Counted from the stretch's first letter, positions 1 through 64,000 are shown. The stretch: 64,000 bases of DNA from Rhodospirillaceae bacterium (GCA_002718345.1 PBDA01000031.1:17260-81259), one strand, 5' to 3'. Numbers and translations: made by a program. The notes: generated by a model from the sequence alone, not told the origin.

Positions 1-719
1 GCATCATCCCAACTAACCGTGCGATCTAACTCATCGTTAAAAAAGCTAACCAATGTTGTTACATCACCTTTTACGCGATCTTTTACATTAGAAAGCTCAA
101 GTGGAGGATGAGTAAAATAATTCCAGACCCATCTAGGATGCATTGCAAAATTAAACAGGCTTGAAAGAGTTAATTGCGGGGGAATTGTCATACCGGTAAC
201 CAAGTCTCTCTCACGATTTCCTGCTATTGGAACATCAACAGTTAACGCCAAGGCGTCGTAACCTGATTCTTTACATCGTTGAATAAACTCACGATTAAGC
301 CCTCGGTCCTTAAATACATAAATCTGAAAAAGCTTTGGTCCATCTGTGGCCTCTGCTACTTCTTCAATGCTAGCTGTTGATATTGACGACAGTGAATACA
401 TTGTTCCTGCTCTATTTGCTGCCCTTGCAACACCCGTTTCACCATGATGATGAAAAAGCCTACCCATTGCAGTTGGAGCACAAAAGAAAGGCATACTAAT
501 TTCACGGCCAAATACAGTTGTAGTCAGATCTATTTCACTTACATCAACTAAAAAACGAGGAACGAGTTCATATCGGTCAAAAGCATCAGTATTCTGCCGC
601 ATAGTCCATTCGTCACCAGCAGCCCCATCAATATAATGAAACATTGGTGCTGGTAAACGACGTGATGCACGCTCTCTAAGACGTGCGATGTTATAACAAC
701 GTTCAAGTGCTCGACTCAT
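1..719 (-). CDS. FMN-dependent alpha-hydroxy-acid dehydrogenase (L-lactate dehydrogenase/glycolate oxidase family), N-terminal part; C-terminus lies outside the window
   Basis: Not in the ORF track because it runs off the window edge. My own translation from the ATG at complement(717..719) gives MSRALERCYNIARLRERASRRLPAPMFHYIDGAAGDEWTMRQN...PTAMGRLFHHHGETGVARAA...LFQIYVFKDRG...ALALTVDVPIAGNRERD. These are typical LldD/GOX family motifs. It starts 5 nt after the fdsD stop. Confidence 0.75.
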   Translation of the reverse strand, partial: MSRALERCYNIARLRERASRRLPAPMFHYIDGAAGDEWTMRQNTDAFDRYELVPRFLVDVSEIDLTTTVFGREISMPFFCAPTAMGRLFHHHGETGVARAANRAGTMYSLSSISTASIEEVAEATDGPKLFQIYVFKDRGLNREFIQRCKESGYDALALTVDVPIAGNRERDLVTGMTIPPQLTLSSLFNFAMHPRWVWNYFTHPPLELSNVKDRVKGDVTTLVSFFNDELDRTVSWDD

Positions 720-724
720 ATTTA

Positions 725-955
725 CTACTCCGCGTCCCGGCGCTCTTCAATAAGTTGTTCTAATGCCTGTTTAGCAACTGTGGATAGTTTCGCTTCCCCC
801 GTAGACATATATTCAGCAATTTCATCCAACATGAGTGGACTCCAAAAACGTCGCAAATGATCTAGTACTCCTGCAACGGCTTTACTTTTATCAGGCCCGT
901 AATCCCAATTATCTGCAATTTGATTGGCCATTTTGACCATTTTCTTTGGTTCCAT
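725..955 (-). CDS. fdsD: Formate dehydrogenase delta subunit
   Basis: 76 aa. The motif MANQIADNW...AVAGVLDHLRRFWSPLM resembles FdsD. It lies immediately downstream of fdsA. Confidence 0.75.
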   Translation of the reverse strand: MEPKKMVKMANQIADNWDYGPDKSKAVAGVLDHLRRFWSPLMLDEIAEYMSTGEAKLSTVAKQALEQLIEERRDAE

Positions 956-967
956 TGCGGTCTAAGT

Positions 968-3841
968 TTAAACGACTTGAGCTGAAGCTTTAGCCTTATG
1001 CAGAAGTTCCAACTGCTCTTTGGTAAATTCTTCAAACTCTTGTTGCCAATCTGATAGCTGCGCAACCTTATATGCTTGAACAGCTGTGACTTTGAATTCT
1101 GGACAGTTTGTGGCCCAATCTGAATTATCAGTAGTCACTACGTTTGCACCAGACTCTGGGTGATGAAAAGTTGTATAAATCACTCCTGGTTGAACGCGCT
1201 CTGTAATATTTGCTCTTAAAACAGTATCACCAGCGCGACTCTTTAGACCAACCCAATCACCCTGCTCAATACCTCGTTGCTCAGCATCGTGCGGATGAAT
1301 TTCAACTGTATCCTCATCATGCCATGTCATGTTTTTAGTTCGACGAGTCTGTGCTCCTACATTGTACTGGCTCAATATTCTTCCAGTTGTGAGAATCAAT
1401 GGGTATTTTCTGGTTGTTCGCTCATCAGTAGCCACGTAGGGCGTTACCCGGAATAACCCCTTACCTCTAACAAACTCTTCCACATGCATGGTAGGAGTAC
1501 CTTCAACCGCCTCATCATTACAAGGCCATTGAATTGCCCCTAACTTATCAAGCTTTTCGTAGCTCACGCCCTTAAAAGTGGGTGTGAGTCTAGCTATCTC
1601 ATCCATAATTTCACTTGGATGTTGATAATTCATAGGATAGCCCATAGCATTTGCCAACATCTGAGTGACTTCCCAGTCTTCATAACCTGCCAGTGGATCC
1701 ATTGCTTTTCGGACCGGAGAAATTCTTCGTTCGGCATTAGTGAATGTTCCATTTTTTTCTAGAAATGAAGAACCAGGGAGAAACACATGAGCAAACTTCG
1801 CAGTCTCATTTAGAAAAAGATCTTGCACAATCATGCATTCCAATGAAGAAAGCGCAGCAGTAACATGGTGAGTGTCCGGGTCAGATTGTGCTACATCTTC
1901 ACCCTGTACATACATACCTTTGAATTGCCCGGCAATAGCAGCATCAAACATATTAGGTATACGAAATCCTGGCTCTGCCATTAACTTCACACCCCACTCA
2001 TTCTCAAATAATGTTCGTGTAAGTTCATCAGAAATGTGGCGATATCCCGGAAGCTCATGAGGGAAAGACCCCATATCGCATGCCCCTTGCACATTATTTT
2101 GACCACGTAATGGATTAACACCGACACCCTCACGCCCCAGATTACCTGTTGCCATTGCTAGATTTGCAATGCCCATGACCATGGTTGAACCTTGGCCGTG
2201 TTCTGTGACTCCTAATCCATAATAAATTGCCCCGTTTGGCGCAGATGCATAAAGCCGTGCTGCAGCCCTGACATCGCCACTGGGCACGCCCGTCACAGAC
2301 TCCATGGATTCCGGTGAATTAATATCATCTAAGATGAAATTTCTCCAATCCTCATATGCATCCTTTTCACAACGATCTTCTATATATGATTTAGACTCTA
2401 AGCCCTCGGAAAGCACAACATGCGCCATTGCATTTATGAGGGCAACGTTTGTGCCAGGCTTTAACTGCAAATGGTAATCTGCAGCTACATGAGGTGATCT
2501 AACAAGATCAATACCTCTAGGATCTACAACAATCAACTTCGCGCCTTCACGTAAACGTCGTTTCATCTGCGACCCAAAAACAGGATGAGCTTCAGTTGGA
2601 TTTGCGCCTATCACTATTATTGCATCAGACTTTAGGACAGAATCAAATGCCTGCGTCCCCGCTGACTCGCCTAAAGTTGATTTCAATCCATAACCAGTTG
2701 GGGAGTGGCATACCCGCGCACATGTATCGACATTATTATTTCCAAAGCCAGCCCGCACTAATTTTTGTACTAAGTATGTCTCTTCGTTTGAGCAACGTGA
2801 TGAAGTGATTCCGCCGATAGAACCTGAACCATATTTGGTTTGTATGCCCTTCAATTTAGCTGCAGAAAATGAAATTGCTTCTTCCCAAGAAACCTCCTTC
2901 CAAGGATTGTGAATCGAATCTCTAATCATAGGTTTAGTAATCCGATCCTTATGTGTTGCATAGCCAAATGCAAATCTCCCTTTAACACAAGAATGGCCAT
3001 GATTAGCTTTACCGTCCTTGTTTGGAATCATCCGCACAACTTCTTGGCCCTTCATCTCAGCCCTGAAAGAACATCCAACACCGCAGTACGCACATGTAGT
3101 TATCACGGTATGTTCAGGCTGTCCTTTACTGATGAGGGAATTTTCTGTCAAAGTAGCTGTGGGACAAGCTTGAACACAAGCCCCACAAGATACACATTCT
3201 GAATCAAGAAATGGCTGATCCTGACTAGCTGCAACCTTTGACTCAAACCCCCGACCATCGATTGTCAGCGCAAAGGTGCCTTGAACCTCTTCACAAGCTC
3301 TTACACACCTTGAGCAAACAATGCATTTGCTAGGGTCAAATGTGAAATAAGGGTTGCTTTTATCTTTTTCAGCATCTAGATGATTCTCACCTGCGTAACC
3401 GTAGCGAACATCACGAAGCCCAACCGCTCCTGCCATATCTTGGAGTTCACAATCACCATTTGTAGGGCAAGTTAAACAATCGAGCGGATGATCTGAAATA
3501 TATAACTCCATGACATTACGACGCACATCTGCAAGCCGATCGTTCTGAGTTGTTACCTTCATCCCCTCAGAAACCTCTGTCGTGCATGAAGCTGGAAGCC
3601 CTTTTGCCCCTTCAATTTGAACAAGACAAAGCCGGCAGGAACCAAAAGCCTCAAGACTATCAGTGGCACAAAGTCTTGGAATATTAATACCAGCAAGCGC
3701 AGCCGCTCTAATGACTTTTGTACCCTCGGGCACCGAGATTTCTTTTCCATCTACTGTGAGCGAAACAGAATTACCCGATGTAACATCCGGTGTCCCCAAA
3801 TCTAGCGGCCGTTGGTAACGTGCATAGCTGTCACTCATCAC
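968..3841 (-). CDS. fdsA: NAD-dependent formate dehydrogenase alpha subunit (Mo/W-bis-MGD, Fe-S)
   Basis: 957 aa. It has an N-terminal 2Fe-2S and 4Fe-4S Cys clusters (CRLCLV, CIVCSRCVRAC, CVSCGACVQACP, CAYCGVGC) and a molybdopterin oxidoreductase body. The active-site region is ARVCHSPT, a Cys ligand rather than Sec. Confidence 0.95.
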   Translation of the reverse strand: MMSDSYARYQRPLDLGTPDVTSGNSVSLTVDGKEISVPEGTKVIRAAALAGINIPRLCATDSLEAFGSCRLCLVQIEGAKGLPASCTTEVSEGMKVTTQNDRLADVRRNVMELYISDHPLDCLTCPTNGDCELQDMAGAVGLRDVRYGYAGENHLDAEKDKSNPYFTFDPSKCIVCSRCVRACEEVQGTFALTIDGRGFESKVAASQDQPFLDSECVSCGACVQACPTATLTENSLISKGQPEHTVITTCAYCGVGCSFRAEMKGQEVVRMIPNKDGKANHGHSCVKGRFAFGYATHKDRITKPMIRDSIHNPWKEVSWEEAISFSAAKLKGIQTKYGSGSIGGITSSRCSNEETYLVQKLVRAGFGNNNVDTCARVCHSPTGYGLKSTLGESAGTQAFDSVLKSDAIIVIGANPTEAHPVFGSQMKRRLREGAKLIVVDPRGIDLVRSPHVAADYHLQLKPGTNVALINAMAHVVLSEGLESKSYIEDRCEKDAYEDWRNFILDDINSPESMESVTGVPSGDVRAAARLYASAPNGAIYYGLGVTEHGQGSTMVMGIANLAMATGNLGREGVGVNPLRGQNNVQGACDMGSFPHELPGYRHISDELTRTLFENEWGVKLMAEPGFRIPNMFDAAIAGQFKGMYVQGEDVAQSDPDTHHVTAALSSLECMIVQDLFLNETAKFAHVFLPGSSFLEKNGTFTNAERRISPVRKAMDPLAGYEDWEVTQMLANAMGYPMNYQHPSEIMDEIARLTPTFKGVSYEKLDKLGAIQWPCNDEAVEGTPTMHVEEFVRGKGLFRVTPYVATDERTTRKYPLILTTGRILSQYNVGAQTRRTKNMTWHDEDTVEIHPHDAEQRGIEQGDWVGLKSRAGDTVLRANITERVQPGVIYTTFHHPESGANVVTTDNSDWATNCPEFKVTAVQAYKVAQLSDWQQEFEEFTKEQLELLHKAKASAQVV

Positions 3842-3866
3842 TTAGCTCCATTTATCCCTATTACAT

Positions 3867-5414
3867 CTATTTTCGCGCCCGTAAATCCTCTGGAAAATGC
3901 TTTATAACGCTCTGCACTGGGAAAGGTGCCATTCCACCCAAAGCGCACAAAGAACCTGCGATCATCGTATCGCACAATTCGCTCAACAATACCAAGTTAC
4001 CAGATTCATCGATACCATCTAATATTCGGTCAATAACCTCAACACCCCGAACAGCACCAATTCTACAGGGTGTGCATTTTCCACAAGATTCTACAGCACA
4101 AAACTCCATAGCGAACCGGGCTTGCTCGGCCATATCTACCGTGTCGTCAAAAACTACAAGCCCACCATGCCCTATCATAGCCCCAAACTCTGCAAAAGCC
4201 TCATAATCAAGTGGCGCGTCAAACTGCGATGGATGAACATATGCTCCTAATGGTCCGCCTGCCTGAACTGCTCGAATTGGCCTGCCAGTGGCTGTGCCAC
4301 CACCAAAATCCTCAAGTAGCTCTCTTAAAGTTTTCCCAAAGCCGATCTCCACTAGCCCACCCCTTTTAATGTTCCCTGCAAGCTGTACAGTAAGTGTTCC
4401 TCTAGAGCGCCCTGACCCATACTCTTTATAGTGTTGAGCTCCCTTAGCAAGAATTATGGGTACTGTTGCAAGTGTAATTACATTGTTGACTATAGTCGGT
4501 GAACCAAATAACCCCTTTATTGCCGGCAAAGGGGGACGGTAACGGATAATCCCTCGCTTCCCTTCCAAGCTTTCAAGCATGGATGTTTCCTCTCCACATA
4601 TATAGGCGCCTGCTGCCTCACGTACTTCGAGATTGAAAGTCTTACCACTACCCATAACATCGTCGCCAAGCAACCCTTCTGATTTCGCAATCTGAATAGC
4701 CGAATTCATAACCTGAATTGCTAACGGATATTCGGTACGCAAATATATATAACCTTGAGTGGCCTTAACTGCTAAACCGGCGATTGTCATCCCCTCGATA
4801 AGAACAAAAGGATCACTTTCCATTATTAGTCGATCTGCGAAAGTGCCTGAGTCTCCTTCATCTGCATTACACGTCACATATTTTTGTTCTCCATCAGCTC
4901 TTAACACAGTGTGCCACTTGATTCCTGTGGGAAAGGCGGCACCACCTCGGCCTCTGAGTCCAGATTCAGTAACAACATCAACAATCTCTTCGCAACTCAT
5001 TTCAAGTGCATTTCTAAGACCCTCATAACCACCATGTTTTTGGTAAGCATTCAGAGAAAGAGGGTCTATTATTCCTACACGAGAAAACGTAAGCCGACTC
5101 TGATTAGAAAGATAAGAAAGCTGCTCGGTTGGGCCAAGGCCTTTAGGATGTTTACCCCCTTCAAGGAACCCTACTGCAAATAGACCTTCCACATCATCTT
5201 TTGATATAGGCCCATATGCATGCCTTTTCCCATCTACTTCGACCTCAACTAACGGCTCTAACCAGGCAAGTCCTCGTGATCCATTACGAACGATGGCTAC
5301 AGATTTTCCTAAATCAAGAGCAACTTTCTCAATAGATAGCGCCACATCCTCTGAGCCCAGAGAGCGTGCAGCAGTATCACTAGGAACAAACACATTAACT
5401 TTACCTTTGCTCAT
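3867..5414 (-). CDS. fdsB: Formate dehydrogenase beta subunit (NuoF-like, FMN/NAD-binding, 4Fe-4S)
   Basis: 515 aa. NuoF-like motifs are present: GLRGRGGAAFPTG, NADEGDSGTF and ESCGKCTPCR. Confidence 0.93.
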   Translation of the reverse strand: MSKGKVNVFVPSDTAARSLGSEDVALSIEKVALDLGKSVAIVRNGSRGLAWLEPLVEVEVDGKRHAYGPISKDDVEGLFAVGFLEGGKHPKGLGPTEQLSYLSNQSRLTFSRVGIIDPLSLNAYQKHGGYEGLRNALEMSCEEIVDVVTESGLRGRGGAAFPTGIKWHTVLRADGEQKYVTCNADEGDSGTFADRLIMESDPFVLIEGMTIAGLAVKATQGYIYLRTEYPLAIQVMNSAIQIAKSEGLLGDDVMGSGKTFNLEVREAAGAYICGEETSMLESLEGKRGIIRYRPPLPAIKGLFGSPTIVNNVITLATVPIILAKGAQHYKEYGSGRSRGTLTVQLAGNIKRGGLVEIGFGKTLRELLEDFGGGTATGRPIRAVQAGGPLGAYVHPSQFDAPLDYEAFAEFGAMIGHGGLVVFDDTVDMAEQARFAMEFCAVESCGKCTPCRIGAVRGVEVIDRILDGIDESGNLVLLSELCDTMIAGSLCALGGMAPFPVQSVIKHFPEDLRARK

Positions 5415-5417
5415 TCA

Positions 5418-5900
5418 CTAATCCTCATCTATTAGCGAATCAAATCGCTCGGGAGTAACTCGTCCGTACACAAAATCATCAATCATCACCGCTGGTGAAC
5501 ATGCGCAATTACCAAGGCAATAGACAGGTTCTAAACTGAAACGACCATCAGAAGTTGTCTCATGGAAATCTACACCAAGTTTTTCTTTGGCATATTCTTC
5601 AAGCTTTCTAGCTCCCATTGCCTGGCACGCTTCTGCTCTGCAGAGATACAAAGTCTGTTTGCCTGGAGGCGCATCTCTAAAAAAATGGTAAAACGTTATG
5701 ACACCATGTATTTCTGCGCGCGATAAATTAAGGACTTCAGCAATGACTGGAACAGCAACATTCGGGATATAACCAAGTTCGTCCTGTACCGAATGTAAAA
5801 TTGGAAGCAATGGCCCTTGTCGAGAGGCATGCCTCTCGGCTATTTCACGAACTAGCGGAATACAAGAATCTTGTCCATTTTTGGATAACTGCTTATTCAA
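5418..5900 (-). CDS. fdsG: Formate dehydrogenase gamma subunit (NuoE-like 2Fe-2S)
   Basis: 160 aa with the NuoE-like Cys pattern (LCRAEACQ...CLGNCACSP). It is the first gene of the fdsGBAD string. Confidence 0.9.
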   Translation of the reverse strand: MNKQLSKNGQDSCIPLVREIAERHASRQGPLLPILHSVQDELGYIPNVAVPVIAEVLNLSRAEIHGVITFYHFFRDAPPGKQTLYLCRAEACQAMGARKLEEYAKEKLGVDFHETTSDGRFSLEPVYCLGNCACSPAVMIDDFVYGRVTPERFDSLIDED

Positions 5901-6015
5901 AACCTAACACCAATACCCTAGTAGACTAGTTATTCTATCAGCTGAACAGAAATTTATAGCTAGAAATTATTTTAAAACAGCATGTTAGTGCGCATTAAAG
6001 AGATAAGGTAAATGA

Positions 6016-6387
6016 TTATTTGGCCTTTCTTGGATTTGGAAACAAGTCAGCTTCCTCCTCGCTCTTACGCGGAACAAGACACGCGAAATCCTTTTCAATA
6101 AGAATTGTCAAAACACCTCCATTTTCTAGCTGCTGTTCTCCCTTAACTGAAATCTCACTGGGATCATTCCAAGTTTCGATGGATGATTTTGGTAAAAGCA
6201 CAGAAATCTTACTTTCTTTATAAGACGCGCTCACTTCACCATAAGTAATTACTTTCACTGCGTAATCCAAACGCTGGCCCGGTGCAAACTCCACCGAATC
6301 CTCAACAAAGCCCAAATCCATAATTTGGATCATTTCAGATTGTGATACTCGGATACGAACCGAATTACCGCGAATACGAAGTTTCAT
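6016..6387 (-). CDS. Conserved hypothetical protein
   Basis: 123 aa. The N-terminus MKLRIRGNSVRIRVSQSE resembles a widespread small hypothetical family, and I recognise no catalytic motif. It is a clean ORF with its own intergenic flanks. Confidence 0.55.
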   Translation of the reverse strand: MKLRIRGNSVRIRVSQSEMIQIMDLGFVEDSVEFAPGQRLDYAVKVITYGEVSASYKESKISVLLPKSSIETWNDPSEISVKGEQQLENGGVLTILIEKDFACLVPRKSEEEADLFPNPRKAK

Positions 6388-6588
6388 GCCGATTCCTTAC
6401 ATATGTGCACTCAAATATTAGCCTAGCCAGGCAAAACTATCTAAACCATCTGGTCTATTTCTTTTAAATTTCTAGTTGACTTTCATCTGTAATGAGGTGA
6501 TTAGTAAACTGTTGTCATATAATCAACACAACCGAAAGCGGGGACCAATCAGGGTCCTTCTCGGAAAATATCACCTAAGGTACGTTGC

Positions 6589-8052
6589 ATGAAAAAACTT
6601 GTAGGCATTAGCGGGTTATCAGTCTACGTACCCCCCTACCGAGTAAATTTGAAAGACTGGTGTGAATGGACAAATTCTCCGTGGGATAAAACTAGTTCTG
6701 TTGTTGGTCACAGTTTTCGTATGCGCGGGCCTCACCAAAGCGTTTACACAATGGCTGCTACTGCCGTGATGAGATTAATATCAAATTACGATATAGACCC
6801 ACAAAAAGTAGGTTTTTTAGGTCTTGGTACTGAATCTAGCACTGACAATTCTGCCGGTGCTGTAATCGTAAAAGGTATGTTAGATCAAGGACTGAAGAGT
6901 ATGGGATTAATGCCTATTGGGCGACATTGTGAAGTCCCTGAAATCAAACATGCATGCTTAGGCGGAATATATGCTCTAAAACATGCTTTACGTTACCTAG
7001 CACTAGAAGAGGAGGATCGCTGTGCAATTGTGGTCAGTGCAGACATTGCAGAATATGCCCGCGGTAGCTCAGGGGAACCCACCCAAGGTGCTGGAGCGGT
7101 GGCAATGTTATTGGAAAATAATCCCAAGATGCTATCTATAGACTTAAAGTCTATTGGTAGCGCTTCTTCTTATCGTGCTGTTGATTTTAGAAAACCTGTA
7201 TTACGTAACATCATCCGAGGCACTTTGAATTGTCACTTCCAAGACTTGCCCGTCTTTAATGGCAAATACTCCACAACATGTTATCTAGATGAAACACTAC
7301 ATGCTCTTAATGACATGCTGAGGCGTTTAAGAGCAAACCCTAACGACTACTACCAGAGCTTGACAGCGGCCTTTATGCACCGCCCCTACCACAAAATGCC
7401 TCTTGATTCTTTCGCAATAAGTTATCTTTTTGGGCTTGCAAACGATGAATCTAATGGTTTTTCAGAATTAGAAGCTCATTGCAGGCAAGCTAATCTTGAC
7501 CCAGAAAAGGTAATTAGCGAAATGAAGTCTTCTCCTGATGTATTGCAGCTCGTAAGAGATGGCAATATCGATGATGATGTATATCCTTTAAGCATCAAGC
7601 TTTTAAAAGAATTTCGGAACAGTAATATTTTCAAGAAACTAATTTCGTCTAAGATGTCGCTTGGATTAGAGCCCATGAAAGATATAGGTAATGTTTATTG
7701 TGCAGCACTCCCTGCATGGATTGCAGCTGGACTAGAGGAAGCAGCGCAGCGGGGGAACGAGCTAACCAATAGCAATATCCTAGCAGTTGGCTACGGTAGC
7801 GGAGATGCTGCTGAGTCAATTCCTATGAAATTAGTAAAAGGCTGGGAATCTTCTGCGCTAAAAATTGGTTTTAAAGAAGCCCTGATGTCATTTCAAACTC
7901 TGACACAACTGCAATATGAAAACCTTCATGATACTGGGCTTGCAAAAGGACTGACAGAGCCCCAGGAAGGCTTCATAATTGACTCTGTAGGCCAAAACTC
8001 TAACCCTGGTTTTAGTGACGAGGGAATCGAATACTACCGATTTGTTGGTTGA
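6589..8052 (+). CDS. mvaS: Hydroxymethylglutaryl-CoA synthase (long, eukaryote-like form)
   Basis: 487 aa with thiolase-fold HMGS motifs: GLGTESSTDNSAG, catalytic Cys context KHACLGGIYAL, GAGAVAMLLE and FNGKYSTTCYL. Confidence 0.88.
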   Translation: MKKLVGISGLSVYVPPYRVNLKDWCEWTNSPWDKTSSVVGHSFRMRGPHQSVYTMAATAVMRLISNYDIDPQKVGFLGLGTESSTDNSAGAVIVKGMLDQGLKSMGLMPIGRHCEVPEIKHACLGGIYALKHALRYLALEEEDRCAIVVSADIAEYARGSSGEPTQGAGAVAMLLENNPKMLSIDLKSIGSASSYRAVDFRKPVLRNIIRGTLNCHFQDLPVFNGKYSTTCYLDETLHALNDMLRRLRANPNDYYQSLTAAFMHRPYHKMPLDSFAISYLFGLANDESNGFSELEAHCRQANLDPEKVISEMKSSPDVLQLVRDGNIDDDVYPLSIKLLKEFRNSNIFKKLISSKMSLGLEPMKDIGNVYCAALPAWIAAGLEEAAQRGNELTNSNILAVGYGSGDAAESIPMKLVKGWESSALKIGFKEALMSFQTLTQLQYENLHDTGLAKGLTEPQEGFIIDSVGQNSNPGFSDEGIEYYRFVG

Positions 8053-8618
8053 GAAGAAGACAAGAACACCTCTAAGTAATTCTTACTAAGATCAGCCCAT
8101 TCCATCTTAAACCAGGGAGTAAATTTTTCTGGTGATGCTGCTAGCTGAGTTTCCAAGTCCTTTAAACTCAAAAATTTCCAGTCAGAAATTTCATTACGGT
8201 TGATATTTAGTTCACCGTCATACCTACCGTGATAAACCCAACAATATTCATTCTCAGCACCTATATCTTCATAGTGTGCTTGATACTTAAATTTATACAA
8301 AAATGTTAATGGGCATTGGAAACCTAGCTCTTGATCGATGCGTCTGTATATTGCATCATCCATCGTTTCTCCTGCGCGAGGATGAGAACAACAGGCATTA
8401 GACCAATAACCAGGCCATAATAATTTCTCGCTACTTCTTTTTTGGATCAATACCTCATCATTTTTATTGGAAATAAATACAGAAAATGCGCGATGTAATT
8501 GTCCATCGCCTTCATGACATTCTTTTTTTGTGCAATAACCAACCTCACGATCTAATTCATCGACAAGAATAAGATTCTCAGAGGCATCAGAAACTATATT
8601 ACTAACTACCATTAACAC
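8034..8618 (-). CDS. idi: Isopentenyl-diphosphate delta-isomerase, type 1 (Nudix)
   Basis: 194 aa. Motifs are LHRAFSVFI, LIQKRSSEKLLWPGYWSNACCSHP and the ENEYCWVY Glu region. Its 3' end overlaps the mvaS 3' end by 19 nt (convergent). Confidence 0.9.
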   Translation of the reverse strand: MLMVVSNIVSDASENLILVDELDREVGYCTKKECHEGDGQLHRAFSVFISNKNDEVLIQKRSSEKLLWPGYWSNACCSHPRAGETMDDAIYRRIDQELGFQCPLTFLYKFKYQAHYEDIGAENEYCWVYHGRYDGELNINRNEISDWKFLSLKDLETQLAASPEKFTPWFKMEWADLSKNYLEVFLSSSQPTNR

Positions 8619-10875
8619 TACCTGCTAAATCAAATGATAATGCCTGATAACCAGCTTCCTCAATCGACGAAACTAATCTTTTAGTATCTCCATTAGACAG
8701 CGCTATGATAGATCCTCCACCACCTCCGCCTGTTAACTTTGCACCGATAGCACCATTCTCACGCGCAATATCCACGAGGTGCTCTAACTCGGGTGTTGAA
8801 ACCTGCAATGCATTGAGCATGCCGTGACAAACATTCATTAATTCCCCAAGAGCCAGTAAATCATTATCCTGTATAGCACGAACCCCCTGAAGCACAAGTG
8901 AATCGATCTGGTCAAAAATTCGGTCATAAAGACTTCTATCTTTTTTCCATGCATTTCTAACCCTGCCTACAGTTTTTGCAGTTAAACCTTCATATCCTGT
9001 CATCCCTATAACAATCGGAATTGGCTGAGTAATATTTAATGGTTCTACTAACGGTGGTTCCCCTGAACGGTAAACTAATGCATCCCCATAGGTAGCGACT
9101 GTATTATCTAATCCACTGGGTGTTCCGTGAGCAACTTTTTCTGATTCAAAAGCTAATCGATTAACTTCTTGATTTGTTAAGCCTAACCCAAAGTGTTTAT
9201 CCAAAGCCCGTACAATTGCCACTGCCATGGCTGCGGAACCCCCTAGTCCCATACCTCTAGGGACTTCTGGAAAAACCTCAATTCGAATACCGCGACCACT
9301 TAACCCAAGTTCATCCAACATCACGCCAGCTGGCTTCTCAAAAGATCTTCGATCCTTTGGATCAGTGGCAAGCTGATACTCAACTCCCCAACGTGGAATC
9401 ATCAGATGGATGCCATCAGCGCAGTCTTCAACTGCAGCTTTAATTACAATTGGTACAGCAGCAGCTATAGCATGCCTGCCATATACAACAGAGTGCTCCC
9501 CTAAGAGTACGATTTTACCGTACCCTACACCCATTTCAGACTCTTTAGTTTTTATCTGACTTTCCCGTTTCTTTTCGAAACGTGACTTTTGGAGATCAGT
9601 TGCTATCTCTTTAGCTTTCCATACTTTAATCTCATTACTTAGTATTAATCGATCCAAGACCTCATCAAATAACTCAATGGGTACCCCAGCAGCCGTCACA
9701 ACACTACGAGCATGTAGGGTCATATGCCCCTTCTGAATTCCTTCTGTTGCAAGTGCCTTTATAGCCGCAAAATTTTGAGATAGTCCAACAGCAGCCATAA
9801 CCTGCGCTAGCTCAGTTGAAGACTCAACAGCGAGAATTCGCATGTTGAGCTCAACTGTAGGATTAGACTTGAGAGGCGCTCCCACAATTCCAACTTTTAT
9901 GGGTAACTCAATGCTACCGCATAGATCTCCATCTTCATCAACAAACCACTTAGTCAGCGAAGCGTACCTTCCTCCACGAGCCGCATAAGCATGGGCGCCA
10001 GCCTCTATTGCGCGCCAATCATTGCCTGTTGCTATAGCAACAGGATCTATGCCATTCATGATCCCCTTGTTGTGTGTTGCTGCTCTATATGGATCTACCT
10101 GAGCAAAATCTGCGGCAATAATGATCCCATCTCTAACTTGTTCTCCCGAAAAATCATCACCTCCAAGTGCCTCTGCGGGAATCTTGCAACTTGCTCTTAC
10201 TAGGGAACGGTCATTTAGATTAGACAGAATCCGCAAAAAAACCTGTCCCCCTGTAATAGACTCAATCAGCGGCGCAACACCTTCGCACATTCCATTTGTC
10301 AAATTAGCTCCCATAGCATCGCGAGTATCAATAAGAAGATGAACAACCAACATCAAATTGCCTGTTGAAGGAAGAGGGTATGAAAACAACTCGATATCCT
10401 TAGCCCCACCTCCCCTTGCGACCATATTGGGATGAAAGCTATTAGCTAAATTTAGAATGTCTTGTTTTTTCTTAATTAGGGCAGCCCTTGCAGATTCTAT
10501 ATCTGGAAGATCAACTACCTGAATTTGTCCAATCATGACCGGATCGGTGGAATTTGCTTCTAATCCACCATGTTCAGAAATTAATTTTGAAGCTGAACCA
10601 AGAGCTGCGATTACCGATGGCTCTTCAACCGCCATTGGTACAACATAACGTTGATTGTTAACTATCAGATTCATGCCGAGGCCGAGCGGTAAACCCATAA
10701 CCCCAACTACGTTCTCAACCATTTTATCTGCAGATTCAAGGTCTAGAGTGTGCTTACCACTTGCAAGCGATCTAAAATCACTGCTTGTTACAAGACCACG
10801 TTCGTGCACAACACGAACACGCTCCTCAACACTGAGTTTATAAAACTCAGGAATCCGCCTTAAGTCATCTTCCAT
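8602..10875 (-). CDS. Fused class II HMG-CoA reductase (approx. residues 1-430) and mevalonate kinase (residues 448-757)
   Basis: 757 aa in one continuous frame. The N-terminal part has EEPSVIAA, DAMGAN and GNDWRA (class II HMGR). After a Lys/Glu-rich linker, the C-terminal part has GKIVLLGEHSVVYG, GLGGSAAMAVA and KLTGGGGGGS (GHMP mevalonate kinase). Confidence 0.9.
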   Translation of the reverse strand: MEDDLRRIPEFYKLSVEERVRVVHERGLVTSSDFRSLASGKHTLDLESADKMVENVVGVMGLPLGLGMNLIVNNQRYVVPMAVEEPSVIAALGSASKLISEHGGLEANSTDPVMIGQIQVVDLPDIESARAALIKKKQDILNLANSFHPNMVARGGGAKDIELFSYPLPSTGNLMLVVHLLIDTRDAMGANLTNGMCEGVAPLIESITGGQVFLRILSNLNDRSLVRASCKIPAEALGGDDFSGEQVRDGIIIAADFAQVDPYRAATHNKGIMNGIDPVAIATGNDWRAIEAGAHAYAARGGRYASLTKWFVDEDGDLCGSIELPIKVGIVGAPLKSNPTVELNMRILAVESSTELAQVMAAVGLSQNFAAIKALATEGIQKGHMTLHARSVVTAAGVPIELFDEVLDRLILSNEIKVWKAKEIATDLQKSRFEKKRESQIKTKESEMGVGYGKIVLLGEHSVVYGRHAIAAAVPIVIKAAVEDCADGIHLMIPRWGVEYQLATDPKDRRSFEKPAGVMLDELGLSGRGIRIEVFPEVPRGMGLGGSAAMAVAIVRALDKHFGLGLTNQEVNRLAFESEKVAHGTPSGLDNTVATYGDALVYRSGEPPLVEPLNITQPIPIVIGMTGYEGLTAKTVGRVRNAWKKDRSLYDRIFDQIDSLVLQGVRAIQDNDLLALGELMNVCHGMLNALQVSTPELEHLVDIARENGAIGAKLTGGGGGGSIIALSNGDTKRLVSSIEEAGYQALSFDLAGSVNGS

Positions 10876-11894
10876 TATGTAATCATCTCTACAGCCAAAC
10901 CTTTCTCTGCTATTTTAAGGTCTAAAACTTTATGGTTCTTGCTAGCCTTTTTCTTGAACTGTTCAAGCACATCTGAATCAGAAGAAAAAGCAAGGCCCAT
11001 ATCACCACCTCCAGCACCACTTGCTTTATAGGAAACTCCTAGGTCATTTGCTGTTATCTGCAAATGACGGTGTGCTGGCGTGAAAATCTCTGTTCCCATA
11101 CTATTACCTAATGCTTCCAAACATCTGCTATATTCACTTATCGATCTCAAAAAAACTTCAGCATTATTCGCCTTACATGCACTGATTCCAACTTGAGCAA
11201 TGTCAGCCATTTTGGTTTGCTGGTTTTCAGCTTTGCTAGGTGCTTCCTCACACCACTCCCGGTAGCATTTTAGGTAATTTATTGTATTGGCAGCTGAGCC
11301 AGTAAAAACCCCAGCGAATTCTACTCCCTTAGGAAGCTGTACTGAAGACACATGTGGTTCTCTTAATCCATCTAATTGAAAGGTAATAACGCCTCCATAC
11401 AGACTAGCAGCAACATCTATACCGCTACCTGAGCCTCCTTGAATCATTCTATGCATACCTATTAGCTTTCGAAGGACTACACCATCTGCTGCCAAAAATT
11501 CATTATCAGAAAAAGCAGCCCAAGCTCCAGCCCAAGCTGTCAAAGCAGCTGCGCTAGAACCAAGACCAACTTTCATTCCACTATCAAATAGTTGACTGGA
11601 ATCTATTAATGCAGAACAGATTTTTCCTTTTGGAAAAAACCGAGAAACTGTATCTACTACCTGAAAACCACTAATTTCACCTTTACCAAATTTAACTTCT
11701 TGGTCTTTAGTGGTCCTCGCAATCATGCGTGAAAAAGCATCATCGCTTGAAGTGATTTTTGCATGACAGTAGCGGTTGATAGCAAGAACCATAGAAGGTG
11801 AGCCATTAATCACAGCGTACTCCCCCAAAACTACCAACTTGCCAGGTGCTTTAGATACTATTTTATCAGGCCGCATGTTATGTCTTCTGAGCAT
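10875..11894 (-). CDS. Phosphomevalonate kinase (GHMP family)
   Basis: 339 aa with APGKLVVLGEYAVINGS and GLGSSAAALTA. It sits between the diphosphomevalonate decarboxylase and HMGR-MVK genes, with a 1-nt stop/start overlap with the downstream gene. Confidence 0.8.
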   Translation of the reverse strand: MLRRHNMRPDKIVSKAPGKLVVLGEYAVINGSPSMVLAINRYCHAKITSSDDAFSRMIARTTKDQEVKFGKGEISGFQVVDTVSRFFPKGKICSALIDSSQLFDSGMKVGLGSSAAALTAWAGAWAAFSDNEFLAADGVVLRKLIGMHRMIQGGSGSGIDVAASLYGGVITFQLDGLREPHVSSVQLPKGVEFAGVFTGSAANTINYLKCYREWCEEAPSKAENQQTKMADIAQVGISACKANNAEVFLRSISEYSRCLEALGNSMGTEIFTPAHRHLQITANDLGVSYKASGAGGGDMGLAFSSDSDVLEQFKKKASKNHKVLDLKIAEKGLAVEMIT

Positions 11895-12849
11895 CTGCGC
11901 CTAACCCAGTAACCAACGTATCTAATACTCCTGGAATACTTTGAAGAACTTCCTGAACCTTCTTGCTGTTGTCAGGGGCACAAATAGCCTTTAACTGAGG
12001 ACCCGCATCGATCGTAAAAAAGACAGGAACACCAGAGGTACGAAGCTCTTTTACAGCATGTATACAAGCAACCGTAGCCGGCTTCCAATAAATCAAAGCA
12101 GGTTGAGATGTCATTGTCACAGCATGCATTTTCAAACAATTGTGCTCAGAAACTTCAGCTAATCTCTCAAAATCGCGCGCATAAATGGCTTCTCGTATTG
12201 CACTTAAGTCTTTGGTACTAGTCTTTACCCACCCCAGATAATATGGAGAGGTTAATGAGGACTGAGTCATTCCAACTCGAGAGCTGATTACTTTCTCTCT
12301 TTTCTCCGTGATTGCTATAACTACCTCAAGCGGCCAACTCTCAGATGGAATAATAGGTTCAGCAAAGCTATCTGAACCATCTGGGTTTTGTCCTGCATGC
12401 ATCTCAACAAACCCTCCAAAAATTGATCTTGCAGCGGACCCAGAACCTTGCCGAGCAATAATACTTAAATTTTTTTGCGACAAATCTAGTTTAAGTGCAT
12501 TCGCACTTGCTATTGCAAGAGCAGCAAATCCAGAAGCAGAAGAAGCTAAACCAGCTCCCGTTGGAAAGTTATTTTTACTTACTATATGTGCTCTAGTCTT
12601 CACACCTGCATAAATACGCAATAAATCAAGAAACTTTGTAGCATGTTCTATCAAATCCTTGCGAACTTCACCATTGAGAACGAGAGTGTCAGCATCATAT
12701 GAGTTATTAAATTCCACCTCTGTCTCTGTCCAGAGTGCATCCAAAGTAATTGAAATAGAGCCAACGACAGGTATGTTTAAAGCAGAATCTAACTTACCCC
12801 AATATTTTGCGAGTGCTATATTTGCTCTAGCTTTAGCGGATCCTTTCAC
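11878..12849 (-). CDS. mvaD: Diphosphomevalonate decarboxylase
   Basis: 323 aa with NIALAKYWGK, PTGAGLASSASGFAALA and GSGSAARS. Confidence 0.9.
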   Translation of the reverse strand: MKGSAKARANIALAKYWGKLDSALNIPVVGSISITLDALWTETEVEFNNSYDADTLVLNGEVRKDLIEHATKFLDLLRIYAGVKTRAHIVSKNNFPTGAGLASSASGFAALAIASANALKLDLSQKNLSIIARQGSGSAARSIFGGFVEMHAGQNPDGSDSFAEPIIPSESWPLEVVIAITEKREKVISSRVGMTQSSLTSPYYLGWVKTSTKDLSAIREAIYARDFERLAEVSEHNCLKMHAVTMTSQPALIYWKPATVACIHAVKELRTSGVPVFFTIDAGPQLKAICAPDNSKKVQEVLQSIPGVLDTLVTGLGADAQKT

Positions 12850-12872
12850 TATATTTGCACCTCGGAAAAAAA

Positions 12873-13994
12873 CTAATCTATATCTTTACTTGTTAATTGC
12901 AGCTTTGAAGCAAAAGAATCGAAAACCAAACGCAATGCTTTGTTACTCCCAAGCACAATATTAGAGGCAAAAGTAGCAGCCTCAGCAGTTCTTCGTGAAA
13001 TTTTTACTTGTTCTGCTGATGTATAACTTGGATTAGCATGAATTTTTCGCAACGTAAGAACTGCAAAACTCAAAGCCCAAACACAGAAACGTCTAATGCC
13101 CAATTCCTGTGTAGGTATTTCACACGTGTACTCAAGTCCTTGTCGTACATTCCCACACGCAATAGAAATAAGTTTATTCATTCCATCTAGATATGCTTGA
13201 CTATTTTGATATTGATCTAATACTTTCATTTCTGCCTTATTCTTAGAAAAAACAGAGCGTGGCGCCCAACACGCACCAAGCTCTCGATCATTCCACATAT
13301 CCTTTAATATATTTGTCATTTGCAAACCTTTACCAAATGCTACGGCAAGCTCCATCATTTCATTACGTTTTTTTTCAAGCTCCGCACAATGAATGCAAAA
13401 TAGTTCAGTCAACATTTCCCCAACAACGCCTGCAACTATGTAGCAGTATTCATATAGTTGCTCTAAGTCTTTTAGACCAGCCAAACTTTTTATGCGCTGA
13501 AACTCGGGCATGCCCGTACACATAGTTTTAATACAACTTTGTAATGCTTGCTGTTCTCTTATTGAAAAACCATTAGTGATACGAATTATCTTAGACGAAT
13601 TTTCGATAAGGCTTCTTTCATCTGGCAAAGTCTCTTCTGAAAGTAAAGGCCCTAATTCAGACGAAAAAGCTCTAGCATCAGATCGACCCTCTACAACAGA
13701 AATGAAGTGTTGGTGAAACCTAGATTTCTGTGTTGCATCCAAAAAAATGTCATCTTCAATCGTATCTGCAATCCTACACAATAGATAAGCATTAGCCACA
13801 ACCGGGGAAAGCGAATGAGGCAAAACAGGAATCGTCATGGCAAAGGTACGAGAAACCCCCGGAAGAATCCGGGCCTGATATTGCAAATCATCTTGATTGC
13901 AAAGAATAAGTTGACTCGGTTTAGAGTTCAAAACAAATTGAGACCGGTGCGCACCGGTTAAGTGGTACGATAAAAACATGATATCACGTACCAA
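12873..13994 (-). CDS. Squalene/phytoene synthase family protein, squalene-synthase-like (farnesyl-diphosphate farnesyltransferase)
   Basis: 373 aa with SRTFAMTIPVLP, first Asp-rich motif CRIADTIEDD, YCYIVAGVVGEML, and second motif LKDMWND. The true start may be the internal Met (MFLSYH). Confidence 0.8.
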   Translation of the reverse strand: MVRDIMFLSYHLTGAHRSQFVLNSKPSQLILCNQDDLQYQARILPGVSRTFAMTIPVLPHSLSPVVANAYLLCRIADTIEDDIFLDATQKSRFHQHFISVVEGRSDARAFSSELGPLLSEETLPDERSLIENSSKIIRITNGFSIREQQALQSCIKTMCTGMPEFQRIKSLAGLKDLEQLYEYCYIVAGVVGEMLTELFCIHCAELEKKRNEMMELAVAFGKGLQMTNILKDMWNDRELGACWAPRSVFSKNKAEMKVLDQYQNSQAYLDGMNKLISIACGNVRQGLEYTCEIPTQELGIRRFCVWALSFAVLTLRKIHANPSYTSAEQVKISRRTAEAATFASNIVLGSNKALRLVFDSFASKLQLTSKDID

Positions 13995-14892
13995 CGCAAA
14001 CTCTTTTAGAAAAAATCTCGAACTCTATGCTGAAAGAGTTAATACCCACCTTAAGGCCATCATAGATGCCCAATACAAAAGTGGTGCTCCTCAAGAACTC
14101 ATTAAAGCTATGCAATATGCAGTACTTGGGCCAGGAAAACGAATTAGACCCGTTCTGACTTATGCGTCTGCAGAACTTCTTTCTCTCAAAGCAGAACAAG
14201 TAGATTCAATTGCTGCTGCAGTAGAACTCGTACATACCTACTCCTTAATACATGACGATCTCCCTGCTATGGATGACGATGATTTGCGTCGTGGTCGTCT
14301 GACCACTCACAGAGAATTCAATGAAGCAACAGCAATTCTAACTGGTGATGCTTTGCAAGCTATTGCATTTGAAGTGCTCTACAGCGACCATTTTTTGAGA
14401 AAAGATAATGCTGCTCAAATTGAAACTATAGGGTGGTTAGCTAAAGTTTCCGGGCCCAAAGGAATGGTTGGAGGCCAATTGCTAGATATAGAAGCAGAGA
14501 AGGGTGTAACTGATGAAGAAGGAATAGCTAACATTCATAATCTAAAAACCGGGCAGTTAATAAGAGCCGCTATCATGATGCCTAGCGAATTATCCCAAAT
14601 CACTAAAGAAGCAAAAACAAAACTTGATGAATTTGCAAGTTTGATTGGTCTTGTATTTCAAATAATAGATGATCTACTAGAGACTCAGCAAGATACAGCC
14701 GTATTAGGCAAAAGCTCTAAATCTGATATGAAAAAAAATAAAGCTACTTACCCATCTGTATTAGGTGCTGACAAATCTTATGACAGAGTTCATAAGCTAT
14801 ATGATAACTCAATGAAAGCTTTAGATTTTTTTGGGAAAGATGCTAATACTTTACGTTGTGTTGCAGATTACATAATCAATCGTTCACACTGA
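13978..14892 (+). CDS. ispA: (2E,6E)-farnesyl diphosphate synthase
   Basis: 304 aa with the FARM motif LIHDDLPAMDDDDLRRGR and the SARM motif FQIIDDLL. It is divergent from the squalene-synthase-like gene. Confidence 0.9.
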   Translation: MISRTNANSFRKNLELYAERVNTHLKAIIDAQYKSGAPQELIKAMQYAVLGPGKRIRPVLTYASAELLSLKAEQVDSIAAAVELVHTYSLIHDDLPAMDDDDLRRGRLTTHREFNEATAILTGDALQAIAFEVLYSDHFLRKDNAAQIETIGWLAKVSGPKGMVGGQLLDIEAEKGVTDEEGIANIHNLKTGQLIRAAIMMPSELSQITKEAKTKLDEFASLIGLVFQIIDDLLETQQDTAVLGKSSKSDMKKNKATYPSVLGADKSYDRVHKLYDNSMKALDFFGKDANTLRCVADYIINRSH

Positions 14893-14901
14893 ACAATCAC
14901 G

Positions 14902-16530
14902 TTATTCAAATAACCCTTTAGAATGCTGCTCTCTTAAAGTGGCTTTAGATATTTTTCCTGTTGCTGTATGTGGAATTGAATCTACTATATTCATTGAATC
15001 TGGAATCCACCAATCTGCCACCTTTCCCTTAAAGGAAGAAAGGATACTGCCCTGAACTGGGTCTGCTCCTTCAACACAAACTACTATTAGGTGAGGCCGT
15101 TCACCCCATTTTTCATCATCGATTCCAATAACAGCTGCTTCAGCCACATCAGGATGAGCAACAGCTATATTTTCTAGTTCAATAGAGCTGATCCATTCAC
15201 CTCCAGATTTAATTACGTCTTTTGTTCTGTCAGTAATATTTAGGAACCCCTGCTGATCAATAGTTGCAACATCTCCAGTTGAAAACCAACCCTCTTGATC
15301 ATGTGTTTCGCTATTATCATCTTCACCATAGTAGGCATCTGCTACCCACCATCCACGCACTTTAAGATCGCCAAAAGCCACTCCATCATGAGGCAAATCT
15401 TTTCCTTCATCATCCACTATTTTCATATCCACACCAAAAGGAGCTCTCCCTTGCTTAGCTCTTACTTTGTTTCTATCAGACTCTTCTAATTTATCCATGC
15501 TAGGTATCAACGTATTCACAGTGCCCAGTGGACTCATTTCCGTCATTCCCCAAGCATGATGTGTATATACCCCATGTAGTTTTTCAAATTCCTCCATAAT
15601 AGATATGGGACAAGCAGATCCACCGACAACAGTTCTATTTAAAGTGCCTATAGTCTTACCTGTATCTTTAAGATAAGCCAATAAAGCAAGCCAAACGGTT
15701 GGCACTCCCAATGCGATCGTTACACCTTCGTTCTCAATTAATGAGTGCAAAGTTTCACCATCTCCCATTTTTGGCCCGGGCAATACAATCTTTGAACCCG
15801 CAATAGGACAAGAATAAGGCGTTCCCCATGCATTCACATGAAACATCGGCACCACTGGCATAACAACATCATTGTGAGATAACCCTAGAACGCCCGCCAT
15901 ACAACTACCATAAGCATGAAGAACTGTTGACCGATGATCATAAAGGACACCTTTTGGATTGCCAGTTGTCCCTGATGTGTAACAAAGCGCACTTGCCGTT
16001 GTCTCTTCCAATTCAGGCCATGAAAATGGAGAATCATCTTGGGCAAGAAGCTCCTCATAACAATAAATATCCAACGAACTACTCTCAGGCATTTTTTCCT
16101 TTGAAGTCAGAGCCACAAAAGCTTTTACCGAGGATAATTCATCTGCCAAGCCTTCAAGCAAAGGTAGAAACATAGGATCAAAAAAAATAACCTGATCATT
16201 GGCATGACTAAAAATATAAGCCAATTGTTCAGAAAAAAGTCTTGGGTTTACTGTGTGCAAAACTAAACCAGAGCAGGAAACTCCATAATACAATTCCAAA
16301 TGTCGATGATCATTCCAGGCAAGGGTTGCAATGCGATCACCAGGTTTTACCCCTAGTCGTCTAAGCGCATGGGCAACTTGATTTGCTCGCTCAAATACAT
16401 TTTTATATGTACTCCGATGTACTCCCTCATCAGAAGTAATCGAAATTACCTCGGTATCATGGTAAAGCCTTGTGGCATAAAGCATTATCTCCGTTATAGT
16501 TAGAGGTGTGGACATCATTTTCCCACGCAT
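14902..16530 (-). CDS. AMP-dependent acyl-CoA synthetase (long-chain fatty-acid--CoA ligase family)
   Basis: 542 aa with the AMP-binding motifs [19 protein letters not shown] and IKSGGEWIS. Confidence 0.88.
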
Positions 16531-16767
16531 TATTGTTCTCCATTTAAGCTAAAAATAACTATACATTGATAAACATCAGTAGTCTTAGGTTTACGACAAA
16601 CTATATTTAAAGATTAAAAAAAGAAATGAACTTCATAGCTCTACGAAAATTTGATTAAAATTCTTAAACTAGGTTGAGACAGTAGCCTATGAAGCTTAAA
16701 ATCTGACGTCATATAGTTCAAATAACCTTAATCACAAAAGATACATAACTATTCAATAAAAGATTTT

Positions 16768-17610
16768 ATGCGGGAATACACTACCCTAGAAGTTTCTGAT
16801 CTATTAAAGATAGATCCTAAGCAGATTCGGTCTTTTGCTAAACAAAAGTTTGTTAAACCAAATCGTAATGCAAGCGGCCATTTTAGATTTTCATTTCAAG
16901 ATCTTGTGATTCTTCGAACAGCCAACGAACTGGTTTTAGCTGGGCTAGATTCAAGACGAGTAACGAAAGCTCTGCGTTCTCTCAAAGAAAAACTACCGAC
17001 CGAAAGGCCTTTAAGCTCGGTAAGAGTACTTGCTCAAGCTGATCAAGTGCTTGTTCGAGAAAGAGACACTTCTTGGGAAGTTGAGTCGGGACAGGCGATC
17101 TTTGATTTTCAAATAGATGAACTATCCAAAAAAGTTGCACCGCTTATCAAGGAAAAAGCATCTGTTGCTAGAGCAAAGGCTAATACAAGCGATGAGTGGT
17201 TTGAGCTAGCACTCGAGTTTGACCAAGTGGGTAACAAAAAAGAAGCGCTAGCAGCCTATAAAGAAACTTTATCACTTAATGCGACACACGTTAATGCTCA
17301 AATTAATCTTGGAAGACTCTTGCATAATGAGCGCTTATATGAACAAGCAGAAAAGCTTTACAGAGGCGCTTTAAAAGTTGACCCAACCCACGCAATAGCA
17401 GCATTTAATCTGGGGGTTGCTCTCGAAGATCAGCATGCCATCTCTGAAGCAATAGATACTTATAATCATACGCTTTTGCTCGACCCGGATTTTCCAGATG
17501 CCCACTACAACCTTGCGCGACTATATGAAAATCTTGGAAATCAACAGGCAGCAGTACAACATTTTTCAAGATTTAAGACGCTTAGCTCTCAACGTGATGA
17601 TAGTCACTAG
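16768..17610 (+). CDS. MerR-type HTH domain fused to TPR repeats (putative regulator)
   Basis: 280 aa. The N-terminus YTTLEVSDLLKIDPKQIRSFAKQ...FSFQDLVILR resembles a MerR HTH. The C-terminal half has 3-4 TPR-like repeats (AYKETLSLN, LYRGALKVDP, TYNHTLLLDP, ARLYENLGN). Confidence 0.7.
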   Translation: MREYTTLEVSDLLKIDPKQIRSFAKQKFVKPNRNASGHFRFSFQDLVILRTANELVLAGLDSRRVTKALRSLKEKLPTERPLSSVRVLAQADQVLVRERDTSWEVESGQAIFDFQIDELSKKVAPLIKEKASVARAKANTSDEWFELALEFDQVGNKKEALAAYKETLSLNATHVNAQINLGRLLHNERLYEQAEKLYRGALKVDPTHAIAAFNLGVALEDQHAISEAIDTYNHTLLLDPDFPDAHYNLARLYENLGNQQAAVQHFSRFKTLSSQRDDSH

Positions 17611-17657
17611 TTTGCTGCCGAACCAAAGGACAAGTACTCTTTGTTCAACTAATTAAC

Positions 17658-20600
17658 TTACGCGCGATTCCCTCTAGAAGAATCATAACTGTCAGGCTTG
17701 TCCCACAAACCCAATAACTCATCCCTCAATATTTCAACACTGTGAATAGAAGCGCTTCTTATAGGGCCATAGCCTCTAATACTTTGCGGCAAGTTAGCAA
17801 GTTGTATCGCTAACTGCATGCGCTTAGGAGTGAGTTCATTCACGAAACGCCAAATTAGATCCTCGTAGTCACTAACAAGCTGTTCATTAGCTCGGCGTTC
17901 TGCACTATATTTAAAAGGATCTAAAAATGTGCCACGAAAAAACTTCAAAGTAGCAAGCAATTTAAAAACTGGCAAAACCCAGGCCCCGAATTCATACTTC
18001 CTAGGGCGACCAGTCTCATGGTCAAACTGGGAAAAAATTGGAGGAGATAGATAAAACTTCAACTTTGGCTTACCTTCAAACTCTGCACATGCATCTTTAA
18101 GAAATGGTGTTTTGGTGTAAAGCCTAGCAACTTCGTATTCGTCCTTATAAGCAAGAAGCTTAAAATAATTACGAGCTACAGCGCTTGCTAGCATGGTCGC
18201 TCCTGATTGAACCCCCTCTTCTACCTTCTTAACCCGCTCAACACCCTCTCTATAACGTTCTGCATACTTAGAATTCTGATACTCAACTAAAAACTTTTCT
18301 CTAATTGAAATAATTTCCCTAAGGTCCCCTGCTATCGGCTCTTTAGTATTAAATGGCTCGGTATGTTTAGAGATAATTTCAGGTTCTATTGCCGCATACC
18401 TACCCCACATAAATGCTGCACTATTTGATTCTATTGCTACCCCATTAATCTCAAGTGCTTTTTCAATAGCGCTTGCAGAGACTGGTAGTAATCCATTTTG
18501 GCTTGCAACTCCTAATAAAAATAAATTAGCTGTAATACTATCTCCAAGCAAAGCTGCTGTTATACCTGAAGCATCACATGCTGATAGTTTTCCTTTCAAA
18601 CAAGTACTGTCAAGAATTGATAACATTGTATCCTTGCCATACTCAATATCCCGATTAGAAATAAACGACGCTGGCATTTCTTCGTGAGAATTAACAACCG
18701 CATTAGTTCGATTTTTTGAAAGCTTTTCTAGTGCGTCATCTCCAGTTGCAACTATCAAATCTGACGCAATCAATAAGTCTGTTGCGCCAAGCGGAATACG
18801 TCCTCCATGTACTTCTTCTTGATTATTCCCAACTCGAATATGAGAGTGGACAGCTCCAAATTTTTGAGCAAGACCAGTTTGGTCTAAAGCCTTTACATGC
18901 CGTCCCTCGATATGAGCAGCCATACCTATGATTGCTCCAGCAGTACTCACACCTGTACCACCTATCCCAGCAATCAAAATATTATACGGAGCTCCTTCTG
19001 TAACTTCTGGGTCTGGAAGTGCAGGCATCTCAGACTTATTAATTGAGCTCTGTTTCGCTTTCCTTTTTTTTATCCCTTCTAGCGAAACAAAACTGGGACA
19101 AAAACCATCTAAGCAACTGAAATCCTTATTACATGCAGACTGATTAATTGTGCGTTTTCGGCCAAATTCTGTTTCTAATTGCACTACTGACAGGCAATTA
19201 GATACCGAATTACAATCACCACAACCTTCACAAACTAATGGGTTAATTGTGACCCATCTCTTAGGATCGTCTACTGTTCCACGCCTACGACGACGCCTAA
19301 GCTCCACTGCACATGTCTGATCATATATCAGCGCAGATACACCAGAGATTTCTCTAAACTTTCGTTGCAGCGAATTAAGATCCTTCCTATGGTGTACTGT
19401 GACACCATGCGGATAATCAGATTGCTTTTGGTACTGATCCGTTTGATTTGTAACTACAGCCGCCCTACTAACTCCCTCAGCAATAAGTTGCTGCGCAATC
19501 TGCATTGCACTAAATCCACCTTCTGCCGGCTGACCACCTGTCATTGCTACAGCATCATTGTGTAATATTTTATAAGTAATATTTACCCCTGAAGCAACTG
19601 CTGCACGAATAGCAAGAAGCCCTGAATGTGCATAAGTACCATCTCCAAGATTCTGAAATACATGCTCTGTATCTGTGAATGGCGCTTGCCCTAGCCAACT
19701 TGCTCCTTCACAACCCATCTGTGTAAAACCAGATGTATTACGATCCATCCAAGTAGCCATAAAATGGCAGCCTATACCTGCAATAGCTCTACTTCCTTCG
19801 GGTACTCGAGTAGAAGTGTTATGGGGACAACCAGAGCAAAAATGTGGCAATCTTTTTTCTGAAGATTGACCAGAGAGAATCAAATTATGATGCTCCTCTA
19901 TTGCCCGAAGACGATCTTGCACATCTGGCGCTATGTTTAGAATAGATAAACGCTTAGCAATTACCTGAGCAATCTCCAAAAGTGTTAACTCCCCCGCGCT
20001 TGGAAGCAACATCTTGCCAACCTCATCAAACTTGCCAACTACCTTAGGCCTAGATTTTGCTCTCCAGTTGTATAACTGTTCTTTAAGTTGGCTTTCAATA
20101 ACCGGGCGCTTTTCTTCAATAACAAGGACCTCATCTACATTCTCACAAAACCGTTGAATGCCCTCAGGCTCCAAAGGCCAGCTCATACCCACTTTGTACA
20201 GAGTGATTCCGAGTAAGCGCGCACGTTCCTGATCTATTCCGAGTTGAGCCAATGCCTCAACAACATCAAGGTAAGCTTTGCCAGTAGACACTATTCCAAA
20301 CTGAGAATTAGGACTATCGATCGTCACTTGGTCTATGCTGTTACATCGAGAAAAAGCTAGCGCTGCAAAAATTTTATAGTGTAAAAGCCGTTCTTCTTGC
20401 TCATTGGGTGAATCTGGCCAGCGAATATGCACCCCTTCTTGGGGCATAACAAATTCTGGCTGAATTAATTCAGCCATTGAAGGTATAAGTACAGTCTGCA
20501 AAGAATCAGCATTTTCAGCCGTCATCTTTAATGCAATCCAACACCCGCTATAACGAGAAAGTGCATAACCCAGTAAACCCAATTTGAGGATATCCTGAAC

Positions 20601-21167
20601 ATTTGTTGGGTTTAAAAGGGGAATTGAAGCATCAATAAAACCATACTCACTTTGTCCTGGAAGAGTTGATGATTTACACCCATGGTCATCACCAGCTATG
20701 GCTAAAACTCCCCCATTTGGTGAAGTCCCTGCATAATTAGCATGTTTGAATGCATCTCCAGAACGATCTACACCCGGAGTTTTTCCATACCAAAGTCCAA
20801 AAACACCATCGTAACGCGCACCTGGAAACAATTTTAATTGTTGAGAACCCCAGATAGATGTTGCTGCTATTTCCTCATTCACAGCTGGTTGAAAATGAAT
20901 TGGAACAGGATCAAGAAAACTTCGTGCTCTCCACAATTCTCGGTCTAATCCTCCTAAAGGCGAACCACGATATCCCGATACAAATCCTGCGGTTCTTAAA
21001 CCAGCCTCTCGATCTCTCTGAGCCTGCATCAAAAGCAAACGCACAAGAGCCTGCACTCCATTCAGATAAATACTATCTGATTCCAACTTATATCGATCAT
21101 CCAGCCCACTCACTTCCCGAGGGTGATACGCTTTCGTAACATTATTATTCACTAATTCTTTACCCAC
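17658..21167 (-). CDS. Indolepyruvate ferredoxin oxidoreductase family protein (fused alpha/beta)
   Basis: 1169 aa. It has an N-terminal TPP/pyrimidine-binding region, a ferredoxin-like Cys cluster (CEGCGDCNSVSNC) and a C-terminal IorB-like domain with GIGGTGV. Confidence 0.9.
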   Translation of the reverse strand: MGKELVNNNVTKAYHPREVSGLDDRYKLESDSIYLNGVQALVRLLLMQAQRDREAGLRTAGFVSGYRGSPLGGLDRELWRARSFLDPVPIHFQPAVNEEIAATSIWGSQQLKLFPGARYDGVFGLWYGKTPGVDRSGDAFKHANYAGTSPNGGVLAIAGDDHGCKSSTLPGQSEYGFIDASIPLLNPTNVQDILKLGLLGYALSRYSGCWIALKMTAENADSLQTVLIPSMAELIQPEFVMPQEGVHIRWPDSPNEQEERLLHYKIFAALAFSRCNSIDQVTIDSPNSQFGIVSTGKAYLDVVEALAQLGIDQERARLLGITLYKVGMSWPLEPEGIQRFCENVDEVLVIEEKRPVIESQLKEQLYNWRAKSRPKVVGKFDEVGKMLLPSAGELTLLEIAQVIAKRLSILNIAPDVQDRLRAIEEHHNLILSGQSSEKRLPHFCSGCPHNTSTRVPEGSRAIAGIGCHFMATWMDRNTSGFTQMGCEGASWLGQAPFTDTEHVFQNLGDGTYAHSGLLAIRAAVASGVNITYKILHNDAVAMTGGQPAEGGFSAMQIAQQLIAEGVSRAAVVTNQTDQYQKQSDYPHGVTVHHRKDLNSLQRKFREISGVSALIYDQTCAVELRRRRRRGTVDDPKRWVTINPLVCEGCGDCNSVSNCLSVVQLETEFGRKRTINQSACNKDFSCLDGFCPSFVSLEGIKKRKAKQSSINKSEMPALPDPEVTEGAPYNILIAGIGGTGVSTAGAIIGMAAHIEGRHVKALDQTGLAQKFGAVHSHIRVGNNQEEVHGGRIPLGATDLLIASDLIVATGDDALEKLSKNRTNAVVNSHEEMPASFISNRDIEYGKDTMLSILDSTCLKGKLSACDASGITAALLGDSITANLFLLGVASQNGLLPVSASAIEKALEINGVAIESNSAAFMWGRYAAIEPEIISKHTEPFNTKEPIAGDLREIISIREKFLVEYQNSKYAERYREGVERVKKVEEGVQSGATMLASAVARNYFKLLAYKDEYEVARLYTKTPFLKDACAEFEGKPKLKFYLSPPIFSQFDHETGRPRKYEFGAWVLPVFKLLATLKFFRGTFLDPFKYSAERRANEQLVSDYEDLIWRFVNELTPKRMQLAIQLANLPQSIRGYGPIRSASIHSVEILRDELLGLWDKPDSYDSSRGNRA

Positions 21168-21235
21168 CTCATATTACCAAGGACCATACGAGTCCCTATC
21201 TCCTTTAAAGTGCTTTGCAAATTTATTTGAAAAAA

Positions 21236-22225
21236 TTATGGCTCAGGGTAATCCTCGAGAATTTTTAAGTAATCCATGTGATCAATATTAGCACCGCTTA
21301 GAATAATCGCGACGGTATCAAAACTCTTCATCCTGCCCTCAAGCACTGTGGCCAATGCAACTGCCCCTGAAGGTTCTAAAACAAGCTTTAAATATCTTGC
21401 AGCAAATGCTACTGCATGAGCAGCTTGTTCATCTGTAACTGTATAACCCCCAGCAAGAGCTTTTCTATTTATCTCAAAAGTTAATACGCCTGGCGTAGGA
21501 GACATCAATGCATCGCAAATAGTTGAGGGATGACCACGTACTAAAAGTCGTTCATTTGCTTTGAGTGAACGCTTTGTATCATCGTAAGCCTCTGGTTCAA
21601 CTGAAAATATCTGACATTCTTTAAAAACAGTTTTAATACTCAGTGAACAACCAGCAATAAGTCCGCCACCGCCACAGGGGCAACATAGGGCATCTAATTT
21701 TAATCCTGCAGCTTGTGCATATTGTGCTGTCTCTAGACCAACTGTCCCCTGACCAGAGATAATATCGGAGTGATCAAATGATGGTATAACCACACTACCC
21801 GTTTTCTGTGAAATTTTTTTAGCTATATCCTCTCTGTCCTCTTTAAAACGATCATAGAGAATTACCTTTGCGCCAAGAATACGCGTATTATTTTGTTTGA
21901 TTTGCGGAGAATCTTTAGGCATAACTATCGTCGCCTTTATCCCCAACCACTTTGCTGCCATAGCAACACCTTGCGCATGGTTACCTGATGAAAATGCCAC
22001 AACCCCTAGACTAAGTTGTTGTTGGCTGAGCTGGAGTAATCGATTAAGTGCACCACGAATTTTAAATGTACCTGTGTACTGAAGAGACTCTGCTTTTATT
22101 AAAACACGAGAATTAGCACGTTCATTCAATATTTCAGACTCAAGCACAGGTGTTGGAATTAACCATTTCTTAAGACGCATATGAGCCTTAGCGATATCAT
22201 TTGATACTGGTAATTTCTCAATCAT
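21236..22225 (-). CDS. PLP-dependent threonine/serine dehydratase family protein (serine racemase / hydroxyaspartate dehydratase-like)
   Basis: 329 aa with the PLP-lysine motif TGTFKIRGA, SSGNHAQG and the GGGGL loop. There is no C-terminal ACT regulatory domain. Confidence 0.85.
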   Translation of the reverse strand: MIEKLPVSNDIAKAHMRLKKWLIPTPVLESEILNERANSRVLIKAESLQYTGTFKIRGALNRLLQLSQQQLSLGVVAFSSGNHAQGVAMAAKWLGIKATIVMPKDSPQIKQNNTRILGAKVILYDRFKEDREDIAKKISQKTGSVVIPSFDHSDIISGQGTVGLETAQYAQAAGLKLDALCCPCGGGGLIAGCSLSIKTVFKECQIFSVEPEAYDDTKRSLKANERLLVRGHPSTICDALMSPTPGVLTFEINRKALAGGYTVTDEQAAHAVAFAARYLKLVLEPSGAVALATVLEGRMKSFDTVAIILSGANIDHMDYLKILEDYPEP

Positions 22226-22271
22226 TATTTTCTAGCTTGCCAGTCACACATGCCAACACTATAGTAGACAA

Positions 22272-22444
22272 TGACGGTACCCTTATGGGGTTTGAAAGGG
22301 AACACGGTGCGACAATTAATTATCAATACCGTGGCTGTGCCCGCAACTGTAAGCGGCTAGTTTATCTTCAGTTTTGCCACTGGGTTTTGTCCTGGGAAGG
22401 TCAGGAGGTAGATGGTGAGCCGTGAGCCAGGAGACCTGCCGTCA
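22272..22444 (+). promoter_or_regulatory. Cobalamin (B12) riboswitch aptamer
   Basis: Conserved core elements read directly from the sequence are GAAAGGGAACACGGTG, GTGCCCGCAACTGTAAGCGG, GCCACTGGG...CCTGGGAAGG and the B12 box AGCCAGGAGACCTGCC. The closing P1 helix is TGACGG (22272-22277) paired with CCGTCA (22439-22444). It lies about 155 nt upstream of a B12-type uptake operon. Confidence 0.9.
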
Positions 22445-22598
22445 CGTCGTCCATCCGAAGGCGGGTTACCTTAACGGAGCGGCTTTGCCGCAGCGGCGAC
22501 ACTGTCAGTGCGTATCTCTAAAGCACACACTTTGTCATAACTGTGTGAGAAGCAAAGATACCACTGTGATGTGTTTAAGTCTGCAATCAGGGTAAGGC

Positions 22599-23483
22599 AT
22601 GCCGGTGAACGGGAAATTTATTTCTATCTCTTTTAGATCGCTTTCAATCTATTTCAGGGGACTTCTTCTATTTTTAGTGCCGACAATTTCACTTGCATCT
22701 GAGCTACCAAAGAGAATTGTTTCCATTAACGTATGTGCTGATCAACTAGTTGCAACACTTGTTGAGCAAGAACGAATTATCTCTCTGTCGTACCTATCTC
22801 GAGATCCCAATTCTTCATGGCTTGGATCTTTAACAGAAAAAATACATATTAATCATGGAACTGCTGAAGAAATTATTTCACTAAACCCAGACCTGGTTGT
22901 TACGGGAGCCTTCGGTTTTCGCCCCACAGTATCAATACTAAAAAGACTTGGCTATAGAGTTCTAGAGTTACCATTCGCAAAAACGATTGACGATATTTCA
23001 ACAAATCTAAATTTGCTAACAAACGCTGTCGGCAATAATAAAAAAACAAATGCGCTAATAGATAGGTTTTATGAGGAAACAAAAAAAGTACCAATCAGTA
23101 CAACGGAAGTACTGCCACTTTTCGTTAATTACGAAACTAATGGCTGGATATCACGCGATGATTCTCTGCCTAACCACATAGCTCAAAGAGTTGGTTTTAA
23201 TACCATAGGCAGACAATACGAAGTGCTGACAAGCCACAAGATAGATCTTGAAGCACTTTTAATTCTAGGTCCTGATTTGATTAATATAGGGTATCAATGG
23301 AATGAGTCCCCAGCTCTGGTTTCAGAGTATATGCAACATCCAGCTCTTGAAGAATTACTAAGACGCACAAAACAAATTAATGTGCCAGACCCATACTGGC
23401 TTTGCGGTTCTCTAAAGACACAAGATGCAATTCTGATTCTGAAACAAGCGCGCGAGGAACTTTTTTCAAATAGAAAAAATTAA
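22599..23483 (+). CDS. btuF: ABC transporter periplasmic substrate-binding protein (BtuF/FecB cluster A type)
   Basis: 294 aa with a signal peptide. It shows the cluster A binding-protein pattern (RIVSINVCADQLV, NPDLVV) and is the first gene after the cobalamin riboswitch. Confidence 0.8.
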   Translation: MPVNGKFISISFRSLSIYFRGLLLFLVPTISLASELPKRIVSINVCADQLVATLVEQERIISLSYLSRDPNSSWLGSLTEKIHINHGTAEEIISLNPDLVVTGAFGFRPTVSILKRLGYRVLELPFAKTIDDISTNLNLLTNAVGNNKKTNALIDRFYEETKKVPISTTEVLPLFVNYETNGWISRDDSLPNHIAQRVGFNTIGRQYEVLTSHKIDLEALLILGPDLINIGYQWNESPALVSEYMQHPALEELLRRTKQINVPDPYWLCGSLKTQDAILILKQAREELFSNRKN

Positions 23484-23488
23484 ATTGA

Positions 23489-24490
23489 ATGAATCAAACC
23501 AAGTCTTTGCTGCCGCTAATGATTATTCTTAGTCTAGTAACTTTGACTCTATTCCTAATTTCTTTACTAGTTGGAAGTATGGGGATTGGGCTCCCTAGCG
23601 CACACACAACACTAAACAAAGTCGATCCCAAAATTTATTCATTAATACTTCAAGAAATAAGGCTTCCACGAGCGATTTTAGGATTTACCATTGGTGCATC
23701 ACTAGGTTTAGCAGGCGCCACACTGCAAGGGTATTTGCGTAACCCCCTAGCAGAGCCAGGGGTAATGGGTGTCTCAATGGCAGCTGCTTTGGGTGCGGTT
23801 ATTGCGATCTATACAGGAATTTCCTTAATCATTCCTATGGCGCTACCACTTATGGCGATCAGCGGTTCACTGATTGTCATATTTCTATTGCAATTGATAG
23901 CAGGTTCCGGTGGAACAGCCACTTTAATTCTAGCTGGCGTGGCAATTTCCAGTCTCTGTGGAGCGCTTACGTCCCTTGTACTTAATTTATCTGAAAATCC
24001 ATTTGCCTCTCTGGAGATTGTTTTTTGGTTGCTAGGATCTATTACAGACAGAAGTATGGCTCATGTGTGGTTATCTGGGCCCTTTGTCGCTATAGGCTGG
24101 TTACTTTTAGTTGCTAGCGCTCGCGATCTAGACGCATTAACTCTGGGTGAAGAGACAGCTGTAAGCCTCGGTGTTAATTTATCCCGAACACGCTTACTCG
24201 TTATCTCGGGCACAGCTTTCAGTGTTGGAGCATGCACTGCAGTGGCGGGCGTAATTGGTTTTGTTGGTTTGATAGTTCCACACTTAATGCGTCCTTTAGT
24301 TGGCTATCAACCAAGTCGTCTATTGCCGACAAGCGCATTAGCTGGAGCATCTCTTCTTCTTTGTGCAGATATCATGGTCAGACTTCTTAGTTTTAGTACA
24401 GAGCTAAAACTTGGTGTTGTAACTGCATTGATTGGAGGACCATTTTTCCTATTTTTAATTCTCAAACTCAGACAAAAAAGTATGACATGA
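23489..24490 (+). CDS. btuC: FecCD-family ABC permease (vitamin B12 import type)
   Basis: 333 aa, polytopic membrane protein. It has FecCD signatures (LPRAILGFTIGASLGLAGATLQG, GVVTALIGGPFFLFLI). Confidence 0.88.
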   Translation: MNQTKSLLPLMIILSLVTLTLFLISLLVGSMGIGLPSAHTTLNKVDPKIYSLILQEIRLPRAILGFTIGASLGLAGATLQGYLRNPLAEPGVMGVSMAAALGAVIAIYTGISLIIPMALPLMAISGSLIVIFLLQLIAGSGGTATLILAGVAISSLCGALTSLVLNLSENPFASLEIVFWLLGSITDRSMAHVWLSGPFVAIGWLLLVASARDLDALTLGEETAVSLGVNLSRTRLLVISGTAFSVGACTAVAGVIGFVGLIVPHLMRPLVGYQPSRLLPTSALAGASLLLCADIMVRLLSFSTELKLGVVTALIGGPFFLFLILKLRQKSMT

Positions 24491-25272
24491 AGCTTGAACT
24501 ATCCAAAGTAACAATTGAAGTTCGGCATCAAAAGGTAGTCAATGAACTATCGCTATCACTTAGGCAAGGAGAATTAGTTGGCTTAATTGGACCAAATGGA
24601 GCAGGAAAAACAACTCTTCTAAAAGCCATTATTGGTGCAAAGAAAAGGAAAAGTGGAGAAATAAGCCTTGATGGCACTTCTCTCTCGAATTTATCTAAAA
24701 TTGAACGCGCCAAAATCATATCCTATCTGTCTCAAGAACGTCATATTGAATTGCAACTGCAGGCAAGAGCCATAGTCATGTTGGGCAGATTCCCTCATCA
24801 ATCAGCCTTTTCCCAACCTTCTATGGATTGTGAGAGAGCTGTTGACCATGCACTTGATTCGGTTAACGCAACTAAATTTGCTACCCGAAACTTAAAGTCT
24901 CTTTCTGGAGGAGAGCGAGCATTAATATTGCTAGCTCGAACATTGGCTGTTGAAGCGCCACTAATGCTAGCAGACGAGCCGATATCAGAGCTTGACCCCT
25001 ATCACCAGATTCATGTGATGGAAATTTTAAAAGCCAAAGCAGCTGAAGGAGTAGGAATACTTGTCGTACTCCATGATCTCACAATGGCTGCACATTTCAT
25101 GGATAGATTAATACTAATAAACCATGGCTCTATTGTTGCAGAAGGTTCTCCTGAAAAGGTTCTCACCCAACGAAACTTAGAGACGGTCTACAAAATATCG
25201 CCAAGAGAAAAAGTTTTTTCTAATAACCCCTCGACTTTTCCGTGGAAAACAATAAGTGAAATCAAATATTAG
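24487..25272 (+). CDS. btuD: ABC transporter ATP-binding protein
   Basis: 261 aa with Walker A GPNGAGKTT, signature LSGGE and Walker B LMLADEP. It overlaps the permease gene by 4 nt. Confidence 0.88.
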   Translation: MKLELSKVTIEVRHQKVVNELSLSLRQGELVGLIGPNGAGKTTLLKAIIGAKKRKSGEISLDGTSLSNLSKIERAKIISYLSQERHIELQLQARAIVMLGRFPHQSAFSQPSMDCERAVDHALDSVNATKFATRNLKSLSGGERALILLARTLAVEAPLMLADEPISELDPYHQIHVMEILKAKAAEGVGILVVLHDLTMAAHFMDRLILINHGSIVAEGSPEKVLTQRNLETVYKISPREKVFSNNPSTFPWKTISEIKY

Positions 25273-27166
25273 AGCACATGCATTCAATTTGTATTGCTTC
25301 ATAGCACTGCCTTATTTATTTTTGATCTTTCAAACTGAAGCGGCATCTCAAACCAACCAAACGTTCAATGAAGAATTGCTTGAAGAAGTAATTGTTGTTT
25401 CTAGTAGGGTTGAGACCCCAATACAAAATGTTGGAACAGCTGTTTCAGTAATTACAGCGGAAGATATACAACTCCATGGTTACCATTCAGTTTCTGAAAT
25501 TTTGAGAACACAACCGGGCATAGGGGTTAGCAATAATGGGGGAATAGGAAAACCTACTGCTCTCAGAATACGAGGAGAAGAAGGATATAGAACATTACTC
25601 ATGATTGATGGCGTTGAATTAGCTGATCCTAGCCGCCCCCAAGGTGGCCCAGCATTTGAACACTTCCTTACTACAAGCGATGTGGAACGTATAGAGATAC
25701 TCCGAGGTCCTCAGGGATTTATTTATGGTGCAGATGCGGGCGGTGTTGTAAATATCCTGACTAGAACAGGTTCTGGACCACTGGGTGGTAGTCTTAACGT
25801 TGGTTATGGTGGATTTGGAACAACAAAGCTTGACGGGAATATTGCTGGAGGTACCAAAAAAACTAATTTCTTTATCTCAGCATCTGACTTCAACTCTGAT
25901 GGTTATAACGCAAAAATCTCTGACACCAAGCTTATGGATAAAGATGGTTATGACAATAAAACTCTACACACAAAGTTTGGCTGGAACCCAACTTCTAATT
26001 TAAATATGCAATTAGTCTCACGAAAAAGTGAAACTATGAATGAATTTGATGGCTGCGGATTTCCAACAACTAATGAATGCTTAGGTGTAATGAATCAGGA
26101 AACATTCAAATTTTCTGGCAAATACAAATCGGAAAGATTTGAGCATTTGCTTGCAATTTCTAATTCTGATGTCGACAGAAGTGATGCTTGGGCAGGATCA
26201 AAATCATTTTCAACAGAAGGACATATGCGTCGTCTAGAATATACAGGCACGTTCGAGATGAATGAACATTTAAATCTGGTCTATGGCATAGATCTTGATA
26301 AGGATAAAGTTCTTAGTAATGAAGGCGAAATATTAGAAAGAACTAATAAAGGAATTTACTTTGAGTATCACGGTGAACTGGCAAACAGATTATATATAAC
26401 AGCTGGCGCAAGAAATGATGATAATGATGATTTTGGCAAACACACGAGTATCCGTGTTACTTCAGCTTATCTTAAAAATTTAAGTGCCGGCAGTGAGCTA
26501 AAATACCGAATCAGCTACGGGACCGGTTTTAGAGCGCCAAGTCTTTATGAAATAGCATACAACACTGGTCCATTTTCTTTCCCACCAGCTTCAAACTTTT
26601 CAATAACCGAAGAGTCAAGCAGTGGTATTGATTTGGGCGTAGAGTATGCAAATGATAATGGGCTTGTATTAGAGGCTACATATTTCGATCAAATAATTAA
26701 GGATGAATTGTTTTTTGACCTTGCTGGATACTCTGGGTATTTGCAATCTACTGGCAATAACAGCTCTAAAGGACTTGAGTTTTTTGCAGAATATTCCATG
26801 AATAGTAAATGGACATTATTTGGCAATCTGACTCTAAACGACACAAAAGATCAACAAGGACTCCAAAGAATACGGAGACCAAAACAGTTAATGAATCTCG
26901 GTCTGAAATTTTCTTCAATGAACAAAAACCTAAATATGCTTATAAATTATCGATCATCTTCTGATGCTATTGATGAGTTATACGGTATAGGACGCATTGG
27001 TCTCGATGATTACGAAGTACTTGATTTCAGCGCTATTTTTAAAATTAACGAAGGCTTAGAAGCATATTGCCATTTAGAAAATATTACTAATAAAAGCTAT
27101 CAAGAAGTAACGGGATTTCGTACTCCTGGTTTTACTGCTCACATGGGAATTCGGCTACGATTCTAG
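25256..27166 (+). CDS. btuB: TonB-dependent outer-membrane receptor (BtuB-like)
   Basis: 636 aa. It has a signal peptide, a TonB-box-like EEVIVVSSR, a plug domain (IEILRGPQGFIYGADAGGVVNI) and a beta-barrel ending in the aromatic terminal residue RLRF. It is in the riboswitch-controlled string. Confidence 0.88.
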   Translation: MKSNIRAHAFNLYCFIALPYLFLIFQTEAASQTNQTFNEELLEEVIVVSSRVETPIQNVGTAVSVITAEDIQLHGYHSVSEILRTQPGIGVSNNGGIGKPTALRIRGEEGYRTLLMIDGVELADPSRPQGGPAFEHFLTTSDVERIEILRGPQGFIYGADAGGVVNILTRTGSGPLGGSLNVGYGGFGTTKLDGNIAGGTKKTNFFISASDFNSDGYNAKISDTKLMDKDGYDNKTLHTKFGWNPTSNLNMQLVSRKSETMNEFDGCGFPTTNECLGVMNQETFKFSGKYKSERFEHLLAISNSDVDRSDAWAGSKSFSTEGHMRRLEYTGTFEMNEHLNLVYGIDLDKDKVLSNEGEILERTNKGIYFEYHGELANRLYITAGARNDDNDDFGKHTSIRVTSAYLKNLSAGSELKYRISYGTGFRAPSLYEIAYNTGPFSFPPASNFSITEESSSGIDLGVEYANDNGLVLEATYFDQIIKDELFFDLAGYSGYLQSTGNNSSKGLEFFAEYSMNSKWTLFGNLTLNDTKDQQGLQRIRRPKQLMNLGLKFSSMNKNLNMLINYRSSSDAIDELYGIGRIGLDDYEVLDFSAIFKINEGLEAYCHLENITNKSYQEVTGFRTPGFTAHMGIRLRF

Positions 27167-27186
27167 ATAAAATGAGCGTATAAGTT

Positions 27187-28104
27187 ATGCAAAACATAAA
27201 CCTTCATCGCTGGCAACACTCACATACATTTGGACAGCAAAATAAGCGCCCGGGTGAAATTCGCACGTTAATAGTTATCGCTATTACAGCTGCAATGATG
27301 GTCGTTGAAATAACGGCTGGCATTGCCTTTGGTTCTATGGCCCTTTTAGCAGATGGGCTACATATGGCTTCACATACAGCAGCGTTAAGCATTAATGCAT
27401 TTGCATATGTTTATGCCAGAAAACATGCTCATAATCAAAGCTTTAGCTTTGGAACAGGGAAAGTAAATACTCTCGGGGGATATACCGGGGCAGTTCTACT
27501 GACGATGTTTGCACTGGTAATGGCGTATGAGAGCATAGAGCGCTTAATCTCACCTGTCCCGATTGCATTTAATCAGGCAATTTTTGTTGCCGTACTAGGT
27601 TTAGTTGTTAACGGCTTGTCTGTATTAATTCTTGGACACCACCACGGCGCGGAAGATGGTCACTCACACCATCATCACCATGACCATAATCTTTGGTCAG
27701 CCTATCTGCATGTTTTAGCTGATGCATTAACATCTCTTTTAGCTATTTTTGCTTTACTTGGCGCAAAATATCTAGGTTTCATCTGGGCAGACCCTATTAT
27801 GGGACTAGTTGGTGCAGCACTAGTTGCACGCTGGTCCTTCGAACTGCTAAAAACTACAGCCAGCATTCTGCTTGACAAAGAAATATCTGATGAAGTTCGA
27901 ATCAAAATCAAAAAGACTTTTGAAGCCCAAGAAGATATAAAAATTTCAGACCTTCACGTTTGGGCTGTGGGACCAAATATTTATTCGGTAATTCTTTCTG
28001 TTGTTGCAAATCAACCTCAAACTCCTGAGTACTACAAAAACCTAGTGCCAGAAGGCTTGGGAATCGTGCATACAACTATAGAAGTTAACAGTTACAAGAA
28101 CTAA
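27187..28104 (+). CDS. Cation diffusion facilitator efflux transporter (DmeF-like Co/Ni/Zn type) with a His-rich loop
   Basis: 305 aa with N-terminal HRWQHSHTF, CDF TM motifs (LLADGLHMASH, HVLADALTS) and the loop GHHHGAEDGHSHHHHHDH. It starts only 20 nt after the btuB-like stop. Confidence 0.85.
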   Translation: MQNINLHRWQHSHTFGQQNKRPGEIRTLIVIAITAAMMVVEITAGIAFGSMALLADGLHMASHTAALSINAFAYVYARKHAHNQSFSFGTGKVNTLGGYTGAVLLTMFALVMAYESIERLISPVPIAFNQAIFVAVLGLVVNGLSVLILGHHHGAEDGHSHHHHHDHNLWSAYLHVLADALTSLLAIFALLGAKYLGFIWADPIMGLVGAALVARWSFELLKTTASILLDKEISDEVRIKIKKTFEAQEDIKISDLHVWAVGPNIYSVILSVVANQPQTPEYYKNLVPEGLGIVHTTIEVNSYKN

Positions 28105-28145
28105 AGAACTCATGAATGACATAGAGACCGCTATAATCCATATCG

Positions 28146-29651
28146 ATGAGCAAAATTACCTCCAGCGGTGATTCCGCACCAGACACCTCTATTAGTCAAC
28201 CAATCGTTTTTCTAAACAATGTAGACGTAAAACTATTAGGGAATAAAGTCCTTCATGGAATAACTTGGAGCCTATTCGCTGGTGATCATTGGGCTATAGT
28301 TGGCGCAAATGGCAGTGGAAAGACTAGTTTCCTAAGATTAGTAGCCGGTAACCTTTGGCCAGCTTCTGAAAATGGTGTCCGTCGTTATGACTTTGGAGGT
28401 GATTTACATACAGACGCTGTAGAAGCACTGAGCCGAATCACCATAGTGGGACATGAGCTTCAGGACCGATATGTACAGTTGGGATGGGATTTTGACGCAA
28501 CCGAAGTGATCTTATCTGGTATCTATAAAACAGATGTTCCTCGACAAGAGCCAGACCCACAAGAGAGAAAAAGAGCGTCTGAAATCCTTGCTGAACTGGA
28601 TTTATCGCATTTAGCACATAGATCTTTTCTAGAATTATCTCGGGGGGAGCAACGCCGGGTACTTTTGGGGCGCGCTTTAGGGTTTAATCCTTCAATTCTA
28701 ATTCTGGATGAACCACTTGCGGGGTTGGATATCACTGCAAGAAAAAATCTCAACAAAACAATAGATCAAGTTAGCAAAAAAATTTCAATACTATGCTCAT
28801 ATCATGAGGTAAGTGAGTTTCCACTCTCATTAAATAAGATACTTAAACTTAAAAAGGGCCATATTGAATATCTTGAGGAGTTATCCAAAACTGCACCAGT
28901 AAATGCAGAAGCCCCAGCTCCATCAATAAAAATAGAAATTGATCGAGCTAATCTAAATCAATCAATAACTATAAAACCAATTATTGATATAGAAAATGCA
29001 AATATATGGCTAGATGAAAGACAAACACTAACTAATATTTCATGGAGACTCCTAGAAGGGGAACATTGGCAAATAACAGGCTCAAATGGTGCAGGTAAAA
29101 CCACCTTTCTGAGAATGCTTCATGGACAACTTCGTCCTGCCATTGGAGGGACTATAAATTTCCCTGGCATAGATAATCCTGAGAATATTTGGATATTGCG
29201 TCAACAAATAGCATGGGTATCACCAGAATTGCAGGCCGGTTACTGGTATCCATCAACAGCAAAGCAATGCATCAATTCGGGATTCGATTCAAGTATTGGA
29301 CAAACTAGAAAACTATCTTCACAAGAAACTTCACGAGTTGATGAACTGATTAAGCAATTCGAATTAGGAGAAATCGCAGAGCGTAACGTTAGGTCGCTTT
29401 CTTATGGACAATTCAGAAGAGTTTTAATTGCTCGAGCACTAGTTTACAGGCCAAAAGTTTTATTACTTGATGAGCCTTGGGAAGGTCTTGATCCAGAAAA
29501 TTTAAAACTTATCACAAAGGGTCTTGATCAAAGCATTTCACATGGTACACAGCTTGTATGTGCAACTCACTTACACCGCAATATTTCTCATTTCAATAGA
29601 GCTTTAGAAATGAAAAATGGAAGGATAGTACGCTCTGGAAAACTTAATTGA
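28146..29651 (+). CDS. Tandem-ABC ATPase without a transmembrane domain (ModF-like)
   Basis: 501 aa with two ABC cassettes. The Walker A motifs are GANGSGKTS and GSNGAGKTT, the signatures are LSRGE and LSYGQ, and the Walker B motifs are LILDEP and LLLDEP. Confidence 0.8.
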   Translation: MSKITSSGDSAPDTSISQPIVFLNNVDVKLLGNKVLHGITWSLFAGDHWAIVGANGSGKTSFLRLVAGNLWPASENGVRRYDFGGDLHTDAVEALSRITIVGHELQDRYVQLGWDFDATEVILSGIYKTDVPRQEPDPQERKRASEILAELDLSHLAHRSFLELSRGEQRRVLLGRALGFNPSILILDEPLAGLDITARKNLNKTIDQVSKKISILCSYHEVSEFPLSLNKILKLKKGHIEYLEELSKTAPVNAEAPAPSIKIEIDRANLNQSITIKPIIDIENANIWLDERQTLTNISWRLLEGEHWQITGSNGAGKTTFLRMLHGQLRPAIGGTINFPGIDNPENIWILRQQIAWVSPELQAGYWYPSTAKQCINSGFDSSIGQTRKLSSQETSRVDELIKQFELGEIAERNVRSLSYGQFRRVLIARALVYRPKVLLLDEPWEGLDPENLKLITKGLDQSISHGTQLVCATHLHRNISHFNRALEMKNGRIVRSGKLN

Positions 29652-29666
29652 GATTGAAAAAACTTC

Positions 29667-30056
29667 TTAATGATGGACATGCACATGGACACGTCGTACT
29701 TCTTGGAAGTTTAGCCAGTGTGCGCCGACAAGCATAAAACCACTAAGTGAAGTTACTACAGCCTCTACCCACTCTTCCCATTGCCCGTGGCCAACCAAAG
29801 TTGCGTAACTAATAAGTCCTACAGCACCTAAACCTGATAACACTATTAAAGCTCGCTTGTGTTCTCTATAACCGAAAAAAAATCCAATTGCACTTGTGGG
29901 AACCAACAACCAAAGCATCAACCCATGGAAGTGGCCTCCGAAAGCAACTACCGCCAGGGGCAGTAGAGAGACAAACAAAGTAACGCCCAAACAGTGGACA
30001 ATACAAATAGCAGATAATGCAATTGCTATTCGATCAAATTTCCTAGACAAATTCAT
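29667..30056 (-). CDS. Small membrane protein, MerC-domain-like, with a His-rich C-terminal tail
   Basis: 129 aa with 4 predicted TM helices. The N-terminal motif is CIVHCLG and the C-terminus is RRVHVHVHH. Confidence 0.55.
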   Translation of the reverse strand: MNLSRKFDRIAIALSAICIVHCLGVTLFVSLLPLAVVAFGGHFHGLMLWLLVPTSAIGFFFGYREHKRALIVLSGLGAVGLISYATLVGHGQWEEWVEAVVTSLSGFMLVGAHWLNFQEVRRVHVHVHH

Positions 30057-30266
30057 GAGTCAGTATGAGAGCTCTCGAATGATGAGAGGAGCAAGCATAG
30101 CACGTAAAAGGAATTAACTTTTATCTAACCTTTTTCTCTTAGATAAAGGACACATGAAAATTAGATTAGAGACAAATAATTAAAGTTTATACTGGGCAGT
30201 TAGCACCGCTTCTGACACAACTTTCGCCAGAAGCGATGCGTACAAGAACACCATGAACAGTAAATT

Positions 30267-31595
30267 TTAGCTGCCCATATTCAAGTTATAGCCCTGCTCA
30301 TCATGAAGCGTTAAGTCTAGCCCTTGCTGTTCATCCTGCTCACTTACTCTCAAGCCAATTACATTATCGAGAACCTTAAGAATAATGAAAGTTACAACGC
30401 CACAATAAATGATTGTTGCCACAACACCAATAACCTGAAGCCAAACCTGAGAAGCCATGCTTACACCATCCCCAAGACCAGCTCCACCAAGACCTGCATC
30501 TACAAAAACACCCGTTAGAATTGCGCCTATAATTCCACCTACACCATGCACACCAAATGCATCTAAAGAATCGTCATAGCCAAAATTTCTCTTGGCCTTT
30601 ACTACGCAAAGGTAGCAGCCGAAACCTGATGCAACCCCAATAGCAAGTGCCCCCATAGGCCCTACAAAACCTGATGCAGGTGTAATAGCAACCAGCCCTG
30701 CTACTGCGCCGGATACTAGTCCTAATGCACTTGGCTTGCCATGACTTTTCCACTCAGCAAACATCCAAGTAAGCGCCGCCGCAGCTGTTGCAATCTGGGT
30801 TACTGCCATAGCCATTCCTGCAACACCATCTGCTGCTAGCTCACTACCGGCATTAAACCCAAACCAACCAACCCATAGCATGGCAGCGCCTACCATTGTT
30901 AACACAAGGTTACTGGGTTTCATGGGCAGTTGTGGATAGCCAGTTCTGTTCCCTAGAACAATAGCTGCAACCAGCCCTGCAATACCTGCGTTTATATGCA
31001 CAACTGTGCCCCCAGCAAAATCAAGTACGCCCATCTCTCCAAGCCAACCACCACCCCATACCCAGTGGCAGACTGGCGCATAAACTATGCTAACCCAGAT
31101 AGCCATAAACAGAAGCATAGCCGAAAATTTCATCCGCTCAGCAAATGCGCCAACAATGAGAGCTGGTGTTATGATCGCAAATGTCAACTGAAACATTGAA
31201 AAGACTGATTCTGGAATAGTTCCGCTGACTGAATCAACGGTAACACCAGCCATAAATGCCTTACTTAAGCCCCCAACAAATGAAGCACCGTCAGCAAACG
31301 CCAAACTGTATACATATAAAGCCCAAAGAACCGTCATAAGGCAACAGATCGTAAAACACTGCATCATCACAGATAGAGCATTCTTAGCTCTTACCATACC
31401 AGCATAAAACAAAGAGAGCCCAGGAATTGTCATAAACAATACCAATGCTGTCGATGTTAGCATCCACGCTGTATCCCCAGAATTCAGTGCGTCCTGTGCA
31501 CTAACTAATCCTGGCATGAGAACTGCCAACCCCAGTAAAACTGAAGCACGACCTTTTGTATAAAAATTACTCAACATTTTTAATTCCTTATTCAT
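30267..31595 (-). CDS. amtB: Ammonium transporter
   Basis: 442 aa with a signal peptide. Amt family signatures are DFAGGTVVHINAGIAGL and DDSLDAFGVHGVGG. Confidence 0.95.
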   Translation of the reverse strand: MNKELKMLSNFYTKGRASVLLGLAVLMPGLVSAQDALNSGDTAWMLTSTALVLFMTIPGLSLFYAGMVRAKNALSVMMQCFTICCLMTVLWALYVYSLAFADGASFVGGLSKAFMAGVTVDSVSGTIPESVFSMFQLTFAIITPALIVGAFAERMKFSAMLLFMAIWVSIVYAPVCHWVWGGGWLGEMGVLDFAGGTVVHINAGIAGLVAAIVLGNRTGYPQLPMKPSNLVLTMVGAAMLWVGWFGFNAGSELAADGVAGMAMAVTQIATAAAALTWMFAEWKSHGKPSALGLVSGAVAGLVAITPASGFVGPMGALAIGVASGFGCYLCVVKAKRNFGYDDSLDAFGVHGVGGIIGAILTGVFVDAGLGGAGLGDGVSMASQVWLQVIGVVATIIYCGVVTFIILKVLDNVIGLRVSEQDEQQGLDLTLHDEQGYNLNMGS

Positions 31596-31605
31596 TGACT
31601 TGTTA

Positions 31606-31953
<348 letters not shown>

Positions 31954-31967
31954 TCACTAAATCTAAT

Positions 31968-32621
31968 TTATTGACCAAGATCAAAAGATCTGCTGATACC
32001 AAATACCAAAGCGTTGGTAGCTCCTCCACCACTTACCGTTTTTGTCTCATAAACTTGTAAGTCATCACTCACTATGACTAGCGTCACAGATAGATCGAGC
32101 CCATTAAAATCATAGCCATAACCAATCTCTACAACTTCACCCTTCGAGTCACCGCCAAAAGTACCGAAACTGGCTCCAAGCCCGTTACCAAAGTCATATC
32201 CTATCGACGTAAATGTATAGTCTTCAGCCTTAGGTGATGTATCGTATTTACCAATCGCAACATCAAAAGAAAAATTACCCGCACCTAATGCAAGATTAAG
32301 TTCGTGGTAGGTGTCATCCCACCCATCTGTGTAGTAGTAACCGGTGTAGCCAGCACCCCAACTGATCCCATCGGTCAAATCACCGCCCATACCAAAATAA
32401 AGATCTGTCTCGAGACCCTCGCCTACATCGGCTGCCCAGGTCCCCACATAAAAACCACTTTCGTCCTCATAGTCGATACCAGCATAAGCCGATGAGTCTT
32501 CTTGAAATATGCCACGGAAAATGTAATCACTTACCATCCCAACATTAGCCGAAACCTGAGCATTTGAGATCGCGGGCATTAACATCAAGGAGAAAAAATA
32601 TATTTGCCATTTCTTTGTCAT
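31968..32621 (-). CDS. TorF-family putative outer-membrane porin
   Basis: 217 aa with a signal peptide ending AISNAQ. It has the family motif SDYIFRGI...GFYVGTWAA and a Gly/Tyr-rich beta-barrel composition. It sits upstream of glnK-amtB. Confidence 0.7.
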   Translation of the reverse strand: MTKKWQIYFFSLMLMPAISNAQVSANVGMVSDYIFRGIFQEDSSAYAGIDYEDESGFYVGTWAADVGEGLETDLYFGMGGDLTDGISWGAGYTGYYYTDGWDDTYHELNLALGAGNFSFDVAIGKYDTSPKAEDYTFTSIGYDFGNGLGASFGTFGGDSKGEVVEIGYGYDFNGLDLSVTLVIVSDDLQVYETKTVSGGGATNALVFGISRSFDLGQ

Positions 32622-32662
32622 TGCTAAATCCTCTTAAGTAAATTTATTATGCTTAATAAGTA

Positions 32663-32678
32663 TGCATATTCCGTGCCA
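32663..32678 (-). promoter_or_regulatory. Sigma-54 (-24/-12) promoter for the porin-glnK-amtB operon
   Basis: The minus strand reads TGGCAC-GGAAT-ATGCA, against the consensus TGGCAC-N5-TTGCA, so GG and GC are correctly spaced. It lies about 40 nt upstream of the porin ATG, which has an AAGAGGA Shine-Dalgarno sequence. Confidence 0.7.
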
Positions 32679-32741
32679 AAAAATTATATTCAATATTTTC
32701 AATAAGTTAGAATAATAATATCCTAAAACCTAATTAAATCC

Positions 32742-32780
32742 CGCACCAATATGAAGCATATGGCGCACCATTAAGGCGCA
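32742..32780. promoter_or_regulatory. Two tandem NtrC-like enhancer sites
   Basis: The sites are GCACCAATATGAAGCA (32743-32758) and GCACCATTAAGGCGCA (32765-32780), against the consensus TGCACCA-N3-TGGTGCA. Their centres are about 22 bp apart and roughly 100 and 120 bp upstream of the predicted sigma-54 start site. Confidence 0.5.
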
Positions 32781-32859
32781 GAAAAATTCCGACAATCTAG
32801 CGCAAAGAGCTATCATCCAAAGAAACCAAACTGAAAAATAAAAGATAGGGGTTGATGAG

Positions 32860-34044
32860 ATGACATCTATTGGCACACCTGGTACCGAAACAGCTACACG
32901 AGTATTACTATGTGGCGGCGGAGAGCTTGGCAAAGAAGTTGTAATTGAGTTACAGCGACTTGGTGTCGAGGTTATAGTTTGCGATCGATATGAAAATTCA
33001 CCCGCAATGCAAGTTGCACACCGCAGCTATTCACTCAACATGCTTGATGGTCCTGAGCTTAGAGAAGTAATCACAACTGAAAAACCTAATCTAATTGTCC
33101 CTGAAATAGAGGCCATTGCGACAGATGAACTAGCTTCTCTTGAGAAAGAGGGTTTTACAGTCGTTCCAACAGCCCGTGCTGCAAAGCTGACTATGAATCG
33201 TGAAGGTATTCGTAGACTGGCTGCAGAGGAATTGGGCATACCTACTTCCCCCTACAAATTTGCAAGCACCAAGGAAGAATTTGATAACGCTGTAAAAAGT
33301 ATCGGAATTCCCTGTGTCGTAAAACCTATCATGAGCTCTTCTGGCAAAGGACAGAGCACTATAAAAACAGAAGAGGATATAGACGGTGCATGGAACTACG
33401 CACAAGAAGGAGGCCGTGCAGGCGCAGGGAAAGTGATCGTAGAAGGTTTCGTAGAATTTGATTACGAGATAACACAACTGACAGTTCAACATATTGGTGG
33501 CGTTTCATTTCTTGAACCGATAGGCCACGTACAGATTGACGGAGACTACCGTCAGTCCTGGCAACCTCAAGCCATGAGCGAGTCTGCTAAAAAAAGTGGG
33601 CGAGAGGTAGCAAAAAAAATCACTACTGCGCTTGGAGGTTGGGGAATTTTTGGAGTAGAACTATTCATACGAAATGACAAAGTGATATTCAGCGAAGTAT
33701 CACCTCGCCCTCATGACACTGGTATGGTGACCATGATCTCGCAGGACCTTTCTCAATTTGCGATACATGCAAGAGCCATTCTGGGACTTCCAATTCCTAA
33801 TCTACATAATCATGGTCCATCAGCATCAAGCGTGATTTTGGCAGAAGGTGATTCAAACAAAGTCGTCTTTAAAAATGTTGATTCAGCTCTGACTGAACCA
33901 GACACACAAATTCGTCTCTTTGGAAAACCCCAGGTTCAAGGTCGTCGGCGAATGGGAGTTGCCTTAGCTCGAGCCGAGACAGTAGAGACTGCTATAGAGA
34001 AAGCCAAGAAAGCATCTCAAGTCGTTATTACAGACTTAGACTGA
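32860..34044 (+). CDS. purT: Formate-dependent phosphoribosylglycinamide formyltransferase (GAR transformylase 2)
   Basis: 394 aa with [14 protein letters not shown] and an ATP-grasp core ([25 protein letters not shown]). It is collinear with PurT along its length. Confidence 0.93.
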
Positions 34045-34084
34045 TAATAACTAGTAAACGCCGTCGTTAATTTAAAAAATTCGG

Positions 34085-35764
34085 CTAGAAACGCGAAGCA
34101 GTTAACTGAACATCTGCATCTTGCCAAGCTAGTTCGAAGTTAGCATAAATAAGAGCTGCTTCTTCAGTCTTTCCTAAATTTTCTAGGCTCCGCCAAAGAC
34201 CAAAAAGCGCCCAACCATTATTTGGATTATTAGTTAAATCCTTACGATAAATTCTTTCAGCATCTCGTGGTCTTCCAGCCTCAAGCAGAGCAGCACCAAG
34301 ATAATGCCTCATTGATTGAGGCCAATCCGGCGGCTCCGTGTACCCAAGGCTGTCCTCGATCGCCACGCTAGCTCCAAAGGAGGCAATGGCTTCTTGCAAT
34401 TTACCTTCGGCCTGCTTTATTTCGCCATCAAGACCCAAAGCAGCTATGTCCATAAGGACAGATACAGGAGTCGCGTTGCGCATAAGAGTAGCTGAAACTG
34501 GATCAGCAACTACACTTCTTAACTGTTCAAGATGTTCTCGTGCAATATCGAACTCCCCAAGTGCGGTTCGAGCGCTACCCTGTGTGTAGTGCCACATACC
34601 ATCCAGATACTGCTGCCCCTCACCGACTCTTTCCTCTGCAATAAGCTCATCCCAACCACCAAAAACTTTATGGACTATCCAACGAGAGGCTATGGTTTTA
34701 TCTGCTTGACCACGTTGCCTTCGCAACTCTGTTTCATGAGTGCGTGCATTTGTTGCCGCTTGAATAGCTAAATCATAACTACCCTGAATAGTGGCAGAGT
34801 AGCGAACGAAATCATAAGAATGTCTACGGTGGTTCTGTGCTGACAGTTGATAGGTTCCTGTACTAGGAAACGGGATGTCTCCCCACGTCTCTAAAAATTC
34901 ACCATCTACTTCAGCAGATCGTAGATTGTGTTCTACGTTCTTATCGTGTTGGCCCACCTGTAAATAAATATGTCCCGGCATGTGCACAACATGTCCTACC
35001 CCTGGCATAAGCGGAGCTAGACGATCAGCAGCTGCCAAAGCTTGCTCTGGCATAATCGAAGATTCATAAAGATGTATGTAAAGATGGTTCGCTCCCGGAT
35101 GATCAGGACGAATTTCCATTACTCGTTCTAATGCTGTAGCAGCTTCTTCAGTACCTGGAAGAGGGCTACCATCACTGTCCCAGTAGTCTCTCCGCAACCT
35201 AGTTATCATATATGCATCACCCAAAAGAGTACCTGCGTCTGGATCTTCTGGGTAAGTTTCAAACAAATTCCGAGCAGCTCTCAGATAAGCCTGATCTCGG
35301 TCATCACGATCAGGGTAGAGATCATAATCAAAACGTACACTGAGAGCCTGAACAAATGCCTGTTCTCTTTCATTGCCGTTATTTACTAATTCCATTGCCC
35401 TATCAATAGCTTTTTTTGCTTCACCATGTGGATCATCCGGCAAATCAAAAGCTCGACTGTTTGGAACAGGGCCTAAAGATAATGCTAACCCCCAATAAAT
35501 CATTGGGTGCTGAGGATCATGTCGTAATGCTTCTTGATAAGAAGCTACTGATTCGGGGAAATGATAACCCCAAGTGAGTCTTAACCCTTGATCAAAAAAT
35601 TCTTGGGCAACTGCTGATTCTGTGGAAATGGGACGTGTGTACGTACCTGTCCCCTCAACAAGTACCGCCAATACATCTTCACCATCTGTTACCTCTGAAG
35701 AGCAAGCCTTCAGGAACCATGAAACTAAAACAAAAGAAAAAATCTTGAAATTAGACTTGACCAC
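34085..35764 (-). CDS. Secreted or lipid-anchored TPR-repeat protein of unknown function
   Basis: 559 aa with an N-terminal signal sequence ending ...FLKACSS. It has multiple TPR-like helical repeats (SYQEALRHDP, RIYRKDLTNNP and others). Confidence 0.7.
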   Translation of the reverse strand: MVKSNFKIFSFVLVSWFLKACSSEVTDGEDVLAVLVEGTGTYTRPISTESAVAQEFFDQGLRLTWGYHFPESVASYQEALRHDPQHPMIYWGLALSLGPVPNSRAFDLPDDPHGEAKKAIDRAMELVNNGNEREQAFVQALSVRFDYDLYPDRDDRDQAYLRAARNLFETYPEDPDAGTLLGDAYMITRLRRDYWDSDGSPLPGTEEAATALERVMEIRPDHPGANHLYIHLYESSIMPEQALAAADRLAPLMPGVGHVVHMPGHIYLQVGQHDKNVEHNLRSAEVDGEFLETWGDIPFPSTGTYQLSAQNHRRHSYDFVRYSATIQGSYDLAIQAATNARTHETELRRQRGQADKTIASRWIVHKVFGGWDELIAEERVGEGQQYLDGMWHYTQGSARTALGEFDIAREHLEQLRSVVADPVSATLMRNATPVSVLMDIAALGLDGEIKQAEGKLQEAIASFGASVAIEDSLGYTEPPDWPQSMRHYLGAALLEAGRPRDAERIYRKDLTNNPNNGWALFGLWRSLENLGKTEEAALIYANFELAWQDADVQLTASRF

Positions 35765-35902
35765 GTTTTTATTCCTATTGATTGGTTAATTATTATTCGT
35801 AATATCTATATTATTCCAAGTAATATAGAAAAAACCAATCGATTTTTTCATAATAAATCATACACTTAAGTCATGCTTCATTTCCCTATCTATATGATTT
35901 AA

Positions 35903-36223
35903 CTAGAATTCTTCCGGTGCAATAGTAAATGTTAGGCCATCAAGATCTTCGGTCAGGAGAATCTGACAACTAAGGCGTGATTGTTTCTCAACATAGCAAG
36001 CTGAATCGCTAAGAAGCTGAGTTTCCTCTTCTTGCCTCTGTGCTAATTGATCAGTCCAATTGTGATCAACGATAACGTGGCATGTAGCACATGCACAAAG
36101 ACCTCCACAAATAGCATCGACACTGTCATCAAGTTCTCGGATATTCTCCATTAATGAAATACCAGATTGTCCATCATGCTCTAATAACTGGCCTGATCTA
36201 TTCTTAATTACAAGTCTTACCAT
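35903..36223 (-). CDS. 2Fe-2S ferredoxin (adrenodoxin/putidaredoxin type)
   Basis: 106 aa with the Cys pattern CGGLCACATCHV plus the distal SCQI. Confidence 0.85.
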   Translation of the reverse strand: MVRLVIKNRSGQLLEHDGQSGISLMENIRELDDSVDAICGGLCACATCHVIVDHNWTDQLAQRQEEETQLLSDSACYVEKQSRLSCQILLTEDLDGLTFTIAPEEF

Positions 36224-36249
36224 TCTTGAAACCTATGCCTATGTTATAA

Positions 36250-37008
36250 GTGGCGCACTATATCAAACCAGAATATATAACTTTAATCCTCAATTTAATG
36301 AATAAAAAATATTCAACAGACGTACACCTAGTGTTGTTTTTCAAGTCTCCAGATAACGCTAAAAGTCGACTGGCATTGGAAATAGGAAAATGTGCTTCTG
36401 AGGTGGCAAAGCTTTTGTGGGAATGCACACTCGAGGACCTCAATGATTGGCATGGCCAAATTTGGTTCTCTCCAGCAAACCTAGGCGATAGACTGTGGCT
36501 TGATTCCCAAGTTAGGCAACCTATGAAAGTCGTATCACAAGGAAACGGTAATCTAGGAGAGAGGATCAATCACGTAGATAAAATTCTTCGCTCTCAGAAC
36601 GTAAAAAAAATCATATATATTGGAATGGATTGCCCTGGACTAAACCCAAACTACCTAAGAAAAGCCGCTGATGAACTTCAACAAAGTGATGTGGTATTAG
36701 GTCCGTCACTTGATGGCGGCGTAGTGCTAATGGGTGCTCAGCATGCGTGGCCAGACTTATGCAATCTCCCATGGAGCACGAGTCGTCTATGTGATGAATT
36801 AAAAAATACTTGCAAAAAATCTAAACGAACATTTAAGCAACTACATACGCTTTATGATATCGATAGCAAACGCGACTTACTCTATGCTCAAAAAGACCTA
36901 GCATCTATAAGTAGAATTACCAGACAAAACCTCTTTAACTGGATAAAGGATAACTTGAAAGACTTTCAAGACAGCACTTCAAATAACACAGAAGGATTTA
37001 CCAATTGA
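36250..37008 (+). CDS. DUF2064-type nucleotidyl/glycosyl-transferase-like protein (rSAM/selenodomain-associated transferase 1 type)
   Basis: 252 aa with LFFKSPDNAKSRLA, QGNGNLGERI, IGMDCPGL and VLGPSLDGGVVLMG. The track start is GTG; the internal Met at 36298 (MNKKYS) is an alternative start. Confidence 0.8.
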   Translation: MAHYIKPEYITLILNLMNKKYSTDVHLVLFFKSPDNAKSRLALEIGKCASEVAKLLWECTLEDLNDWHGQIWFSPANLGDRLWLDSQVRQPMKVVSQGNGNLGERINHVDKILRSQNVKKIIYIGMDCPGLNPNYLRKAADELQQSDVVLGPSLDGGVVLMGAQHAWPDLCNLPWSTSRLCDELKNTCKKSKRTFKQLHTLYDIDSKRDLLYAQKDLASISRITRQNLFNWIKDNLKDFQDSTSNNTEGFTN

Positions 37009-37703
37009 AATTTATCCTTTTAGTCGTTTTAGCCCTTACAGCGCTAACTGTAACAACAATTTTTCCAGTTTCTGACTGGATTTTGTTTGGAAGTAAATGG
37101 ATAGATGAAAATCAGGTACTAGCGGGGCTCACATATATAACAGCTTACACAATAGCAACTATCCTTGTTATCCCCGGCACTATCTTGACGGTCACTGCTG
37201 GTTTTCTATTTGGCATCCCTTTGGGTATTGCAATAGTTTCGGCAGGAAGCTTATCAGGCGCATGTTGTTCATTTCTAATCAGCCGATTCTTTGCGCGGGA
37301 TTGGGTTAGCAATAAGTTTATTAAATTTCCATTATTCAATGCATTAGACACGGCATCCAAAGAAAAGGGATTTTTAATAATTCTCCTAGCGCGCTTATCA
37401 CCTTTGTTCCCTTACAACATTTTGAACTACGCTTTAGGCCTGACAGCTGTTACTTTTAAAAATTACATACTGGCATCCTGGATTGGAATGGCTCCTGGCA
37501 TCACTATATATGTCTCTATAGGAGCTGCTACAAAAAATATTTCAGGGCTTGCTAGCTCAGAAATACAATATGAAAACATTCAACAATTATTTTTCATTGC
37601 TGGATTGGTTGCAACACTTATACTACTTACAATTGTTATGCGCATGGCAAATAAAACGCTCCATAAAAAGCTAGATAGAACAATGGTAGATAGCCCGGAC
37701 TAG
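37005..37703 (+). CDS. TVP38/TMEM64 (DedA-superfamily) membrane protein
   Basis: 232 aa, polytopic. The family pattern is PGTILTVTAGFLFG ... LLARLSPLFPYNILNYALGLT. It overlaps the upstream gene by 4 nt. Confidence 0.8.
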   Translation: MKFILLVVLALTALTVTTIFPVSDWILFGSKWIDENQVLAGLTYITAYTIATILVIPGTILTVTAGFLFGIPLGIAIVSAGSLSGACCSFLISRFFARDWVSNKFIKFPLFNALDTASKEKGFLIILLARLSPLFPYNILNYALGLTAVTFKNYILASWIGMAPGITIYVSIGAATKNISGLASSEIQYENIQQLFFIAGLVATLILLTIVMRMANKTLHKKLDRTMVDSPD

Positions 37704-39169
37704 TGCTTACGACTGAACTAAATTCCCCCGATTACCCAGGCGCACAGTATGATCAAAACTGGCAAAAACTAACTTTTCCGCAAAACTATCGTAACCCAAT
37801 CCCAAAAAAGTGTTATCACTTGGTAATTATAGGTGCAGGTCCTGCAGGGTTAATTACCGCAATTACTGCATCTGGACTAGGCGCTAAAGTAGCGCTTATA
37901 GAACAGAGAGGAATGGGCGGCGACTGTCTCAATGTTGGTTGTGTACCTTCTAAGGCTTTGCTTGAGTTTACAAAACATAAATCATCCCCGACATTCAATG
38001 ACGCATTTTCATGGATGAGACAAACCCGAAATTTGATTGCCAGACATGATTCAGTTGAGAGATATGTCAAAAAAGGCGTTGATGTCTTTCTTGGGACTGG
38101 GAGTTTTCTTGACGAAAAAACAATAAAGGTTGGCGAGCAAGAATTAACTACACAAAAAACACTAATTGCTACAGGATCCAATCCAAAATTTCCTCACTTA
38201 ATTGGGCTATCAGAATCTCACCCTTTAACCAATGAATCTGTTTTTAATCTGACTGAACCACCAAAAGACCTTGCAATTCTTGGCGCAGGCCCTGTCGGTT
38301 GTGAACTCAGTCAAGCACTTTCCCGGCTTGGCATCAAAATAAATTTATTTGAAATAGCAGATAAAATACTTTCAAAAGAACACCCAAAAGCTAGCGACAT
38401 GGTTACTCAATTCCTACTTGATGACGGCGTCCAATTATTCACTGGAACAAAGATATCTGAAATAAAAAAAACTGATACTCATTTAATAGTATGTACTGAC
38501 AAAGGAAAGATAAGGGTCGAGAAAATCTTAGTCGCTGCAGGGCGTCAAGCAAACATTAACAGCCTAGGGATAGAGTCTATTGGTATAGAGCTTCGGAATG
38601 GACTAATAGCAGTTGATAACAAGCTTCGAACAACCAACCCTAAAGTATTTGCCGCAGGAGATGTCTGCTCACAGCTTCAGTACACACATAATGCTGATTC
38701 TCATGCGCGTATTGTCGTACAGAATTCATTATTTGCTCCCACGGCGACAACAGATAAACTTGTAGTGCCACATTGCACCTATACAAATCCTGAAGTTGCT
38801 AGCGTTGGAGAGACCCAAGAAACTCTGACGGCCCAAGGGGTCTCTTTTGATACGTATAACATTGCATTAGGTGACTTAGACCGAAGTCAAACAAGAGGAG
38901 ATCGCACAGGCTTTGTTGAAGTACTTACTTCTTCTAAAAGAGACAACATTCTTGGAGCAACTATCGTAGCCCGTGATGCTGGCGAACAAATAGCATCCAT
39001 TTGTGTTGCCATGGCTAATAACATAGGCCTCAGGGCACTTGGGAAAGCAGTCATTCCCTATCCGACAAGAGGAGAGTATCTCAAACGCTTAGCAGACACT
39101 TATAACCGAAAACGAATCACTCCTATCGCAAGAAAACTACTTAATATTTGGTTCCAAAAGAACGAATAA
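37703..39169 (+). CDS. FAD-dependent pyridine nucleotide-disulfide oxidoreductase (class I, redox-active CxxxxC)
   Basis: 488 aa with the FAD fold VIIGAGPAG, redox disulfide GGDCLNVGCVPSK, NAD fold ILGAGPVGCE and a C-terminal dimerisation domain. It has no NmerA domain and no C-terminal Cys pair. Confidence 0.88.
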   Translation: MLTTELNSPDYPGAQYDQNWQKLTFPQNYRNPIPKKCYHLVIIGAGPAGLITAITASGLGAKVALIEQRGMGGDCLNVGCVPSKALLEFTKHKSSPTFNDAFSWMRQTRNLIARHDSVERYVKKGVDVFLGTGSFLDEKTIKVGEQELTTQKTLIATGSNPKFPHLIGLSESHPLTNESVFNLTEPPKDLAILGAGPVGCELSQALSRLGIKINLFEIADKILSKEHPKASDMVTQFLLDDGVQLFTGTKISEIKKTDTHLIVCTDKGKIRVEKILVAAGRQANINSLGIESIGIELRNGLIAVDNKLRTTNPKVFAAGDVCSQLQYTHNADSHARIVVQNSLFAPTATTDKLVVPHCTYTNPEVASVGETQETLTAQGVSFDTYNIALGDLDRSQTRGDRTGFVEVLTSSKRDNILGATIVARDAGEQIASICVAMANNIGLRALGKAVIPYPTRGEYLKRLADTYNRKRITPIARKLLNIWFQKNE

Positions 39170-39184
39170 TGCAAGTTAAATACA

Positions 39185-39919
39185 GTGAATAAGCATTTTG
39201 ATATTGCCATAGTCATACCTGTTTTTCGTGACACAGAAAAATGCTGCTCACTGATAAATCGCATTCGAAATTGGCCCAAACAACCGGCTGAGATTGTTGT
39301 GGTATCAGCAGAACAGAATAAAGTGCTATTAAATTTTTGTGCTGATAACAACTGCCAATACACTACAGCTCATGAATGTAGAGGAACACAGCTAGATATT
39401 GGAGCTAAGTTAACTAAAGCAGCTGTATTGTGGTTCTTACATGCTGATTCAGTCCCTGACTCTAAAAGCCTAAACATAATAGAGACAAAATGTTTGAATA
39501 ACTATGGCAGCGGGCACTTTAAATTTAGATTTACAGGAGAACGAACTTGGAAAAAAATATTTCTTGAATCTCTAATAAAATTTCGTATTTTACTTGGTGG
39601 AATTGCATACGGAGATCAGGGTCTGTTTATGCAACGACAAAATTATTTGGACTGCGGAGGATTTGATAATCAACCATTATTTGAAGAAATTCGCTTAGTA
39701 AAAAATCTACGCAAGAAAACACAATTTCAATCTCTAAATACGCCAATTGGAGTTTCGCCAAGGCGCTGGATTCAAGGAGGTTGGATAAAACAAAGCCTAA
39801 AAAACCGCATATTGGTGATACGCTATCTTTTAGGTACACAGGCAGAAAAATTAGCTCATAGTTACTATATGGCACCCAAAGCCCAAAACTTTACCGCCGA
39901 CCAGGAGCCAAAGAAGTGA
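39185..39919 (+). CDS. Family 2 glycosyltransferase-like protein (rSAM/selenodomain-associated transferase 2 type)
   Basis: 244 aa with IAIVIPVFRD, FLHADS and YGDQGLFMQRQNYLDCGGFDNQPLFEEIRLVKNL. Confidence 0.8.
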   Translation: MNKHFDIAIVIPVFRDTEKCCSLINRIRNWPKQPAEIVVVSAEQNKVLLNFCADNNCQYTTAHECRGTQLDIGAKLTKAAVLWFLHADSVPDSKSLNIIETKCLNNYGSGHFKFRFTGERTWKKIFLESLIKFRILLGGIAYGDQGLFMQRQNYLDCGGFDNQPLFEEIRLVKNLRKKTQFQSLNTPIGVSPRRWIQGGWIKQSLKNRILVIRYLLGTQAEKLAHSYYMAPKAQNFTADQEPKK

Positions 39920-40824
39920 GCGTGGCGTTGGATTTGCTCAGATATACCCCAAGCGGTGAGCCTAGGGGTTATATAAAGCCCATCCAGTTGCGAGAACTAT
40001 GGTTCCATACCGGAACAGCATGCAATCTAGCATGTCCTTTTTGCCTGGAAGGCTCAAAACCTGGCGACAACCGTCTTGAACGAATAACTCTAGAAGATAC
40101 CCTTCCTTTTTTTGAAGATGCTGTATCACTAGGTGTTGAGCAGTTTTCATTTACCGGTGGTGAGCCTTTTATTGTAAAAGACTTTGTGCGTACCCTTGAA
40201 TACGCTTCAAATTTAAAGCCTTGTTTGGTATTAACAAATGGTACTGATCCCCTGTTAAAACGAATTAATCAACTAGATTCGCTCATTTATCAACCAAATC
40301 AGGTTGCATTCCGGATAAGTATCGACTATCACGATGAGTCAAAACACGATGGTGGACGAGGCACTGGAAGCTTCCAAAAATCTCTAGAAAGCTTAAAGGC
40401 TCTGGATGAGAAAGGATTCAAAATATCAGTTGCCAGGCAAATGACTATCAATGAAGATAGCAATGCTATTGATAGGATATATCGTACTTTATTCAGAAAA
40501 CAGGGGATTCCTGAAAACACGACAATCGTGTCTTTCCCGGATTTCTTTACACCAGGATCAACACCTACCGTACCCTCTATTACAGAGAACTGCATGACCA
40601 CCTATCACTCCAAAAAAACTAGGGAAGCATTCATGTGCTCATTCTCAAAAATGGTAGTTAAAAAAAATGGGAAAATGCGAATTTATGCATGCACATTAGT
40701 TGATGATGATGAAACTTATGACCTTGGTAGCGATCTAAAAGAAAGCATAGAAAAAAAAATTATGATGCGGCATCACCGCTGTTATAGTTGCTTTACTTAT
40801 GGGTCGTCGTGCAGCGAAATTTAA
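39916..40824 (+). CDS. Radical SAM enzyme with a Cys-rich C-terminal domain
   Basis: 302 aa with CX3CX2C at C36/C40/C43 (ACNLACPFC) and the SAM-binding motif FTGGEPF. Six further Cys fall in the last 77 residues, including the terminal CYSCFTYGSSC. It overlaps the GT2 gene by 4 nt. Confidence 0.85.
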   Translation: MSVALDLLRYTPSGEPRGYIKPIQLRELWFHTGTACNLACPFCLEGSKPGDNRLERITLEDTLPFFEDAVSLGVEQFSFTGGEPFIVKDFVRTLEYASNLKPCLVLTNGTDPLLKRINQLDSLIYQPNQVAFRISIDYHDESKHDGGRGTGSFQKSLESLKALDEKGFKISVARQMTINEDSNAIDRIYRTLFRKQGIPENTTIVSFPDFFTPGSTPTVPSITENCMTTYHSKKTREAFMCSFSKMVVKKNGKMRIYACTLVDDDETYDLGSDLKESIEKKIMMRHHRCYSCFTYGSSCSEI

Positions 40825-40855
40825 CTTGTTTATAACTGGGATACTAAACTAAAAA

Positions 40856-41935
40856 GTGGAAAACCAAATTGAAACCCTTGCTGATATAAGTCTTCCTTGG
40901 ATTGAATGGATTAGCCCTTACATTTGGCTGCAAGCAGCACTCATTGTAGTTCTTGGCCTAATTCTCGCTTTAATTGCAGAACATCTAATTGTTGCCACAC
41001 TTGAAAAACTTGTAGCCCGAACCTCTAGCGCTCTTGACGATGAGGTAATCTCAGCCCTAAAGAGACCACTTTTTGTAAGTATTTTTTTTATTAGTTTGGC
41101 GTTGGCAACATTTCGTCTGAATTTTCCTGTTCCTCTTATTGACGTTACCTTAGCAAGTTTGACAACTATTGCGGTTTTAGTATGGCTTGGTTTTTTTATT
41201 AGACTGACACGTGTAGTTCTAACTGTACTTAGCAGAGCAAAAGGCAGGTATGAGTTTGTTCAGCCCTCAACACTTCCTCTTTTTGATAATTCCGCAAAAC
41301 TATTACTTTTTCTCAGTGCTCTATATTTTATTTTTCTGGCATGGGGAATTAATGTCAGCGCATTAATTGCATCGGCTGGAATAGTGGGATTAGCGTTAAG
41401 CTTTGGCGCTCAAGATGCGCTTTCAAACATTTTTGGCGGCATGTCTATTCTTGCAGATAGACCGTTTAAAGTGGGCGACTTCATTAATCTTGATACTGGA
41501 GAAAGGGGCGAAGTTACCCATATTGGCCTGCGCAGTACGCGACTACTCACGCGCGATGATGTTGAAATTAGTGTCCCCAACAGTCTTATGGGTAATGCCA
41601 AAATTATTAATGAGACTGGCGGGCCCCATGAAAAATTCCGTATTAGGGTAAAAGTTGGTGTTGCCTATGGAAGCGACATTGATGAAGTTGAAAACATCCT
41701 CTTTCAAGTTGCATCGTCCCACCCTGAGATTTGCGATACACCACACCCAATAACGCGTTTGCGTGCCTTTGGTGTTTCAAGCCTAGATTTTGAGCTCCTT
41801 GCTTGGGTAGAGGAACCCGTTCTGAGGGGACGCCTTGAACATGAACTAAATAGGAACGTATATAAAGCCTTCAATGAAGCAAAAATTGTAATTCCATTTC
41901 CTCAACAAGATATACATATTAAATCTCAGAGCTAA
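40856..41935 (+). CDS. Small-conductance mechanosensitive channel (MscS family)
   Basis: 359 aa with N-terminal TM helices and the MscS core LSNIFGGMSILADRPFKVGDFI...GEVTHIGLRSTRL. Confidence 0.88.
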   Translation: MENQIETLADISLPWIEWISPYIWLQAALIVVLGLILALIAEHLIVATLEKLVARTSSALDDEVISALKRPLFVSIFFISLALATFRLNFPVPLIDVTLASLTTIAVLVWLGFFIRLTRVVLTVLSRAKGRYEFVQPSTLPLFDNSAKLLLFLSALYFIFLAWGINVSALIASAGIVGLALSFGAQDALSNIFGGMSILADRPFKVGDFINLDTGERGEVTHIGLRSTRLLTRDDVEISVPNSLMGNAKIINETGGPHEKFRIRVKVGVAYGSDIDEVENILFQVASSHPEICDTPHPITRLRAFGVSSLDFELLAWVEEPVLRGRLEHELNRNVYKAFNEAKIVIPFPQQDIHIKSQS

Positions 41936-42027
41936 TATACTCACTCAAACCAGATAAATCAGCGCCAAAATCAGCCAAATAAGCGCAAATTTCTAACAAA
42001 ACTTTTAATATCTATAGAACTAAGATT

Positions 42028-42291
42028 ATGCAAATTTGTCACTCACATAATTTAAGCAGCGCCCAAAAGAATTCTAAACCTTACGGTATTCGTGTAAGTC
42101 TTCCTAAAGGAGATGCTTTCATAGCACTGCTTGGTTCAGACTGGGCTCAGTTCCACTGGTTTGCTACACCTGAAGAACGCGATATAAAACTTGACGATAT
42201 GGCAAGTGAACACTTGTATTCCCGGCGAGGCGACCGACCTAGCCTAATTTTTAAACCAGTAGAAAAATCAGAAAAGTCGGATTCTCAGTAA
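42028..42291 (+). CDS. Hypothetical small protein
   Basis: 87 aa with no signal peptide or TM helix. I recognise no motif. It lies 81 nt upstream of, and co-directional with, the next unknown ORF. Confidence 0.45.
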   Translation: MQICHSHNLSSAQKNSKPYGIRVSLPKGDAFIALLGSDWAQFHWFATPEERDIKLDDMASEHLYSRRGDRPSLIFKPVEKSEKSDSQ

Positions 42292-42372
42292 CGCGCTCGT
42301 ATAATAGCCGACTTTTGTATCCCATGATTAAAGTAGCATGGGCAACATTTCTAATCTCTTGGAGAAACGAGA

Positions 42373-43737
42373 ATGCTTGATCTTATGAAGATTGCTCAGA
42401 CCGAGGCGCAGGGAGGAAACCTATTTGGACACCTCGAAAAACTGTTTGAGCCCTCCGATATTCAACCTTCAGGTTATAAAGATGCAGTAATCTGGAAAGG
42501 CGGAAACCATTGCGGGACGGTAAATCCGGTAGCCCATTCTCTTACTGATGCTTATGCACTACTGGGAACAATTGCAGCTATTGATGTTCTGCAACTTCCT
42601 TTTTATGCGGTTCCTATGTGGGCACAGTACCGCCATGACACAAAGCTTGCCCCATTAAGCTGGTTTGGGAATATGCCATGTACATCAATCAAATGGTCAA
42701 CTGCAGGTGATGCATATGTAAATGATGCGCACGGCAAAAAAGTTGTTGTTATGGGAAAATCAGGTAATGCGCCCCTAAGGACACAAGCGGGAGTCTACTG
42801 TAATATTCGTCCATACGGACGCACAACTGTAGTTCGTTGTATGCCTTGTCTACCATACTCCCAAGATAAGGCTCTTTTCGACGTCAACCCAGAAACCGGA
42901 ATAATACACAGCGAAATGAACACACCAGGTATTCAGATGGCTTATGCAAACCGTCGTTTCCTAAAGATGGTTCATGAGACAGGTAGAATTGGACGGGTAG
43001 CTTTCAAACCAACACAGGCGCAAGAGGATGGCATTAACTCTGGGCTTCTTTCATGGATGCTAGAAGGCACAAAATTTGAGGTGGGCCGTAAGTATGCGGT
43101 CGATGGTTATGTGGAACATCGTGAATTGGTCGACCGCATAATTAACTTATTACCTGCAAATTTTAAAGATGGTATGGATAGCTGGAGCGGTAGAATCGAA
43201 CAACATATTTCTGATACTAATTATGGAATACTAATTTGGGATCTCATTAAAAATGAAGATGTAATCATTCTAGCAACCGATCTTGACGGTGACCGACTAA
43301 CAGACCTGCTTGCCGATGTATCAGACCCGCTTCGAGCATTTGGAGAAAAAGTTCTCGATCATGTTGGTGTAAGCGTTGATGATCTATGGGGTGAAATGGG
43401 GTACACCACAGGAAACGGCCGTGATATGACATCAGTCATGTATCGTATGGAGGGACCACCAATACACGAGCAAACTCTCGGCTCAGCTGATGCCATGCTT
43501 CTGAGGCTGTTAGATGGGGATGAATCAATGGGTGGCACTAAACGCCCTTATGATCCTCGGATTCACTTCGTACTAATACGTGATGCTTATAGAGATGCTA
43601 ATCCTGATAACCAAGCACTTCATGATTGGTTAGATAAAGCACTTGCAACTTTTGATAATGTCTACGCTGGTGAAAGACCTGGATTTCTGGAAGGATACAC
43701 AAGGCTTAAAAAAGCCATTACTGCCTGGGGTGATTAA
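42373..43737 (+). CDS. Hypothetical soluble protein of unknown function
   Basis: 454 aa, a long clean ORF with GGAGAAA 7 nt upstream of the ATG. It has no TM helix or signal peptide, contains a CMPC pair, and has no family motif I can name. Confidence 0.7.
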   Translation: MLDLMKIAQTEAQGGNLFGHLEKLFEPSDIQPSGYKDAVIWKGGNHCGTVNPVAHSLTDAYALLGTIAAIDVLQLPFYAVPMWAQYRHDTKLAPLSWFGNMPCTSIKWSTAGDAYVNDAHGKKVVVMGKSGNAPLRTQAGVYCNIRPYGRTTVVRCMPCLPYSQDKALFDVNPETGIIHSEMNTPGIQMAYANRRFLKMVHETGRIGRVAFKPTQAQEDGINSGLLSWMLEGTKFEVGRKYAVDGYVEHRELVDRIINLLPANFKDGMDSWSGRIEQHISDTNYGILIWDLIKNEDVIILATDLDGDRLTDLLADVSDPLRAFGEKVLDHVGVSVDDLWGEMGYTTGNGRDMTSVMYRMEGPPIHEQTLGSADAMLLRLLDGDESMGGTKRPYDPRIHFVLIRDAYRDANPDNQALHDWLDKALATFDNVYAGERPGFLEGYTRLKKAITAWGD

Positions 43738-43792
43738 AAACCTATTTTAAAAAATATCTTTGTGCACGAATCAAAGTTGAGCGTCAGGCTAG

Positions 43793-45085
43793 CTATTTTG
43801 GTCGAGTCTGCCCGCTACCTCGTACAACATATTTATAACTAGTTAGTTGCTCAGCACCGACTGGCCCTCTTGCATGAATACGTCCTGTAGCAATACCGAT
43901 CTCTGCACCCATTCCGAACTCGCCACCATCAGCATATTGTGTTGAAGCGTTATGCAAAAGAATTGCGCTATCTAGTTCATTCAGAAACCGTTCTGCAGCC
44001 AAGTTGTCCTCTGTGAGAATTGCCTCAGTATGCCCAGAACCATATTGCCGTATATGCTCCATTGCTTCGTCTAGGCCATTAACCACGCGAACAGAAATTA
44101 TTGCCTCTAGATATTCCATATTCCAATCTGAATCTTCAGCACGCTTAACGCGTGAATCTATTTTCTGTGTAAATTCATCTCCACGTACCTCACATCCTGC
44201 TTCAATTAGATCAGTAATAAGAAATTGCAGGTGAGAATCACTAATGGCTTGATCCACTAACAAAGTTTCCGTTGCCCCACAGATACCTGGTCGACGCATT
44301 TTCGCATTCACCACAACTTTTCTAGCCATGTCCAGATCTGCTGCGGCATGAACATAAGTGTGGCAGAGCCCCTCAAGATGTCCCATGACCGGGATACGCG
44401 CATCCTGTTGCACCCTTGATATTAGACTCTTACCCCCGCGTGGCACTATCACATCCACAAATTCAGACATATCTCCCAAAAGGATGCCTACTGCCTCACG
44501 ATCCTGAGTGGGCATATATTGAACAGCCGTCTCTGGCAACCCGGCATTAGCAAGCCCCTGAACTAAACATGAATGGATTGCTGCATTTGAAAGAGCTGCT
44601 TCTGATCCTCCCCTAAGGATTACAGCATTGCCACTTTTTAAACAAAGCGCACCTGCATCACTTGTCACATTGGGTCGACTTTCATAAATAATACCAATGA
44701 CACCTAGCGGCACACGCACTCTTTGAATTTTCAAGCCATTAGGCCGATCCCATTCACCTACCACAACACCTACAGGATCTGGAAGATTAGCAATACTCTC
44801 TATACCTTCGGCCATAGCAGATACTCGGTTGTTATCTAATGCTAATCTATCTAAAAGCGCATTAGAAAGTTTACGTTTAGCGGCCTTTTGCATATCTGCA
44901 GCATTAGCTGCAAGTATGGAATCAACTGAATTACGAATTGCTTCAGCTGCTAAAAATAATGCCTCAGTCTTAATTTCAGAATTTATTCGAGTTAATTTAT
45001 CAGCAGCTTTTTTTGCTGCTTCACCTAACAGCCTCATCTGTAGCTGTAGATCTTGTGAAGTTTTGTTCCCAACAGACTCCATCAT
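43793..45085 (-). CDS. proA: Glutamate-5-semialdehyde dehydrogenase
   Basis: 430 aa, collinear with ProA. Motifs include IYESRPNVT, the catalytic Cys context PGICGATETLLV and the LNASTQYADGGEFG-type region. Confidence 0.95.
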   Translation of the reverse strand: MMESVGNKTSQDLQLQMRLLGEAAKKAADKLTRINSEIKTEALFLAAEAIRNSVDSILAANAADMQKAAKRKLSNALLDRLALDNNRVSAMAEGIESIANLPDPVGVVVGEWDRPNGLKIQRVRVPLGVIGIIYESRPNVTSDAGALCLKSGNAVILRGGSEAALSNAAIHSCLVQGLANAGLPETAVQYMPTQDREAVGILLGDMSEFVDVIVPRGGKSLISRVQQDARIPVMGHLEGLCHTYVHAAADLDMARKVVVNAKMRRPGICGATETLLVDQAISDSHLQFLITDLIEAGCEVRGDEFTQKIDSRVKRAEDSDWNMEYLEAIISVRVVNGLDEAMEHIRQYGSGHTEAILTEDNLAAERFLNELDSAILLHNASTQYADGGEFGMGAEIGIATGRIHARGPVGAEQLTSYKYVVRGSGQTRPK

Positions 45086-46230
45086 TCGCTCCCGTCGTTT
45101 ATCAACGCTAGATCATCTCTATGTATAAGCTCATCTCGACCTCGATAGCCCAAATTATTAATTATTTCATCTGAATGCAGACCCACTATGGAAAGCGCCT
45201 CATTGGAGGGATATGCAATAAGTCCTCGGCCTAACTCATTGCCTATTTTATCTTTAATGCTAACCGCATCACCGCGCTCAAAATCCCCGCTCACCTCTGT
45301 AACTCCTGCAGGCAATAGACTCTTACCTTCAATAAGTGCTGCTTTAGCACCATCATCAACAGTAACGGATCCCTTTGGCTTAAGTGTTCCTGCTATCCAT
45401 TGCTTGCGGGAAGCCTGTGGGTTCGTGTTGGGCAAAAACCAGGTACCTCTAGCTCCTTCTTGACATGCCTTTATTGGATGTTCCAAATGCCCAGAAGTAA
45501 TTAGCATTTGACAACCTGCCGACATCGCAATACGAGCTGCATCTAGCTTTGTATGCATACCACCACATGCATGTCTCGACCTAGGCCCACCTGCCATCTC
45601 CAAGTGTTCATCTGTCAGTTCATTTACTTCTGCAATATGATCACTGTCAGAACTTAAGGCAGGATCAGTTGTATACAAACCATCCACATCAGACAGTAAA
45701 ACCAAGCAATCCGCGCTAACCATTTGAGCAACTCGCGCTGCAAGACGATCATTATCACCGTAACGAATCTCCTGAGTAGCAACTGTGTCATTTTCATTAA
45801 CAACAGGTACCGAATTATTATTCAATAAAGTTGAAAGAGTACTTGCGGCATTCAGATAGCGCTTACGGCTTTCACTATCATCCAATGTGAGCAAGATCTG
45901 TGCTGCAGCTATACCATAAGCCCCAAGAATTTCCTGATAGGCATGAGCCAGTTGAATTTGCCCTATAGCAGCAGCAGCCTGACTTTCTTCTAACCGGGCC
46001 CGGACTGGGTTAATTCCCAACTGCCTGATACCCAGTGCTATTGCACCCGAAGATACAAGCACTACTTTCTTGCCCTGCTTATGTAGGCTAGATATATCAG
46101 CACATAAAGCTTCAAGCCATTGACGCTTTATGGCACCAGTATCTTCATTAATAACTAATGCTGATCCAATTTTGAGTACGATTCGCTGTGCCTGCGAAAA
46201 ACGCTCAGAGTTAACCTTAGAAAAATTCAC
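45082..46230 (-). CDS. proB: Glutamate 5-kinase (with C-terminal PUA domain)
   Basis: 382 aa with VLKIGSALV, VSSGAIALG and NENDTVA. The PUA-like C-terminus has GDAVSI. It overlaps proA by 4 nt. Confidence 0.95.
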   Translation of the reverse strand: MNFSKVNSERFSQAQRIVLKIGSALVINEDTGAIKRQWLEALCADISSLHKQGKKVVLVSSGAIALGIRQLGINPVRARLEESQAAAAIGQIQLAHAYQEILGAYGIAAAQILLTLDDSESRKRYLNAASTLSTLLNNNSVPVVNENDTVATQEIRYGDNDRLAARVAQMVSADCLVLLSDVDGLYTTDPALSSDSDHIAEVNELTDEHLEMAGGPRSRHACGGMHTKLDAARIAMSAGCQMLITSGHLEHPIKACQEGARGTWFLPNTNPQASRKQWIAGTLKPKGSVTVDDGAKAALIEGKSLLPAGVTEVSGDFERGDAVSIKDKIGNELGRGLIAYPSNEALSIVGLHSDEIINNLGYRGRDELIHRDDLALINDGSE

Positions 46231-46254
46231 TTTTATTTATCCTGCTAAGGTTGC

Positions 46255-46782
46255 CTAACCAGGAGTAAGTAATGGCACACCACGGGCCACTGCCATAGCC
46301 CCGCTGCGTACTACCGTCAGAATTTCGACTCGTCCTGAAAGGGCCAAGATAAATTTCTCTATTTCTTCGCTGCCTCCAAGGAGCTCAACAGTATAGTGCC
46401 CTTCATGATCATCTAAGATACGAGCTTCAAAGTTATTTGCTAATTCTATTAGTTCTTTTTTATCCTCACTATTTAATAAAAGCTTGAAAAGCACTAACTC
46501 ACGCTCAATATGATCTCCTTTAGTCATATCTATAATATTTACTACATCTATAAGCTTGCCGAGCTGCTTGATAATCTGGTCTATGATTTCATCTGACCCT
46601 ACTGTGACGAGAGTTAAACGCGATACAGTCTCATCATGGGTAGGTGCAACATTTAAACTCTCAATATTGAACCCACGTGATGAAAATAAATTGGCTACAC
46701 GAGCCAAAGCACCAGCCTCATTCTGAAGGAGAATTGAAATAATATGTCGCACTGTGTCCGTCCATTTCCTATAGTACGGCAT
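46255..46782 (-). CDS. ilvH: Acetolactate synthase small (regulatory) subunit
   Basis: The ACT-domain start is HIISILLQNEAGALARVANLFSSRGFNIESLNVAPT. The track ORF extends to 46848, but homology begins near Met23 (46782) or the GTG at 46752. I report the Met23 start. Confidence 0.88.
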   Translation of the reverse strand: MPYYRKWTDTVRHIISILLQNEAGALARVANLFSSRGFNIESLNVAPTHDETVSRLTLVTVGSDEIIDQIIKQLGKLIDVVNIIDMTKGDHIERELVLFKLLLNSEDKKELIELANNFEARILDDHEGHYTVELLGGSEEIEKFILALSGRVEILTVVRSGAMAVARGVPLLTPG

Positions 46783-46876
46783 AAGCCTTAGCTGGGAATG
46801 TTGGCGCAGAACAGCAGCTATTGCAATGTAAAACCTTTTAATCAACACTCAGCACGTTAATTGGATTTTCTTAACT

Positions 46877-48727
46877 ATGACGATACAAAGGCAAAACAAG
46901 ACAAACAAACCACATCCACTAACTGGCGTAGAGATGAGCGGAGCAGAGATGATTGTTCAGATTCTCGCTGATCAGGGTGTTGATACGATTTTTGGTTATA
47001 GTGGTGGCGCTATTCTCCCAACATTTGACGCTGTTTTCAGATATAACGAAGAAAATACGACAAATGGTGAAGATCCCATTTCTTTCATTGTTCCTGCTAA
47101 TGAACAGGGCGCATGCTTCATGGCTTCAGGCTATGCTCGGGCAACAGGAAAAGTAGGGGCAGTGATAGTTACGTCTGGCCCTGGCGCAACGAACTGTGTG
47201 ACTCCGGTCCGTGATTGTATTGCTGATTCCATTCCTATGTTGGTAATTTGCGGGCAAGTCCCTACTTCTTCAATCGGCACCGATGCCTTTCAGGAAGCTC
47301 CTGTAAACAGTGTTATGGGTTCTGTAGCAAAACATGTTTTTTTGATCACTGACCCAGAACGGTTAGAAATGACAATGCGGTCAGCTATTGAAATTGCTCA
47401 GTCCGGCCGCCCTGGGCCAGTAGTTATAGACGTTCCTAAAGATGTTCAAAACTGGGTGGGTCCTTATCGTGGAGACGGTATTCTCCCAATCCCTGGATAC
47501 AACAATCGAGTTCAAGCTTCATATAACAACACCATGACTGATGAAATGTGTGGTGAGTTTTTTGATTTGCTAGATAAAAGTGAGCGACCCCTAATCTATG
47601 CAGGAGGAGGCGTCATTAATGCAAATGCTGCAGAAGCAATGAGATCATTTGCTCTTACTTTTAAAATCCCGGTGGTCACCACCCTGATGGGACTTGGCAG
47701 TTTCGATACTAAGCATCCACTTGCTTTGCACATGTTAGGAATGCATGGTACAGCTTACGCCAATTATGCTGTAGATGATTGCGATCTACTTATTGCCTTG
47801 GGGAGTAGATTTGATGACCGTGTTGCCGGTGATCCATCAAAATTTGCCCGTAATGCAAAGAAAATTCTACATTTTGATATCGATCCATCAGAAATTAATA
47901 AAGTCAAAAATTCTGATTGGCATTACGTAGGTCTGATGGAGCCAGCGTTAGAGGCACTTACAAGCTATGGATCACAAAAAGAAATCAAAAAAGATTTTGG
48001 TAATTGGCATGACCACCTTAAAAAACTTAAGGATCGCTATGCGCTGAATTATGACCGAAATAGCAAACTCATTCAGCCCAACTATATTATCGAAACAATC
48101 AATAAAATAACCAAAGGTCAGGCAATTATTTCAACGGGTGTAGGCCAGCATCAAATGTGGGCAGCGCAATACTTTGATTTTTGTCAGCCTCGTTTGTGGA
48201 TGACATCGGGCAGCATGGGCACGATGGGATTTGGACTGCCTGCTGCTATAGGCGCGCAGTTTGGTCAACCACAAAAATTAGTTATTGATGTAGATGGAGA
48301 TGCAAGTATACGTATGAATCTTGGCGAATTAGAAACAGTAACAACATATGAACTTCCTATTAAAGTTCTCGTGCTCAATAATTATGGCGATGGTATGGTC
48401 ATGCAGTGGCAGCGTTTATTTTTTAAAGGACGACTTTCTGCTAGTGATAAATCATTGCGCAAGAAAAACTTTGTTGCATCTGCCAAGGCTGATGGATTTA
48501 AATACGCAAAACGGCTTGACAAAAAACAAGATGTGCCTGGGGTTCTTAAAGAATTTATCTCTTACGAGGGACCAGCTTTTCTTGAAGTAATTATCGACCC
48601 TGAAGCTGGGGTTTACCCAATGGTCCCACCCGGAATGTCATACAAAGATATGTTGACTGGTGATCATATACCAAATCGCTATGATGGACGTGAAGCAGTA
48701 AAACCCGATGAATCAGAATTATTCTAA
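46877..48727 (+). CDS. ilvI: Acetolactate synthase large subunit (biosynthetic type)
   Basis: 616 aa. It is a TPP enzyme with GAEMIVQILADQGVDTIFGYSGGAILP and the TPP-binding region GSMGTMGFGLPAAIGA...DGDASIRMN...LNN. Confidence 0.93.
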   Translation: MTIQRQNKTNKPHPLTGVEMSGAEMIVQILADQGVDTIFGYSGGAILPTFDAVFRYNEENTTNGEDPISFIVPANEQGACFMASGYARATGKVGAVIVTSGPGATNCVTPVRDCIADSIPMLVICGQVPTSSIGTDAFQEAPVNSVMGSVAKHVFLITDPERLEMTMRSAIEIAQSGRPGPVVIDVPKDVQNWVGPYRGDGILPIPGYNNRVQASYNNTMTDEMCGEFFDLLDKSERPLIYAGGGVINANAAEAMRSFALTFKIPVVTTLMGLGSFDTKHPLALHMLGMHGTAYANYAVDDCDLLIALGSRFDDRVAGDPSKFARNAKKILHFDIDPSEINKVKNSDWHYVGLMEPALEALTSYGSQKEIKKDFGNWHDHLKKLKDRYALNYDRNSKLIQPNYIIETINKITKGQAIISTGVGQHQMWAAQYFDFCQPRLWMTSGSMGTMGFGLPAAIGAQFGQPQKLVIDVDGDASIRMNLGELETVTTYELPIKVLVLNNYGDGMVMQWQRLFFKGRLSASDKSLRKKNFVASAKADGFKYAKRLDKKQDVPGVLKEFISYEGPAFLEVIIDPEAGVYPMVPPGMSYKDMLTGDHIPNRYDGREAVKPDESELF

Positions 48728-48750
48728 GTTCAAAAAAGATTAATTCTATT

Positions 48751-49998
48751 TTAGTTGAAGGCATCTCTGGCAACTAAGATTACTGAATCAATTAATTGAT
48801 TTAAGTCGTTGGAATTAATAACAAGCGCAGGCATAAGATAAATCACGTCCCGAAATGGTCTAACCCAAACTCCCTGAGAAATAAATCGTTCCCTTAATAC
48901 ATTAATGTTTGGACAACGCTCAAACTGCACCACGCCAACGGCGCCCTTTACACGAACATCAACTACCGCTGGAAAATCCTCACAAATAGTCAACCCGGCC
49001 TTTAACTGAGCCTCAATAGCCATTGCTTGAGATAAACGTGGCTCACGTTCAAATAGATCTAATGACGCATTAGCGGCTGCGCAACCTAGGGGATTACCAG
49101 AAAATGTTGGGCCATGCATTAATGCCTTATCATAATCGTCAGAAAGAAAGGCTTCGTAGATTTTCTCAGTAGCAACCGTAGCTGCTAAAGGCATTGTTCC
49201 GCCAGTAAGTGCTTTAGAAAGAGCAATTATATCAGGCTCAATAGTAGCCTCTTCGAATGCAAAAAGTGCTCCGGTTCGGCCAAAACCAGTAGCAATTTCA
49301 TCTAATATCAATAACAAACCATACCTTTTAGCTATATCGGCAATGGCGGCTAAAGTCTCTGGTTCATGGAATCGCATTCCTGCTGCAGCCTGAACTAATG
49401 GTTCTACCATTACACCTGCAAGTTCATTTGCATGGTTTGCAACAACACTTTCAAATGCAATCAGCTTTTCCTTATCACGTGGCAAGTCCACCATTATTTG
49501 ATCTGCTAAAACACCCTGAAAAAGGTGATGCATCCCATCTTCAGGATCACAAACAGACATGGCGCCAAAAGTGTCTCCATGATAACCATCTCGAAAACTC
49601 AAAAAACGAGTACGTCCCTTAATGCCTTTATTTGTCCAATATTGCAAAGCCATTTTCATGGCTATTTCGATCGATACAGATCCTGATTCCGAATAAAAAA
49701 CATGATTCAACTGGCCAGGAAGCAATTTTACCAACCGATCAGTAAGCCTAAGAACTGGTTCGTGAACCAATCCTCCTAACATGATGTGAGGCATTTGATT
49801 CAGTTGCTCTATAACAGCTGCTTTGATGTGAGGATGATTGTATCCATGACAAGCAGTCCACCAAGATCCAATACCATCGATAAGTGTTCGCCCATCTTTC
49901 AAGTGAATCCGTACTCCCTCCGTTCGATCTGCAATAATTGATCCAGGAGCTTTCTGCATCTGACGATAAGGCAACCATGGCTGCTTCCAACTCATCAA
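48751..49998 (-). CDS. bioA: Adenosylmethionine-8-amino-7-oxononanoate aminotransferase
   Basis: 415 aa, class III aminotransferase, with SWWTACHGYNHP, DEIATGFGRTG and the PLP-Lys context ALSKALTGG. Confidence 0.92.
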   Translation of the reverse strand: MMSWKQPWLPYRQMQKAPGSIIADRTEGVRIHLKDGRTLIDGIGSWWTACHGYNHPHIKAAVIEQLNQMPHIMLGGLVHEPVLRLTDRLVKLLPGQLNHVFYSESGSVSIEIAMKMALQYWTNKGIKGRTRFLSFRDGYHGDTFGAMSVCDPEDGMHHLFQGVLADQIMVDLPRDKEKLIAFESVVANHANELAGVMVEPLVQAAAGMRFHEPETLAAIADIAKRYGLLLILDEIATGFGRTGALFAFEEATIEPDIIALSKALTGGTMPLAATVATEKIYEAFLSDDYDKALMHGPTFSGNPLGCAAANASLDLFEREPRLSQAMAIEAQLKAGLTICEDFPAVVDVRVKGAVGVVQFERCPNINVLRERFISQGVWVRPFRDVIYLMPALVINSNDLNQLIDSVILVARDAFN

Positions 49999-50076
49999 AA
50001 AACCTTAATTTAAATTATTTAACATAAATATTAGCGAAGTCTGGATATACTCGCGCTTAAGAGCAATAACCTTACT

Positions 50077-51432
50077 ATGAAAATGAATCAGATCAATTGT
50101 TTTAAAGCATATGATATAAGAGGTCGAGTCCCTGAAGAACTTAATCCAGATATCGCATACAGTATAAGTCGGGCCTATGCTGAATTTATCAACGCGAGAA
50201 AAATAGCTTTATGTCGAGATGTACGCTTATCCAGCGAAATGCTTACTAATGCTATTTTTGATGGATTAACTGACTCAGGCGTAGATGTATTTGACCTAGG
50301 CGTAGGTGGAACAGAGTTTGTTTATTTTGGGACATTCCATAATAAACTAGATGGAGGAATAATGGTCACTGCCAGTCATAACCCTCCAAACTACAATGGA
50401 ATGAAGCTTGTCAGGGAACAATGCCGTCCTATAAGTGAAGATACTGGTCTACGAGATATTAAATTATTGGCTGAAGAAGCAAATTTCCCAAAACCTTTGA
50501 CATCTGGGATTCTGCAGAAAATTGATCTTATGTCAGAATATATTAGTCACTTACTAACCTATATTGATACTGATAATTTATTTTCCAAAAAAATTGTTGT
50601 TAACGCCGGCAATGGTGGAGCCGGCCCAGTGATTGATCAACTTGAAAAACACCTACCCTTTGAGTTCATAAAAATAAATCATGAACCAGACGGTACGTTT
50701 CCTAACGGGGTACCAAATCCAATGCTAAAGGAGAATCGTTTCTCTACGGGTAATTGCGTAAGACAATCCGGAGCAGATTTAGGAATTGCATGGGATGGTG
50801 ATTTTGATCGATGTTTTTTCTTTGATGAAAATGGGAGATTCATTGATGGGTATTATATTGTTGGTCTTCTTGCTGAAAGCTTTCTGACCAAGTCTCAAGA
50901 TGAGCGAATCGTTCATGATCCCAGACTAATATGGAATACATTAGATATAATCCAAAAAAACTACGGCATACCAATACAGAGTAAGTCAGGGCACGCATTC
51001 ATCAAACAAACTATGCGAGAAGAAGATGCAATCTATGGGGGAGAGATGAGTGCACACCATTACTTCCGTGATTTCTCTTATGCTGACAGCGGAATGATCC
51101 CTTGGCTTTTAGTGGTTGAAATAATGTGCCAAAGAAAAATGTCATTATCAGAGCTAGTTAATGAACGGATCAGTCTTTTCCCTGCTAGCGGAGAAATAAA
51201 TCGCGAGGTAGATAATGCTATAGAAATTCTCGAGAAAATAGAAAAAAATTATGCTGAAAAAGCCCTAAAGACAGAATACGTTGATGGCCTAAGTATGGAA
51301 TTTTCTAACTGGCGATTTAATGTTAGAGCTTCTAATACAGAGCCATTACTGCGCCTTAACGTCGAATCATCTAATGACATAACATTAATGGAAAAACAAA
51401 CTAACGAGCTGTTGGCTCTGATCAAAAGCTAG
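50077..51432 (+). CDS. Phosphomannomutase/phosphoglucomutase
   Basis: 451 aa with the active-site motif TASHNPPNYNG, metal loop WDGDFDR and sugar-binding motif GGEMSAHH. Confidence 0.9.
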   Translation: MKMNQINCFKAYDIRGRVPEELNPDIAYSISRAYAEFINARKIALCRDVRLSSEMLTNAIFDGLTDSGVDVFDLGVGGTEFVYFGTFHNKLDGGIMVTASHNPPNYNGMKLVREQCRPISEDTGLRDIKLLAEEANFPKPLTSGILQKIDLMSEYISHLLTYIDTDNLFSKKIVVNAGNGGAGPVIDQLEKHLPFEFIKINHEPDGTFPNGVPNPMLKENRFSTGNCVRQSGADLGIAWDGDFDRCFFFDENGRFIDGYYIVGLLAESFLTKSQDERIVHDPRLIWNTLDIIQKNYGIPIQSKSGHAFIKQTMREEDAIYGGEMSAHHYFRDFSYADSGMIPWLLVVEIMCQRKMSLSELVNERISLFPASGEINREVDNAIEILEKIEKNYAEKALKTEYVDGLSMEFSNWRFNVRASNTEPLLRLNVESSNDITLMEKQTNELLALIKS

Positions 51433-51481
51433 TACCCTCAGAAAATTAATTATCCTAAAAACTAAGCCCATACTAAGGGAG

Positions 51482-52648
51482 ATGGGATTGAGCAACGCAC
51501 GTTTAAAAGAGTTTGCGCAAGCCAAACTGGCTGATCTTGAAAAACTTGACTTACGTCGAGAACTGGCGGATACCGCACGTTTTTCTGGTGGAAAAATACA
51601 CCGAAGTGCTAAAAAGCTAATTTCTTTTTCATGTAATGACTACCTTGGACTCACTCATCACCCTGATGTAATCAAAGCAAGTCAGGAAGCCACCCAAACA
51701 TTTGGCACAGGATCCGGCGGATCCAGACTTGTCAGTGGGAACAATCCACTTAATAGTCAGCTCGAAGCATTACTTTCTAAAATCAAAGGAACTGAAGACG
51801 CGGTAATATTTGGTAGTGGCTACCTAGCTAATGTAGGAGTCATACCATCATTAGTGGGCCGTGATGACTTGATTTTGATAGATGAATTATCCCACTCATG
51901 TCTTTTTGCTGGTGCAAAGCTAGCAAATGCTAACATTATCCCTTTTAAACATCGTGATACAACTGAAGTAAGTAACCTGCTTTCTACCCATAGAAAATTA
52001 TTTCGACATTGCTTAGTTTTAACTGATGGTGTTTTCAGTATGGATGGCGATATTGCCCCCATTTTAGAATTACATGAGCTATGCGAAAAAAATGGGGCAT
52101 GGTTGATGACGGACGATGCCCATGGATTAGGCGTTATCCATGAAGGCCGAGGTTCCAGCATTGTTGATGGCTATGAGGTACCAGTACCATTGCAAGTTGG
52201 CACTCTTTCTAAGGCAGTGGGGGCCTATGGTGGCTATCTCTGTGCAAACAGAGAAATTACAGAACTGATGCGTAACCGAGCTAGAAGTCTGATGTACACA
52301 ACAGCCTTGCCACCTGGAACTCTGGCCGCAGCTATTGCAGCTCTAAAGATAATAGATACTAATATCGAATTAACAAATAGACCATTAGCATTTGCCCGTC
52401 TTTTTTCAGATTTTTTAAGCCTTGAGCCACCTGAAAGTCCAATTGTAGTTATTCAATTGGGGAATCCCGAACGCACAATCAAGGCATCTAAATGGTTAGA
52501 AGAGCAAGGCTACCTGGCAGTAGCTATCCGGCCTCCCACAGTACCAGAGGGCACATCTCGGTTACGTTGTACATTTTCAGCAACTCACACCCAAGATCAA
52601 GTATATGATTTCGCAAAAAAAGTACAGAAAATTCTAGAAAAAAAATGA
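51482..52648 (+). CDS. bioF: 8-amino-7-oxononanoate synthase
   Basis: 388 aa with NDYLGL, DDAHGLG and the PLP-Lys context GTLSKAVG. Confidence 0.9.
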   Translation: MGLSNARLKEFAQAKLADLEKLDLRRELADTARFSGGKIHRSAKKLISFSCNDYLGLTHHPDVIKASQEATQTFGTGSGGSRLVSGNNPLNSQLEALLSKIKGTEDAVIFGSGYLANVGVIPSLVGRDDLILIDELSHSCLFAGAKLANANIIPFKHRDTTEVSNLLSTHRKLFRHCLVLTDGVFSMDGDIAPILELHELCEKNGAWLMTDDAHGLGVIHEGRGSSIVDGYEVPVPLQVGTLSKAVGAYGGYLCANREITELMRNRARSLMYTTALPPGTLAAAIAALKIIDTNIELTNRPLAFARLFSDFLSLEPPESPIVVIQLGNPERTIKASKWLEEQGYLAVAIRPPTVPEGTSRLRCTFSATHTQDQVYDFAKKVQKILEKK

Positions 52649-53316
52649 AAAAATTTTTTTTGACATCTACAGGAACTGGCATTGGTAAAACATTTGTTGC
52701 ACAAGTTCTAATCCAGCAATTACTTAAAAAAAAATACAGTGTTAGAGCAATTAAACCAATTTTGACAGGTTTCAATAAAAGGAATGAGAGATCCAACGAT
52801 GCAGGTCTTCTTTTAAATTCAATGGGGCTAGATATATCTTCTGAAAATATATCAAGCATAAGTCCCTGGACATTTAAGCACCCACTTTCTCCTGATTTGG
52901 CAGCCTTTCGAGAAGGATCCAGAATTTCTTTGAGGGAATTAGTGGGATTCTGTAGGCAAAGCTACGACGCAGATGTGGTACTTATTGAAGGAATTGGTGG
53001 GATCATGGTTCCTCTAAATCAAAATAATACAGTACTTGACTGGATTATTAGTCTAAATGCACCAGTTCTATTAATCGTTGGTAGTTATCTAGGAACATTT
53101 AGCCATACGCTTACAGCTATAGGCATGTTGAAGGAAAAAGCGGTCAATATAGCTGGAATAATTATAAATGAGTCGACTAACCAACCAATCTCATCCGAAG
53201 AAACAGCAGAAGTTATCTCAAGATTCACCAAAAATATTCCTATTCAAGTACTCCCAAGATGCACTACCCCGGAACATGCCTCAGATCTATTACCTCTTAT
53301 AAATAGGTATCTGTAA
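52645..53316 (+). CDS. bioD: Dethiobiotin synthase
   Basis: 223 aa with the P-loop TGTGIGKT and EGIGGIMVPL. It overlaps bioF by 4 nt. Confidence 0.88.
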   Translation: MKKFFLTSTGTGIGKTFVAQVLIQQLLKKKYSVRAIKPILTGFNKRNERSNDAGLLLNSMGLDISSENISSISPWTFKHPLSPDLAAFREGSRISLRELVGFCRQSYDADVVLIEGIGGIMVPLNQNNTVLDWIISLNAPVLLIVGSYLGTFSHTLTAIGMLKEKAVNIAGIIINESTNQPISSEETAEVISRFTKNIPIQVLPRCTTPEHASDLLPLINRYL

Positions 53317-53344
53317 ATCAAAAAAACAATAATAAATTACGTGG

Positions 53345-54295
53345 TCAGTAAATCACTGCTGGATTAACCGTTGAACCTGTTGCACCGAGTATCTTCAAGG
53401 GTTGCATTACAAATGCAAATTCATATACATCTCGTTTTGCAAGTTCATCCAGTTTTAAGCGTTCAAGCAAATGAATCCCGTTCACAACTAACATAATTTG
53501 ATGCACAGGCAGAGAGAGCTCTGGATCAGGGTTTGGCTGTACCTCTACTGGCTGATTATCGGCGCCTACAATCATAGGATTTTTAGCCGCAAGCCACTCA
53601 GCAGCCTCTACGCCAATGCCTGGCCCGCCACGCAAATAACGAGGGACATCTAACTCCCAAAGGACACCCCACCCCGTGTGAATAATTACAGCATCTCCAG
53701 ATTCAATTGATAAATCATGCCTTTCAAGCTCAGCCTGGATATCTTCAACTGTAATTTCATAATCTTCAGCTAGCATATCAACGCCTTTCAACTCAGCGAT
53801 ATCTAATAATATTCCCCGAGTCATAAGCATAGGCACATTCTCTATCCCAAGGCTGGTAAACCCATTTCGAGTCATTGTTTCATCAACCCGAAAACAGTTA
53901 TAAAAAGTATTACCTATGCTCTGATGGCTAAAGCCATCAAGCTGTGTACCAATTTGTCCAAGTTCGGTAACAACGAGTTCTTCATTTGATCCTCTTCTAT
54001 TTGACAAAGGATTCATCGATGTAGGCTTTGGAAAAAGATCAAAATGTCTTGATCCAAGCGGGATAGAGCCATGCAATACATTACCTAACTCAACAATTTC
54101 GCCTTGGCGTATCAATTGCGCTGCGCGCATCACCGCTGCAGGTCCCATGAGATTAGCAGAGCCAAGTTGGTCGCCAGCACCCCATTGAGATGGACAACGA
54201 TCTACTTCGGCTGGTGGAGTCCAAGACTGCGCTTCTACCATCTTCCAAGTTAGTGTATTCAGCATAAAAAATATCATGATTGAAAAAAATCGCAT
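53345..54295 (-). CDS. Secreted cyclase-family (kynurenine formamidase-like fold) protein with a variant metal motif
   Basis: 316 aa with a signal peptide ending VEAQS. It has the cyclase-family layout (GTQLDGFSH, IIHTGW). The canonical HxGTHxDxPxH reads QIGTQLDGFSH here. Confidence 0.75.
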   Translation of the reverse strand: MRFFSIMIFFMLNTLTWKMVEAQSWTPPAEVDRCPSQWGAGDQLGSANLMGPAAVMRAAQLIRQGEIVELGNVLHGSIPLGSRHFDLFPKPTSMNPLSNRRGSNEELVVTELGQIGTQLDGFSHQSIGNTFYNCFRVDETMTRNGFTSLGIENVPMLMTRGILLDIAELKGVDMLAEDYEITVEDIQAELERHDLSIESGDAVIIHTGWGVLWELDVPRYLRGGPGIGVEAAEWLAAKNPMIVGADNQPVEVQPNPDPELSLPVHQIMLVVNGIHLLERLKLDELAKRDVYEFAFVMQPLKILGATGSTVNPAVIY

Positions 54296-54410
54296 CTGCC
54301 TCTCCTTTTTGTTTTAAGCGTTGTTAGCTTTAGTTGCTTAAAAATAAAGTTAACGGATGACGGTGGATATTACGCTAAATTTTGATCATTGACTTGATAC
54401 AGACATCAAC

Positions 54411-54438
54411 AAAAAAGGCACGCCCCAAAAGACGTGCC
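54411..54438 (-). terminator. Rho-independent terminator closing the 63.8-54.4 kb operon
   Basis: The minus strand reads GGCACGTC-TTTTGG-GGCGTGCC, an 8-bp stem including one G-U pair with a 6-nt loop, followed by TTTTTT. It begins about 20 nt after the OmpA-like stop codon. Confidence 0.7.
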
Positions 54439-54457
54439 CTGAGGATTAACCCGACCG

Positions 54458-55210
54458 CTACTGTTGGGCTACTCGATTGTTCTGGGTATTTCTGATTAGT
54501 GTTAAGTCAACTCGCCTTTCCATTGCCATCGCATCAACATCATTTTCTTCAGCCGAAGCGAAAGCTTCCCCATGCGCATTCATAATGACTCTGCTAGCAG
54601 GTACACCTCCTCTGACTAAAGCTTCCTTGACAGCAGCAACACGCTCCTCAGCAAGTTGCTTGTTATCCAACAATGAGCCACGAGCATCTGTATGGCCATC
54701 GATTCGAATCATAGTGTTATCAAGACGAGCTAATAACTCAGACAAACGAACAAGCCTGGACTCTGTTATATCAGGCAGTTTGCTTTCATTTGTTGTGAAA
54801 AGGACCTTGATATCAAGTGCATCAGTAACACTTGACTGCATTTGGCTATCATTTTCCTGTAACTCAGCCTCAAGCGAAGCAATGATAAATCCATTATCTT
54901 TGATTAAAGCATTTAGTGAGCGTACTTCTGCCTGCGCCTTTGTCCACTTGCGCTCATACTCAAATTGCGCAACATGCTTCATATCCAATATATCCCCAAC
55001 AAAAGCCCCCATTGCTGCGCCAAAAACCAACCCAACAGGACCTCCGGCAAGAGCTCCTATAGCTGCACCACTACCAATCCCAAGAGACTCGTGTTTTGAT
55101 TTTGATACTGCTTCAGAGGTCCAACCGCTAGATATGGACATGAGCAAAATTAAGAAGATGGTTATAGATCTAATCATGGCAAGGCTCCTTTGCTTCAATC
55201 GCCAGTTCAA
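54458..55210 (-). CDS. OmpA-family peptidoglycan-binding protein with an N-terminal Gly-zipper and coiled coil
   Basis: 250 aa. It has a signal peptide (probably from Met12, MIRSITIFLILLMSISSG) and the Gly-zipper GIGSGAAIGALAGGPVGLVFGAAMGAFVG. The OmpA_C motifs are RIDGHTDARGS, NKQLAEERVAAVKEAL and ERRVDL. Confidence 0.85.
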   Translation of the reverse strand: MNWRLKQRSLAMIRSITIFLILLMSISSGWTSEAVSKSKHESLGIGSGAAIGALAGGPVGLVFGAAMGAFVGDILDMKHVAQFEYERKWTKAQAEVRSLNALIKDNGFIIASLEAELQENDSQMQSSVTDALDIKVLFTTNESKLPDITESRLVRLSELLARLDNTMIRIDGHTDARGSLLDNKQLAEERVAAVKEALVRGGVPASRVIMNAHGEAFASAEENDVDAMAMERRVDLTLIRNTQNNRVAQQ

Positions 55211-55303
55211 GTTTTGGTACTGGCTATATTGAAGATCTACCGTGCCCTAGGACTGATCAAAACTAGCAAAACACTCAGAAAAAATGGCGAATTCTGACGA
55301 GGG

Positions 55304-56308
55304 TTATCCGCGTAACGAAGGTAACGCTACAAATGTGCCACCATTTCGCTGACATAACACTCTCATAAGTACCGCAAATCGGGCAGAAGACAGAAGTTCT
55401 CCATTGGTAACCTCATAATAGACTGGGAAAGCTACAGCATGTATTCGCACCCTCCGGGTACCATCTTCACCAGCCTGATTGCGTCTATCTACCTCTCGTA
55501 CAACGGCATTTATCGAGCCTGCAGAAAAATCGTCACTATAAACATAGAGGCTTATTTTTTTAGTGGGGTCATAGAAAGTTTCTATTGCCTCCAAAATACC
55601 TTCCCTAGGACTCGAATTTGAAAATGCTGACCAGTTTCTCAAACCATCAATGATGGCCTCTCTCGTCGACTCAGTATCAGGTATCCACTCATTACGATAA
55701 CTAGCAAACATATATTCGCCCATATCATTAAATACCTGTATTCCTTTCACCTGAGGATAGACTTGAAGGGTCTCAGTAACCTGTTGCTGAACCCGTGTCC
55801 ACGCGTAACGCTGCATACTTCCGGATGTATCAATAATAAAAATAATGTACTCGCTATCTACAGGTATTCCTCCAACCATATAATCGTCAGGGTCTGGCCT
55901 ATAGTCTGCGAGTAACCGTTGCATTTCCTCTGTTAAACGTTGTTTTGCCTGAGCTAAGCGTCCCTCCAATTCATTAGAAAACTCTGCATCACCTTGTGTA
56001 GCTAAAAATTCAGCCCGTATCCTTGTGAGCTCAGCCTGCAATTGCTCAATCTGGGTCTCAGACTGATCCACATTATCTATAGTAGCCAGTCTCTCCCTGC
56101 TAATGATTCTGGTCTCACCAAGAATATCCTCTAACTCCTGCTCATACTTGACTATGAGGTTCTCAAGCTCAACATGGGTCTCTTCCAACCTTATCGGCTC
56201 AAAGATTTTTGTAATCACGAGCAATAGGATTACTGCACCAAATCCACAACAGACAACATCTAAAAAAGAAAGGCTACCTGTATCAACATCTCGACGTTTT
56301 TTCCTCAT
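55304..56308 (-). CDS. TolR/ExbD-like TM anchor - coiled coil - von Willebrand A domain protein (paralog 2)
   Basis: I prefer Met20 of the track ORF as the start (MRKKRRDVDTGSLSFLDVVCCGFGAVILLLVI). It forms an ATGA overlap with the upstream stop and aligns with the paralog N-terminus. The vWA domain has the MIDAS motif DTSGS. Confidence 0.8.
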   Translation of the reverse strand: MRKKRRDVDTGSLSFLDVVCCGFGAVILLLVITKIFEPIRLEETHVELENLIVKYEQELEDILGETRIISRERLATIDNVDQSETQIEQLQAELTRIRAEFLATQGDAEFSNELEGRLAQAKQRLTEEMQRLLADYRPDPDDYMVGGIPVDSEYIIFIIDTSGSMQRYAWTRVQQQVTETLQVYPQVKGIQVFNDMGEYMFASYRNEWIPDTESTREAIIDGLRNWSAFSNSSPREGILEAIETFYDPTKKISLYVYSDDFSAGSINAVVREVDRRNQAGEDGTRRVRIHAVAFPVYYEVTNGELLSSARFAVLMRVLCQRNGGTFVALPSLRG

Positions 56309-57396
56309 GGCCAATCCTCTGAAGGAGCCATCATTGAACCTCCTGTGCTTAGCGCCAACCACCAATAAGATGGCGCTGATTGTGGATCACCTTCCATTGC
56401 ATAAAGAATTACATTTACCGGCACGTTAAAAGGAAGATCTCTGATAGCACGATTAAAATGTCCAAGACGTTCTCTTCCAGATACACCAGGATTTATGGGA
56501 TTTACCTCGCCCATAGTAGGCAGTCCATCAACAAGCAAATAAATATTGTCTGGCTTTGGGTCTAAAGGTCTCATGCTTGCAAAAGCGGCATGTAAACTTG
56601 TAGGTCCCTCAGGTACCGTTTCTCGCAAATTTTGTACAGCATCGTTGAGGAGACTCCCATCGTTAACTGTCTGCCATCGACCGTTACTGCCATCGATAAG
56701 ACTCCAAGCCTCATTATTGAATGCATAAATCTGTATTTGCGTGCCCGGTTCAATTTGGGTGGTCAACCAATCCACAGTATCAACTGCCTGGCGCCATTTA
56801 GGAGCTTGGAGTTTCTGTTCAACTGACATATTTCGGCGTCTAAGCACATTAACGATCGTGCGATCTAACATACTAGTTGAAGCATCTACCAAAATAACAA
56901 CACGATTTCCTCCCATTCTCAATCCTGTTAGATATTGACGATTTCCATCACCCGTAAAAGAACGAATGCGATCGCCAGCATCTTCCGGCGTGATGCTTGC
57001 AGCTGAGAGTCTCTGAGTCTCATTCTCCAGATCCTCCAACTCAGAGCGAAGCTGTTCAATTGCAGCTTCTCGTGCAGTTGAATCCGCCGTAAGAGTACTG
57101 AACTCCTCTTCAGTAGCCTGAATTTCAGTGACCACCTCTTCCCTTAAAGCACGCAAAACAGCTGATTCCTCGATAAGTGTTGCTAGATCGCTTTTGAGTT
57201 GCACAAGATTTTTACGCCCCGTCAAAACCTTCAGCTCTGCTCGATCTACCTCGCTTGCTAAATCATCGAGTACAGCCTCACGTCGTAAATCAATATTGGC
57301 ATTTATTATCATAAAAAATAGGATTACAGCACCAAAACCGCAGGTCATAGCATCAAGAAAAGATAATGAAAATACATTTAGAGATTTACGAGCCAA
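56305..57396 (-). CDS. TolR/ExbD-like TM anchor - coiled coil - von Willebrand A domain protein (paralog 1)
   Basis: 363 aa. The N-terminus is MARKSLNVFSLSFLDAMTCGFGAVILFFMI, followed by a heptad-rich Glu/Leu segment. The vWA domain has VVILVDASTSM (MIDAS DxSxS) and LLVDGLP. Confidence 0.8.
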   Translation of the reverse strand: MARKSLNVFSLSFLDAMTCGFGAVILFFMIINANIDLRREAVLDDLASEVDRAELKVLTGRKNLVQLKSDLATLIEESAVLRALREEVVTEIQATEEEFSTLTADSTAREAAIEQLRSELEDLENETQRLSAASITPEDAGDRIRSFTGDGNRQYLTGLRMGGNRVVILVDASTSMLDRTIVNVLRRRNMSVEQKLQAPKWRQAVDTVDWLTTQIEPGTQIQIYAFNNEAWSLIDGSNGRWQTVNDGSLLNDAVQNLRETVPEGPTSLHAAFASMRPLDPKPDNIYLLVDGLPTMGEVNPINPGVSGRERLGHFNRAIRDLPFNVPVNVILYAMEGDPQSAPSYWWLALSTGGSMMAPSEDWP

Positions 57397-58786
57397 TATT
57401 TCCCCCTACTGCGATGACATGCAATTCCTCCCCCGATGAGCCAATCCTAATTACATCCGCCGTATGTAAGTCAATCTGACTCGATATCTTTTTATTATTC
57501 ACATAAGCATTTGATCGATTCAAATCTATCAAGCGGAGCACCCCTTCCTTGCGAATAATTTCACAATAGGGCTGAGAAACAGTTGCTGGGTCTTCACCTA
57601 CTACTATGCTGTAAAAATTTTCATCATCTGCCTGGCTAATATAAATAGCGTCAGAATTAATAGCGTAGGCAATTCCACGGTATACCAAGTGTGTAGGCTG
57701 CAAAGGCTTAATAACATTATCACTATTACTTGAGGTTACTGACTTTTCTGACTGTGGAGTATCCAACTCAACCGCATCATCTCTCCAAGACAATCGCTTC
57801 AATAATTTCACTTGGTTATTAGTATGATTAATGTTTTTTAGACCCTTAAGCATACCCAGCGCGGCCTCACCGACATTCATTGATACCACATGCGTGTTAT
57901 CAATCTTTTCAAATTCGCTTGTAATGCCTGGTAACTGATGGAGACGATGAGATAATTGCACAACCAAACCAGTCTCCGGCTTTCGAAGTTGCGAACTAAG
58001 CTGTATCAAAGCCTTACAAAACCCATCTGCCACACCCAACAAATGTTCTCGTTGTATATTTACACAATACTCCTCTCCATTGTGCGAAATCTTTAATTCT
58101 GATTCTCCCTGTTCCTGAAGCTCAGCGAGCCAAACAGGCAAAAAATCGTAAACAAGTTGTTCAGTCTCTGCATGATGAAATGGATCAAAACGCGTCTGCA
58201 AAACAAAAATTTCCGCTACTCTAGCTGCCCACAAATCAAAAAGTGATGAAAGACCTACACTATCAAGCCCTTGCTCATGTTTTTCAAAAGCATCATCATT
58301 TTGCTCAATGACTGATGCTGAGACACGGTGCAAACTAGCGTCCAGATGAAGAATTTGATGGTTAGGATAGGGACGAGTACTTGCAGCAACACCGGCATTC
58401 GCCATTGCGCGCACTGGCATATTGCACTCCTGTGACATCCCCAATAAAAGACCCAATTGATCATGCGTGTAATGTGCTGGCGCCACTAACAATGCATCCA
58501 TATCACTTTGCCCGAATCGTTTCCATATTGAGTCAAGTTGGTTATAAGCTAATTCTGCTGAACTACCCACCGAATCGATACCCGCACTCCCTGATTCCAT
58601 GCTCAGGTCTTCCCAATAACGATTATTAGTCTGCCTTGGGTTAAGTCTTGCCTGAGAATATGCACCCAAACCAGTGACTACTGACCCATTAACTAATGCT
58701 GCATAACCAGGCTCTTTTGCTTTAACCCCATTCTGGTCAGCAATAACCAACTCAGCATCATTAATTTCAATGGCAAGAGTCTTCAC
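57386..58786 (-). CDS. Cytoplasmic protein: degenerate Hsp70/actin-like fold plus a C-terminal FHA-like domain
   Basis: 466 aa with no TM helix. AIEINDAELVIAD, LVAPAHYTHDQLGLLLGMSQECNMPVRAMANAGVAAS and ILHLDASLHRVSASV parallel the DnaK segments IDLGTTNS, ITVPAYF..QR...AGL.V.R.INEPTAAA and DLGGGTFDVS, but lack the Gly-rich phosphate loops. The C-terminus VSQPYCEIIRKEGVLRLIDLNRSNAYVNNKKIS...DVIRIG is FHA-like. Confidence 0.65.
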   Translation of the reverse strand: MKTLAIEINDAELVIADQNGVKAKEPGYAALVNGSVVTGLGAYSQARLNPRQTNNRYWEDLSMESGSAGIDSVGSSAELAYNQLDSIWKRFGQSDMDALLVAPAHYTHDQLGLLLGMSQECNMPVRAMANAGVAASTRPYPNHQILHLDASLHRVSASVIEQNDDAFEKHEQGLDSVGLSSLFDLWAARVAEIFVLQTRFDPFHHAETEQLVYDFLPVWLAELQEQGESELKISHNGEEYCVNIQREHLLGVADGFCKALIQLSSQLRKPETGLVVQLSHRLHQLPGITSEFEKIDNTHVVSMNVGEAALGMLKGLKNINHTNNQVKLLKRLSWRDDAVELDTPQSEKSVTSSNSDNVIKPLQPTHLVYRGIAYAINSDAIYISQADDENFYSIVVGEDPATVSQPYCEIIRKEGVLRLIDLNRSNAYVNNKKISSQIDLHTADVIRIGSSGEELHVIAVGGNIGS

Positions 58787-58795
58787 TTCTCCCCG

Positions 58796-59602
58796 CTATG
58801 CGCCCCCACGTGCCTGCATATGCCTTATAAGATTATGATCAATATAAGTTTGGGTATCGAATACTTGCCGTTCCTGTAGAAGCTGAAGTTGATGTACTAA
58901 AAACATAACTACAATCGAGATTAGCAGGGCGATAAAGGTACTATTGAAAGCCGTGCCAAGACTCTGAGTAACGCCCGCAATATCCCCGTCTACTGCACGA
59001 TGCGCCTGACTTAACGCTTCTCCAATTCCCCTAACGGTTCCAATAAAACCAACGGATGGAATTGCCCATGCAATGTAACGAATCATCGATAACTCAGACT
59101 CAAGGCGTTCACTTTCTGATTCACAAAGGGTATTTGCTACTGAAGATACATCCTGAACATTTCTAGTAGAACCAAAACGTTCAAGAGAAGACAAAAGCAC
59201 TCTCGGTAACAACATGCCTCGAATAGTATCTGGTAAAGCTTGGATAGTGCGCGCATATTCACGAGTATCTTCAGGAAGAATGCGTACCCCTTCCCTAATG
59301 GGCACCAATTCCTGTTGCAACAGCTGCCTCTCTCCTGTTGCCTTAAGCGCTTTAAATCCCATAATGGCAAATGCCCAAAGCATCAGAATAAAGCATGCTT
59401 CCTGTTCAAAATCTCGCACAAGAACATACAAGGAACGTTGAGGAGTGTAATTAGAATCTTCCTGTATACGTATAGTCTGTTCCGCTATGACAGCAGCAGC
59501 TTGTGGCCGAACTACTGTGACATAAACAGCATGAACAATTATTACAGCAATAATCAAAGCAAAAACCTGATACAAAAACTCATTCGGTAGATTTCGTTTC
59601 AT
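58796..59602 (-). CDS. MotA/TolQ/ExbB proton-channel family protein
   Basis: 268 aa with 3-4 TM helices. The channel-family core is AIPSVGFIGTVRGIGEAL...LGTAFNSTFIALLISIVVMF. Confidence 0.85.
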   Translation of the reverse strand: MKRNLPNEFLYQVFALIIAVIIVHAVYVTVVRPQAAAVIAEQTIRIQEDSNYTPQRSLYVLVRDFEQEACFILMLWAFAIMGFKALKATGERQLLQQELVPIREGVRILPEDTREYARTIQALPDTIRGMLLPRVLLSSLERFGSTRNVQDVSSVANTLCESESERLESELSMIRYIAWAIPSVGFIGTVRGIGEALSQAHRAVDGDIAGVTQSLGTAFNSTFIALLISIVVMFLVHQLQLLQERQVFDTQTYIDHNLIRHMQARGGA

Positions 59603-59635
59603 TACTTAAAGCTCACTACAATATGTAAAGACAAC

Positions 59636-59845
59636 CTAAATGTTTACAGGAAAAACAATTTCCTCGTCCGCACCAATTTCTTGGCTAGGTATAAAGATTT
59701 CATCAAGAGGCCGGGTATCTGGCTGAGGAGGGGGTGGTGCTGGTTCTGAGTGAGGCTCAGGTTCTTCTTCTGTCTCTTGGCTTACCGAAGCAAACGAAAA
59801 AACTCCTAGCAAAGCTATGGTCAGAACTGATCTTAATGCTGACAT
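59636..59845 (-). CDS. Small secreted acidic, Pro-rich protein
   Basis: 69 aa with the signal peptide MSALRSVLTIALLGVFSFASVS. The mature part is ETEEEPEPHSEPAPPPPQPDTRPLDE.... It is a short ORF but sits in an operon gap, with spacers of 44 and 33 nt. Confidence 0.5.
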   Translation of the reverse strand: MSALRSVLTIALLGVFSFASVSQETEEEPEPHSEPAPPPPQPDTRPLDEIFIPSQEIGADEEIVFPVNI

Positions 59846-59889
59846 TGACTAACCCCTAATTTACCTTTCCCAAACAAATCGATCATTAA

Positions 59890-62343
59890 TCATTCTAAAT
59901 TTCGAGCTATCCGAAAGCCGATTTTTTCATCGCCCTGCAAACTATAGTTCCTGGAAGCCAGTCGAAGATCACTTACTGTTGCGCTTCTCCAGCTAGCACC
60001 CCTAACAACATGAAAACGTCCGCTTTCTGGTCCTAAAGGATCTTCTTGAATTGCATCAGTTGCAACCCGCGAGACCCCATAGTAATCCTGTACCCATTCG
60101 GAAACATTACCTCCCAAATCAAAGAAACCTATAGCATTAGCTTCAAAACCCCCTGATGGCGATGAGACCGCAAAACCATCGTTATAGGTAACTAGCGTTG
60201 TAGGCAATATACTCGCAGCTGAAACATCAGCATAGTTTCCGGAACGATCTGGTGGTGGCAAAGACTGGCCCCAAGGATAAATAAGAGGCTCTTCCTGTTC
60301 TGCAAAACGGGCAGCCCATGCCCACTCTGCTTCTGTTGGAAGCCTATAACCATTCCTTAAAGGTCTAGCAAATTCCCAACGTCCATCCACTTGCTCATAA
60401 ACTGGCTGCAGCCCATCCTCAATACTAAGCCAGTTCATAAATTGCACTACATCTTCCCAAGCAATCCGTACAACAGGCTGATCTGGCTCATTAAGAGAGG
60501 CCCCAGAATAGCTCCCAGAATCATGAACAGACTGGAAAGCTTGAAATTCTCCATTACTGACCTCTTTCACTCCAAGGTAAAATGCTTTACTAATTTTAAC
60601 TGCCCGTAACGCTTCATTAGATCTGCGTCCCTGTTCTCTGCGCGAAGAACCCATCATAAATTCTCCTGGCAATACTAATCTGAGCTCTTGACCTAAATGT
60701 GTCTGTACTACTCTTGAATAACCTGAACCTGTCTCTGTATTTAATTCCTCTAAGCTTGCTTCCCATTTCTGAGGAAAACCTGGTCTCGGAGTGATACTCA
60801 TCGACCGCGATGTGAATCCTTCAAGTTGAACCGTTATCTCATGACTAACAGTATTAAGCTGAAGTTCTGCTGGGGTTGTACCCTGTAACTCTCCATCTAC
60901 AAATATCTGAGCTGCAGATGGATTACTCAATACCTCAACTGTTCCAAACTGAGGCACCAGATTAACCTCAACAATTTGTTGGCTATCCGCATCAACTACT
61001 AACTCCCGAGTCTCGGATTCATATCCAGGTCGAGTGAGGCCTAACATGTGTGTTTGACCAGGCCTAATACGGAGCATTAGAGGCGTTTGGCCCTGAAATA
61101 TACCGCCTACACTCACGGCAGCTCCTGGCGGATTACTAACAAGCTCAACCTGACCATCTGCCTCTATAAGCCTGACCTCTGGTATTACGATAGGTTCATC
61201 TGCTAAGACCACAAGTGAATCCCGCCATGGATTATGACCATCTAAGTGTAACTCCACGTTTCTTTCACCCGCTCCTAACTCTAGAACAAGAGGCGTTGCT
61301 CCAAACAAAACCCCGTCCACTAAAACCTCAGCCCCTGCTGGAAAGCTACTTATGCTTACTGGCGCCCAGCTAGGCGTAAGCGAGGTAGATAATGTTTGGC
61401 GTTCATGCCCCCCTGTTACATCAAACTCTTGTACTTGCGACAGATAACGCTCCGCTACATACTCAATACGATGCATACCAGGCCTAATCTCAACATCTAC
61501 TAATGGTGTTGTTCCAATAGATACCCCATCCACAAATACATCAATTGGCATATCAGGCTCTGCAAAAAAAGAAATAAGACCGGGCAACTTAGTAAATTCT
61601 AGTTGTATTGTTTGCGCTGGTAACTGCCCAACCTCAATTACTTCTTCTAAGGGGTAATACCCTATCAACTCAGCTGAAATTCTATGAGTTCCAGATCTGA
61701 GAAGATAACGACCTCCCATTTGAAATTTGAACAATGTACGCGGTAAAGATAGCTCCTCAGGAACCGGGTCTATGACAAACTCAACCGATTTTGCAGTGAA
61801 TGCAAACCAAGCAAATATTGCAAGAATGCCGAATGTGCTTCCAATAATCAGGCTTGAACGCTTGGGACGAAACCTTTCACCAAAGTTTTTGTTATTTATT
61901 TTCGGGCGAAATGAGATCGGCGCAATCTCTATTGCCTCTACTTTACCTGGTTCTTTAGCAATCTCTTCAAGGTCTTGAGTTTCTCCTTCAAATCCCTTCA
62001 TGTTTGCTGAAGTACGCACTGTTAAAAGATCGTCAAAAAGCGAACAGACTGCTGAAAAACTTCCCAGAGAAATCACCACTCCATCTTTCAACGACTCAGA
62101 CCCAGCAATCAATTGGTCATTAATTTTCAATCCACGTGTATTCTTACCTGATTGGATAAAGAATGTTCCATCAAGAACTCCAATCTGAAACGAGCCCCTA
62201 ATCTCATTTAGACAGATTTCACAATCATCTGTCTCTCCAATATGAACAGGAAGCTGTTCTTTTCCAAACCAACGGTTCTGACCGTTAGCAGAAATCCTTA
62301 GGGTCCAATCTTCTGGCTCTGTCATCAAATTGGCTCCATGCAC
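59890..62343 (-). CDS. FHA-like domain - TM - five PEGA repeats - FGE/SUMF1-like domain protein
   Basis: 817 aa. The N-terminal FHA-like segment is PVHIGETDDCEICL...FFIQ...LKINDQLI...GVVISLG and the TM helix is IIGSTFGILAIFAWFAFTA. The PEGA repeats include SFPAGAEVLVDGVLFGATPL and SNPPGAAVSVGGIFQGQTPL. The C-terminal FGE fold has LPGEFMMGS, EVSNGEF, GNVSEWVQD, VVRGASW and GFRIARN. Met7 (62325) is an alternative start, giving a TGATG overlap. Confidence 0.85.
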   Translation of the reverse strand: MHGANLMTEPEDWTLRISANGQNRWFGKEQLPVHIGETDDCEICLNEIRGSFQIGVLDGTFFIQSGKNTRGLKINDQLIAGSESLKDGVVISLGSFSAVCSLFDDLLTVRTSANMKGFEGETQDLEEIAKEPGKVEAIEIAPISFRPKINNKNFGERFRPKRSSLIIGSTFGILAIFAWFAFTAKSVEFVIDPVPEELSLPRTLFKFQMGGRYLLRSGTHRISAELIGYYPLEEVIEVGQLPAQTIQLEFTKLPGLISFFAEPDMPIDVFVDGVSIGTTPLVDVEIRPGMHRIEYVAERYLSQVQEFDVTGGHERQTLSTSLTPSWAPVSISSFPAGAEVLVDGVLFGATPLVLELGAGERNVELHLDGHNPWRDSLVVLADEPIVIPEVRLIEADGQVELVSNPPGAAVSVGGIFQGQTPLMLRIRPGQTHMLGLTRPGYESETRELVVDADSQQIVEVNLVPQFGTVEVLSNPSAAQIFVDGELQGTTPAELQLNTVSHEITVQLEGFTSRSMSITPRPGFPQKWEASLEELNTETGSGYSRVVQTHLGQELRLVLPGEFMMGSSRREQGRRSNEALRAVKISKAFYLGVKEVSNGEFQAFQSVHDSGSYSGASLNEPDQPVVRIAWEDVVQFMNWLSIEDGLQPVYEQVDGRWEFARPLRNGYRLPTEAEWAWAARFAEQEEPLIYPWGQSLPPPDRSGNYADVSAASILPTTLVTYNDGFAVSSPSGGFEANAIGFFDLGGNVSEWVQDYYGVSRVATDAIQEDPLGPESGRFHVVRGASWRSATVSDLRLASRNYSLQGDEKIGFRIARNLE

Positions 62344-63842
62344 TGAACTGTTATTGGTTCCAAATCACTGCCGGGTAGAACTATTAGCTCTTGTCTAACA
62401 TCTACATAACCGACCCTGCTACCTATCACAGTGTATGTGCCTGGCTTTAACTCCAACTGTTTAAAGAGGAATTTACCCATTCTACCAACACGATACACAG
62501 TCACTTCAGTCAGTTCATCAGAATAGATTTCCACTGGAATTGGCGTAGATGCTATCTGCACTAATCTACTGAGATCGCTAGTTTGTGACTCCAGTAACGG
62601 ACCTGGCTGTTGAATAGAATAAGCTTCAGTAAGCAGGGATTGTGCATCAGTCAAAGTTTGATCATTGAATAACAAATTTGGGTTTTCGATCAAATTTACA
62701 AGCTTTGCATCCAGGTCGTATCTAACGCGAGCTCTCAAAAGCCCTTGCTGAGCAAATTCTAGAGTATCATCGGTTTCAAGTGCTTCAGTGTAGAGCTGAA
62801 CTGCCATATCCCAAAGTTCTCGTGATTCAAAAGCAATAGCACGCGCCTCTGCCAACGCAATCTCATCAAGTCGCTGGCCTTGCTGGGCTTGTATCAAAGA
62901 GTTCTCTGCTTCTGGAGAATCTGGTCTGATTGCAAGTGCTTCTAGAAAAAAATTATTGGCATCACTGTACTCTTCCTCTGCCAAAGCTCTTAAACCTAGA
63001 GACATTAATGCATCAAATTCCCTATCAATGATGATAGCTTTTACTCCTTCCAATGCGGTCCTAGCCGGGTGCCAAAGCTCATCTATTACTAGGGCTTGCC
63101 TGTACCTTTCTGCCGCAGCTTCATAGTCTGCTGCATTTTCGTTGTCTTCCCCAGCCTTAACCAAAGAAAGTACCTCAGGCAGATTTTGAGCCCTTGCAAG
63201 ACCAACCTTAGCTATTGCATTTTCCGGCTCAATACTCAAAACCAATTGGAATTGCTCAAGTGCTAAATCTGAATTCCCCGCATCCAAAGCATTTGCTGCA
63301 GCAGATAGGGCGGCCTCAATAAGATTGATAGAACGTGTGAGCAAAATCTCGCCAGCATCTATTGCCTGAATGTAGGCTGGAACAGCATCATAAAATGCGT
63401 TGCTCAGATAAGCGTCATCACCTGCCTTTGCTAAAGCTTCATATTGTTCAAAATCCTCACCCCCCCAATCAGCTACCGACTGATCATCCAATTGTCCTTG
63501 CTGTGTGATGAGCTGTGCTAATAAAGCCTCAGCTTCTAAACGAAAAGCTTCTAGTTCATCAGGCGTGAAAACAGGTGTTTCTGGTTCAGCGACATCAGAT
63601 ACATCATCCAAAATAGCTTCAACCGGTTGAAGAGGTTCCTCTTCCACCCACCCGGGCAAAAAGAAAAAGACAATTACAGCAATGACTATCAATGCCCCAA
63701 GCCAAAGACTTGATAAGGGAACAGTTACTCCTTGCTTAGAATTTTCTGCAGAAGCAACAGACTTGAGGGATCCATGCAAACCGGGGTTAACCGGAACAAT
63801 GGCCTCATCTTTTCCGGAATCTTGCACTTTTTTATCTACCAC
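62325..63842 (-). CDS. Single-pass membrane protein with an acidic linker, TPR-like repeats and a C-terminal PEGA-like beta domain
   Basis: 505 aa with a GTG start and GAAGG 8 nt upstream. The TM helix is LWLGALIVIAVIVFFFL. Repeated Ala/Leu/Glu-rich TPR-like helices follow. The C-terminus is LKPGTYTVIGSRVGYVDVRQELIV. Confidence 0.75.
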   Translation of the reverse strand: MVDKKVQDSGKDEAIVPVNPGLHGSLKSVASAENSKQGVTVPLSSLWLGALIVIAVIVFFFLPGWVEEEPLQPVEAILDDVSDVAEPETPVFTPDELEAFRLEAEALLAQLITQQGQLDDQSVADWGGEDFEQYEALAKAGDDAYLSNAFYDAVPAYIQAIDAGEILLTRSINLIEAALSAAANALDAGNSDLALEQFQLVLSIEPENAIAKVGLARAQNLPEVLSLVKAGEDNENAADYEAAAERYRQALVIDELWHPARTALEGVKAIIIDREFDALMSLGLRALAEEEYSDANNFFLEALAIRPDSPEAENSLIQAQQGQRLDEIALAEARAIAFESRELWDMAVQLYTEALETDDTLEFAQQGLLRARVRYDLDAKLVNLIENPNLLFNDQTLTDAQSLLTEAYSIQQPGPLLESQTSDLSRLVQIASTPIPVEIYSDELTEVTVYRVGRMGKFLFKQLELKPGTYTVIGSRVGYVDVRQELIVLPGSDLEPITVQCMEPI

Positions 63843-63933
63843 TATCTACCTTCGGATAAAGAGCCTACTTTAATAAGCCACTTAACTCTCAGAAATAGCC
63901 CATAACTTCCTGTGCTTGTTATTCAATAGCATC

Positions 63934-64000
63934 CTATTCTTCAATACCGCTATCTTCCTCGGGCAAATCGCTCTCGGTTAGCTCAGGTTCTACTTCATCT
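63934..64000 (-). CDS. 3' end of an unidentified gene (acidic C-terminal tail)
   Basis: My own translation of the minus strand gives ...DEVEPELTESDLPEEDSGIEE followed by TAG at 63936..63934. Only 21 codons are visible, so the product cannot be called. Confidence 0.3.
   Translation of the reverse strand, partial: DEVEPELTESDLPEEDSGIEE

Follow-up and report, generated by a model that had tools for sequence, protein, structure and literature searches.

Does a compact gene cluster in a Rhodospirillaceae bacterium, in which a radical SAM gene lies next to two transferase genes, a DedA gene, a flavoenzyme gene and a divergent ferredoxin gene, belong to the arsenosugar pathway of ArsS, or to a relative of it with different chemistry? 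The six genes are tightly packed at 35903–40824 of the analyzed stretch of DNA (64 kb; hereafter the window), one on the minus strand and five on the plus strand (Table 1). The coordinates, common direction and coupling that an initial annotation gave for the five plus-strand genes all match the open reading frames and junctions. As read from the sequence, the DUF2064 and DedA genes overlap by 4 nt (TTGA, 37005–37008), the DedA and flavoenzyme genes by 1 nt (TAGTG, 37703), and the GT2-like and radical SAM genes by 4 nt (GTGA, 39916–39919); a 15-nt gap (39170–39184) separates the flavoenzyme and GT2-like genes. The same six-gene order recurs in two related loci (L003 and L004) at 75% radical SAM identity, and variants of it occur in dozens of genomes, so the grouping is more than chance. 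Comparative neighborhood analysis of relatives' loci thereby bears out the proposed conservation of the cluster as one unit.

Table 1. Genes of the radical SAM cluster, in window coordinates.
Gene product	Coordinates	Strand	Basis
2Fe-2S ferredoxin, 106 aa	35903..36223	-	PF00111, TIGR02007, Cys motif
DUF2064/TIGR04282-like protein, CofC/MobA-like nucleotidyltransferase fold	36250..37008	+	PF09837, TIGR04282
DedA-superfamily membrane protein, VTT domain, TVP38/TMEM64 type	37005..37703	+	PF09335
Class I flavoprotein pyridine-nucleotide disulfide oxidoreductase	37703..39169	+	Pyr_redox_2, NF004991, TIGR02053
GT2-like/TIGR04283-like transferase	39185..39919	+	TIGR04283
Radical SAM enzyme, putative uncurated sister family of ArsS	39916..40824	+	PF04055, CX3CX2C, hhalign to ArsS

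The radical SAM protein and ArsS

The radical SAM protein matches PF04055 (62.9 bits), contains a C36-X3-C40-X2-C43 motif, and carries a C-terminal Cys-rich (twitch/SPASM-like) domain. The initial annotation had taken it for the TIGR04167 (ArsS) type and had named a miss against TIGR04167 or DUF3641 as evidence to the contrary. On the ArsS HMM the protein scores 54.9 bits against a cut-off of 300, over model positions 6–151 of 303, which cover the N-terminal core only, while the same test gives a genuine ArsS 471.1 bits over positions 2–303; no DUF3641 match is found in Pfam at E ≤ 1e-3. Membership of TIGR04167/ArsS therefore fails on the annotation's own terms and is ruled out. Ten more members of the window's radical SAM family score 48–70 bits on the same model, and the best NCBIfam match of the window protein, the Rv1681 family, reaches 95.6 bits against a cut-off of 380.

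The proposed kinship of the Cys-rich tail with that of ArsS fares better. Alignment by hhalign with a genuine ArsS gives a probability of 99% (E 5.7e-18) over 271 columns, including the whole C-terminal region with four Cys motifs, and the homology is full-length at ~24–26% identity. All 23 aligned family sequences have C36, C40 and C43; GGEP, C241, C259, C289 and C292 are likewise invariant in the family alignment, and C299 is present in at least 90% of sequences; the window protein keeps every family-invariant residue. Its AF2 model (pLDDT 92) has SkfB, BlsE, SuiB and MoaA as nearest folds at TM ~0.6. Judged by sequence, the protein belongs to a compact family that has no curated model and is a distant full-length homologue, or sister, of ArsS. 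No biochemical characterization of any family member, nor of either 'glycosyltransferase', is present in the searchable literature.

Partner proteins of the cluster

The two transferases had been assigned to TIGR04282 and TIGR04283; they match both models over their full length and are of that neighborhood type, but each falls just below the curated cut-off. The DUF2064 protein meets the Pfam threshold (PF09837, 81.7 bits) and scores 120 bits on TIGR04282 against a cut-off of 134 (control, 197.7 bits), with model positions 1–189 matched from residue 27 onward. Because the match starts at that residue and orthologues are called at 222–231 aa, the true start is probably the ATG at 36298, not the GTG at 36250. 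The GT2-like protein has no Pfam match and scores 174.8 bits on TIGR04283 against 182 (control, 274 bits), over model positions 1–221. Such partners of the window's radical SAM family mostly sit under the cut-offs (117–120 vs 134; 157–175 vs 182). With both transferase types in the same operon-like run as the radical SAM gene, the locus does belong, as first claimed, to the TIGRFAMs/NCBIfam neighborhood of TIGR04282, TIGR04283 and TIGR04167. Among the 50 well-flanked family loci that underlie the neighbor counts given here out of 50 (with a 6-kb distance for ArsM and DUF2064), a DUF2064 gene lies within 6 kb of the radical SAM gene in 22 and a GT2-like gene is nearby in 19; one protein (P0168) fuses DUF2064 to the radical SAM family itself.

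The DedA protein (PF09335 VTT domain, 96.1 bits) and the flavoenzyme had been viewed as a peculiar insertion between the transferases. They are instead the commonest neighbors of the family, near the radical SAM gene in 29 and 31 of the 50 loci (~60%), and in 41 loci a single protein combines the two. They also belong to curated ArsS cassettes on Acinetobacter and Burkholderia plasmids, exemplified by A. portensis pJNE5-X3_NDM-1 and B. thailandensis p2002721643. Those cassettes comprise arsS, a gene that PGAP names 'bifunctional TVP38/TMEM64 family protein/FAD-dependent oxidoreductase', DUF547, TIGR04283, TIGR04282, an ArsM-like methyltransferase and mtnP. Identities between window and cassette proteins span 27–38%: the DedA protein is 32–34% identical to the N-terminal half of the bifunctional protein, the flavoenzyme 35–36% to its C-terminal half, the DUF2064 protein 27–38% to the TIGR04282 proteins, and the GT2-like protein 28% to the TIGR04283 proteins. 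The flavoenzyme (Pyr_redox_2, 206.7 bits) contains GGDCLNVGC and scores 541.6 bits on NF004991 against a cut-off of 620. Among PDB sequences, MerA (5x1y) matches it best, and its IPYPTRGE segment aligns with APYLTMAE of MerA and HAHPSLSE of lipoamide dehydrogenase, placing a Tyr where the latter has its catalytic His. The protein does not qualify as mercuric reductase MerA: the TIGR02053 score is 340.9 bits against 454, Pfam finds no HMA (NmerA) domain at the N-terminus, and the C-terminus (...LLNIWFQKNE) is free of cysteines and thus of a Cys pair.

The ferredoxin scores 50.6 bits on TIGR02007 and exactly the threshold of 21.0 bits on PF00111, and has an adrenodoxin/ISC-type C39-X5-C45-X2-C48...C motif. 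A divergent 2Fe-2S ferredoxin is indeed present, as the initial annotation stated in proposing it as a cluster partner, but the association is lineage-specific: the gene holds the same position in L001–L004, L006 and L007 (56–76% identity) and occurs in only 3 of the 50 loci overall. The protein is a candidate for supplying electrons to the radical SAM cluster.

Family neighborhoods and candidate function

Across 80 loci in many phyla the radical SAM family replaces ArsS in the same cassette, and true ArsS co-occurs with it in none of 84 loci. Methylotenera, Nitrosomonas, Nitrosovibrio, Motiliproteus, Neptuniibacter, Emcibacter and Thermogutta, among others, carry the family with the same cassette set. 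The neighboring gene families recur, with shuffled orders and several fusions, in Gamma-, Beta- and Alphaproteobacteria, Verrucomicrobia, Planctomycetes and Lentisphaeria. Of the 50 loci, 15 have an ArsM gene within 6 kb of the radical SAM gene, and all major clades of the family tree include such loci. Three independent proteins (P0122, P0123 and P0139) fuse ArsM to the radical SAM protein, in both domain orders. The linked ArsM sequences keep As(III)-type Cys motifs in 26–27 of 27 cases and belong to the subfamily found in a curated ArsS cassette (48% identity). An MTA phosphorylase gene directly follows the radical SAM gene in 12–13 loci, and fusions of the family with HD (5'-deoxynucleotidase-like) and metallophosphoesterase domains exist; both fit an adenosyl-type product. 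DUF547 also occurs beside family members. One member with 33% identity adjoins a phosphonate-type ABC transporter and a second radical SAM gene. In Marinobacter, an ECF sigma/anti-sigma pair, an SSF symporter and a 323-aa protein with no family assigned accompany the radical SAM/DedA-flavoenzyme loci.

On balance, the locus is probably a reduced 'type-2' bacterial arsenosugar-type cassette in which a distantly related sister family stands in for the adenosylating ArsS. The cassette type itself is already known; its radical SAM protein represents a widespread family that has no name or curated model. Based on genomic association, the enzyme most likely adenosylates a methylated As(III) species in the manner of ArsS, with the sugar processed afterwards. 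The earlier suggestion of Se, As or S chemistry can be narrowed, with arsenic favored across the family by the ArsM fusions, the adjacency of ArsM and its intact As(III)-binding Cys motifs. In the arsenosugar-type reading, the ferredoxin would reduce the [4Fe-4S] cluster bound by C36/C40/C43, and the enzyme would cleave SAM and, as ArsS does, attach the 5'-deoxyadenosyl radical to a methylated arsenical in the trivalent state, forming a C–As bond and yielding a 5'-deoxy-5'-arsinoyl-adenosine; the C-terminal cysteines may hold an auxiliary Fe-S cluster. Adenine would then be removed, a step for which related cassettes appear to use a dedicated MTA phosphorylase and for which a housekeeping enzyme would have to serve here. 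The DUF2064 and GT2-like proteins may activate the arsenoribose and pass it to an acceptor. The DedA protein and the MerA-like flavoenzyme, elsewhere usually one polypeptide, would form a membrane-associated module that keeps the arsenical reduced and reactive or serves to transport it, or else carries a lipid-linked product across the membrane.

The initial annotation correctly saw no ArsM gene in the window: tblastn with two ArsM domains gives a best E of 1.3. MTA phosphorylase and DUF547 genes are likewise absent from the 64 kb, and in the window's clade (L001–L010, L014 and L015) none of the three adjoins the cassette. This leaves the locus without an evident source of its arsenic substrate, which would have to be supplied by the environment or by an ArsM gene beyond the window. 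All three core proteins also fall under curated cut-offs, which makes a change of substrate or product possible. The same architecture could act on another acceptor (Se, Te, Sb, or inorganic or monomethyl As(III)), either in this lineage, which lacks ArsM, or throughout the sister family, giving a product other than a dimethylarsinoyl riboside. Besides the missing genes, the low identity to ArsS with its TIGR04167 miss, the sub-cut-off transferase partners, which suggest a co-diverged set, the Tyr-for-His replacement in the flavoenzyme and the phosphonate-transporter-linked member all agree with this. However, clades with a linked ArsM surround that of the window, with the nearest ArsM-linked homologues (L011 and L012) 60–62% identical to the window protein, and the conservation of the invariant residues and of the linked methyltransferases' Cys motifs argues in the same direction, leaving another acceptor a rather unlikely alternative. 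The family's strongest neighbor association is with the DedA-flavoenzyme pair and not with ArsM, which counts against the arsenosugar-type reading. That pair is the sole cassette partner in 14 of the 50 loci, as in Marinobacter; DoxX, chalcone-isomerase-like and sterol-desaturase genes lie nearby in some loci; and COG0398 DedA proteins are proposed lipid scramblases, with Pyr_redox fusions of no known function (PMC10127716). The core could accordingly be a membrane redox or lipid-homeostasis (stress) module, with a radical SAM enzyme that modifies a lipid or cofactor and arsenic genes as occasional passengers. This leaves the three ArsM fusions and the DUF2064 fusion unexplained, the MTA phosphorylase, HD and phosphoesterase links point to a nucleoside-derived small molecule, and the same pair in curated ArsS cassettes is more simply a cassette component; we regard such a module as decidedly unlikely.

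Two further readings carry far less weight. A twitch/SPASM-type peptide (RiPP) or cofactor maturase is suggested by the best PDB structure and sequence matches (SkfB, SuiB, BlsE, MoaA and EpeE) and by JGI names including 'sulfatase maturation enzyme AslB' and 'MoaA', but the matches are weak (TM ~0.5–0.6, 13–21% identity) and confined to the shared core, SPASM (PF13186) is not matched in Pfam, and the recurrent neighbors are small-molecule enzymes, with no precursor peptide, sulfatase or molybdopterin genes among them. A maturase is very improbable. That the six genes are neighbors by descent in one lineage, with no joint function, is just as hard to uphold. Promoter and terminator scans at the locus give no signal above shuffled controls, and TPR, purT and MscS genes are syntenic in close relatives, so some of the conservation is lineage synteny alone; against this stand the three start/stop overlaps and the short gap, and the recurrence of the same families around the radical SAM gene, reordered and fused, in several phyla.

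Within the arsenosugar-type reading, the ArsM-less, ferredoxin-equipped cassette might salvage methylated arsenic made by phytoplankton rather than detoxify self-made methylarsenicals. The DedA protein and MerA-like flavoenzyme would import and reduce pentavalent dimethylarsenate, which the ArsS-like enzyme would then adenosylate. We consider salvage unlikely; if true, it would give the COG0398 DedA-oxidoreductase fusions a first function, as metalloid reductase-translocases, and make heterotrophic marine bacteria a previously unrecognized source of arsenosugar-type compounds. In a related version, the chemistry of the sister family may be distinct from that of ArsS and lead to a new class of organo-metalloid product.

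Comparison with known systems

The closest known counterparts are the curated ArsS cassettes, which share with the window a CX3CX2C radical SAM protein with a C-terminal Cys-rich tail, DUF2064-type and GT2-like proteins, and TVP38/TMEM64 and FAD oxidoreductase components. With the sister family at large they also share the ArsM subfamily (48%), MTA phosphorylase (41–52%) and DUF547. The window differs in its separate radical SAM family (54.9 vs 471 bits on TIGR04167), its sub-cut-off transferases, its DedA and flavoenzyme encoded by two genes instead of one fused protein, its lack of ArsM, MTA phosphorylase and DUF547, and its dedicated divergent ferredoxin.

ArsS adenosylates DMAs(III) to DDMAA (PMC13598754, PMC12159101). 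In the Synechocystis ArsM/ArsS pathway, as the work of Cheng et al. 2021 is relayed in PMC12159101 and also in PMC13598754, the ArsS product is 5'-deoxy-5'-dimethylarsinoyl-adenosine. The window enzyme has a homologous architecture and may likewise transfer a 5'-deoxyadenosyl group to As(III); its host, unlike Synechocystis, is a heterotrophic marine bacterium. ArsL of arsinothricin biosynthesis resembles the ArsS type as a radical SAM enzyme that makes a C–As bond and works with ArsM, but it transfers a 3-amino-3-carboxypropyl group and belongs to another family, and its likeness to the window enzyme does not exceed the generic core. MerA, the best solved-structure sequence match of the flavoenzyme, shares the redox-active CxxxxC and the Tyr that replaces the His acid-base catalyst; the window protein lacks the NmerA domain and C-terminal Cys-Cys pair and scores under the TIGR02053 cut-off. 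Finally, COG0398 (TVP38-type) DedA proteins fused to PF07992/PF02852 oxidoreductase domains have been described with no function assigned (PMC10127716). The DedA and flavoenzyme genes of the window, with their 1-nt overlap, are the unfused equivalent of this commonest DedA fusion, and the pair is tied here to ArsS and ArsS-like cassettes.

Composition of the window's cassette

The window carries an arsenosugar-type cassette in reduced form, whose radical SAM enzyme belongs to an uncurated, ArsS-like family. All six ORFs lie where the initial annotation placed them, their domain calls are upheld by Pfam and NCBIfam, and the junctions are as noted, with overlaps TTGA at 37005-37008, TAGTG (1 nt) at 37703 and GTGA at 39916-39919 and one gap of 15 nt. 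The observation stands, and its interpretation holds in part. For the DUF2064 gene, ATG 36298 is the probable start, and the divergent spacer then measures 74 bp. Promoter and terminator scans at the cassette returned no signal exceeding shuffled controls, and an Rfam search found neither a riboswitch nor another RNA element there.

Coordinates of the cassette genes and of other features in the window
Feature	Position	Strand	Remark
Cobalamin riboswitch RF00174	22258-22457	+	110.9 bits
BtuF-like binding protein	22599-23483		
BtuC-like permease	23489-24490		
TPR-repeat protein	34085-35764	-	559 aa; lipoprotein-like N-terminus
Ferredoxin	35903-36223	-	Domain call confirmed by Pfam/NCBIfam
DUF2064	36250-37008	+	Domain call confirmed by Pfam/NCBIfam
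VTT/DedA	37005-37703	+	Domain call confirmed by Pfam/NCBIfam
Flavoprotein disulfide reductase	37703-39169	+	Domain call confirmed by Pfam/NCBIfam
GT-like	39185-39919	+	Domain call confirmed by Pfam/NCBIfam
Radical SAM	39916-40824	+	Domain call confirmed by Pfam/NCBIfam
ORF, 87 aa	42028-42291	+	
ORF, 454 aa	42373-43737	+	
ORF, ~250 aa	54458-55210	-	
ORF, ~250 aa	54477-55232	+	

As the initial annotation had stated, the window holds no ArsM-like gene (tblastn over all 64 kb, best E = 1.3). The closest relatives take two forms. Loci L003 and L004 (75% identity) carry the same six genes together with purT, TPR and MscS synteny, and loci L001 and L002 (68% identity) carry the ferredoxin and a DUF2064-GT-radical SAM run without the DedA/flavoenzyme pair. 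Adjacent ArsM, MTAP and DUF547 genes are absent throughout this clade; a search for ArsM homologues on the long contigs of these ArsM-less genomes (4,388,645 bp and others) covered the best 120 matches, of 68% identity or higher. The divergent ferredoxin is limited to the window's clade, and in Desulfuromonadales an FNR-like reductase takes its place. A reductase at this position would agree with a radical SAM enzyme that requires a reductant for turnover to begin.

The TPR-repeat protein gene lies directly downstream of the ferredoxin gene on the same strand, across a 138-bp gap. Since L001-L004 have the two genes side by side as well (69-79% identity), they may be co-transcribed; no TPR protein was found near the radical SAM gene in other lineages among the loci compared. 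The 454-aa ORF matches nothing in Pfam, in NCBIfam or among PDB sequences, and its orthologues are 82-88% identical in genomes whose radical SAM protein is only 65-75% identical, so its product is strongly constrained. The 87-aa ORF upstream of it is 61-65% conserved, and both were seen in the window's own clade only. The TPR protein, MscS and these two ORFs were considered as cassette members and rejected, as they reflect lineage synteny confined to the closest relatives. Elsewhere in the window, the cobalamin riboswitch stands upstream of the BtuF-like and BtuC-like genes, an ordinary B12-regulated uptake operon. The two ~250-aa ORFs overlap near-completely on opposite strands, and likely one at most is a real gene.

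Relationship of the radical SAM protein to ArsS

The radical SAM protein, which the initial annotation had referred to TIGR04167 (ArsS), scores 54.9 bits against that model's cut-off of 300, through its N-terminal radical SAM core only, and has no match to DUF3641; it is therefore not ArsS by that family's own definition. A curated Acinetobacter cassette, the positive control, scores 471 bits on TIGR04167, 274 on TIGR04283 and 198 on TIGR04282. The window's two transferases match the expected models over their full length and fall just below the curated cut-offs (120 bits versus 134 for TIGR04282, 174.8 versus 182 for TIGR04283). None of the radical SAM family members tested reaches the TIGR04167 cut-off, and the best NCBIfam match of the window's protein is the Rv1681 family, at 95.6 bits versus a cut-off of 380.

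The family is compact, with 75 clusters at 50% identity (E <= 1e-30); among the top 120 matches listed from a set of 5.8 billion proteins, identity is never below 64%, lengths range over 301-321 aa, and the names are all generic. Across an alignment of 23 members with identities down to 27%, C36/C40/C43, GGEP, R133 and D137 are invariant, as are the C-terminal C241, C259, C289 and C292; C299 is shared by 90% or more of them. AF2 models the protein with confidence (pLDDT 92, pTM 0.91), and the closest solved folds are the twitch/SPASM-type SkfB, BlsE, SuiB and MoaA, with TM of only ~0.5-0.6. BLASTP against genuine ArsS aligns the core alone, at 26% identity. Profile comparison aligns the two over their whole length (271 columns, probability 99%, E 5.7e-18), including the C-terminal MC.., ..C(T/D), HxCYxC and SSC motifs. 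The protein thus belongs to a distant sister family of ArsS, and the two have their architecture in common. We found no description of this family in the searchable literature.

Several members are multidomain proteins. The three closest (P0122, P0123 and P0139; 41-51% identity) are fusions to ArsM-type arsenite methyltransferases, in both domain orders. Others are joined to a TIGR04282 domain scoring above the model's cut-off (P0168), an HD (5'-deoxynucleotidase-like) domain (P0175), a metallophosphoesterase (P0170, P0191) or a pyridine-nucleotide oxidoreductase (P0211).

Gene neighborhoods of the sister family

When each species was represented by a single genome, scanning yielded at least 594 confirmed stretches, and the best 80 (52-69% identity) were taken for neighborhood analysis. 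Their hosts are Marinobacter, Motiliproteus, Alcanivorax, Halomonas, Neptuniibacter, Methylotenera, Nitrosomonas, Nitrosovibrio, Desulfuromonadales, Emcibacter, Verrucomicrobia, Planctomycetes and Lentisphaeria. Fifty loci have flanks of 5 kb or more on both sides; in these, genes within 6 kb of the radical SAM gene encode the flavoenzyme (31), DedA (29), DUF2064 (22), GT (19), ArsM (15) and ferredoxin (3). The order in Betaproteobacteria is DUF2064-GT-ArsM-radical SAM-DedA/flavoenzyme. Unbiased ORF clustering places an MTA phosphorylase immediately 3' of the radical SAM gene in 12-13 loci (TIGR01694, 284.6 bits versus a cut-off of 274.85), an SSF symporter nearby in 17, DUF547 in 6-9 and an FNR-like reductase in 6, and DedA and the flavoenzyme form a single fused protein of ~716 aa in 41. 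The initial annotation had viewed DedA and the reductase as an insertion, and their absence from L001 and L002 at first suggested a lineage-specific one; the full set of 80 loci, together with curated ArsS cassettes, rules this out and identifies both as regular components. In a rough NJ tree, ArsM-linked loci occur in each of the major clades, and the clade of the window, which lacks ArsM, is nested among these loci. The CC, GCG, SNCVINL and GEC cysteine motifs are kept in 26-27 of the 27 linked methyltransferases.

Two further arrangements were observed. At the Marinobacter loci (L040, 10980-13354, and others, including L085), an ECF sigma/anti-sigma pair lies upstream of the radical SAM gene, and downstream of it are genes for an SSF-family symporter and for a protein of 323 aa without a family match; in L085 (M. 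adhaerens HP15 plasmid pHP-187), the radical SAM ORF at 90097-90988 has no gene listed in the PLSDB table. On Roseomonas haemaphysalidis plasmid p546-1 (L086, 5013-16109), a 33%-identical family member follows a second, 459-aa radical SAM gene and precedes genes for a metallophosphoesterase and an ABC transporter of the phosphonate type. The opposite strand carries VTT, FAD oxidoreductase, DUF547, DoxX and chalcone-isomerase-like genes. This distant variant of the cassette hints at uptake of a phosphonate-like compound, perhaps methylarsonate.

Proposed function and comparison with known cassettes

Arsenosugars and arsenolipids dominate the organic arsenic of the sea. To our knowledge, their biosynthesis is known no further than the ArsM and ArsS steps, in one cyanobacterium. 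ArsS adenosylates DMAs(III) to 5'-deoxy-5'-dimethylarsinoyl-adenosine (PMC13598754; PMC12159101). Because of homology, fusions and shared accessory genes, we regard, with moderate confidence, adenosylation of a trivalent methylarsenical in the manner of ArsS as the likeliest reaction of the window's enzyme. Adenine would then be removed, and the DUF2064 and GT proteins would transfer the sugar. It is possible, and clearly less probable, that the substrate has shifted in the window's ArsM-less, co-diverged gene set. That the locus is a module for membrane redox or lipid functions, with the arsenic genes as passengers, seems doubtful. A peptide or cofactor maturase is highly improbable; RiPP, AslB and MoaA-type maturases were rejected, as the likeness is generic to the core and there is no substrate gene. 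We give equally little credence to the six genes forming no functional unit.

The flavoenzyme may reduce or handle an arsenical, or serve a lipid-linked product. Among proteins with solved structures, it is best matched by mercuric reductases. Similar to MerA ('APYLTMAE'), it has Tyr ('IPYPTRGE') at the position of the lipoamide dehydrogenase catalytic His ('HAHPSLSE'); unlike MerA, it has neither an NmerA domain nor a Cys pair at the C-terminus, and its score is under the MerA cut-off. The commonest fusion of COG0398 DedA proteins is to exactly these oxidoreductase domains and has no known function (PMC10127716). Linking this TVP38-type DedA and pyridine-nucleotide disulfide oxidoreductase fusion to organoarsenical cassettes provides a concrete hypothesis; no description of a link to ars genes was found in the searchable literature.

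The interest lies mainly in a widespread sister family invisible to current annotation, and in a testable context for the DedA-oxidoreductase pair. As the family is unannotated and separate from the ArsS model, gene surveys based on that model miss it. Many uncultured marine lineages carry it in the same cassette. So do cultured Marinobacter, Halomonas, Alcanivorax, Methylotenera, Nitrosomonas and Nitrosovibrio, and these cultured carriers are tractable organisms for tests of function.

Curated ArsS cassettes have much the same composition. On the Acinetobacter portensis plasmid pJNE5-X3_NDM-1, arsS is followed by genes for a bifunctional TVP38/TMEM64-FAD oxidoreductase, DUF547, TIGR04283, TIGR04282 and a methyltransferase; mtnP lies close by. 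A Burkholderia thailandensis plasmid carries arsS, MTAP, TIGR04283, TIGR04282 and the same bifunctional protein. The window's proteins are 27-38% identical to their counterparts in these cassettes, and the ArsM domains fused to sister-family proteins share 48% identity with the methyltransferase of the Acinetobacter cassette. The genes are shared and true ArsS accompanies the sister family at 0 of 84 loci; the window's cassette is therefore the known arsenosugar-type cassette with its radical SAM enzyme exchanged for a member of the sister family.

Follow-up and report, generated by a model that had tools for sequence, protein, structure and literature searches.

The window, that is, the whole stretch of 64,000 nucleotides that was analysed, carries eight genes of a bacterial gene cluster that is real and widely conserved, and we lean, with moderate confidence, towards reading them as the distal part of a conserved ten-gene system (g1 to g10) that spans the cell envelope and joins an energised channel to vWA arms. 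Since a MotA/TolQ-type channel is combined here with vWA arms replacing TolR/ExbD/MotB, membrane energy is probably coupled to envelope work. The earlier note on this DNA had proposed, from a parts list and a predicted topology, one functional unit around a MotA/ExbB-type channel with Asp-bearing anchors; this view holds, and the synteny check that it had suggested found the gene order conserved across several phyla. The features concerned are the following.

63934 to 64000, minus strand: 3' end of the lipoprotein gene g2 (433 aa), which runs past the window edge; the frame ends in DLPEEDSGIEE and a stop
62325 to 63842, minus strand: g3, single-pass membrane protein of 505 aa; its cytoplasmic tail is short, and it has a periplasmic TPR region and a C-terminal PEGA/CarboxypepD_reg-like beta domain
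59890 to 62325, minus strand: g4, which joins an FHA-like domain in the cytoplasm through one TM helix to 4-5 PEGA domains and ends in an FGE-sulfatase-fold domain
59636 to 59845, minus strand: g5, 69-aa acidic, Pro-rich peptide, predicted to be secreted, with a signal-peptide-like N-terminus
59639 to 59698, minus strand: conserved C-terminal motif of g5, IFIPSQEIGADEEIVFPVNI, followed by the stop codon (regex)
58796 to 59602, minus strand: g6, predicted 268-aa proton channel subunit of the MotA/TolQ/ExbB family (Pfam PF01618)
57386 to 58786, minus strand: g7, cytoplasmic protein of 466 aa that combines an Hsp70-NBD/actin-like (ASKHA) fold with a C-terminal FHA domain
56305 to 57396, minus strand: g8, vWA paralog 1 of 363 aa; a basic N-terminus leads into a TM helix bearing an Asp, and a coiled coil of about 120 aa and a vWA/MIDAS head follow
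55304 to 56308, minus strand: g9, 334-aa vWA paralog 2, with the architecture of g8
54458 to 55210, minus strand: g10, glycine-zipper/OmpA-like peptidoglycan-binding protein, predicted to be secreted (Pfam OmpA 1.7e-13)
54415 to 54440, minus strand: intrinsic-terminator-like hairpin with an 11-pair stem (6 G-C) and a 4-nt loop, then TTTTTTGTT; operon end

All eight minus-strand reading frames claimed before are present in the mechanical ORF list at these limits, with g4 and g9 listed there as 59890-62343 and 55304-56365, and the junction distances were all reproduced when recomputed from the ORF coordinates. The g3 and g4 genes meet in a TGATG overlap at 62325, with the g4 ATG start (MTEPEDW; the alternative is a GTG at 62343); gaps of 44, 33 and 9 nt follow at g4/g5, g5/g6 and g6/g7, g7 and g8 overlap by 11 nt (57386 to 57396), g8 and g9 share ATGA at 56305-56308, where the g9 ATG gives MRKKRRD, and 93 nt lead from g9 to the TTG start of the OmpA gene (126 nt with the ATG at 55177). 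Three of the seven junctions among the eight genes have overlapping start and stop codons, a spacing that suggests co-transcription. The hairpin and T-run are present as previously described, so that the description of a complete, terminator-bounded string stands at the 3' end; it fails at the 5' end, where the window edge cuts a ninth gene of the same strand (g2, stop at 63934-63936). On the longer contig L001, g1 and g2 precede g3. The cluster is not the eight-gene operon it was taken for, because these two conserved lipoprotein genes lie upstream past the window edge and only 22 of 58 loci have a homolog of the OmpA-like g10 in the 3 kb that follow the vWA pair downstream; g10 is an accessory component.

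At related loci the recurring order is lipoprotein, lipoprotein, TPR protein, FHA-PEGA-FGE-like protein, small secreted peptide, MotA-like channel, Hsp70-fold/FHA protein, vWA, vWA, and these loci are labelled, in the terms given by the MAG submitters, Gammaproteobacteria, Acidobacteriota, Desulfobacterota, Myxococcota and Spirochaetota. Of the 50 loci whose upstream flank reaches 9 kb or more, 42 hold all eight detectable genes (g1 to g4 and g6 to g9) and 37 have them colinear on one strand; a pattern scan of species genomes gave 594 confirmed stretches, and the same gene set also surrounds vWA proteins at just 33-35% identity. The association goes far beyond chance, because the same order recurs in dozens of distant genomes. 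The TPR, vWA and FHA calls are weak in the window proteins themselves, as might be expected of neighbours brought together by chance or only partly related rather than of one system; this explanation is scarcely credible, given an order that is conserved, small ORF included, at phylum-level distances and given the overlapping junctions, and a purely chance neighbourhood is refuted by the synteny. No further conserved gene family was found in the neighbourhood of the related loci, and neither these neighbourhoods nor domain and family model searches revealed a TolR/ExbD/MotB gene in the cluster.

The channel subunit g6 matches MotA_ExbB in Pfam (E 1.1e-14, 54.7 bits; cut-off 22.9) and, weakly, TolQ structures (E 3e-3), while a single-sequence phmmer search found nothing. 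Its T189 (59036-59038) and T222 (58937-58939) are invariant among 25 orthologs and align with T145 and T178 of E. coli TolQ, both pore threonines, as numbered from the alignment. The two vWA paralogs have an invariant Asp within their sole membrane helix, in the motif SFLDxxxCGFG (Asp15 of g8, codon 57352-57354; Asp17 of g9, codon 56258-56260), and both keep DxSxS; they are 20% identical, yet SLSFLDxxCCGFGAVILL is common to both. In the g8 family, with 1281 representatives at 50% clustering, alignment A2 has F13, D15, F21, G22 and L26 invariant, together with the DxSxS motif and a C-terminal DWP, and g8 residues 37-147 give coiled-coil-type matches; the g9 family has a conserved signature of its own, GGIPVDSEYIIFxIDTSGSM. 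The TTG start proposed for g8 was correct: family members are 363 aa long, and this start is needed because the automated 347-aa call drops the SFLD Asp motif. The g9 gene comes after g8 in 77 of 80 loci, the other three showing a contig end or a best match on g8. The vWA assignment is borne out in the families, where 18 of 22 members match VWA_2 (best 4.5e-10), and is weak for the window proteins (1.1e-3 and 1.7e-4). Their TolR-like status is a matter of pattern and context and not of demonstrated homology, because an Asp-helix profile searched against the PDB found no TolR/ExbD/MotB.

A comparable core was described in a computational study entitled 'Origin and Evolution of Bacterial Periplasmic Force Transducers' (Mol Biol Evol 2025, PMC12204202, section 8, Fig. 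4c-d), which reports TM-anchored vWA pairs with a TolR-like Asp helix beside a tolQ-like gene without tolR. Its authors proposed a 5:2 force-transducing motor of unknown function, and their AF3 models for such pairs place the Asp helices inside the TolQ-like pentamer. The present cluster resembles these TPH-vWA/TolQ-like motors (Idiomarina loihiensis seed), by description and not by sequence comparison, in the tolQ-like gene adjoining a heterologous TM-tethered vWA pair, the absence of tolR/exbD, the conserved Asp in the helix, the conserved Thr ring in the channel and a wide distribution in Proteobacteria and beyond. The lipoprotein, kinase-TPR, FHA-PEGA-FGE, small secreted peptide, Hsp70-fold/FHA and OmpA genes do not appear in the text of that paper. 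The claim that the system is undescribed is thus no longer valid for the channel and vWA-pair core; it stands for the rest of the system, of which the literature searched held no description.

In the mechanism that we propose, g6 would be the engine as a MotA/TolQ-type ion channel, and a heterodimer of the paralogous single-pass proteins g8 and g9 would take the place of TolR/ExbD/MotB as its partner. Proton flow through a g6 pentamer, in a putative 5:2 assembly with the Asp pair ringed by the conserved threonines, may turn or pull the g8/g9 stalk, and the two vWA heads would then act mechanically on a partner in the periplasm or outer membrane; speculative candidates for this role within the operon are g5, whose acidic C-terminal motif is invariant, and g1 and g2, lipoproteins with a predicted outer-membrane location. 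A wall-anchored periplasmic scaffold might consist of g4 (PEGA repeats and a non-catalytic FGE/lectin-like domain), g3 (TPR and PEGA-like domain) and, where present, g10; the cytoplasmic face would be made up of g7, with its Hsp70 fold and FHA domain, and of the g4 FHA domain.

Hydropathy gives g3 a single hydrophobic segment (residues 37-69), and its TPR matches are weak and under cut-offs. In most lineages g3 orthologs are about 780 aa long and carry an N-terminal Ser/Thr kinase (Pkinase E 3e-30 in L049:2717-5059 and 2.9e-29 in L027:2601-4934); the g3 of the window is a kinase-less version, and tblastn found no kinase domain anywhere in the window. A Hanks-type Ser/Thr kinase fused to g3, not visible from the window, is likely to be an ancestral part of the system, and would explain why FHA domains occur in it. 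The Hsp70-fold call for g7 (AF2 model, pLDDT 85.9) proved right, the top Foldseek matches being DnaK/Hsp70 NBDs (E 1e-16); PF00498 and PF16697 are present in its homologs, and hydropathy revealed no TM segment. Its FHA sites read S-R-x-H in most orthologs and S-Q-P-Y in the window, where the domain has lost the phosphothreonine-binding residues. All 20 loci with an intact kinase retain the FHA S-R-H-N residues, against 6 of the 11 whose kinase is degenerate and none of the six kinase-less loci, the window included, these being raw locus counts uncorrected for phylogeny. Both the fusion of the kinase to the TPR protein in most lineages and the loss of the kinase in the window, with parallel decay of the FHA phospho-binding residues, seem to be new here.

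In most lineages, Thr phosphorylation by the g3-fused receptor kinase, read by the g7 FHA domain, may control the machine. In the T6SS threonine-phosphorylation pathway (PpkA/Fha1), an envelope machine is governed, through an FHA reader, by a Hanks-type kinase that crosses the membrane and has its sensor domain in the periplasm; kinase-bearing lineages would follow the same kinase and reader logic, but the conserved set is devoid of T6SS genes and of a PP2C phosphatase, and the window of a kinase. The ancestral presence of a receptor-type Ser/Thr kinase and of two FHA domains, the ligand- or protein-binding nature of vWA and TPR modules, and a sigma-70 family gene with a stand-alone FHA protein just downstream in one locus (L087) would also suit a device mainly for signalling, in which the channel/vWA proteins and the TPR-kinase sense the envelope or a ligand and relay this via FHA phospho-signalling without mechanical work. 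We consider this improbable: the channel retains the residues that define energised MotA/TolQ/ExbB motors, plus the invariant partner Asp, no transcription factor conserved in the cluster was found, and in the window lineage all other genes stayed intact when the kinase and the residues of the FHA reader disappeared, so that the machine has a function independent of phospho-signalling. Under the preferred reading of an energised envelope machine, the system of the window lineage, having no kinase and a decayed FHA reader, is presumably constitutive or otherwise regulated.

Profile searches confirmed the previous FGE-sulfatase, PEGA, MotA_ExbB and OmpA domain calls; in g4, Pfam finds PEGA in four stretches (1e-39) and FGE-sulfatase at 6.3e-40. 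The g4 N-terminus matches FHA structures by profile (E 4.5e-6) with the canonical GR/SxxH residues absent, its TM segment covers residues 163-191 (hydropathy), and Cys336 and Cys341 of human FGE align to Ser and Val, the catalytic cysteines being absent. The peptide g5 has a small ORF at its position in related loci too, and the regex F-x-P-[ST]-[EQ]...D...F-P-x-[DN]-[IL]-stop has a match in 50 of 80 loci, always just 5' of the MotA gene or, if that gene lies elsewhere, just 5' of g7; the control on reverse strands gave 0 matches. Distant L088 has the motif as well. These counts indicate that g5 is a real gene, and the retention of its C-terminal motif across phyla is likewise apparently new. 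The full g2 gene (L001:4368-5669; N-terminus MRKFVISLLIMSAVALAGC followed by T) has 747 homologs and is syntenic in most loci; no Pfam family was found for it, and its AF2 model is poor (pLDDT 60), with an N-domain weakly like the TolB N-domain, LptE and PelC (E 1.6e-3 to 3e-2). Another lipoprotein gene, g1, lies upstream of g2, outside the window; the lipoboxes of both have Thr or Ile at +2, which by the +2 rule alone would place them at the outer membrane. In g10 the Gly-zipper match is weak, and the nearest NCBIfam model is PdsO (107.5 bits, cut-off 152.2).

The same motor might instead export, assemble or move a surface structure, as in T9SS/GldKLMN-like or Agl-Glt-like secretion or gliding, with the FGE-fold protein as a periplasmic ring and the vWA heads as adhesin handlers, and not serve a Tol/Ton-like envelope maintenance or force transduction; we hold this to be rather unlikely, if plausible. 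The best NCBIfam match of g4 is GldK/PorK (7.8e-27), PorK structures are matched at 8.5e-12, and T9SS (PorLM/GldLM with the PorK/GldK-PorN ring) likewise pairs a 5:2-type motor with a non-catalytic FGE-fold protein. However, the GldK score (94.6) is far under its cut-off of 350, g4, an FHA-TM protein carrying PEGA repeats, is no lipoprotein as PorK is, PorL/M come from another channel family and the other T9SS genes are absent from the cluster, so that the likeness to T9SS stays the analogy as which it was first offered. Agl-Glt of Myxococcus xanthus gliding joins a TolQR-type motor to TPR proteins, outer-membrane lipoproteins, the vWA-domain protein CglB and the FHA-TM-periplasmic GltG, whose predicted docking on the AglR pentamer is a precedent for g4; its vWA protein, however, is an outer-membrane adhesin and not a channel axle, AglQ/S are true TolR homologs, and the GltA/B/H barrels, GltI and the MglA/AglZ partners were not found in the cluster. 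The conserved set has no PorL/M/N, Sov or any outer-membrane barrel gene. The predicted secreted g5, with its conserved terminal motif, could be cargo or a sorting signal, but no other obvious cargo is encoded, and the occurrence of the system in many lineages does not imply a single motility lifestyle.

Tol-Pal (TolQ-TolR-TolA-TolB-Pal-CpoB) shares the envelope-spanning logic, and one operon there likewise unites a TolQ-family channel with both pore Thr, an Asp-bearing single-pass partner, TPR and lipoprotein components and an OmpA-like peptidoglycan binder. The cluster differs in having no TolR periplasmic domain, TolA/TonB-type transducer or beta-propeller TolB, in the score of g6 on the TolQ equivalog model (29.8, cut-off 221), in an output module made of a vWA pair on a coiled coil, and in added FHA/kinase regulation. 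None of the known systems named earlier as possible matches (Bat/MoxR, Agl-Glt, TonB2/Ttp, Zorya) fits: Bat/MoxR is ruled out by a cluster without an AAA+ gene, Agl-Glt and Ton/Ttp, as well as Tol-Pal, by the lack of any TolR/ExbD/TonB/TolA homolog in it, and Zorya by PADLOC and NCBIfam scores far under cut-offs and the absence of ZorC/D. A Zorya-like anti-phage defence, with the MotA/MotB-type channel as sensor, is accordingly very improbable; the weak domain-level PADLOC matches in its favour (ZorA 5.7e-4 for g6, ZorB 5e-8 for the g10 OmpA domain) reflect shared MotA and OmpA domains only, the NCBIfam ZorA score is 15.1 against a cut-off of 500, nuclease/helicase effectors are absent too, and none of 72,556 plasmids gave a match. 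Loci labelled Woeseiaceae have the cluster in a stable housekeeping context, with the same genes downstream, which points to vertical inheritance and not to a defence island.

The eight minus-strand open reading frames from which the earlier note had built its operon are all present in the ORF list, as follows.

window 62325-63842, minus strand: g3, TPR protein, 505 aa
window 59890-62343, or 59890-62325 from the ATG, minus strand: g4, FHA-PEGA-FGE-like protein, 817 or 811 aa
window 59636-59845, minus strand: g5, small peptide, 69 aa
window 58796-59602, minus strand: g6, MotA-like protein, 268 aa
window 57386-58786, minus strand: g7, Hsp70-fold/FHA protein, 466 aa
window 56305-57396, minus strand: g8, vWA protein, 363 aa
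window 55304-56308, minus strand: g9, vWA protein, 334 aa
window 54458-55210, minus strand: g10, OmpA-like protein, 250 aa

Junctions recomputed from these coordinates agree with the first reading: a TGATG overlap, gaps of 44, 33 and 9 nt, an 11-nt overlap, an ATGA junction and a 93-nt gap. Of the two operon bounds proposed earlier, the 3' one holds, being marked by an 11-pair hairpin followed by a T-run (54440..54415), but the 5' one does not, as the window edge cuts another same-strand gene, g2, whose C-terminus is encoded by the last 67 window bases. The sequence of g6 recurs, identical, on 19 contigs from metagenome assemblies, marine and other, and on a 69-kb TARA scaffold carrying the same operon (L001) two extra same-strand genes, g1 and g2, stand ahead of g3, with divergent, unrelated genes upstream of g1. 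On this scaffold the terminator is followed by a cyclase-family gene and then by biotin and phosphomannomutase genes. The cyclase-family gene (window 53345-54295) was weighed as a possible ninth gene of the operon and rejected because it lies beyond the terminator and is not conserved beside the cluster. A DUF4159 gene (L001:1046-1786) is located about 1.8 kb upstream of the operon start, two opposite-strand genes lying between; DUF4159 often accompanies Bat-type vWA/MoxR clusters, and it is not conserved beside the vWA-motor cluster.

The channel protein g6 belongs to the MotA/TolQ/ExbB family (Pfam PF01618, 54.7 bits vs a cut-off of 22.9, E 1.1e-14), and by the NCBIfam models it qualifies as an equivalog of none of TolQ, ExbB, MotA and ZorA. 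A single-sequence phmmer search of the PDB sequences with g6 gave no match, and TolQ structures were reached by profile only, weakly; in that profile alignment residues T189 and T222, invariant among 25 orthologs, fall on T145 and T178 of Escherichia coli TolQ, its two pore-lining threonines. The products of g8 and g9 are paralogs sharing 20% identity, both with a basic N-terminus, the helix motif SLSFLDxxxCGFGAVILL, a stretch of about 120 residues for which the only matches are coiled-coil families, and a DxSxS-bearing vWA domain. The vWA signal is weak in the window's two proteins but clear family-wide (18/22 members, best 4.5e-10). An Asp in the single N-terminal TM helix, D15 in g8 and D17 in g9, is invariant in 29 sequences. 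For g8 a TTG start is needed to include the Asp motif, and its database relatives are likewise 363 aa long. On metagenome contigs the automated call starts at an internal ATG (347 aa; L001:12255-13298), dropping the first 16 residues (window 57349-57396) with Asp15 of the SFLD motif, so that annotation-based surveys could miss the key residue. When the Asp-helix profile was run against the PDB, no TolR, ExbD or MotB was retrieved, only a chance NDUFB4 match (E 2.2), and therefore homology of this helix to TolR is not claimed. Profile searches of the window proteins likewise gave no TolR, ExbD or MotB match, and no such family is conserved around the 80 related loci collected for comparison, all of which carry both the g8 and the g9 families; the pairing of g8 with g9 is obligatory.

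This core has a precedent in the literature. Putative TolQ-like motors with vWA pairs (TPH-vWA) were proposed computationally in Mol Biol Evol 2025 (PMC12204202), where AF3 models of such pairs led to the proposal that they are the partner inside the TolQ-like motor. As in TPH-vWA, g8 and g9 are vWA proteins with a single N-terminal TM helix and a conserved Asp, and they form a heterologous vWA pair adjoining a tolQ-like gene, with no tolR, exbD or motB. Since the cluster shows every testable TPH-vWA feature, its core has already been put forward in print, as a computational proposal; the match is one of features. For the core, the earlier wording of a candidate undescribed machine therefore goes too far. 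In the literature we met no account of the cluster's full complement of genes, of the g5 motif, of the Hsp70-fold/FHA protein or of the kinase link discussed below; the eLife 2020 paper on vWA conflict systems and the mBio 2025 MotAB survey do not describe the cluster, and the literature yielded no experiment on any cluster member. The cluster is thus partly anticipated, in its core.

The cluster falls outside Tol-Pal, Ton, T9SS, Zorya, Bat/MoxR and the Pds sortase system, each of which fails in tested defining features; Zorya, Bat/MoxR and ExbBD-TonB/Ttp had been named beforehand as systems that could undo the claim of novelty. For Tol-Pal, the TolQ model TIGR02796 gives 29.8 vs 221 and Pal 43.4 vs 125, with no TolR, TolA or TolB matches. 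The eight window proteins contain no ExbD or TonB_C transducer, and g1 and g2 match nothing in Pfam; a TonB_C protein was seen upstream in only one distant locus, L088. Neither the operon nor its conserved neighbours include an AAA+ or DUF58 gene of the Bat/MoxR-vWA kind. An anti-phage role would place the cluster near Zorya, and a PADLOC scan of all eight proteins did return ZorA and ZorB; defence was rejected because these matches were only domain-level, accompanied by coiled-coil noise. ZorA scores 15.1 vs 500 and effector genes are missing, and we consider defence highly improbable. A secretion or gliding output would find its counterparts in g4, which matches PorK, GldK and PvdO below family thresholds and resembles GltG of the Agl-Glt system in plan (FHA, TM helix, periplasmic extension). 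The T9SS GldK/PorK model TIGR03525 gives g4 94.6 vs 350, the protein has an internal TM helix and no lipobox, and GldLMN genes are lacking; such an output seems rather unlikely.

The neighbourhood-conservation check proposed earlier was borne out, the cluster being syntenic elsewhere. At least 594 confirmed stretches with the Asp-helix pattern F[LM]Dx[IM][CST]CGFG occur in species-representative genomes, a count that may include up to two per system because both paralogs match. The g8 family comprises more than 4350 proteins at E<=1e-5 in a collection of 5.8 billion sequences, and 1281 representatives, 287 of them at E<=1e-30, in a 50%-identity library; tblastn with g8 against 72,556 plasmids gave no match. 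By submitter labels, the 80 loci come from Gammaproteobacteria (Woeseiaceae, Chromatiales, Pseudomonadales, Steroidobacteraceae), Acidobacteriota (Vicinamibacteria, Holophagae, Thermoanaerobaculia), Desulfobacterales, 'Deltaproteobacteria', Myxococcales and Spirochaetales, and cluster look-up of ten distant vWA representatives returned metagenome or MAG proteins throughout, with no cultured host. In tblastn searches of these loci with ten proteins, the order g1-g2-g3-g4-(g5)-g6-g7-g8-g9 is kept nearly everywhere. Among the 50 loci with at least 9 kb upstream, all eight detectable genes are present in 42 and colinear on one strand in 37; the five exceptions are local rearrangements, with MotA behind g9 (L011, L012, L017), a changed gene order (L028), or the g1-g4 block inverted downstream of the vWA pair (L043). 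That the genes form no functional unit at all, a chance run of neighbours, is hardly credible beside such colinearity, to which the rearranged loci are the exceptions. The module also surrounds vWA proteins of just 33-35% identity: L088 carries all of g1-g9, and in L087 a Pkinase gene is followed by PEGA-FGE, a small ORF, MotA, a g7-like gene and the vWA pair. An OmpA homolog lies within 3 kb downstream in only 22/58 loci. At its position after the vWA pair, six loci carry a different lipoprotein of about 266 aa (ORF family F19, e.g. L072:8127-8927), without a Pfam family, which may be an alternative accessory component; all-against-all ORF clustering of the loci revealed no other conserved neighbour.

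The smallest gene is part of this conserved set. The g5 product is an acidic, Pro-rich peptide with a signal peptide, and small ORFs at its position end in F-x-P-[ST]-E-x-[IVL]-x-x-D-x-x-[IV]-x-F-P-x-D-I-stop, the window version being IFIPSQEIGADEEIVFPVNI. A strict regex finds this motif in 50/80 loci, always directly upstream of MotA (or, in loci with a relocated MotA, of g7), and gives 0 matches on the opposite strands of the 80 loci. It is a genuine, conserved gene, a point that goes beyond the first description. L059 ('Olavius sp. associated proteobacterium Delta 1') has two additional small ORFs between g4 and g5 (6266-6725); in a by-eye reading of the sequences, one resembles a ribbon-helix-helix antitoxin and the other a RelE/ParE-type toxin.

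Neither g1 nor g2 has a Pfam match, and the usual +2 rule predicts an outer-membrane location for both lipoproteins. The first is a low-complexity lipoprotein (lipobox LVGC|I) ending in a conserved helix, DDDIVArQLREAA..E.DP.LRE.LW.EY (DDDIVARQLREAA...LWxEY); its length on the TARA scaffold (L001:3543-4338) is not reliable, since a run of N, an assembly gap, lies inside its QS/QG low-complexity repeat. The second has 433 aa, lipobox LAGC|T and 747 homologs; its structure prediction is poor (pLDDT 60), and Foldseek matches of the model to the TolB N-domain, LptE and PelC are only a hint because their TM-scores are low. The N-terminus of g4 is FHA-like (profile E 4.5e-6) but lacks the canonical GR/SxxH residues; a single TM helix comes next, then PEGA repeats and an FGE-fold domain. 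In the alignment, Ser and Val occupy the positions of human FGE Cys336 and Cys341, the two catalytic cysteines, which are absent. The g7 product matches no Pfam family; its AF2 model (pLDDT 85.9) matches Hsp70/DnaK nucleotide-binding domains at E 1e-16. Identification as an Hsp70/DnaK chaperone was rejected: the nucleotide-binding fold fits, but there is no Pfam or NCBIfam Hsp70 match and the C-terminus is an FHA domain, not a substrate-binding domain. Its phosphate loops also differ from the Hsp70 consensus, phosphate-2 reading DAS/GLHRV where Hsp70 has DLGGGT. The g10 product is a secreted glycine-zipper/OmpA-like protein whose closest curated model is PdsO (TIGR03789, 107.5 vs a cut-off of 152.2); assignment to the Pds sortase system was discarded on this sub-cut-off score and the lack of a sortase in the cluster. 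PdsO serves as the OmpA-like partner in a sortase system of proteobacteria, the target protein of which bears a vWA domain, and the recurrence of an OmpA-like/vWA pairing with g10 is curious.

A further finding beyond the first description is a kinase link. The window's g3 spans the membrane once, gives weak TPR signals and ends in a PEGA/CarboxypepD_reg-like part; in most lineages g3 has about 780 aa, with an N-terminal Hanks-type Ser/Thr kinase domain (Pkinase E 3e-30, 2.9e-29). By tblastn this domain stands immediately ahead of the TPR part in 43/56 loci, 25 of these 43 having intact HRDxKxxN and DFG motifs, and is missing both from the window and from its sister contigs. In the window's nearest clade (L007, L008, L010-L012, L016, L017) the kinase is degenerate, with DFA for DFG and HRD often lost, and in L007 it is a separate 250-aa ORF (2785-3537); these forms look like intermediates of kinase loss or of pseudokinase evolution. 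The residues S-R-x-H...N served as the marker for the g7 FHA domain, the strict 'GR' having been dropped because many intact-kinase orthologs have G-S or G-T there. The marker is found in 20/20 loci with an intact kinase, 6/11 with a degenerate one and 0/6 without, a co-variation which, uncorrected for phylogeny, argues that the kinase and the g7 FHA reader work together. In the window's own g7 FHA (57386-57700), S-Q-P-Y...N replaces the S-R-x-H of nearly all orthologs, with S-Q where many have G-R, a lineage-specific decay paralleling the loss of the g3 kinase. With the kinase absent and these residues decayed, the window carries a derived, kinase-independent version of the machine. That the cluster serves mainly in signalling, with the kinase and FHA parts at its centre, we regard as unlikely; the channel threonines and the Asp of the vWA pair are invariant, and the window's operon lacks the kinase. 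In L087 the kinase is a separate 735-aa gene, and about 2 kb downstream of the vWA pair (14132-15195) come a gene of the sigma-70 family and one for a 141-aa FHA protein that stands alone.

Taken as a whole, the picture we favour, with modest confidence, is a PMF-driven motor of the MotA/ExbB/TolQ kind with the g8/g9 heterodimer as inner partner. The heterodimer would sit inside the g6 channel, as PMC12204202 proposes for such pairs, and we infer a 5:2 assembly and force transduction. The stalk of about 120 residues, if helical, would measure an estimated 16-18 nm and bring the vWA heads well into the periplasm, where the operon-encoded g5 terminus and the g1 and g2 lipoproteins are candidate targets. 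With its GltG-like plan, g4 may sit at the channel rim, where the wall zone would hold its PEGA and lectin-like domains. More tentatively, the cluster could represent a fourth widespread class of PMF-to-envelope coupling, beside the Ton, Tol and gliding/T9SS motors, in which the in-channel subunits would be long force-transducing arms (coiled coil and vWA/MIDAS heads) acting on a dedicated secreted micro-protein and outer-membrane lipoproteins, with an ancestral switch formed by a receptor Ser/Thr kinase read by the actin-fold/FHA protein.

To our knowledge, 5:2 motors of the MotA/ExbB/TolQ type are the only route by which inner-membrane energy reaches the diderm periplasm and outer membrane. 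Their outputs, namely flagella, TonB uptake, Tol-Pal division, gliding, T9SS and Zorya, are each a major topic. The present family is large and spans several phyla abundant in marine sediments, soils and the ocean, and a three-gene observation in the literature becomes a defined system of nine to ten genes. Experimental handles are offered by the motor Asp and Thr residues, the MIDAS sites of the vWA heads, the conserved 20-residue peptide terminus, and a kinase/FHA switch of which natural 'off' variants exist, the window among them. As to the source of the DNA, identical proteins at NCBI (CMM56_05815 and CMM56_05845) belong to a MAG labelled 'Rhodospirillaceae bacterium'; the close relatives of both are all labelled Gammaproteobacteria or Candidatus Rariloculaceae, and the MAG label may be a mis-assignment.

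Follow-up and report, generated by a model that had tools for sequence, protein, structure and literature searches.

Two adjacent, paralogous genes of a Rhodospirillaceae bacterium encode proteins, denoted here vWA-A and vWA-B, in which a membrane helix with an invariant Asp is followed by a coiled-coil stalk and a vWA domain. On balance, we favor the interpretation that these two proteins serve as the two unlike central subunits of a 5:2 motor driven by protons, ringed by a pentamer of the MotA/TolQ-like channel protein that is encoded two genes upstream in the same gene cluster. The window analyzed is a stretch of 64,000 nucleotides (GCA_002718345.1, PBDA01000031.1:17260-81259), and all positions are counted from its first letter. 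The relevant features are as follows:

62325..63842 (-), TPR-like protein, 505 aa, one TM helix; first cluster gene within the window
59890..62343 (-), PEGA/FGE-fold protein, 817 aa
58796..59602 (-), MotA/TolQ/ExbB-family channel protein, 268 aa, predicted pentameric partner (PF01618, E=1.1e-14)
57386..58786 (-), Hsp70-NBD-FHA protein, cytoplasmic; gene between the channel gene and the vWA pair
56305..57396 (-), vWA-A gene, ORF of 363 aa with TTG start
57298..57375 (-), vWA-A TM ("transpore") helix, residues 8-33, motif FSLSFLD15AMTCGFGAVIL
57352-57354 (-), codon of vWA-A Asp15
57004..57297 (-), vWA-A coiled-coil stalk, residues 34-131
56905..57003 (-), vWA-A flexible linker, residues 132-164, with conserved RQYLTG
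56308..56904 (-), vWA-A vWA domain, residues 165-363, pLDDT >90
56872-56886 (-), vWA-A MIDAS motif DASTS (D171-x-S173-x-S175), complemented by T266 and D290
55304..56308 (-), vWA-B gene, ORF of 334 aa with ATG at 56308
56204..56281 (-), vWA-B TM helix, residues ~10-35, motif SLSFLD17VVCCGFGAVILLLV, then B-specific K..EP
56258-56260 (-), codon of vWA-B Asp17
55907..56203 (-), vWA-B coiled-coil stalk, residues ~36-134, which aligns to the A stalk
55307..55852 (-), vWA-B vWA domain, residues ~153-334
55817-55831 (-), vWA-B MIDAS motif DTSGS (D160-T-S-G-S164)
54458..55210 (-), OmpA-like peptidoglycan-binding protein with signal peptide and glycine zipper

The vWA gene pair and its products

The TTG start of vWA-A is preceded by AGGGGGA, and the TGA of this gene is fused with the ATG of vWA-B in the sequence ATGA (56305-56308), a 4-nt overlap that is seen again in related loci; a 363-aa protein with 100% identity to vWA-A is present in public data. 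From the N-terminus, vWA-A consists of a basic tail, the Asp-bearing TM helix, the coiled coil, the linker and the vWA domain, and vWA-B has the same architecture. The two proteins match each other in a BLASTP search (E=1e-9), and an hhalign comparison of the two families gives a probability of 99.75% (E=3e-27, 317 columns); judging by this similarity, vWA-A and vWA-B are paralogues along their full length. The initial annotation, which was made from the nucleotide sequence, had described a pair of paralogous, ATGA-coupled genes, and the ORFs, the overlap and both protein comparisons agree with this description. The N-termini that it quoted match the translated ORFs exactly, and its gene order (MotA/ExbB, Hsp70-like, vWA-A, vWA-B) is that of the ORFs and their Pfam matches, with the Hsp70 call backed by Foldseek.

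The anchors of both paralogues share the Asp-centered motif SFLDx[MI]xCGFGA, which is part of the longer motif RRxx[NE]xFSLSFLDx[MI]xCGFGA[VI]IL; the RR of the basic N-tail is located at positions -12/-11 relative to the Asp. The Asp is invariant among 117 distinct A-type and 91 distinct B-type N-termini, a conservation that is far beyond chance. The A-type set also shows conservation of at least 99% at G+5, G+7 and L+11, and in the B-type set C+4, G+5, F+6 and G+7 are, like the Asp, 100% conserved. Conserved positions 0, +4, +7, +8 and +11 form one helical face. At no anchor position is His among the common residues of these 117 and 91 N-termini, so that there is no SHLS motif. In vWA-A, the TM helix is flanked by a charge of +2.5 N-terminally and of -1.0 C-terminally, and in vWA-B by +1.9 and -2.1, respectively; under the positive-inside rule, N-in/C-out orientation is predicted for both paralogues (127 and 111 orthologues). 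This orientation would place the anchor Asp near the cytoplasmic end of the helix, about as far from the basic N-terminal residues as in TolR.

In the AF2 model of vWA-A (mean pLDDT 86.6), residues 8-131 form one unbroken helix of 124 residues that includes the TM helix. The family-averaged hydrophobicity of residues 35-132 peaks at a period of 3.5 in both A and B, a result matched by none of 2000 shuffles, and a family profile matches the coiled coils of SMC and myosin. The heptad-rich segment of about 100 residues that had been proposed at the outset is thus borne out by the modeled helix and its periodicity. The linker of vWA-A has a pLDDT of 43-52 and lacks secondary structure. In a Foldseek search of the PDB with vWA-A, the matches listed are of the vWA/MIDAS type (E from 7.5e-7 to 1e-4, probability 1.00, target TM-score at most 0.66) and include CLCA1, the anthrax toxin receptor, ITIH1/4, BatB (3ibs) and integrin I domains. 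Across the orthologues of vWA-A, the MIDAS residues S173 and D290 are invariant, whereas D171, S175 and T266 are conserved in 91%, 95% and 82%, respectively; the C-terminus carries an invariant DWP. The 108 orthologues of vWA-B conserve iDTSgSM, the Ser-rich loop fS.SsP and YV..D. The Pfam scores are below the gathering thresholds, with 20.0 bits for vWA-A on VWA_2 (threshold 27) and 22.5 bits (E=1.5e-4) for vWA-B on VWA (threshold 23.8), and some orthologues have a precomputed PF13519 match. With the Pfam scores below threshold, it is the modeled fold of vWA-A, to which vWA-B aligns over its full length, and the conserved MIDAS residues that assign both proteins to the vWA superfamily, in agreement with the vWA domains with intact-looking MIDAS motifs (DASTS and DTSGS) called initially.

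The anchors, the channel and the ExbD/TolR/MotB families

The initial annotation had recognized the TolR/ExbD pattern in the two N-termini, and a significant match of the anchors to an ExbD/TolR profile had been set beforehand as the test of this assignment. No such match was obtained by comparison with Pfam, the PDB or profiles. Full-length vWA-A and vWA-B have no match to Pfam ExbD/TolR (PF02472) at E<=0.1, and their N-termini (57-58 aa) have none to Pfam ExbD or MotB_plug (PF13677) at E<=10; E. coli TolR and ExbD fragments of equal length, used as the positive control, gave 1.4e-11. A family profile found no ExbD, TolR or MotB chain in the PDB. In hhalign, the anchors yielded P=0.10 over 5-9 columns (column-shuffle p ~0.09) against a TolR/ExbD profile that comprised Enterobacterales only and was hence shallow, and P=0.05 with a probability of 1% against the E. 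coli MotB N-terminus; when scored with an unfiltered HMM of the TolR/ExbD N-terminus, the anchors reached no more than 5.2 bits. The small alpha/beta periplasmic domain of ExbD/TolR is likewise missing, its place being taken by the 124-residue helix, the linker and the vWA domain. The part of the proposed pattern that holds consists of the basic tail, the Asp-bearing helix and the adjacent channel gene (the E. coli TolR and ExbD strings quoted for the comparison were right). The likeness of the anchors to ExbD/TolR is therefore best described as an analogy in design and context rather than as demonstrated descent.

Descent would be a refinement of the motor explanation, such that its likelihood is not to be added to that of the motor itself: the anchors could be diverged relatives of ExbD/TolR/MotB in which the periplasmic domain was swapped for a coiled coil and a vWA domain. 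The common design is compatible with this possibility, in that the anchors have a basic tail, carry their Asp ~11-14 residues downstream of its basic cluster and go with a MotA/ExbB-family partner; so is the placement of Asp on Asp in the best local hhalign alignments with both TolR/ExbD and MotB, the latter sharing D-x-M-T with the anchors. These alignments, however, are non-significant, as are all the other statistical tests (Pfam, PDB profile, HMM), and a helix of ~25 residues carries too little signal to decide; we consider common descent a possibility to be entertained tentatively.

The affinity of the channel protein is with TolQ. The channel scores 4.6e-7 against TIGR02796 (tolQ), which is below the cut-off, and TolQ is the only match of the channel family profile in the PDB (E=0.011). 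Three invariant residues of the channel, P182, T189 and T222, align to TolQ Pro138, Thr145 and Thr178, of which the two Thr make a polar ring that surrounds TolR Asp23 (PMC12215075). In the alignment, two features are absent from the channel, namely a counterpart of TolQ Pro187, the second conserved Pro, and the TM Glu that ExbB and TolQ have; the channel also contains an apparent extra, fourth TM helix at the N-terminus. No ExbD/TolR gene was detected in the window or in 253 loci, comprising 134 searched with phmmer and an HMM (E<=1) and 119 further ones searched with the HMM (E<=1). Thus, the view of the Asp-bearing anchors as TolR/ExbD-type partners of the channel is supported by the invariant Asp, the gene linkage, the TolQ-like pore residues, the lack of a rival ExbD/TolR in these loci, the predicted N-in/C-out topology and the same conclusion in a published AlphaFold 3 study of an apparently identical class (PMC12204202), whereas membership in the ExbD/TolR family is the part to which the profile searches lent no support. 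In principle, the channel could be served by an ExbD/TolR encoded at another place in these genomes.

The conserved gene cluster

The vWA genes belong to a conserved cluster that encodes the TPR protein, a protein with a possible FHA domain, a TM helix, PEGA repeats and an FGE-like domain, the MotA/TolQ-like channel, the Hsp70-NBD-FHA protein, vWA-A, vWA-B and, sometimes, the OmpA-like protein. Among the 134 loci examined, from Pseudomonadota, Acidobacteriota, Desulfobacterota, Myxococcota and Spirochaetota, the order TPR, FGE, MotA, Hsp70-FHA, A, B is kept in ~90, and another 18 loci, selected by motif and spot-checked, most of them from Verrucomicrobiota and other gammaproteobacteria, show the core MotA-(Hsp70-FHA)-vWA-A-vWA-B. 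Barring contig ends and one swap of gene order, vWA-A adjoins vWA-B in every examined locus that encodes both. The linkage of MotA, A and B is kept both where the genes are rearranged (in loci of the L028 type, MotA follows B) and where the Hsp70-FHA gene has been lost (L029, L030, L118, L148 and L149). The channel gene is the most conserved one in the cluster, with 54-93% identity in Pseudomonadota-type loci and 35-42% in Verrucomicrobiota. The family is large and old, with 1281 clusters at 50% identity (E<=1e-3), and the anchor motif occurs in >599 stretches of species-representative genomes.

The Hsp70-NBD-FHA protein combines an Hsp70-type nucleotide-binding domain (residues 1-340) with an FHA domain (residues ~365-460). 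The AF2 model (pLDDT 88.4) matches Hsp70 NBDs in Foldseek with E ~1e-16 and TM-scores of at most 0.70, and the FHA domain is recognized by PF00498 (E=4.5e-7, with the fragment as query) and by FhaA in the PDB (4e-8). This gene is directly upstream of vWA-A, overlapping its start by 11 nt, a position that fits an alternative in which vWA-A and vWA-B are a PilN/PilO-like scaffold, that is, a bitopic, heterodimeric coiled coil that sits beside, not inside, the MotA-like channel. The Asp/GxGA face would then pack helices (A against B, or these two against TM helices in the TPR and FGE proteins), and the channel would work alone or with an unlinked TolR/ExbD. The parallel with PilM-PilN-PilO, where two paralogous TM/coiled-coil/globular proteins are accompanied by a cytoplasmic partner of the actin/Hsp70 fold, speaks for such a scaffold, along with the small-residue motif CGFGA, typical of tight TM packing, and the lack of significant similarity of the anchors to ExbD/TolR/MotB. 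Packing alone, however, poorly explains an Asp that is invariant in a single-pass helix, in both paralogues and across at least 6 phyla. Moreover, some lineages do without the Hsp70-FHA gene, whereas MotA, A and B never separate in the loci examined, and no other gene for an Asp-bearing partner is present in the 253 loci; no MotA/ExbB-family channel is known to function without such a partner (MotAB, ExbBD, TolQR, PomAB, ZorAB and AglRQS all include one). Taken together, we regard the scaffold as an unlikely explanation.

The 817-aa protein contains a weak N-terminal FHA/YscD-like region (FHA match with E=0.04-0.07), a TM helix at ~164-185, four PEGA repeats (Pfam 1e-39) and an FGE-sulfatase-fold domain (PF03781, 6e-40), for which the best NCBIfam match is GldK/PorK (TIGR03525, GldK, 7.8e-27, below the cut-off). 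Formylglycine-generating enzyme, such as human FGE, requires a pair of catalytic Cys; there is no Cys in the last 270 residues of the 817-aa protein and, accordingly, this pair is absent, which suggests an FGE fold without catalysis, like that of GldK/PorK. The 505-aa protein, with weak matches to TPR families in Pfam, is syntenic in most complete loci. The OmpA-like protein (PF00691, 1.7e-13; Gly-zipper, 1.6e-5) scores 8e-31 against PdsO (TIGR03789), below the cut-off, and has no Asp-bearing TM helix; its gene is located downstream of vWA-B in ~40% of the related loci. A Ser/Thr kinase is encoded in a subset of the related clusters, and the surroundings of the cluster are housekeeping genes (bioF, bioD, bioA and an ilvB-like gene).

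With two FHA-type domains encoded in the cluster and a kinase in some loci, the vWA proteins might belong to a cytoplasmic phospho-signaling module in which their vWA domains pair with FHA, as ArnB (vWA) does with ArnA (FHA) in Sulfolobus, the TM helix being a mere tether; the family profiles weakly match ArnB-type vWA domains (5a8j, 8s05_A) and ArnA-type FHA domains (5a8i, 8s05_C). This option appears highly improbable given the charge bias, which for each paralogue predicts N-in/C-out orientation in more than 100 orthologues, and given that the remaining large domains encoded in the cluster (PEGA, FGE-fold, TPR after a TM helix, OmpA-like) are of periplasmic types. A Zorya-like anti-phage defense system built on the MotA/ExbB-type channel, suggested by weak PADLOC matches in which the channel hits ZorA (E=5.7e-4) and the OmpA-like protein, through its OmpA domain, hits ZorB (E=5e-8), is hardly credible: ZorC/ZorD-like genes, nuclease and helicase are all absent, the vWA proteins match no PADLOC defense model except for coiled-coil noise, the cluster is set among housekeeping genes with no match in plasmids, and its order is conserved across phyla, unlike that of a mobile defense island.

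The proposed motor and its relation to known systems

A "TPH-vWA" motor class was proposed in 2025 from synteny and AlphaFold 3 modeling, with an example from Idiomarina (PMC12204202). The class, as described, consists of TM-tethered vWA pairs encoded beside tolQ-like genes, with no tolR, exbD or motB nearby; AlphaFold 3 puts the conserved helix Asp in a Thr ring, there is no SHLS motif, and the distribution is mainly in Proteobacteria and Verrucomicrobia (PMC12204202). The heterologous vWA pair, the tolQ-like linkage, the absence of a nearby tolR, exbD or motB, the helix Asp, the lack of SHLS, the Thr ring and the taxon range are all shared with the locus analyzed here (PMC12204202), which, judging by these features and this range, appears to be a new member of this class. 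The idea of an Asp-bearing axle is accordingly not new (PMC12204202). In its available text and legends, the paper does not mention the stalk, the Hsp70-NBD-FHA protein, the protein with the possible FHA domain, PEGA and the FGE fold, the lipoprotein or the kinase, and gives a TPR gene only for another (TolA-like) vWA family (PMC12204202), such that, compared with this part of the source, the wider FHA/kinase/GldK-like context seems to be undescribed.

The motor would resemble TolQ-TolR and ExbB-ExbD in its MotA/ExbB-family channel, with the equivalents of TolQ Pro138, Thr145 and Thr178, and in a partner with a basic N-tail and an Asp near the cytoplasmic end of the helix. It differs in the lack of PF02472 similarity and of the periplasmic domain in the anchors, in the presence of two different partner proteins and in the absence of a separate transducer of the TolA/TonB type, the axle itself bearing the output domain; the channel also departs from TolQ in having no Pro187 or TM Glu and in the apparent fourth, N-terminal TM helix. 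With the flagellar stator units MotA-MotB and PomA-PomB, it would share an Asp-bearing B helix inside an A pentamer, an arrangement that is predicted here, together with D-x-M-T (ADFMT in MotB), possibly four TM helices in the channel and an OmpA-type peptidoglycan binder; unlike these systems, it shows no MotB_plug match, has the OmpA-like domain on a separate secreted protein and is not accompanied by flagellar genes.

AglR-AglQ/AglS, the gliding motor of Myxococcus xanthus, is the earlier example of a heteromeric axle: its TolQ-like channel works with AglQ and AglS, two different Asp-bearing partners that are small and TolR-like. The Agl-Glt machinery also involves a vWA adhesin, CglB (PMC9946355), but there the vWA domain is on an outer-membrane lipoprotein, not on the axle. 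GldL-GldM and PorL-PorM, the motor of type IX secretion and gliding, are similar, by analogy only, in the dimeric inner subunit with a long periplasmic stalk that reaches an envelope complex with the FGE-sulfatase fold; GldL, however, is outside PF01618, the periplasmic part of GldM has Ig-like domains in place of the coiled coil and vWA, and the FGE-fold protein of the present cluster is predicted to be held in the inner membrane, through its TM helix and with PEGA, as opposed to being an outer-membrane lipoprotein like GldK/PorK. BatA and BatB are also N-terminally membrane-anchored bacterial vWA proteins, but they lack the Asp motif, the coiled coil and the MotA partner and belong to MoxR/DUF58 operons.

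In the motor that we favor, vWA-A and vWA-B would each insert N-in/C-out, with their anchor helices in the pore of the channel pentamer, at a putative 5:1:1 stoichiometry, and with the Asp (Asp15 in A, Asp17 in B) turned towards the ring of Thr189 and Thr222. The proton-motive force would drive the Asp to take up and release protons, thereby turning the ring relative to the vWA pair. The anchor helices are predicted to run unbroken into a heterodimeric coiled coil of ~100 residues (~15 nm), which would lead, through the flexible linker, to two MIDAS-bearing vWA heads in the periplasm. These heads would bind a partner, probably in a metal-dependent manner, and ion flow would be converted into force or rotation in the envelope. 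Candidate partners are periplasmic or outer-envelope products of the cluster itself: the FGE-fold/PEGA protein with its GldK-like domain, the TPR and OmpA-like proteins and an upstream lipoprotein. The Hsp70-NBD-FHA protein and, in the subset of clusters that encode it, the Ser/Thr kinase probably gate assembly or activity via recognition of phospho-threonine.

A more far-reaching proposal, which we put forward as a conjecture with the odds rather against it, is that the triad of the MotA-like channel, vWA-A and vWA-B is the engine of a larger, undescribed trans-envelope machine with a heterodimeric rotating axle and switching by kinase, FHA and Hsp70 components. In such a machine, the vWA heads would engage the GldK-like FGE-fold/PEGA protein, the TPR protein, the lipoprotein and the OmpA-like wall anchor, in convergence on the GldLM-GldK motor of type IX secretion, and the output of the Ser/Thr kinase would be read by the two FHA domains and the Hsp70-type ATPase domain. 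Its range would extend over marine and sediment Gammaproteobacteria, Verrucomicrobiota, Acidobacteriota and Desulfobacterota. If this proposal is valid, the machine would be without precedent among 5:2 motors in having an intrinsically asymmetric axle that doubles as its own output device and in being subject to phospho-regulation.

The paralogous pair and its gene cluster

The interval 55304-57396 holds two minus-strand genes, vWA-A and vWA-B, each encoding a transmembrane anchor with an Asp, a coiled coil and a vWA domain. A 363-aa protein in the public data is 100% identical to vWA-A; for vWA-B, the best reading of the start is the ATG at 56308 rather than the upstream TTG of the longest ORF, and orthologues begin at the equivalent basic tail. 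The two proteins are paralogous over their full length (BLASTP E = 1e-9), and comparison of the two families with hhalign yields a probability of 99.75% (E = 3e-27, 317 columns, 21% identity). These ORFs and alignments bear out the ATGA-coupled paralogous genes proposed in the initial annotation, the stop codon of vWA-A sharing the bases ATGA with the start codon of vWA-B, an overlap found again in related loci; the N-termini quoted there match the translations exactly, and the E. coli TolR and ExbD sequences given there for comparison are exact as well.

Genes of the cluster in the order of transcription (positions in the window)
62325-63842, minus strand: transmembrane protein with TPR
59890-62343, minus strand: 817-aa protein with a weakly FHA/YscD-like N-terminus, one transmembrane segment, four PEGA domains and an FGE-sulfatase-fold domain
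58796-59602, minus strand: channel of the MotA/TolQ/ExbB family (PF01618, E = 1e-14), hereafter MotA-like
57386-58786, minus strand: 466-aa protein with an Hsp70-type NBD (AlphaFold2/Foldseek) and an FHA domain (PF00498)
57396 to 56305, minus strand: vWA-A, TTG start after AGGGGGA, 363 aa
56308 to 55304, minus strand: vWA-B, ATG start
54458-55210, minus strand: OmpA-like protein with a glycine zipper

The whole 466-aa protein produces no match to Pfam; its AlphaFold2 model (pLDDT 88.4) has the fold of Hsp70-type NBDs (Foldseek E of about 1e-16, TM-score up to 0.70), in agreement with the earlier label "Hsp70/actin-like". The phosphate loops of this domain are unusual (AIEINDAEL and HLDASLHR, with D10 and D149 invariant), the canonical Hsp70 loops being GIDLGTTNS and DLGGGT. 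A genuine FHA domain comes after the NBD (PF00498, E = 4.5e-7 for the fragment; FhaA in the PDB, 4e-8). The FHA/YscD cytoplasmic-domain likeness of the N-terminal 100 residues of the 817-aa protein is weak (E = 0.04-0.07). The FGE-fold domain of this protein cannot be a catalytic formylglycine-generating enzyme because its last 270 residues contain no Cys; its best NCBIfam match, below the cut-off, is GldK/PorK (7.8e-27), a ring lipoprotein of the type IX secretion system. The OmpA-like protein also contains a signal peptide and a coiled-coil stretch and scores best, again below the cut-off, with PdsO (E = 8e-31), the OmpA-like partner in a proteobacterial sortase system whose substrate is likewise a vWA protein; the OmpA-like gene adjoins vWA-B in just about 40% of the loci.

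Judged from translations, the neighbors at 46877-54295 appear to be housekeeping-type genes (acetolactate synthase large-subunit-like, bioA-, bioF-, bioD- and phosphomannomutase-like ORFs). A 316-aa secreted protein (53345-54295) is kept beside the cluster only in the closest relatives, loci L001-L005. On the other side, 97 related loci carry, on the same strand, a gene for a lipoprotein (about 400-430 aa; lipobox such as VFVGC; no Pfam family) that lies upstream of the TPR gene at a median distance of 88 bp, so that the cluster probably begins outside the window. In 29 loci, the gene directly upstream of the TPR gene encodes a Ser/Thr protein kinase (Pkinase, E = 1e-31), which fits the presence of two FHA-type domains in the cluster; L002, the closest relative of the window, has no kinase gene.

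Related loci, fetched from other genomes, that extend or vary the cluster
L002:42-1337, L041:314-1501: lipoprotein gene, beyond window position 64000 in the frame of the window
L004:667-1533, L008:734-1570, L020:471-1349, L122:567-2126: Ser/Thr kinase gene
L028, L061-L064, L066, L068 (soil and freshwater gammaproteobacterial MAGs): MotA-like gene after vWA-B
L029, L030, L118, L127, L148, L149: no Hsp70-FHA gene, vWA-A directly after the MotA-like gene

The vWA-A family is large: a word-indexed search matches more than 4351 proteins, and at 50% identity there are 1281 clusters with E ≤ 1e-3 and 287 with E ≤ 1e-30; among species-representative genomes, over 599 stretches contain the anchor motif. 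Uncultured but abundant lineages of marine and sediment habitats commonly carry the cluster, and the sources of the 10 cluster representatives looked up are all uncultured; Halieaceae bacterium WMMBA4 (L178) is a candidate cultured carrier. Carriers include many Gammaproteobacteria (Woeseiaceae, Steroidobacteraceae, Halieaceae, Arenicella, Cellvibrionaceae) along with Acidobacteriota, Desulfobacterota, Myxococcota, Spirochaetota and Verrucomicrobiota (Opitutales, Puniceicoccaceae); a tblastn search of 72,556 plasmids with vWA-B gave no match. The order TPR, FGE-fold, MotA-like, Hsp70-FHA, vWA-A, vWA-B, with or without the OmpA-like gene, is found in about 90 of the 134 fetched loci, most of the rest being truncated at contig ends. 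In a variant order, the MotA-like gene is more divergent and stands after vWA-B rather than before the Hsp70-FHA gene. Save for contig ends and one order-swapped locus, vWA-A and vWA-B are neighbors wherever both occur, and the invariant core of the cluster consists of the MotA-like gene and this pair. The channel is the most conserved gene of the cluster (54-93% identity among Pseudomonadota-type loci).

Stalk, head and membrane anchor

In the AlphaFold2 model of vWA-A, built from a 41-sequence alignment (mean pLDDT 86.6), residues 8-131 form one unbroken helix, residues 132-164 a low-confidence linker and residues 165-363 a compact alpha/beta domain with pLDDT above 90. The Foldseek matches listed for this model are vWA/MIDAS-type domains (E from 1e-6 to 1e-4, probability 1.00), among them those of CLCA1, the anthrax toxin receptor, ITIH1/4, BatB and integrin I domains. 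Among the MIDAS residues of vWA-A, S173 and D290 are invariant, and S175, D171 and T266 are conserved in 95%, 91% and 82% of the sequences; the equivalent set is retained in vWA-B (DTSGS, a Ser-rich loop and a conserved Asp). Pfam alone would miss this domain because the scores fall slightly under the threshold. In residues 35-132 of both proteins, the family-averaged hydrophobicity peaks at a period of 3.5, with a power that none of 2000 shuffles attains; given also the SMC and myosin coiled coils among the matches of the family profile, there is good support for a coiled coil some 100 residues (about 15 nm) long. Thus, the fold matches and MIDAS conservation substantiate the earlier assignment of a vWA domain to both proteins, and the heptad-rich segment of about 100 residues stands on the periodicity, the unbroken helix and the profile matches. 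vWA-A ends in D-W-P (window 56308-56316), where W362 and P363 do not vary among the 41 aligned sequences; the tripeptide may serve for docking. The C-terminal region of vWA-B is conserved as well and distinct from that of vWA-A.

The anchors of the two proteins share the motif RRxx[N/E]x-F-S-L-S-F-L-D-x-[M/I]-x-C-G-F-G-A-[V/I]-I-L. The Asp never varies among the N-termini compared, 117 distinct ones of A-type and 91 of B-type; counted from this Asp, conservation is at least 99% at G+5, G+7 and L+11 and 96-100% at C+4, and positions 0, +4, +7, +8 and +11 share one helical face. The net charge of the eight residues preceding the helix is +2.5 in A and +1.9 in B, against -1.0 and -2.1 for the fifteen residues past it, so that, under the positive-inside rule, an N-in/C-out orientation is predicted for both proteins. 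The stalk and vWA head would then be periplasmic, and the Asp is predicted to lie in the cytoplasm-facing part of the helix, about as far from the basic N-terminal cluster as in TolR.

The initial annotation assigned the anchors to the TolR/ExbD type. As a statement of family membership, this fails the sequence test, because no profile match is significant. Neither the full proteins nor the isolated N-termini match Pfam ExbD and MotB_plug or NCBIfam TolR; with N-termini of 57-58 aa, nothing is obtained from Pfam ExbD/MotB_plug at E ≤ 10, whereas E. coli TolR/ExbD fragments of equal length score 1.4e-11. A 45-sequence anchor profile retrieved no ExbD, TolR, MotB, PomB or ZorB chain from all PDB sequences (matches to NDUFB4, through CGFG, were dismissed as chance). 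With hhalign, neither a TolR/ExbD alignment (P = 0.099 over 5-9 columns, FLDxM on LLDVL; column-shuffle p of about 0.09), which was shallow because the database search gave Enterobacterales only, nor the E. coli MotB N-terminus (P = 0.051) produced a significant match, and an unfiltered TolR/ExbD N-terminal HMM scored the anchors at 5 bits at most. In the best local hhalign alignments, to TolR/ExbD and MotB alike, Asp registers on Asp, and a 25-residue helix may be too short for a detectable signal; the anchors may descend from a TolR/ExbD/MotB helix or be convergent with it. What did stand is the functional part of the proposal, that the anchors work like those of TolR/ExbD, which is well supported by genomic context and independent literature.

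A putative proton motor and its alternatives

Channel residues P182, T189 and T222 align to P138, T145 and T178 of TolQ in an alignment with E. coli TolQ/ExbB and in the family profile, for which TolQ is the sole match in the PDB, and 35 diverse orthologues all retain the three. In the structure of E. coli TolAQR, T145 and T178 form a polar ring beside the essential Asp23 of TolR, and P138 kinks the pore helix (PMC12215075). Unlike TolQ/ExbB, the channel lacks the equivalent of TolQ P187 and the transmembrane Glu; hydropathy suggests an extra N-terminal transmembrane helix at residues 13-31, before the part aligned to TolQ TM1, which would result in a MotA-like four-helix topology. The channel also contains a strongly conserved acidic cytoplasmic motif, D.EQE, at residues 64-68.

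Channels of the MotA/TolQ/ExbB family are not known to work in the absence of an Asp-bearing partner. No ExbD/TolR homologue was found in the window, in the 134 loci (phmmer; HMM at E ≤ 1, 8635 ORFs) or in 119 further loci, and no cluster protein other than vWA-A and vWA-B has an acidic residue in a transmembrane helix. Because the cluster never encodes a canonical partner, the only transmembrane Asp residues are those of this pair, invariant across phyla, and the channel's pore ring, which they would face, is invariant too, we consider it probable that vWA-A and vWA-B together make up the central axle, heterodimeric and Asp-bearing, of a MotA/TolQ-like 5:2 proton motor with periplasmic vWA heads. 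The two anchors would insert into the channel pore, N-in/C-out, and run on as the coiled-coil stalk, presenting two MIDAS-vWA heads in the periplasm; the stoichiometry would be 5:2, the axle would rotate, and the heads would bind a ligand, for which the periplasmic proteins of the cluster itself (FGE-fold/PEGA, TPR, lipoprotein and OmpA-like) are the obvious candidates. The pairing of a long periplasmic axle with an FGE-fold protein like GldK recalls GldLM-GldK in type IX secretion, as an analogy rather than evidence.

A scaffold of the PilN/PilO kind, with the actin/Hsp70-fold protein as its partner, would account for the architecture; we regard it as unlikely, given that it leaves the invariant Asp unexplained and that the linkage of the MotA-like gene with the pair persists where the Hsp70 gene is absent. 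Weak family-profile matches point to a cytoplasmic FHA-vWA signaling pair like ArnA/ArnB, which is contradicted by the charge bias of the anchors and thus highly improbable. Least probable of all is a Zorya-like defense system, set aside because the PADLOC echoes of ZorA/ZorB are at the domain level only.

Relationship to a predicted class and implications

The known 5:2 ion motors, MotAB, ExbBD, TolQR, GldLM and ZorAB, power flagella, nutrient uptake, outer-membrane maintenance, gliding and secretion, and phage defense. We found no experimental work on any member of the class considered here in the literature, and the cluster is not described in the conflict-system survey from the Aravind laboratory (PMC7159879). 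The TPH-vWA class, in which membrane-tethered vWA pairs are joined with a TolQ-like motor, was proposed recently (Mol Biol Evol, June 2025; PMC12204202): such proteins are "predominantly found in heterologous pairs" and are encoded beside a tolQ-like gene with no tolR/exbD nearby, their conserved Asp is put in the Thr ring by AlphaFold 3 for an exemplar from Idiomarina, and the class occurs mainly in Proteobacteria and Verrucomicrobia. Compared by description rather than by alignment, the locus matches this class in every listed feature and in taxon range. The coiled-coil stalk, the Hsp70-NBD-FHA protein and the protein combining a possible FHA domain with PEGA and FGE-fold domains are not mentioned in the text and legends consulted, and neither are the upstream lipoprotein and kinase; these five seem to be additions of the present analysis. 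With the central idea in print as a computational prediction, the contribution of the locus is not the discovery of the principle, and its value is that of a clearly bounded member whose parts are listed more completely.

Linkage to FHA, kinase and Hsp70-type components hints at a mode of regulation undescribed for other 5:2 motors. If the motor reading is true, the class adds a motor with a heterodimeric axle that bears its own long stalk; with metal-dependent adhesion-type heads at the tip of this stalk, a separate TolA/TonB-like transducer would be unneeded. The asymmetric axle would then be a natural experiment on the alternation of two Asp residues during rotation.
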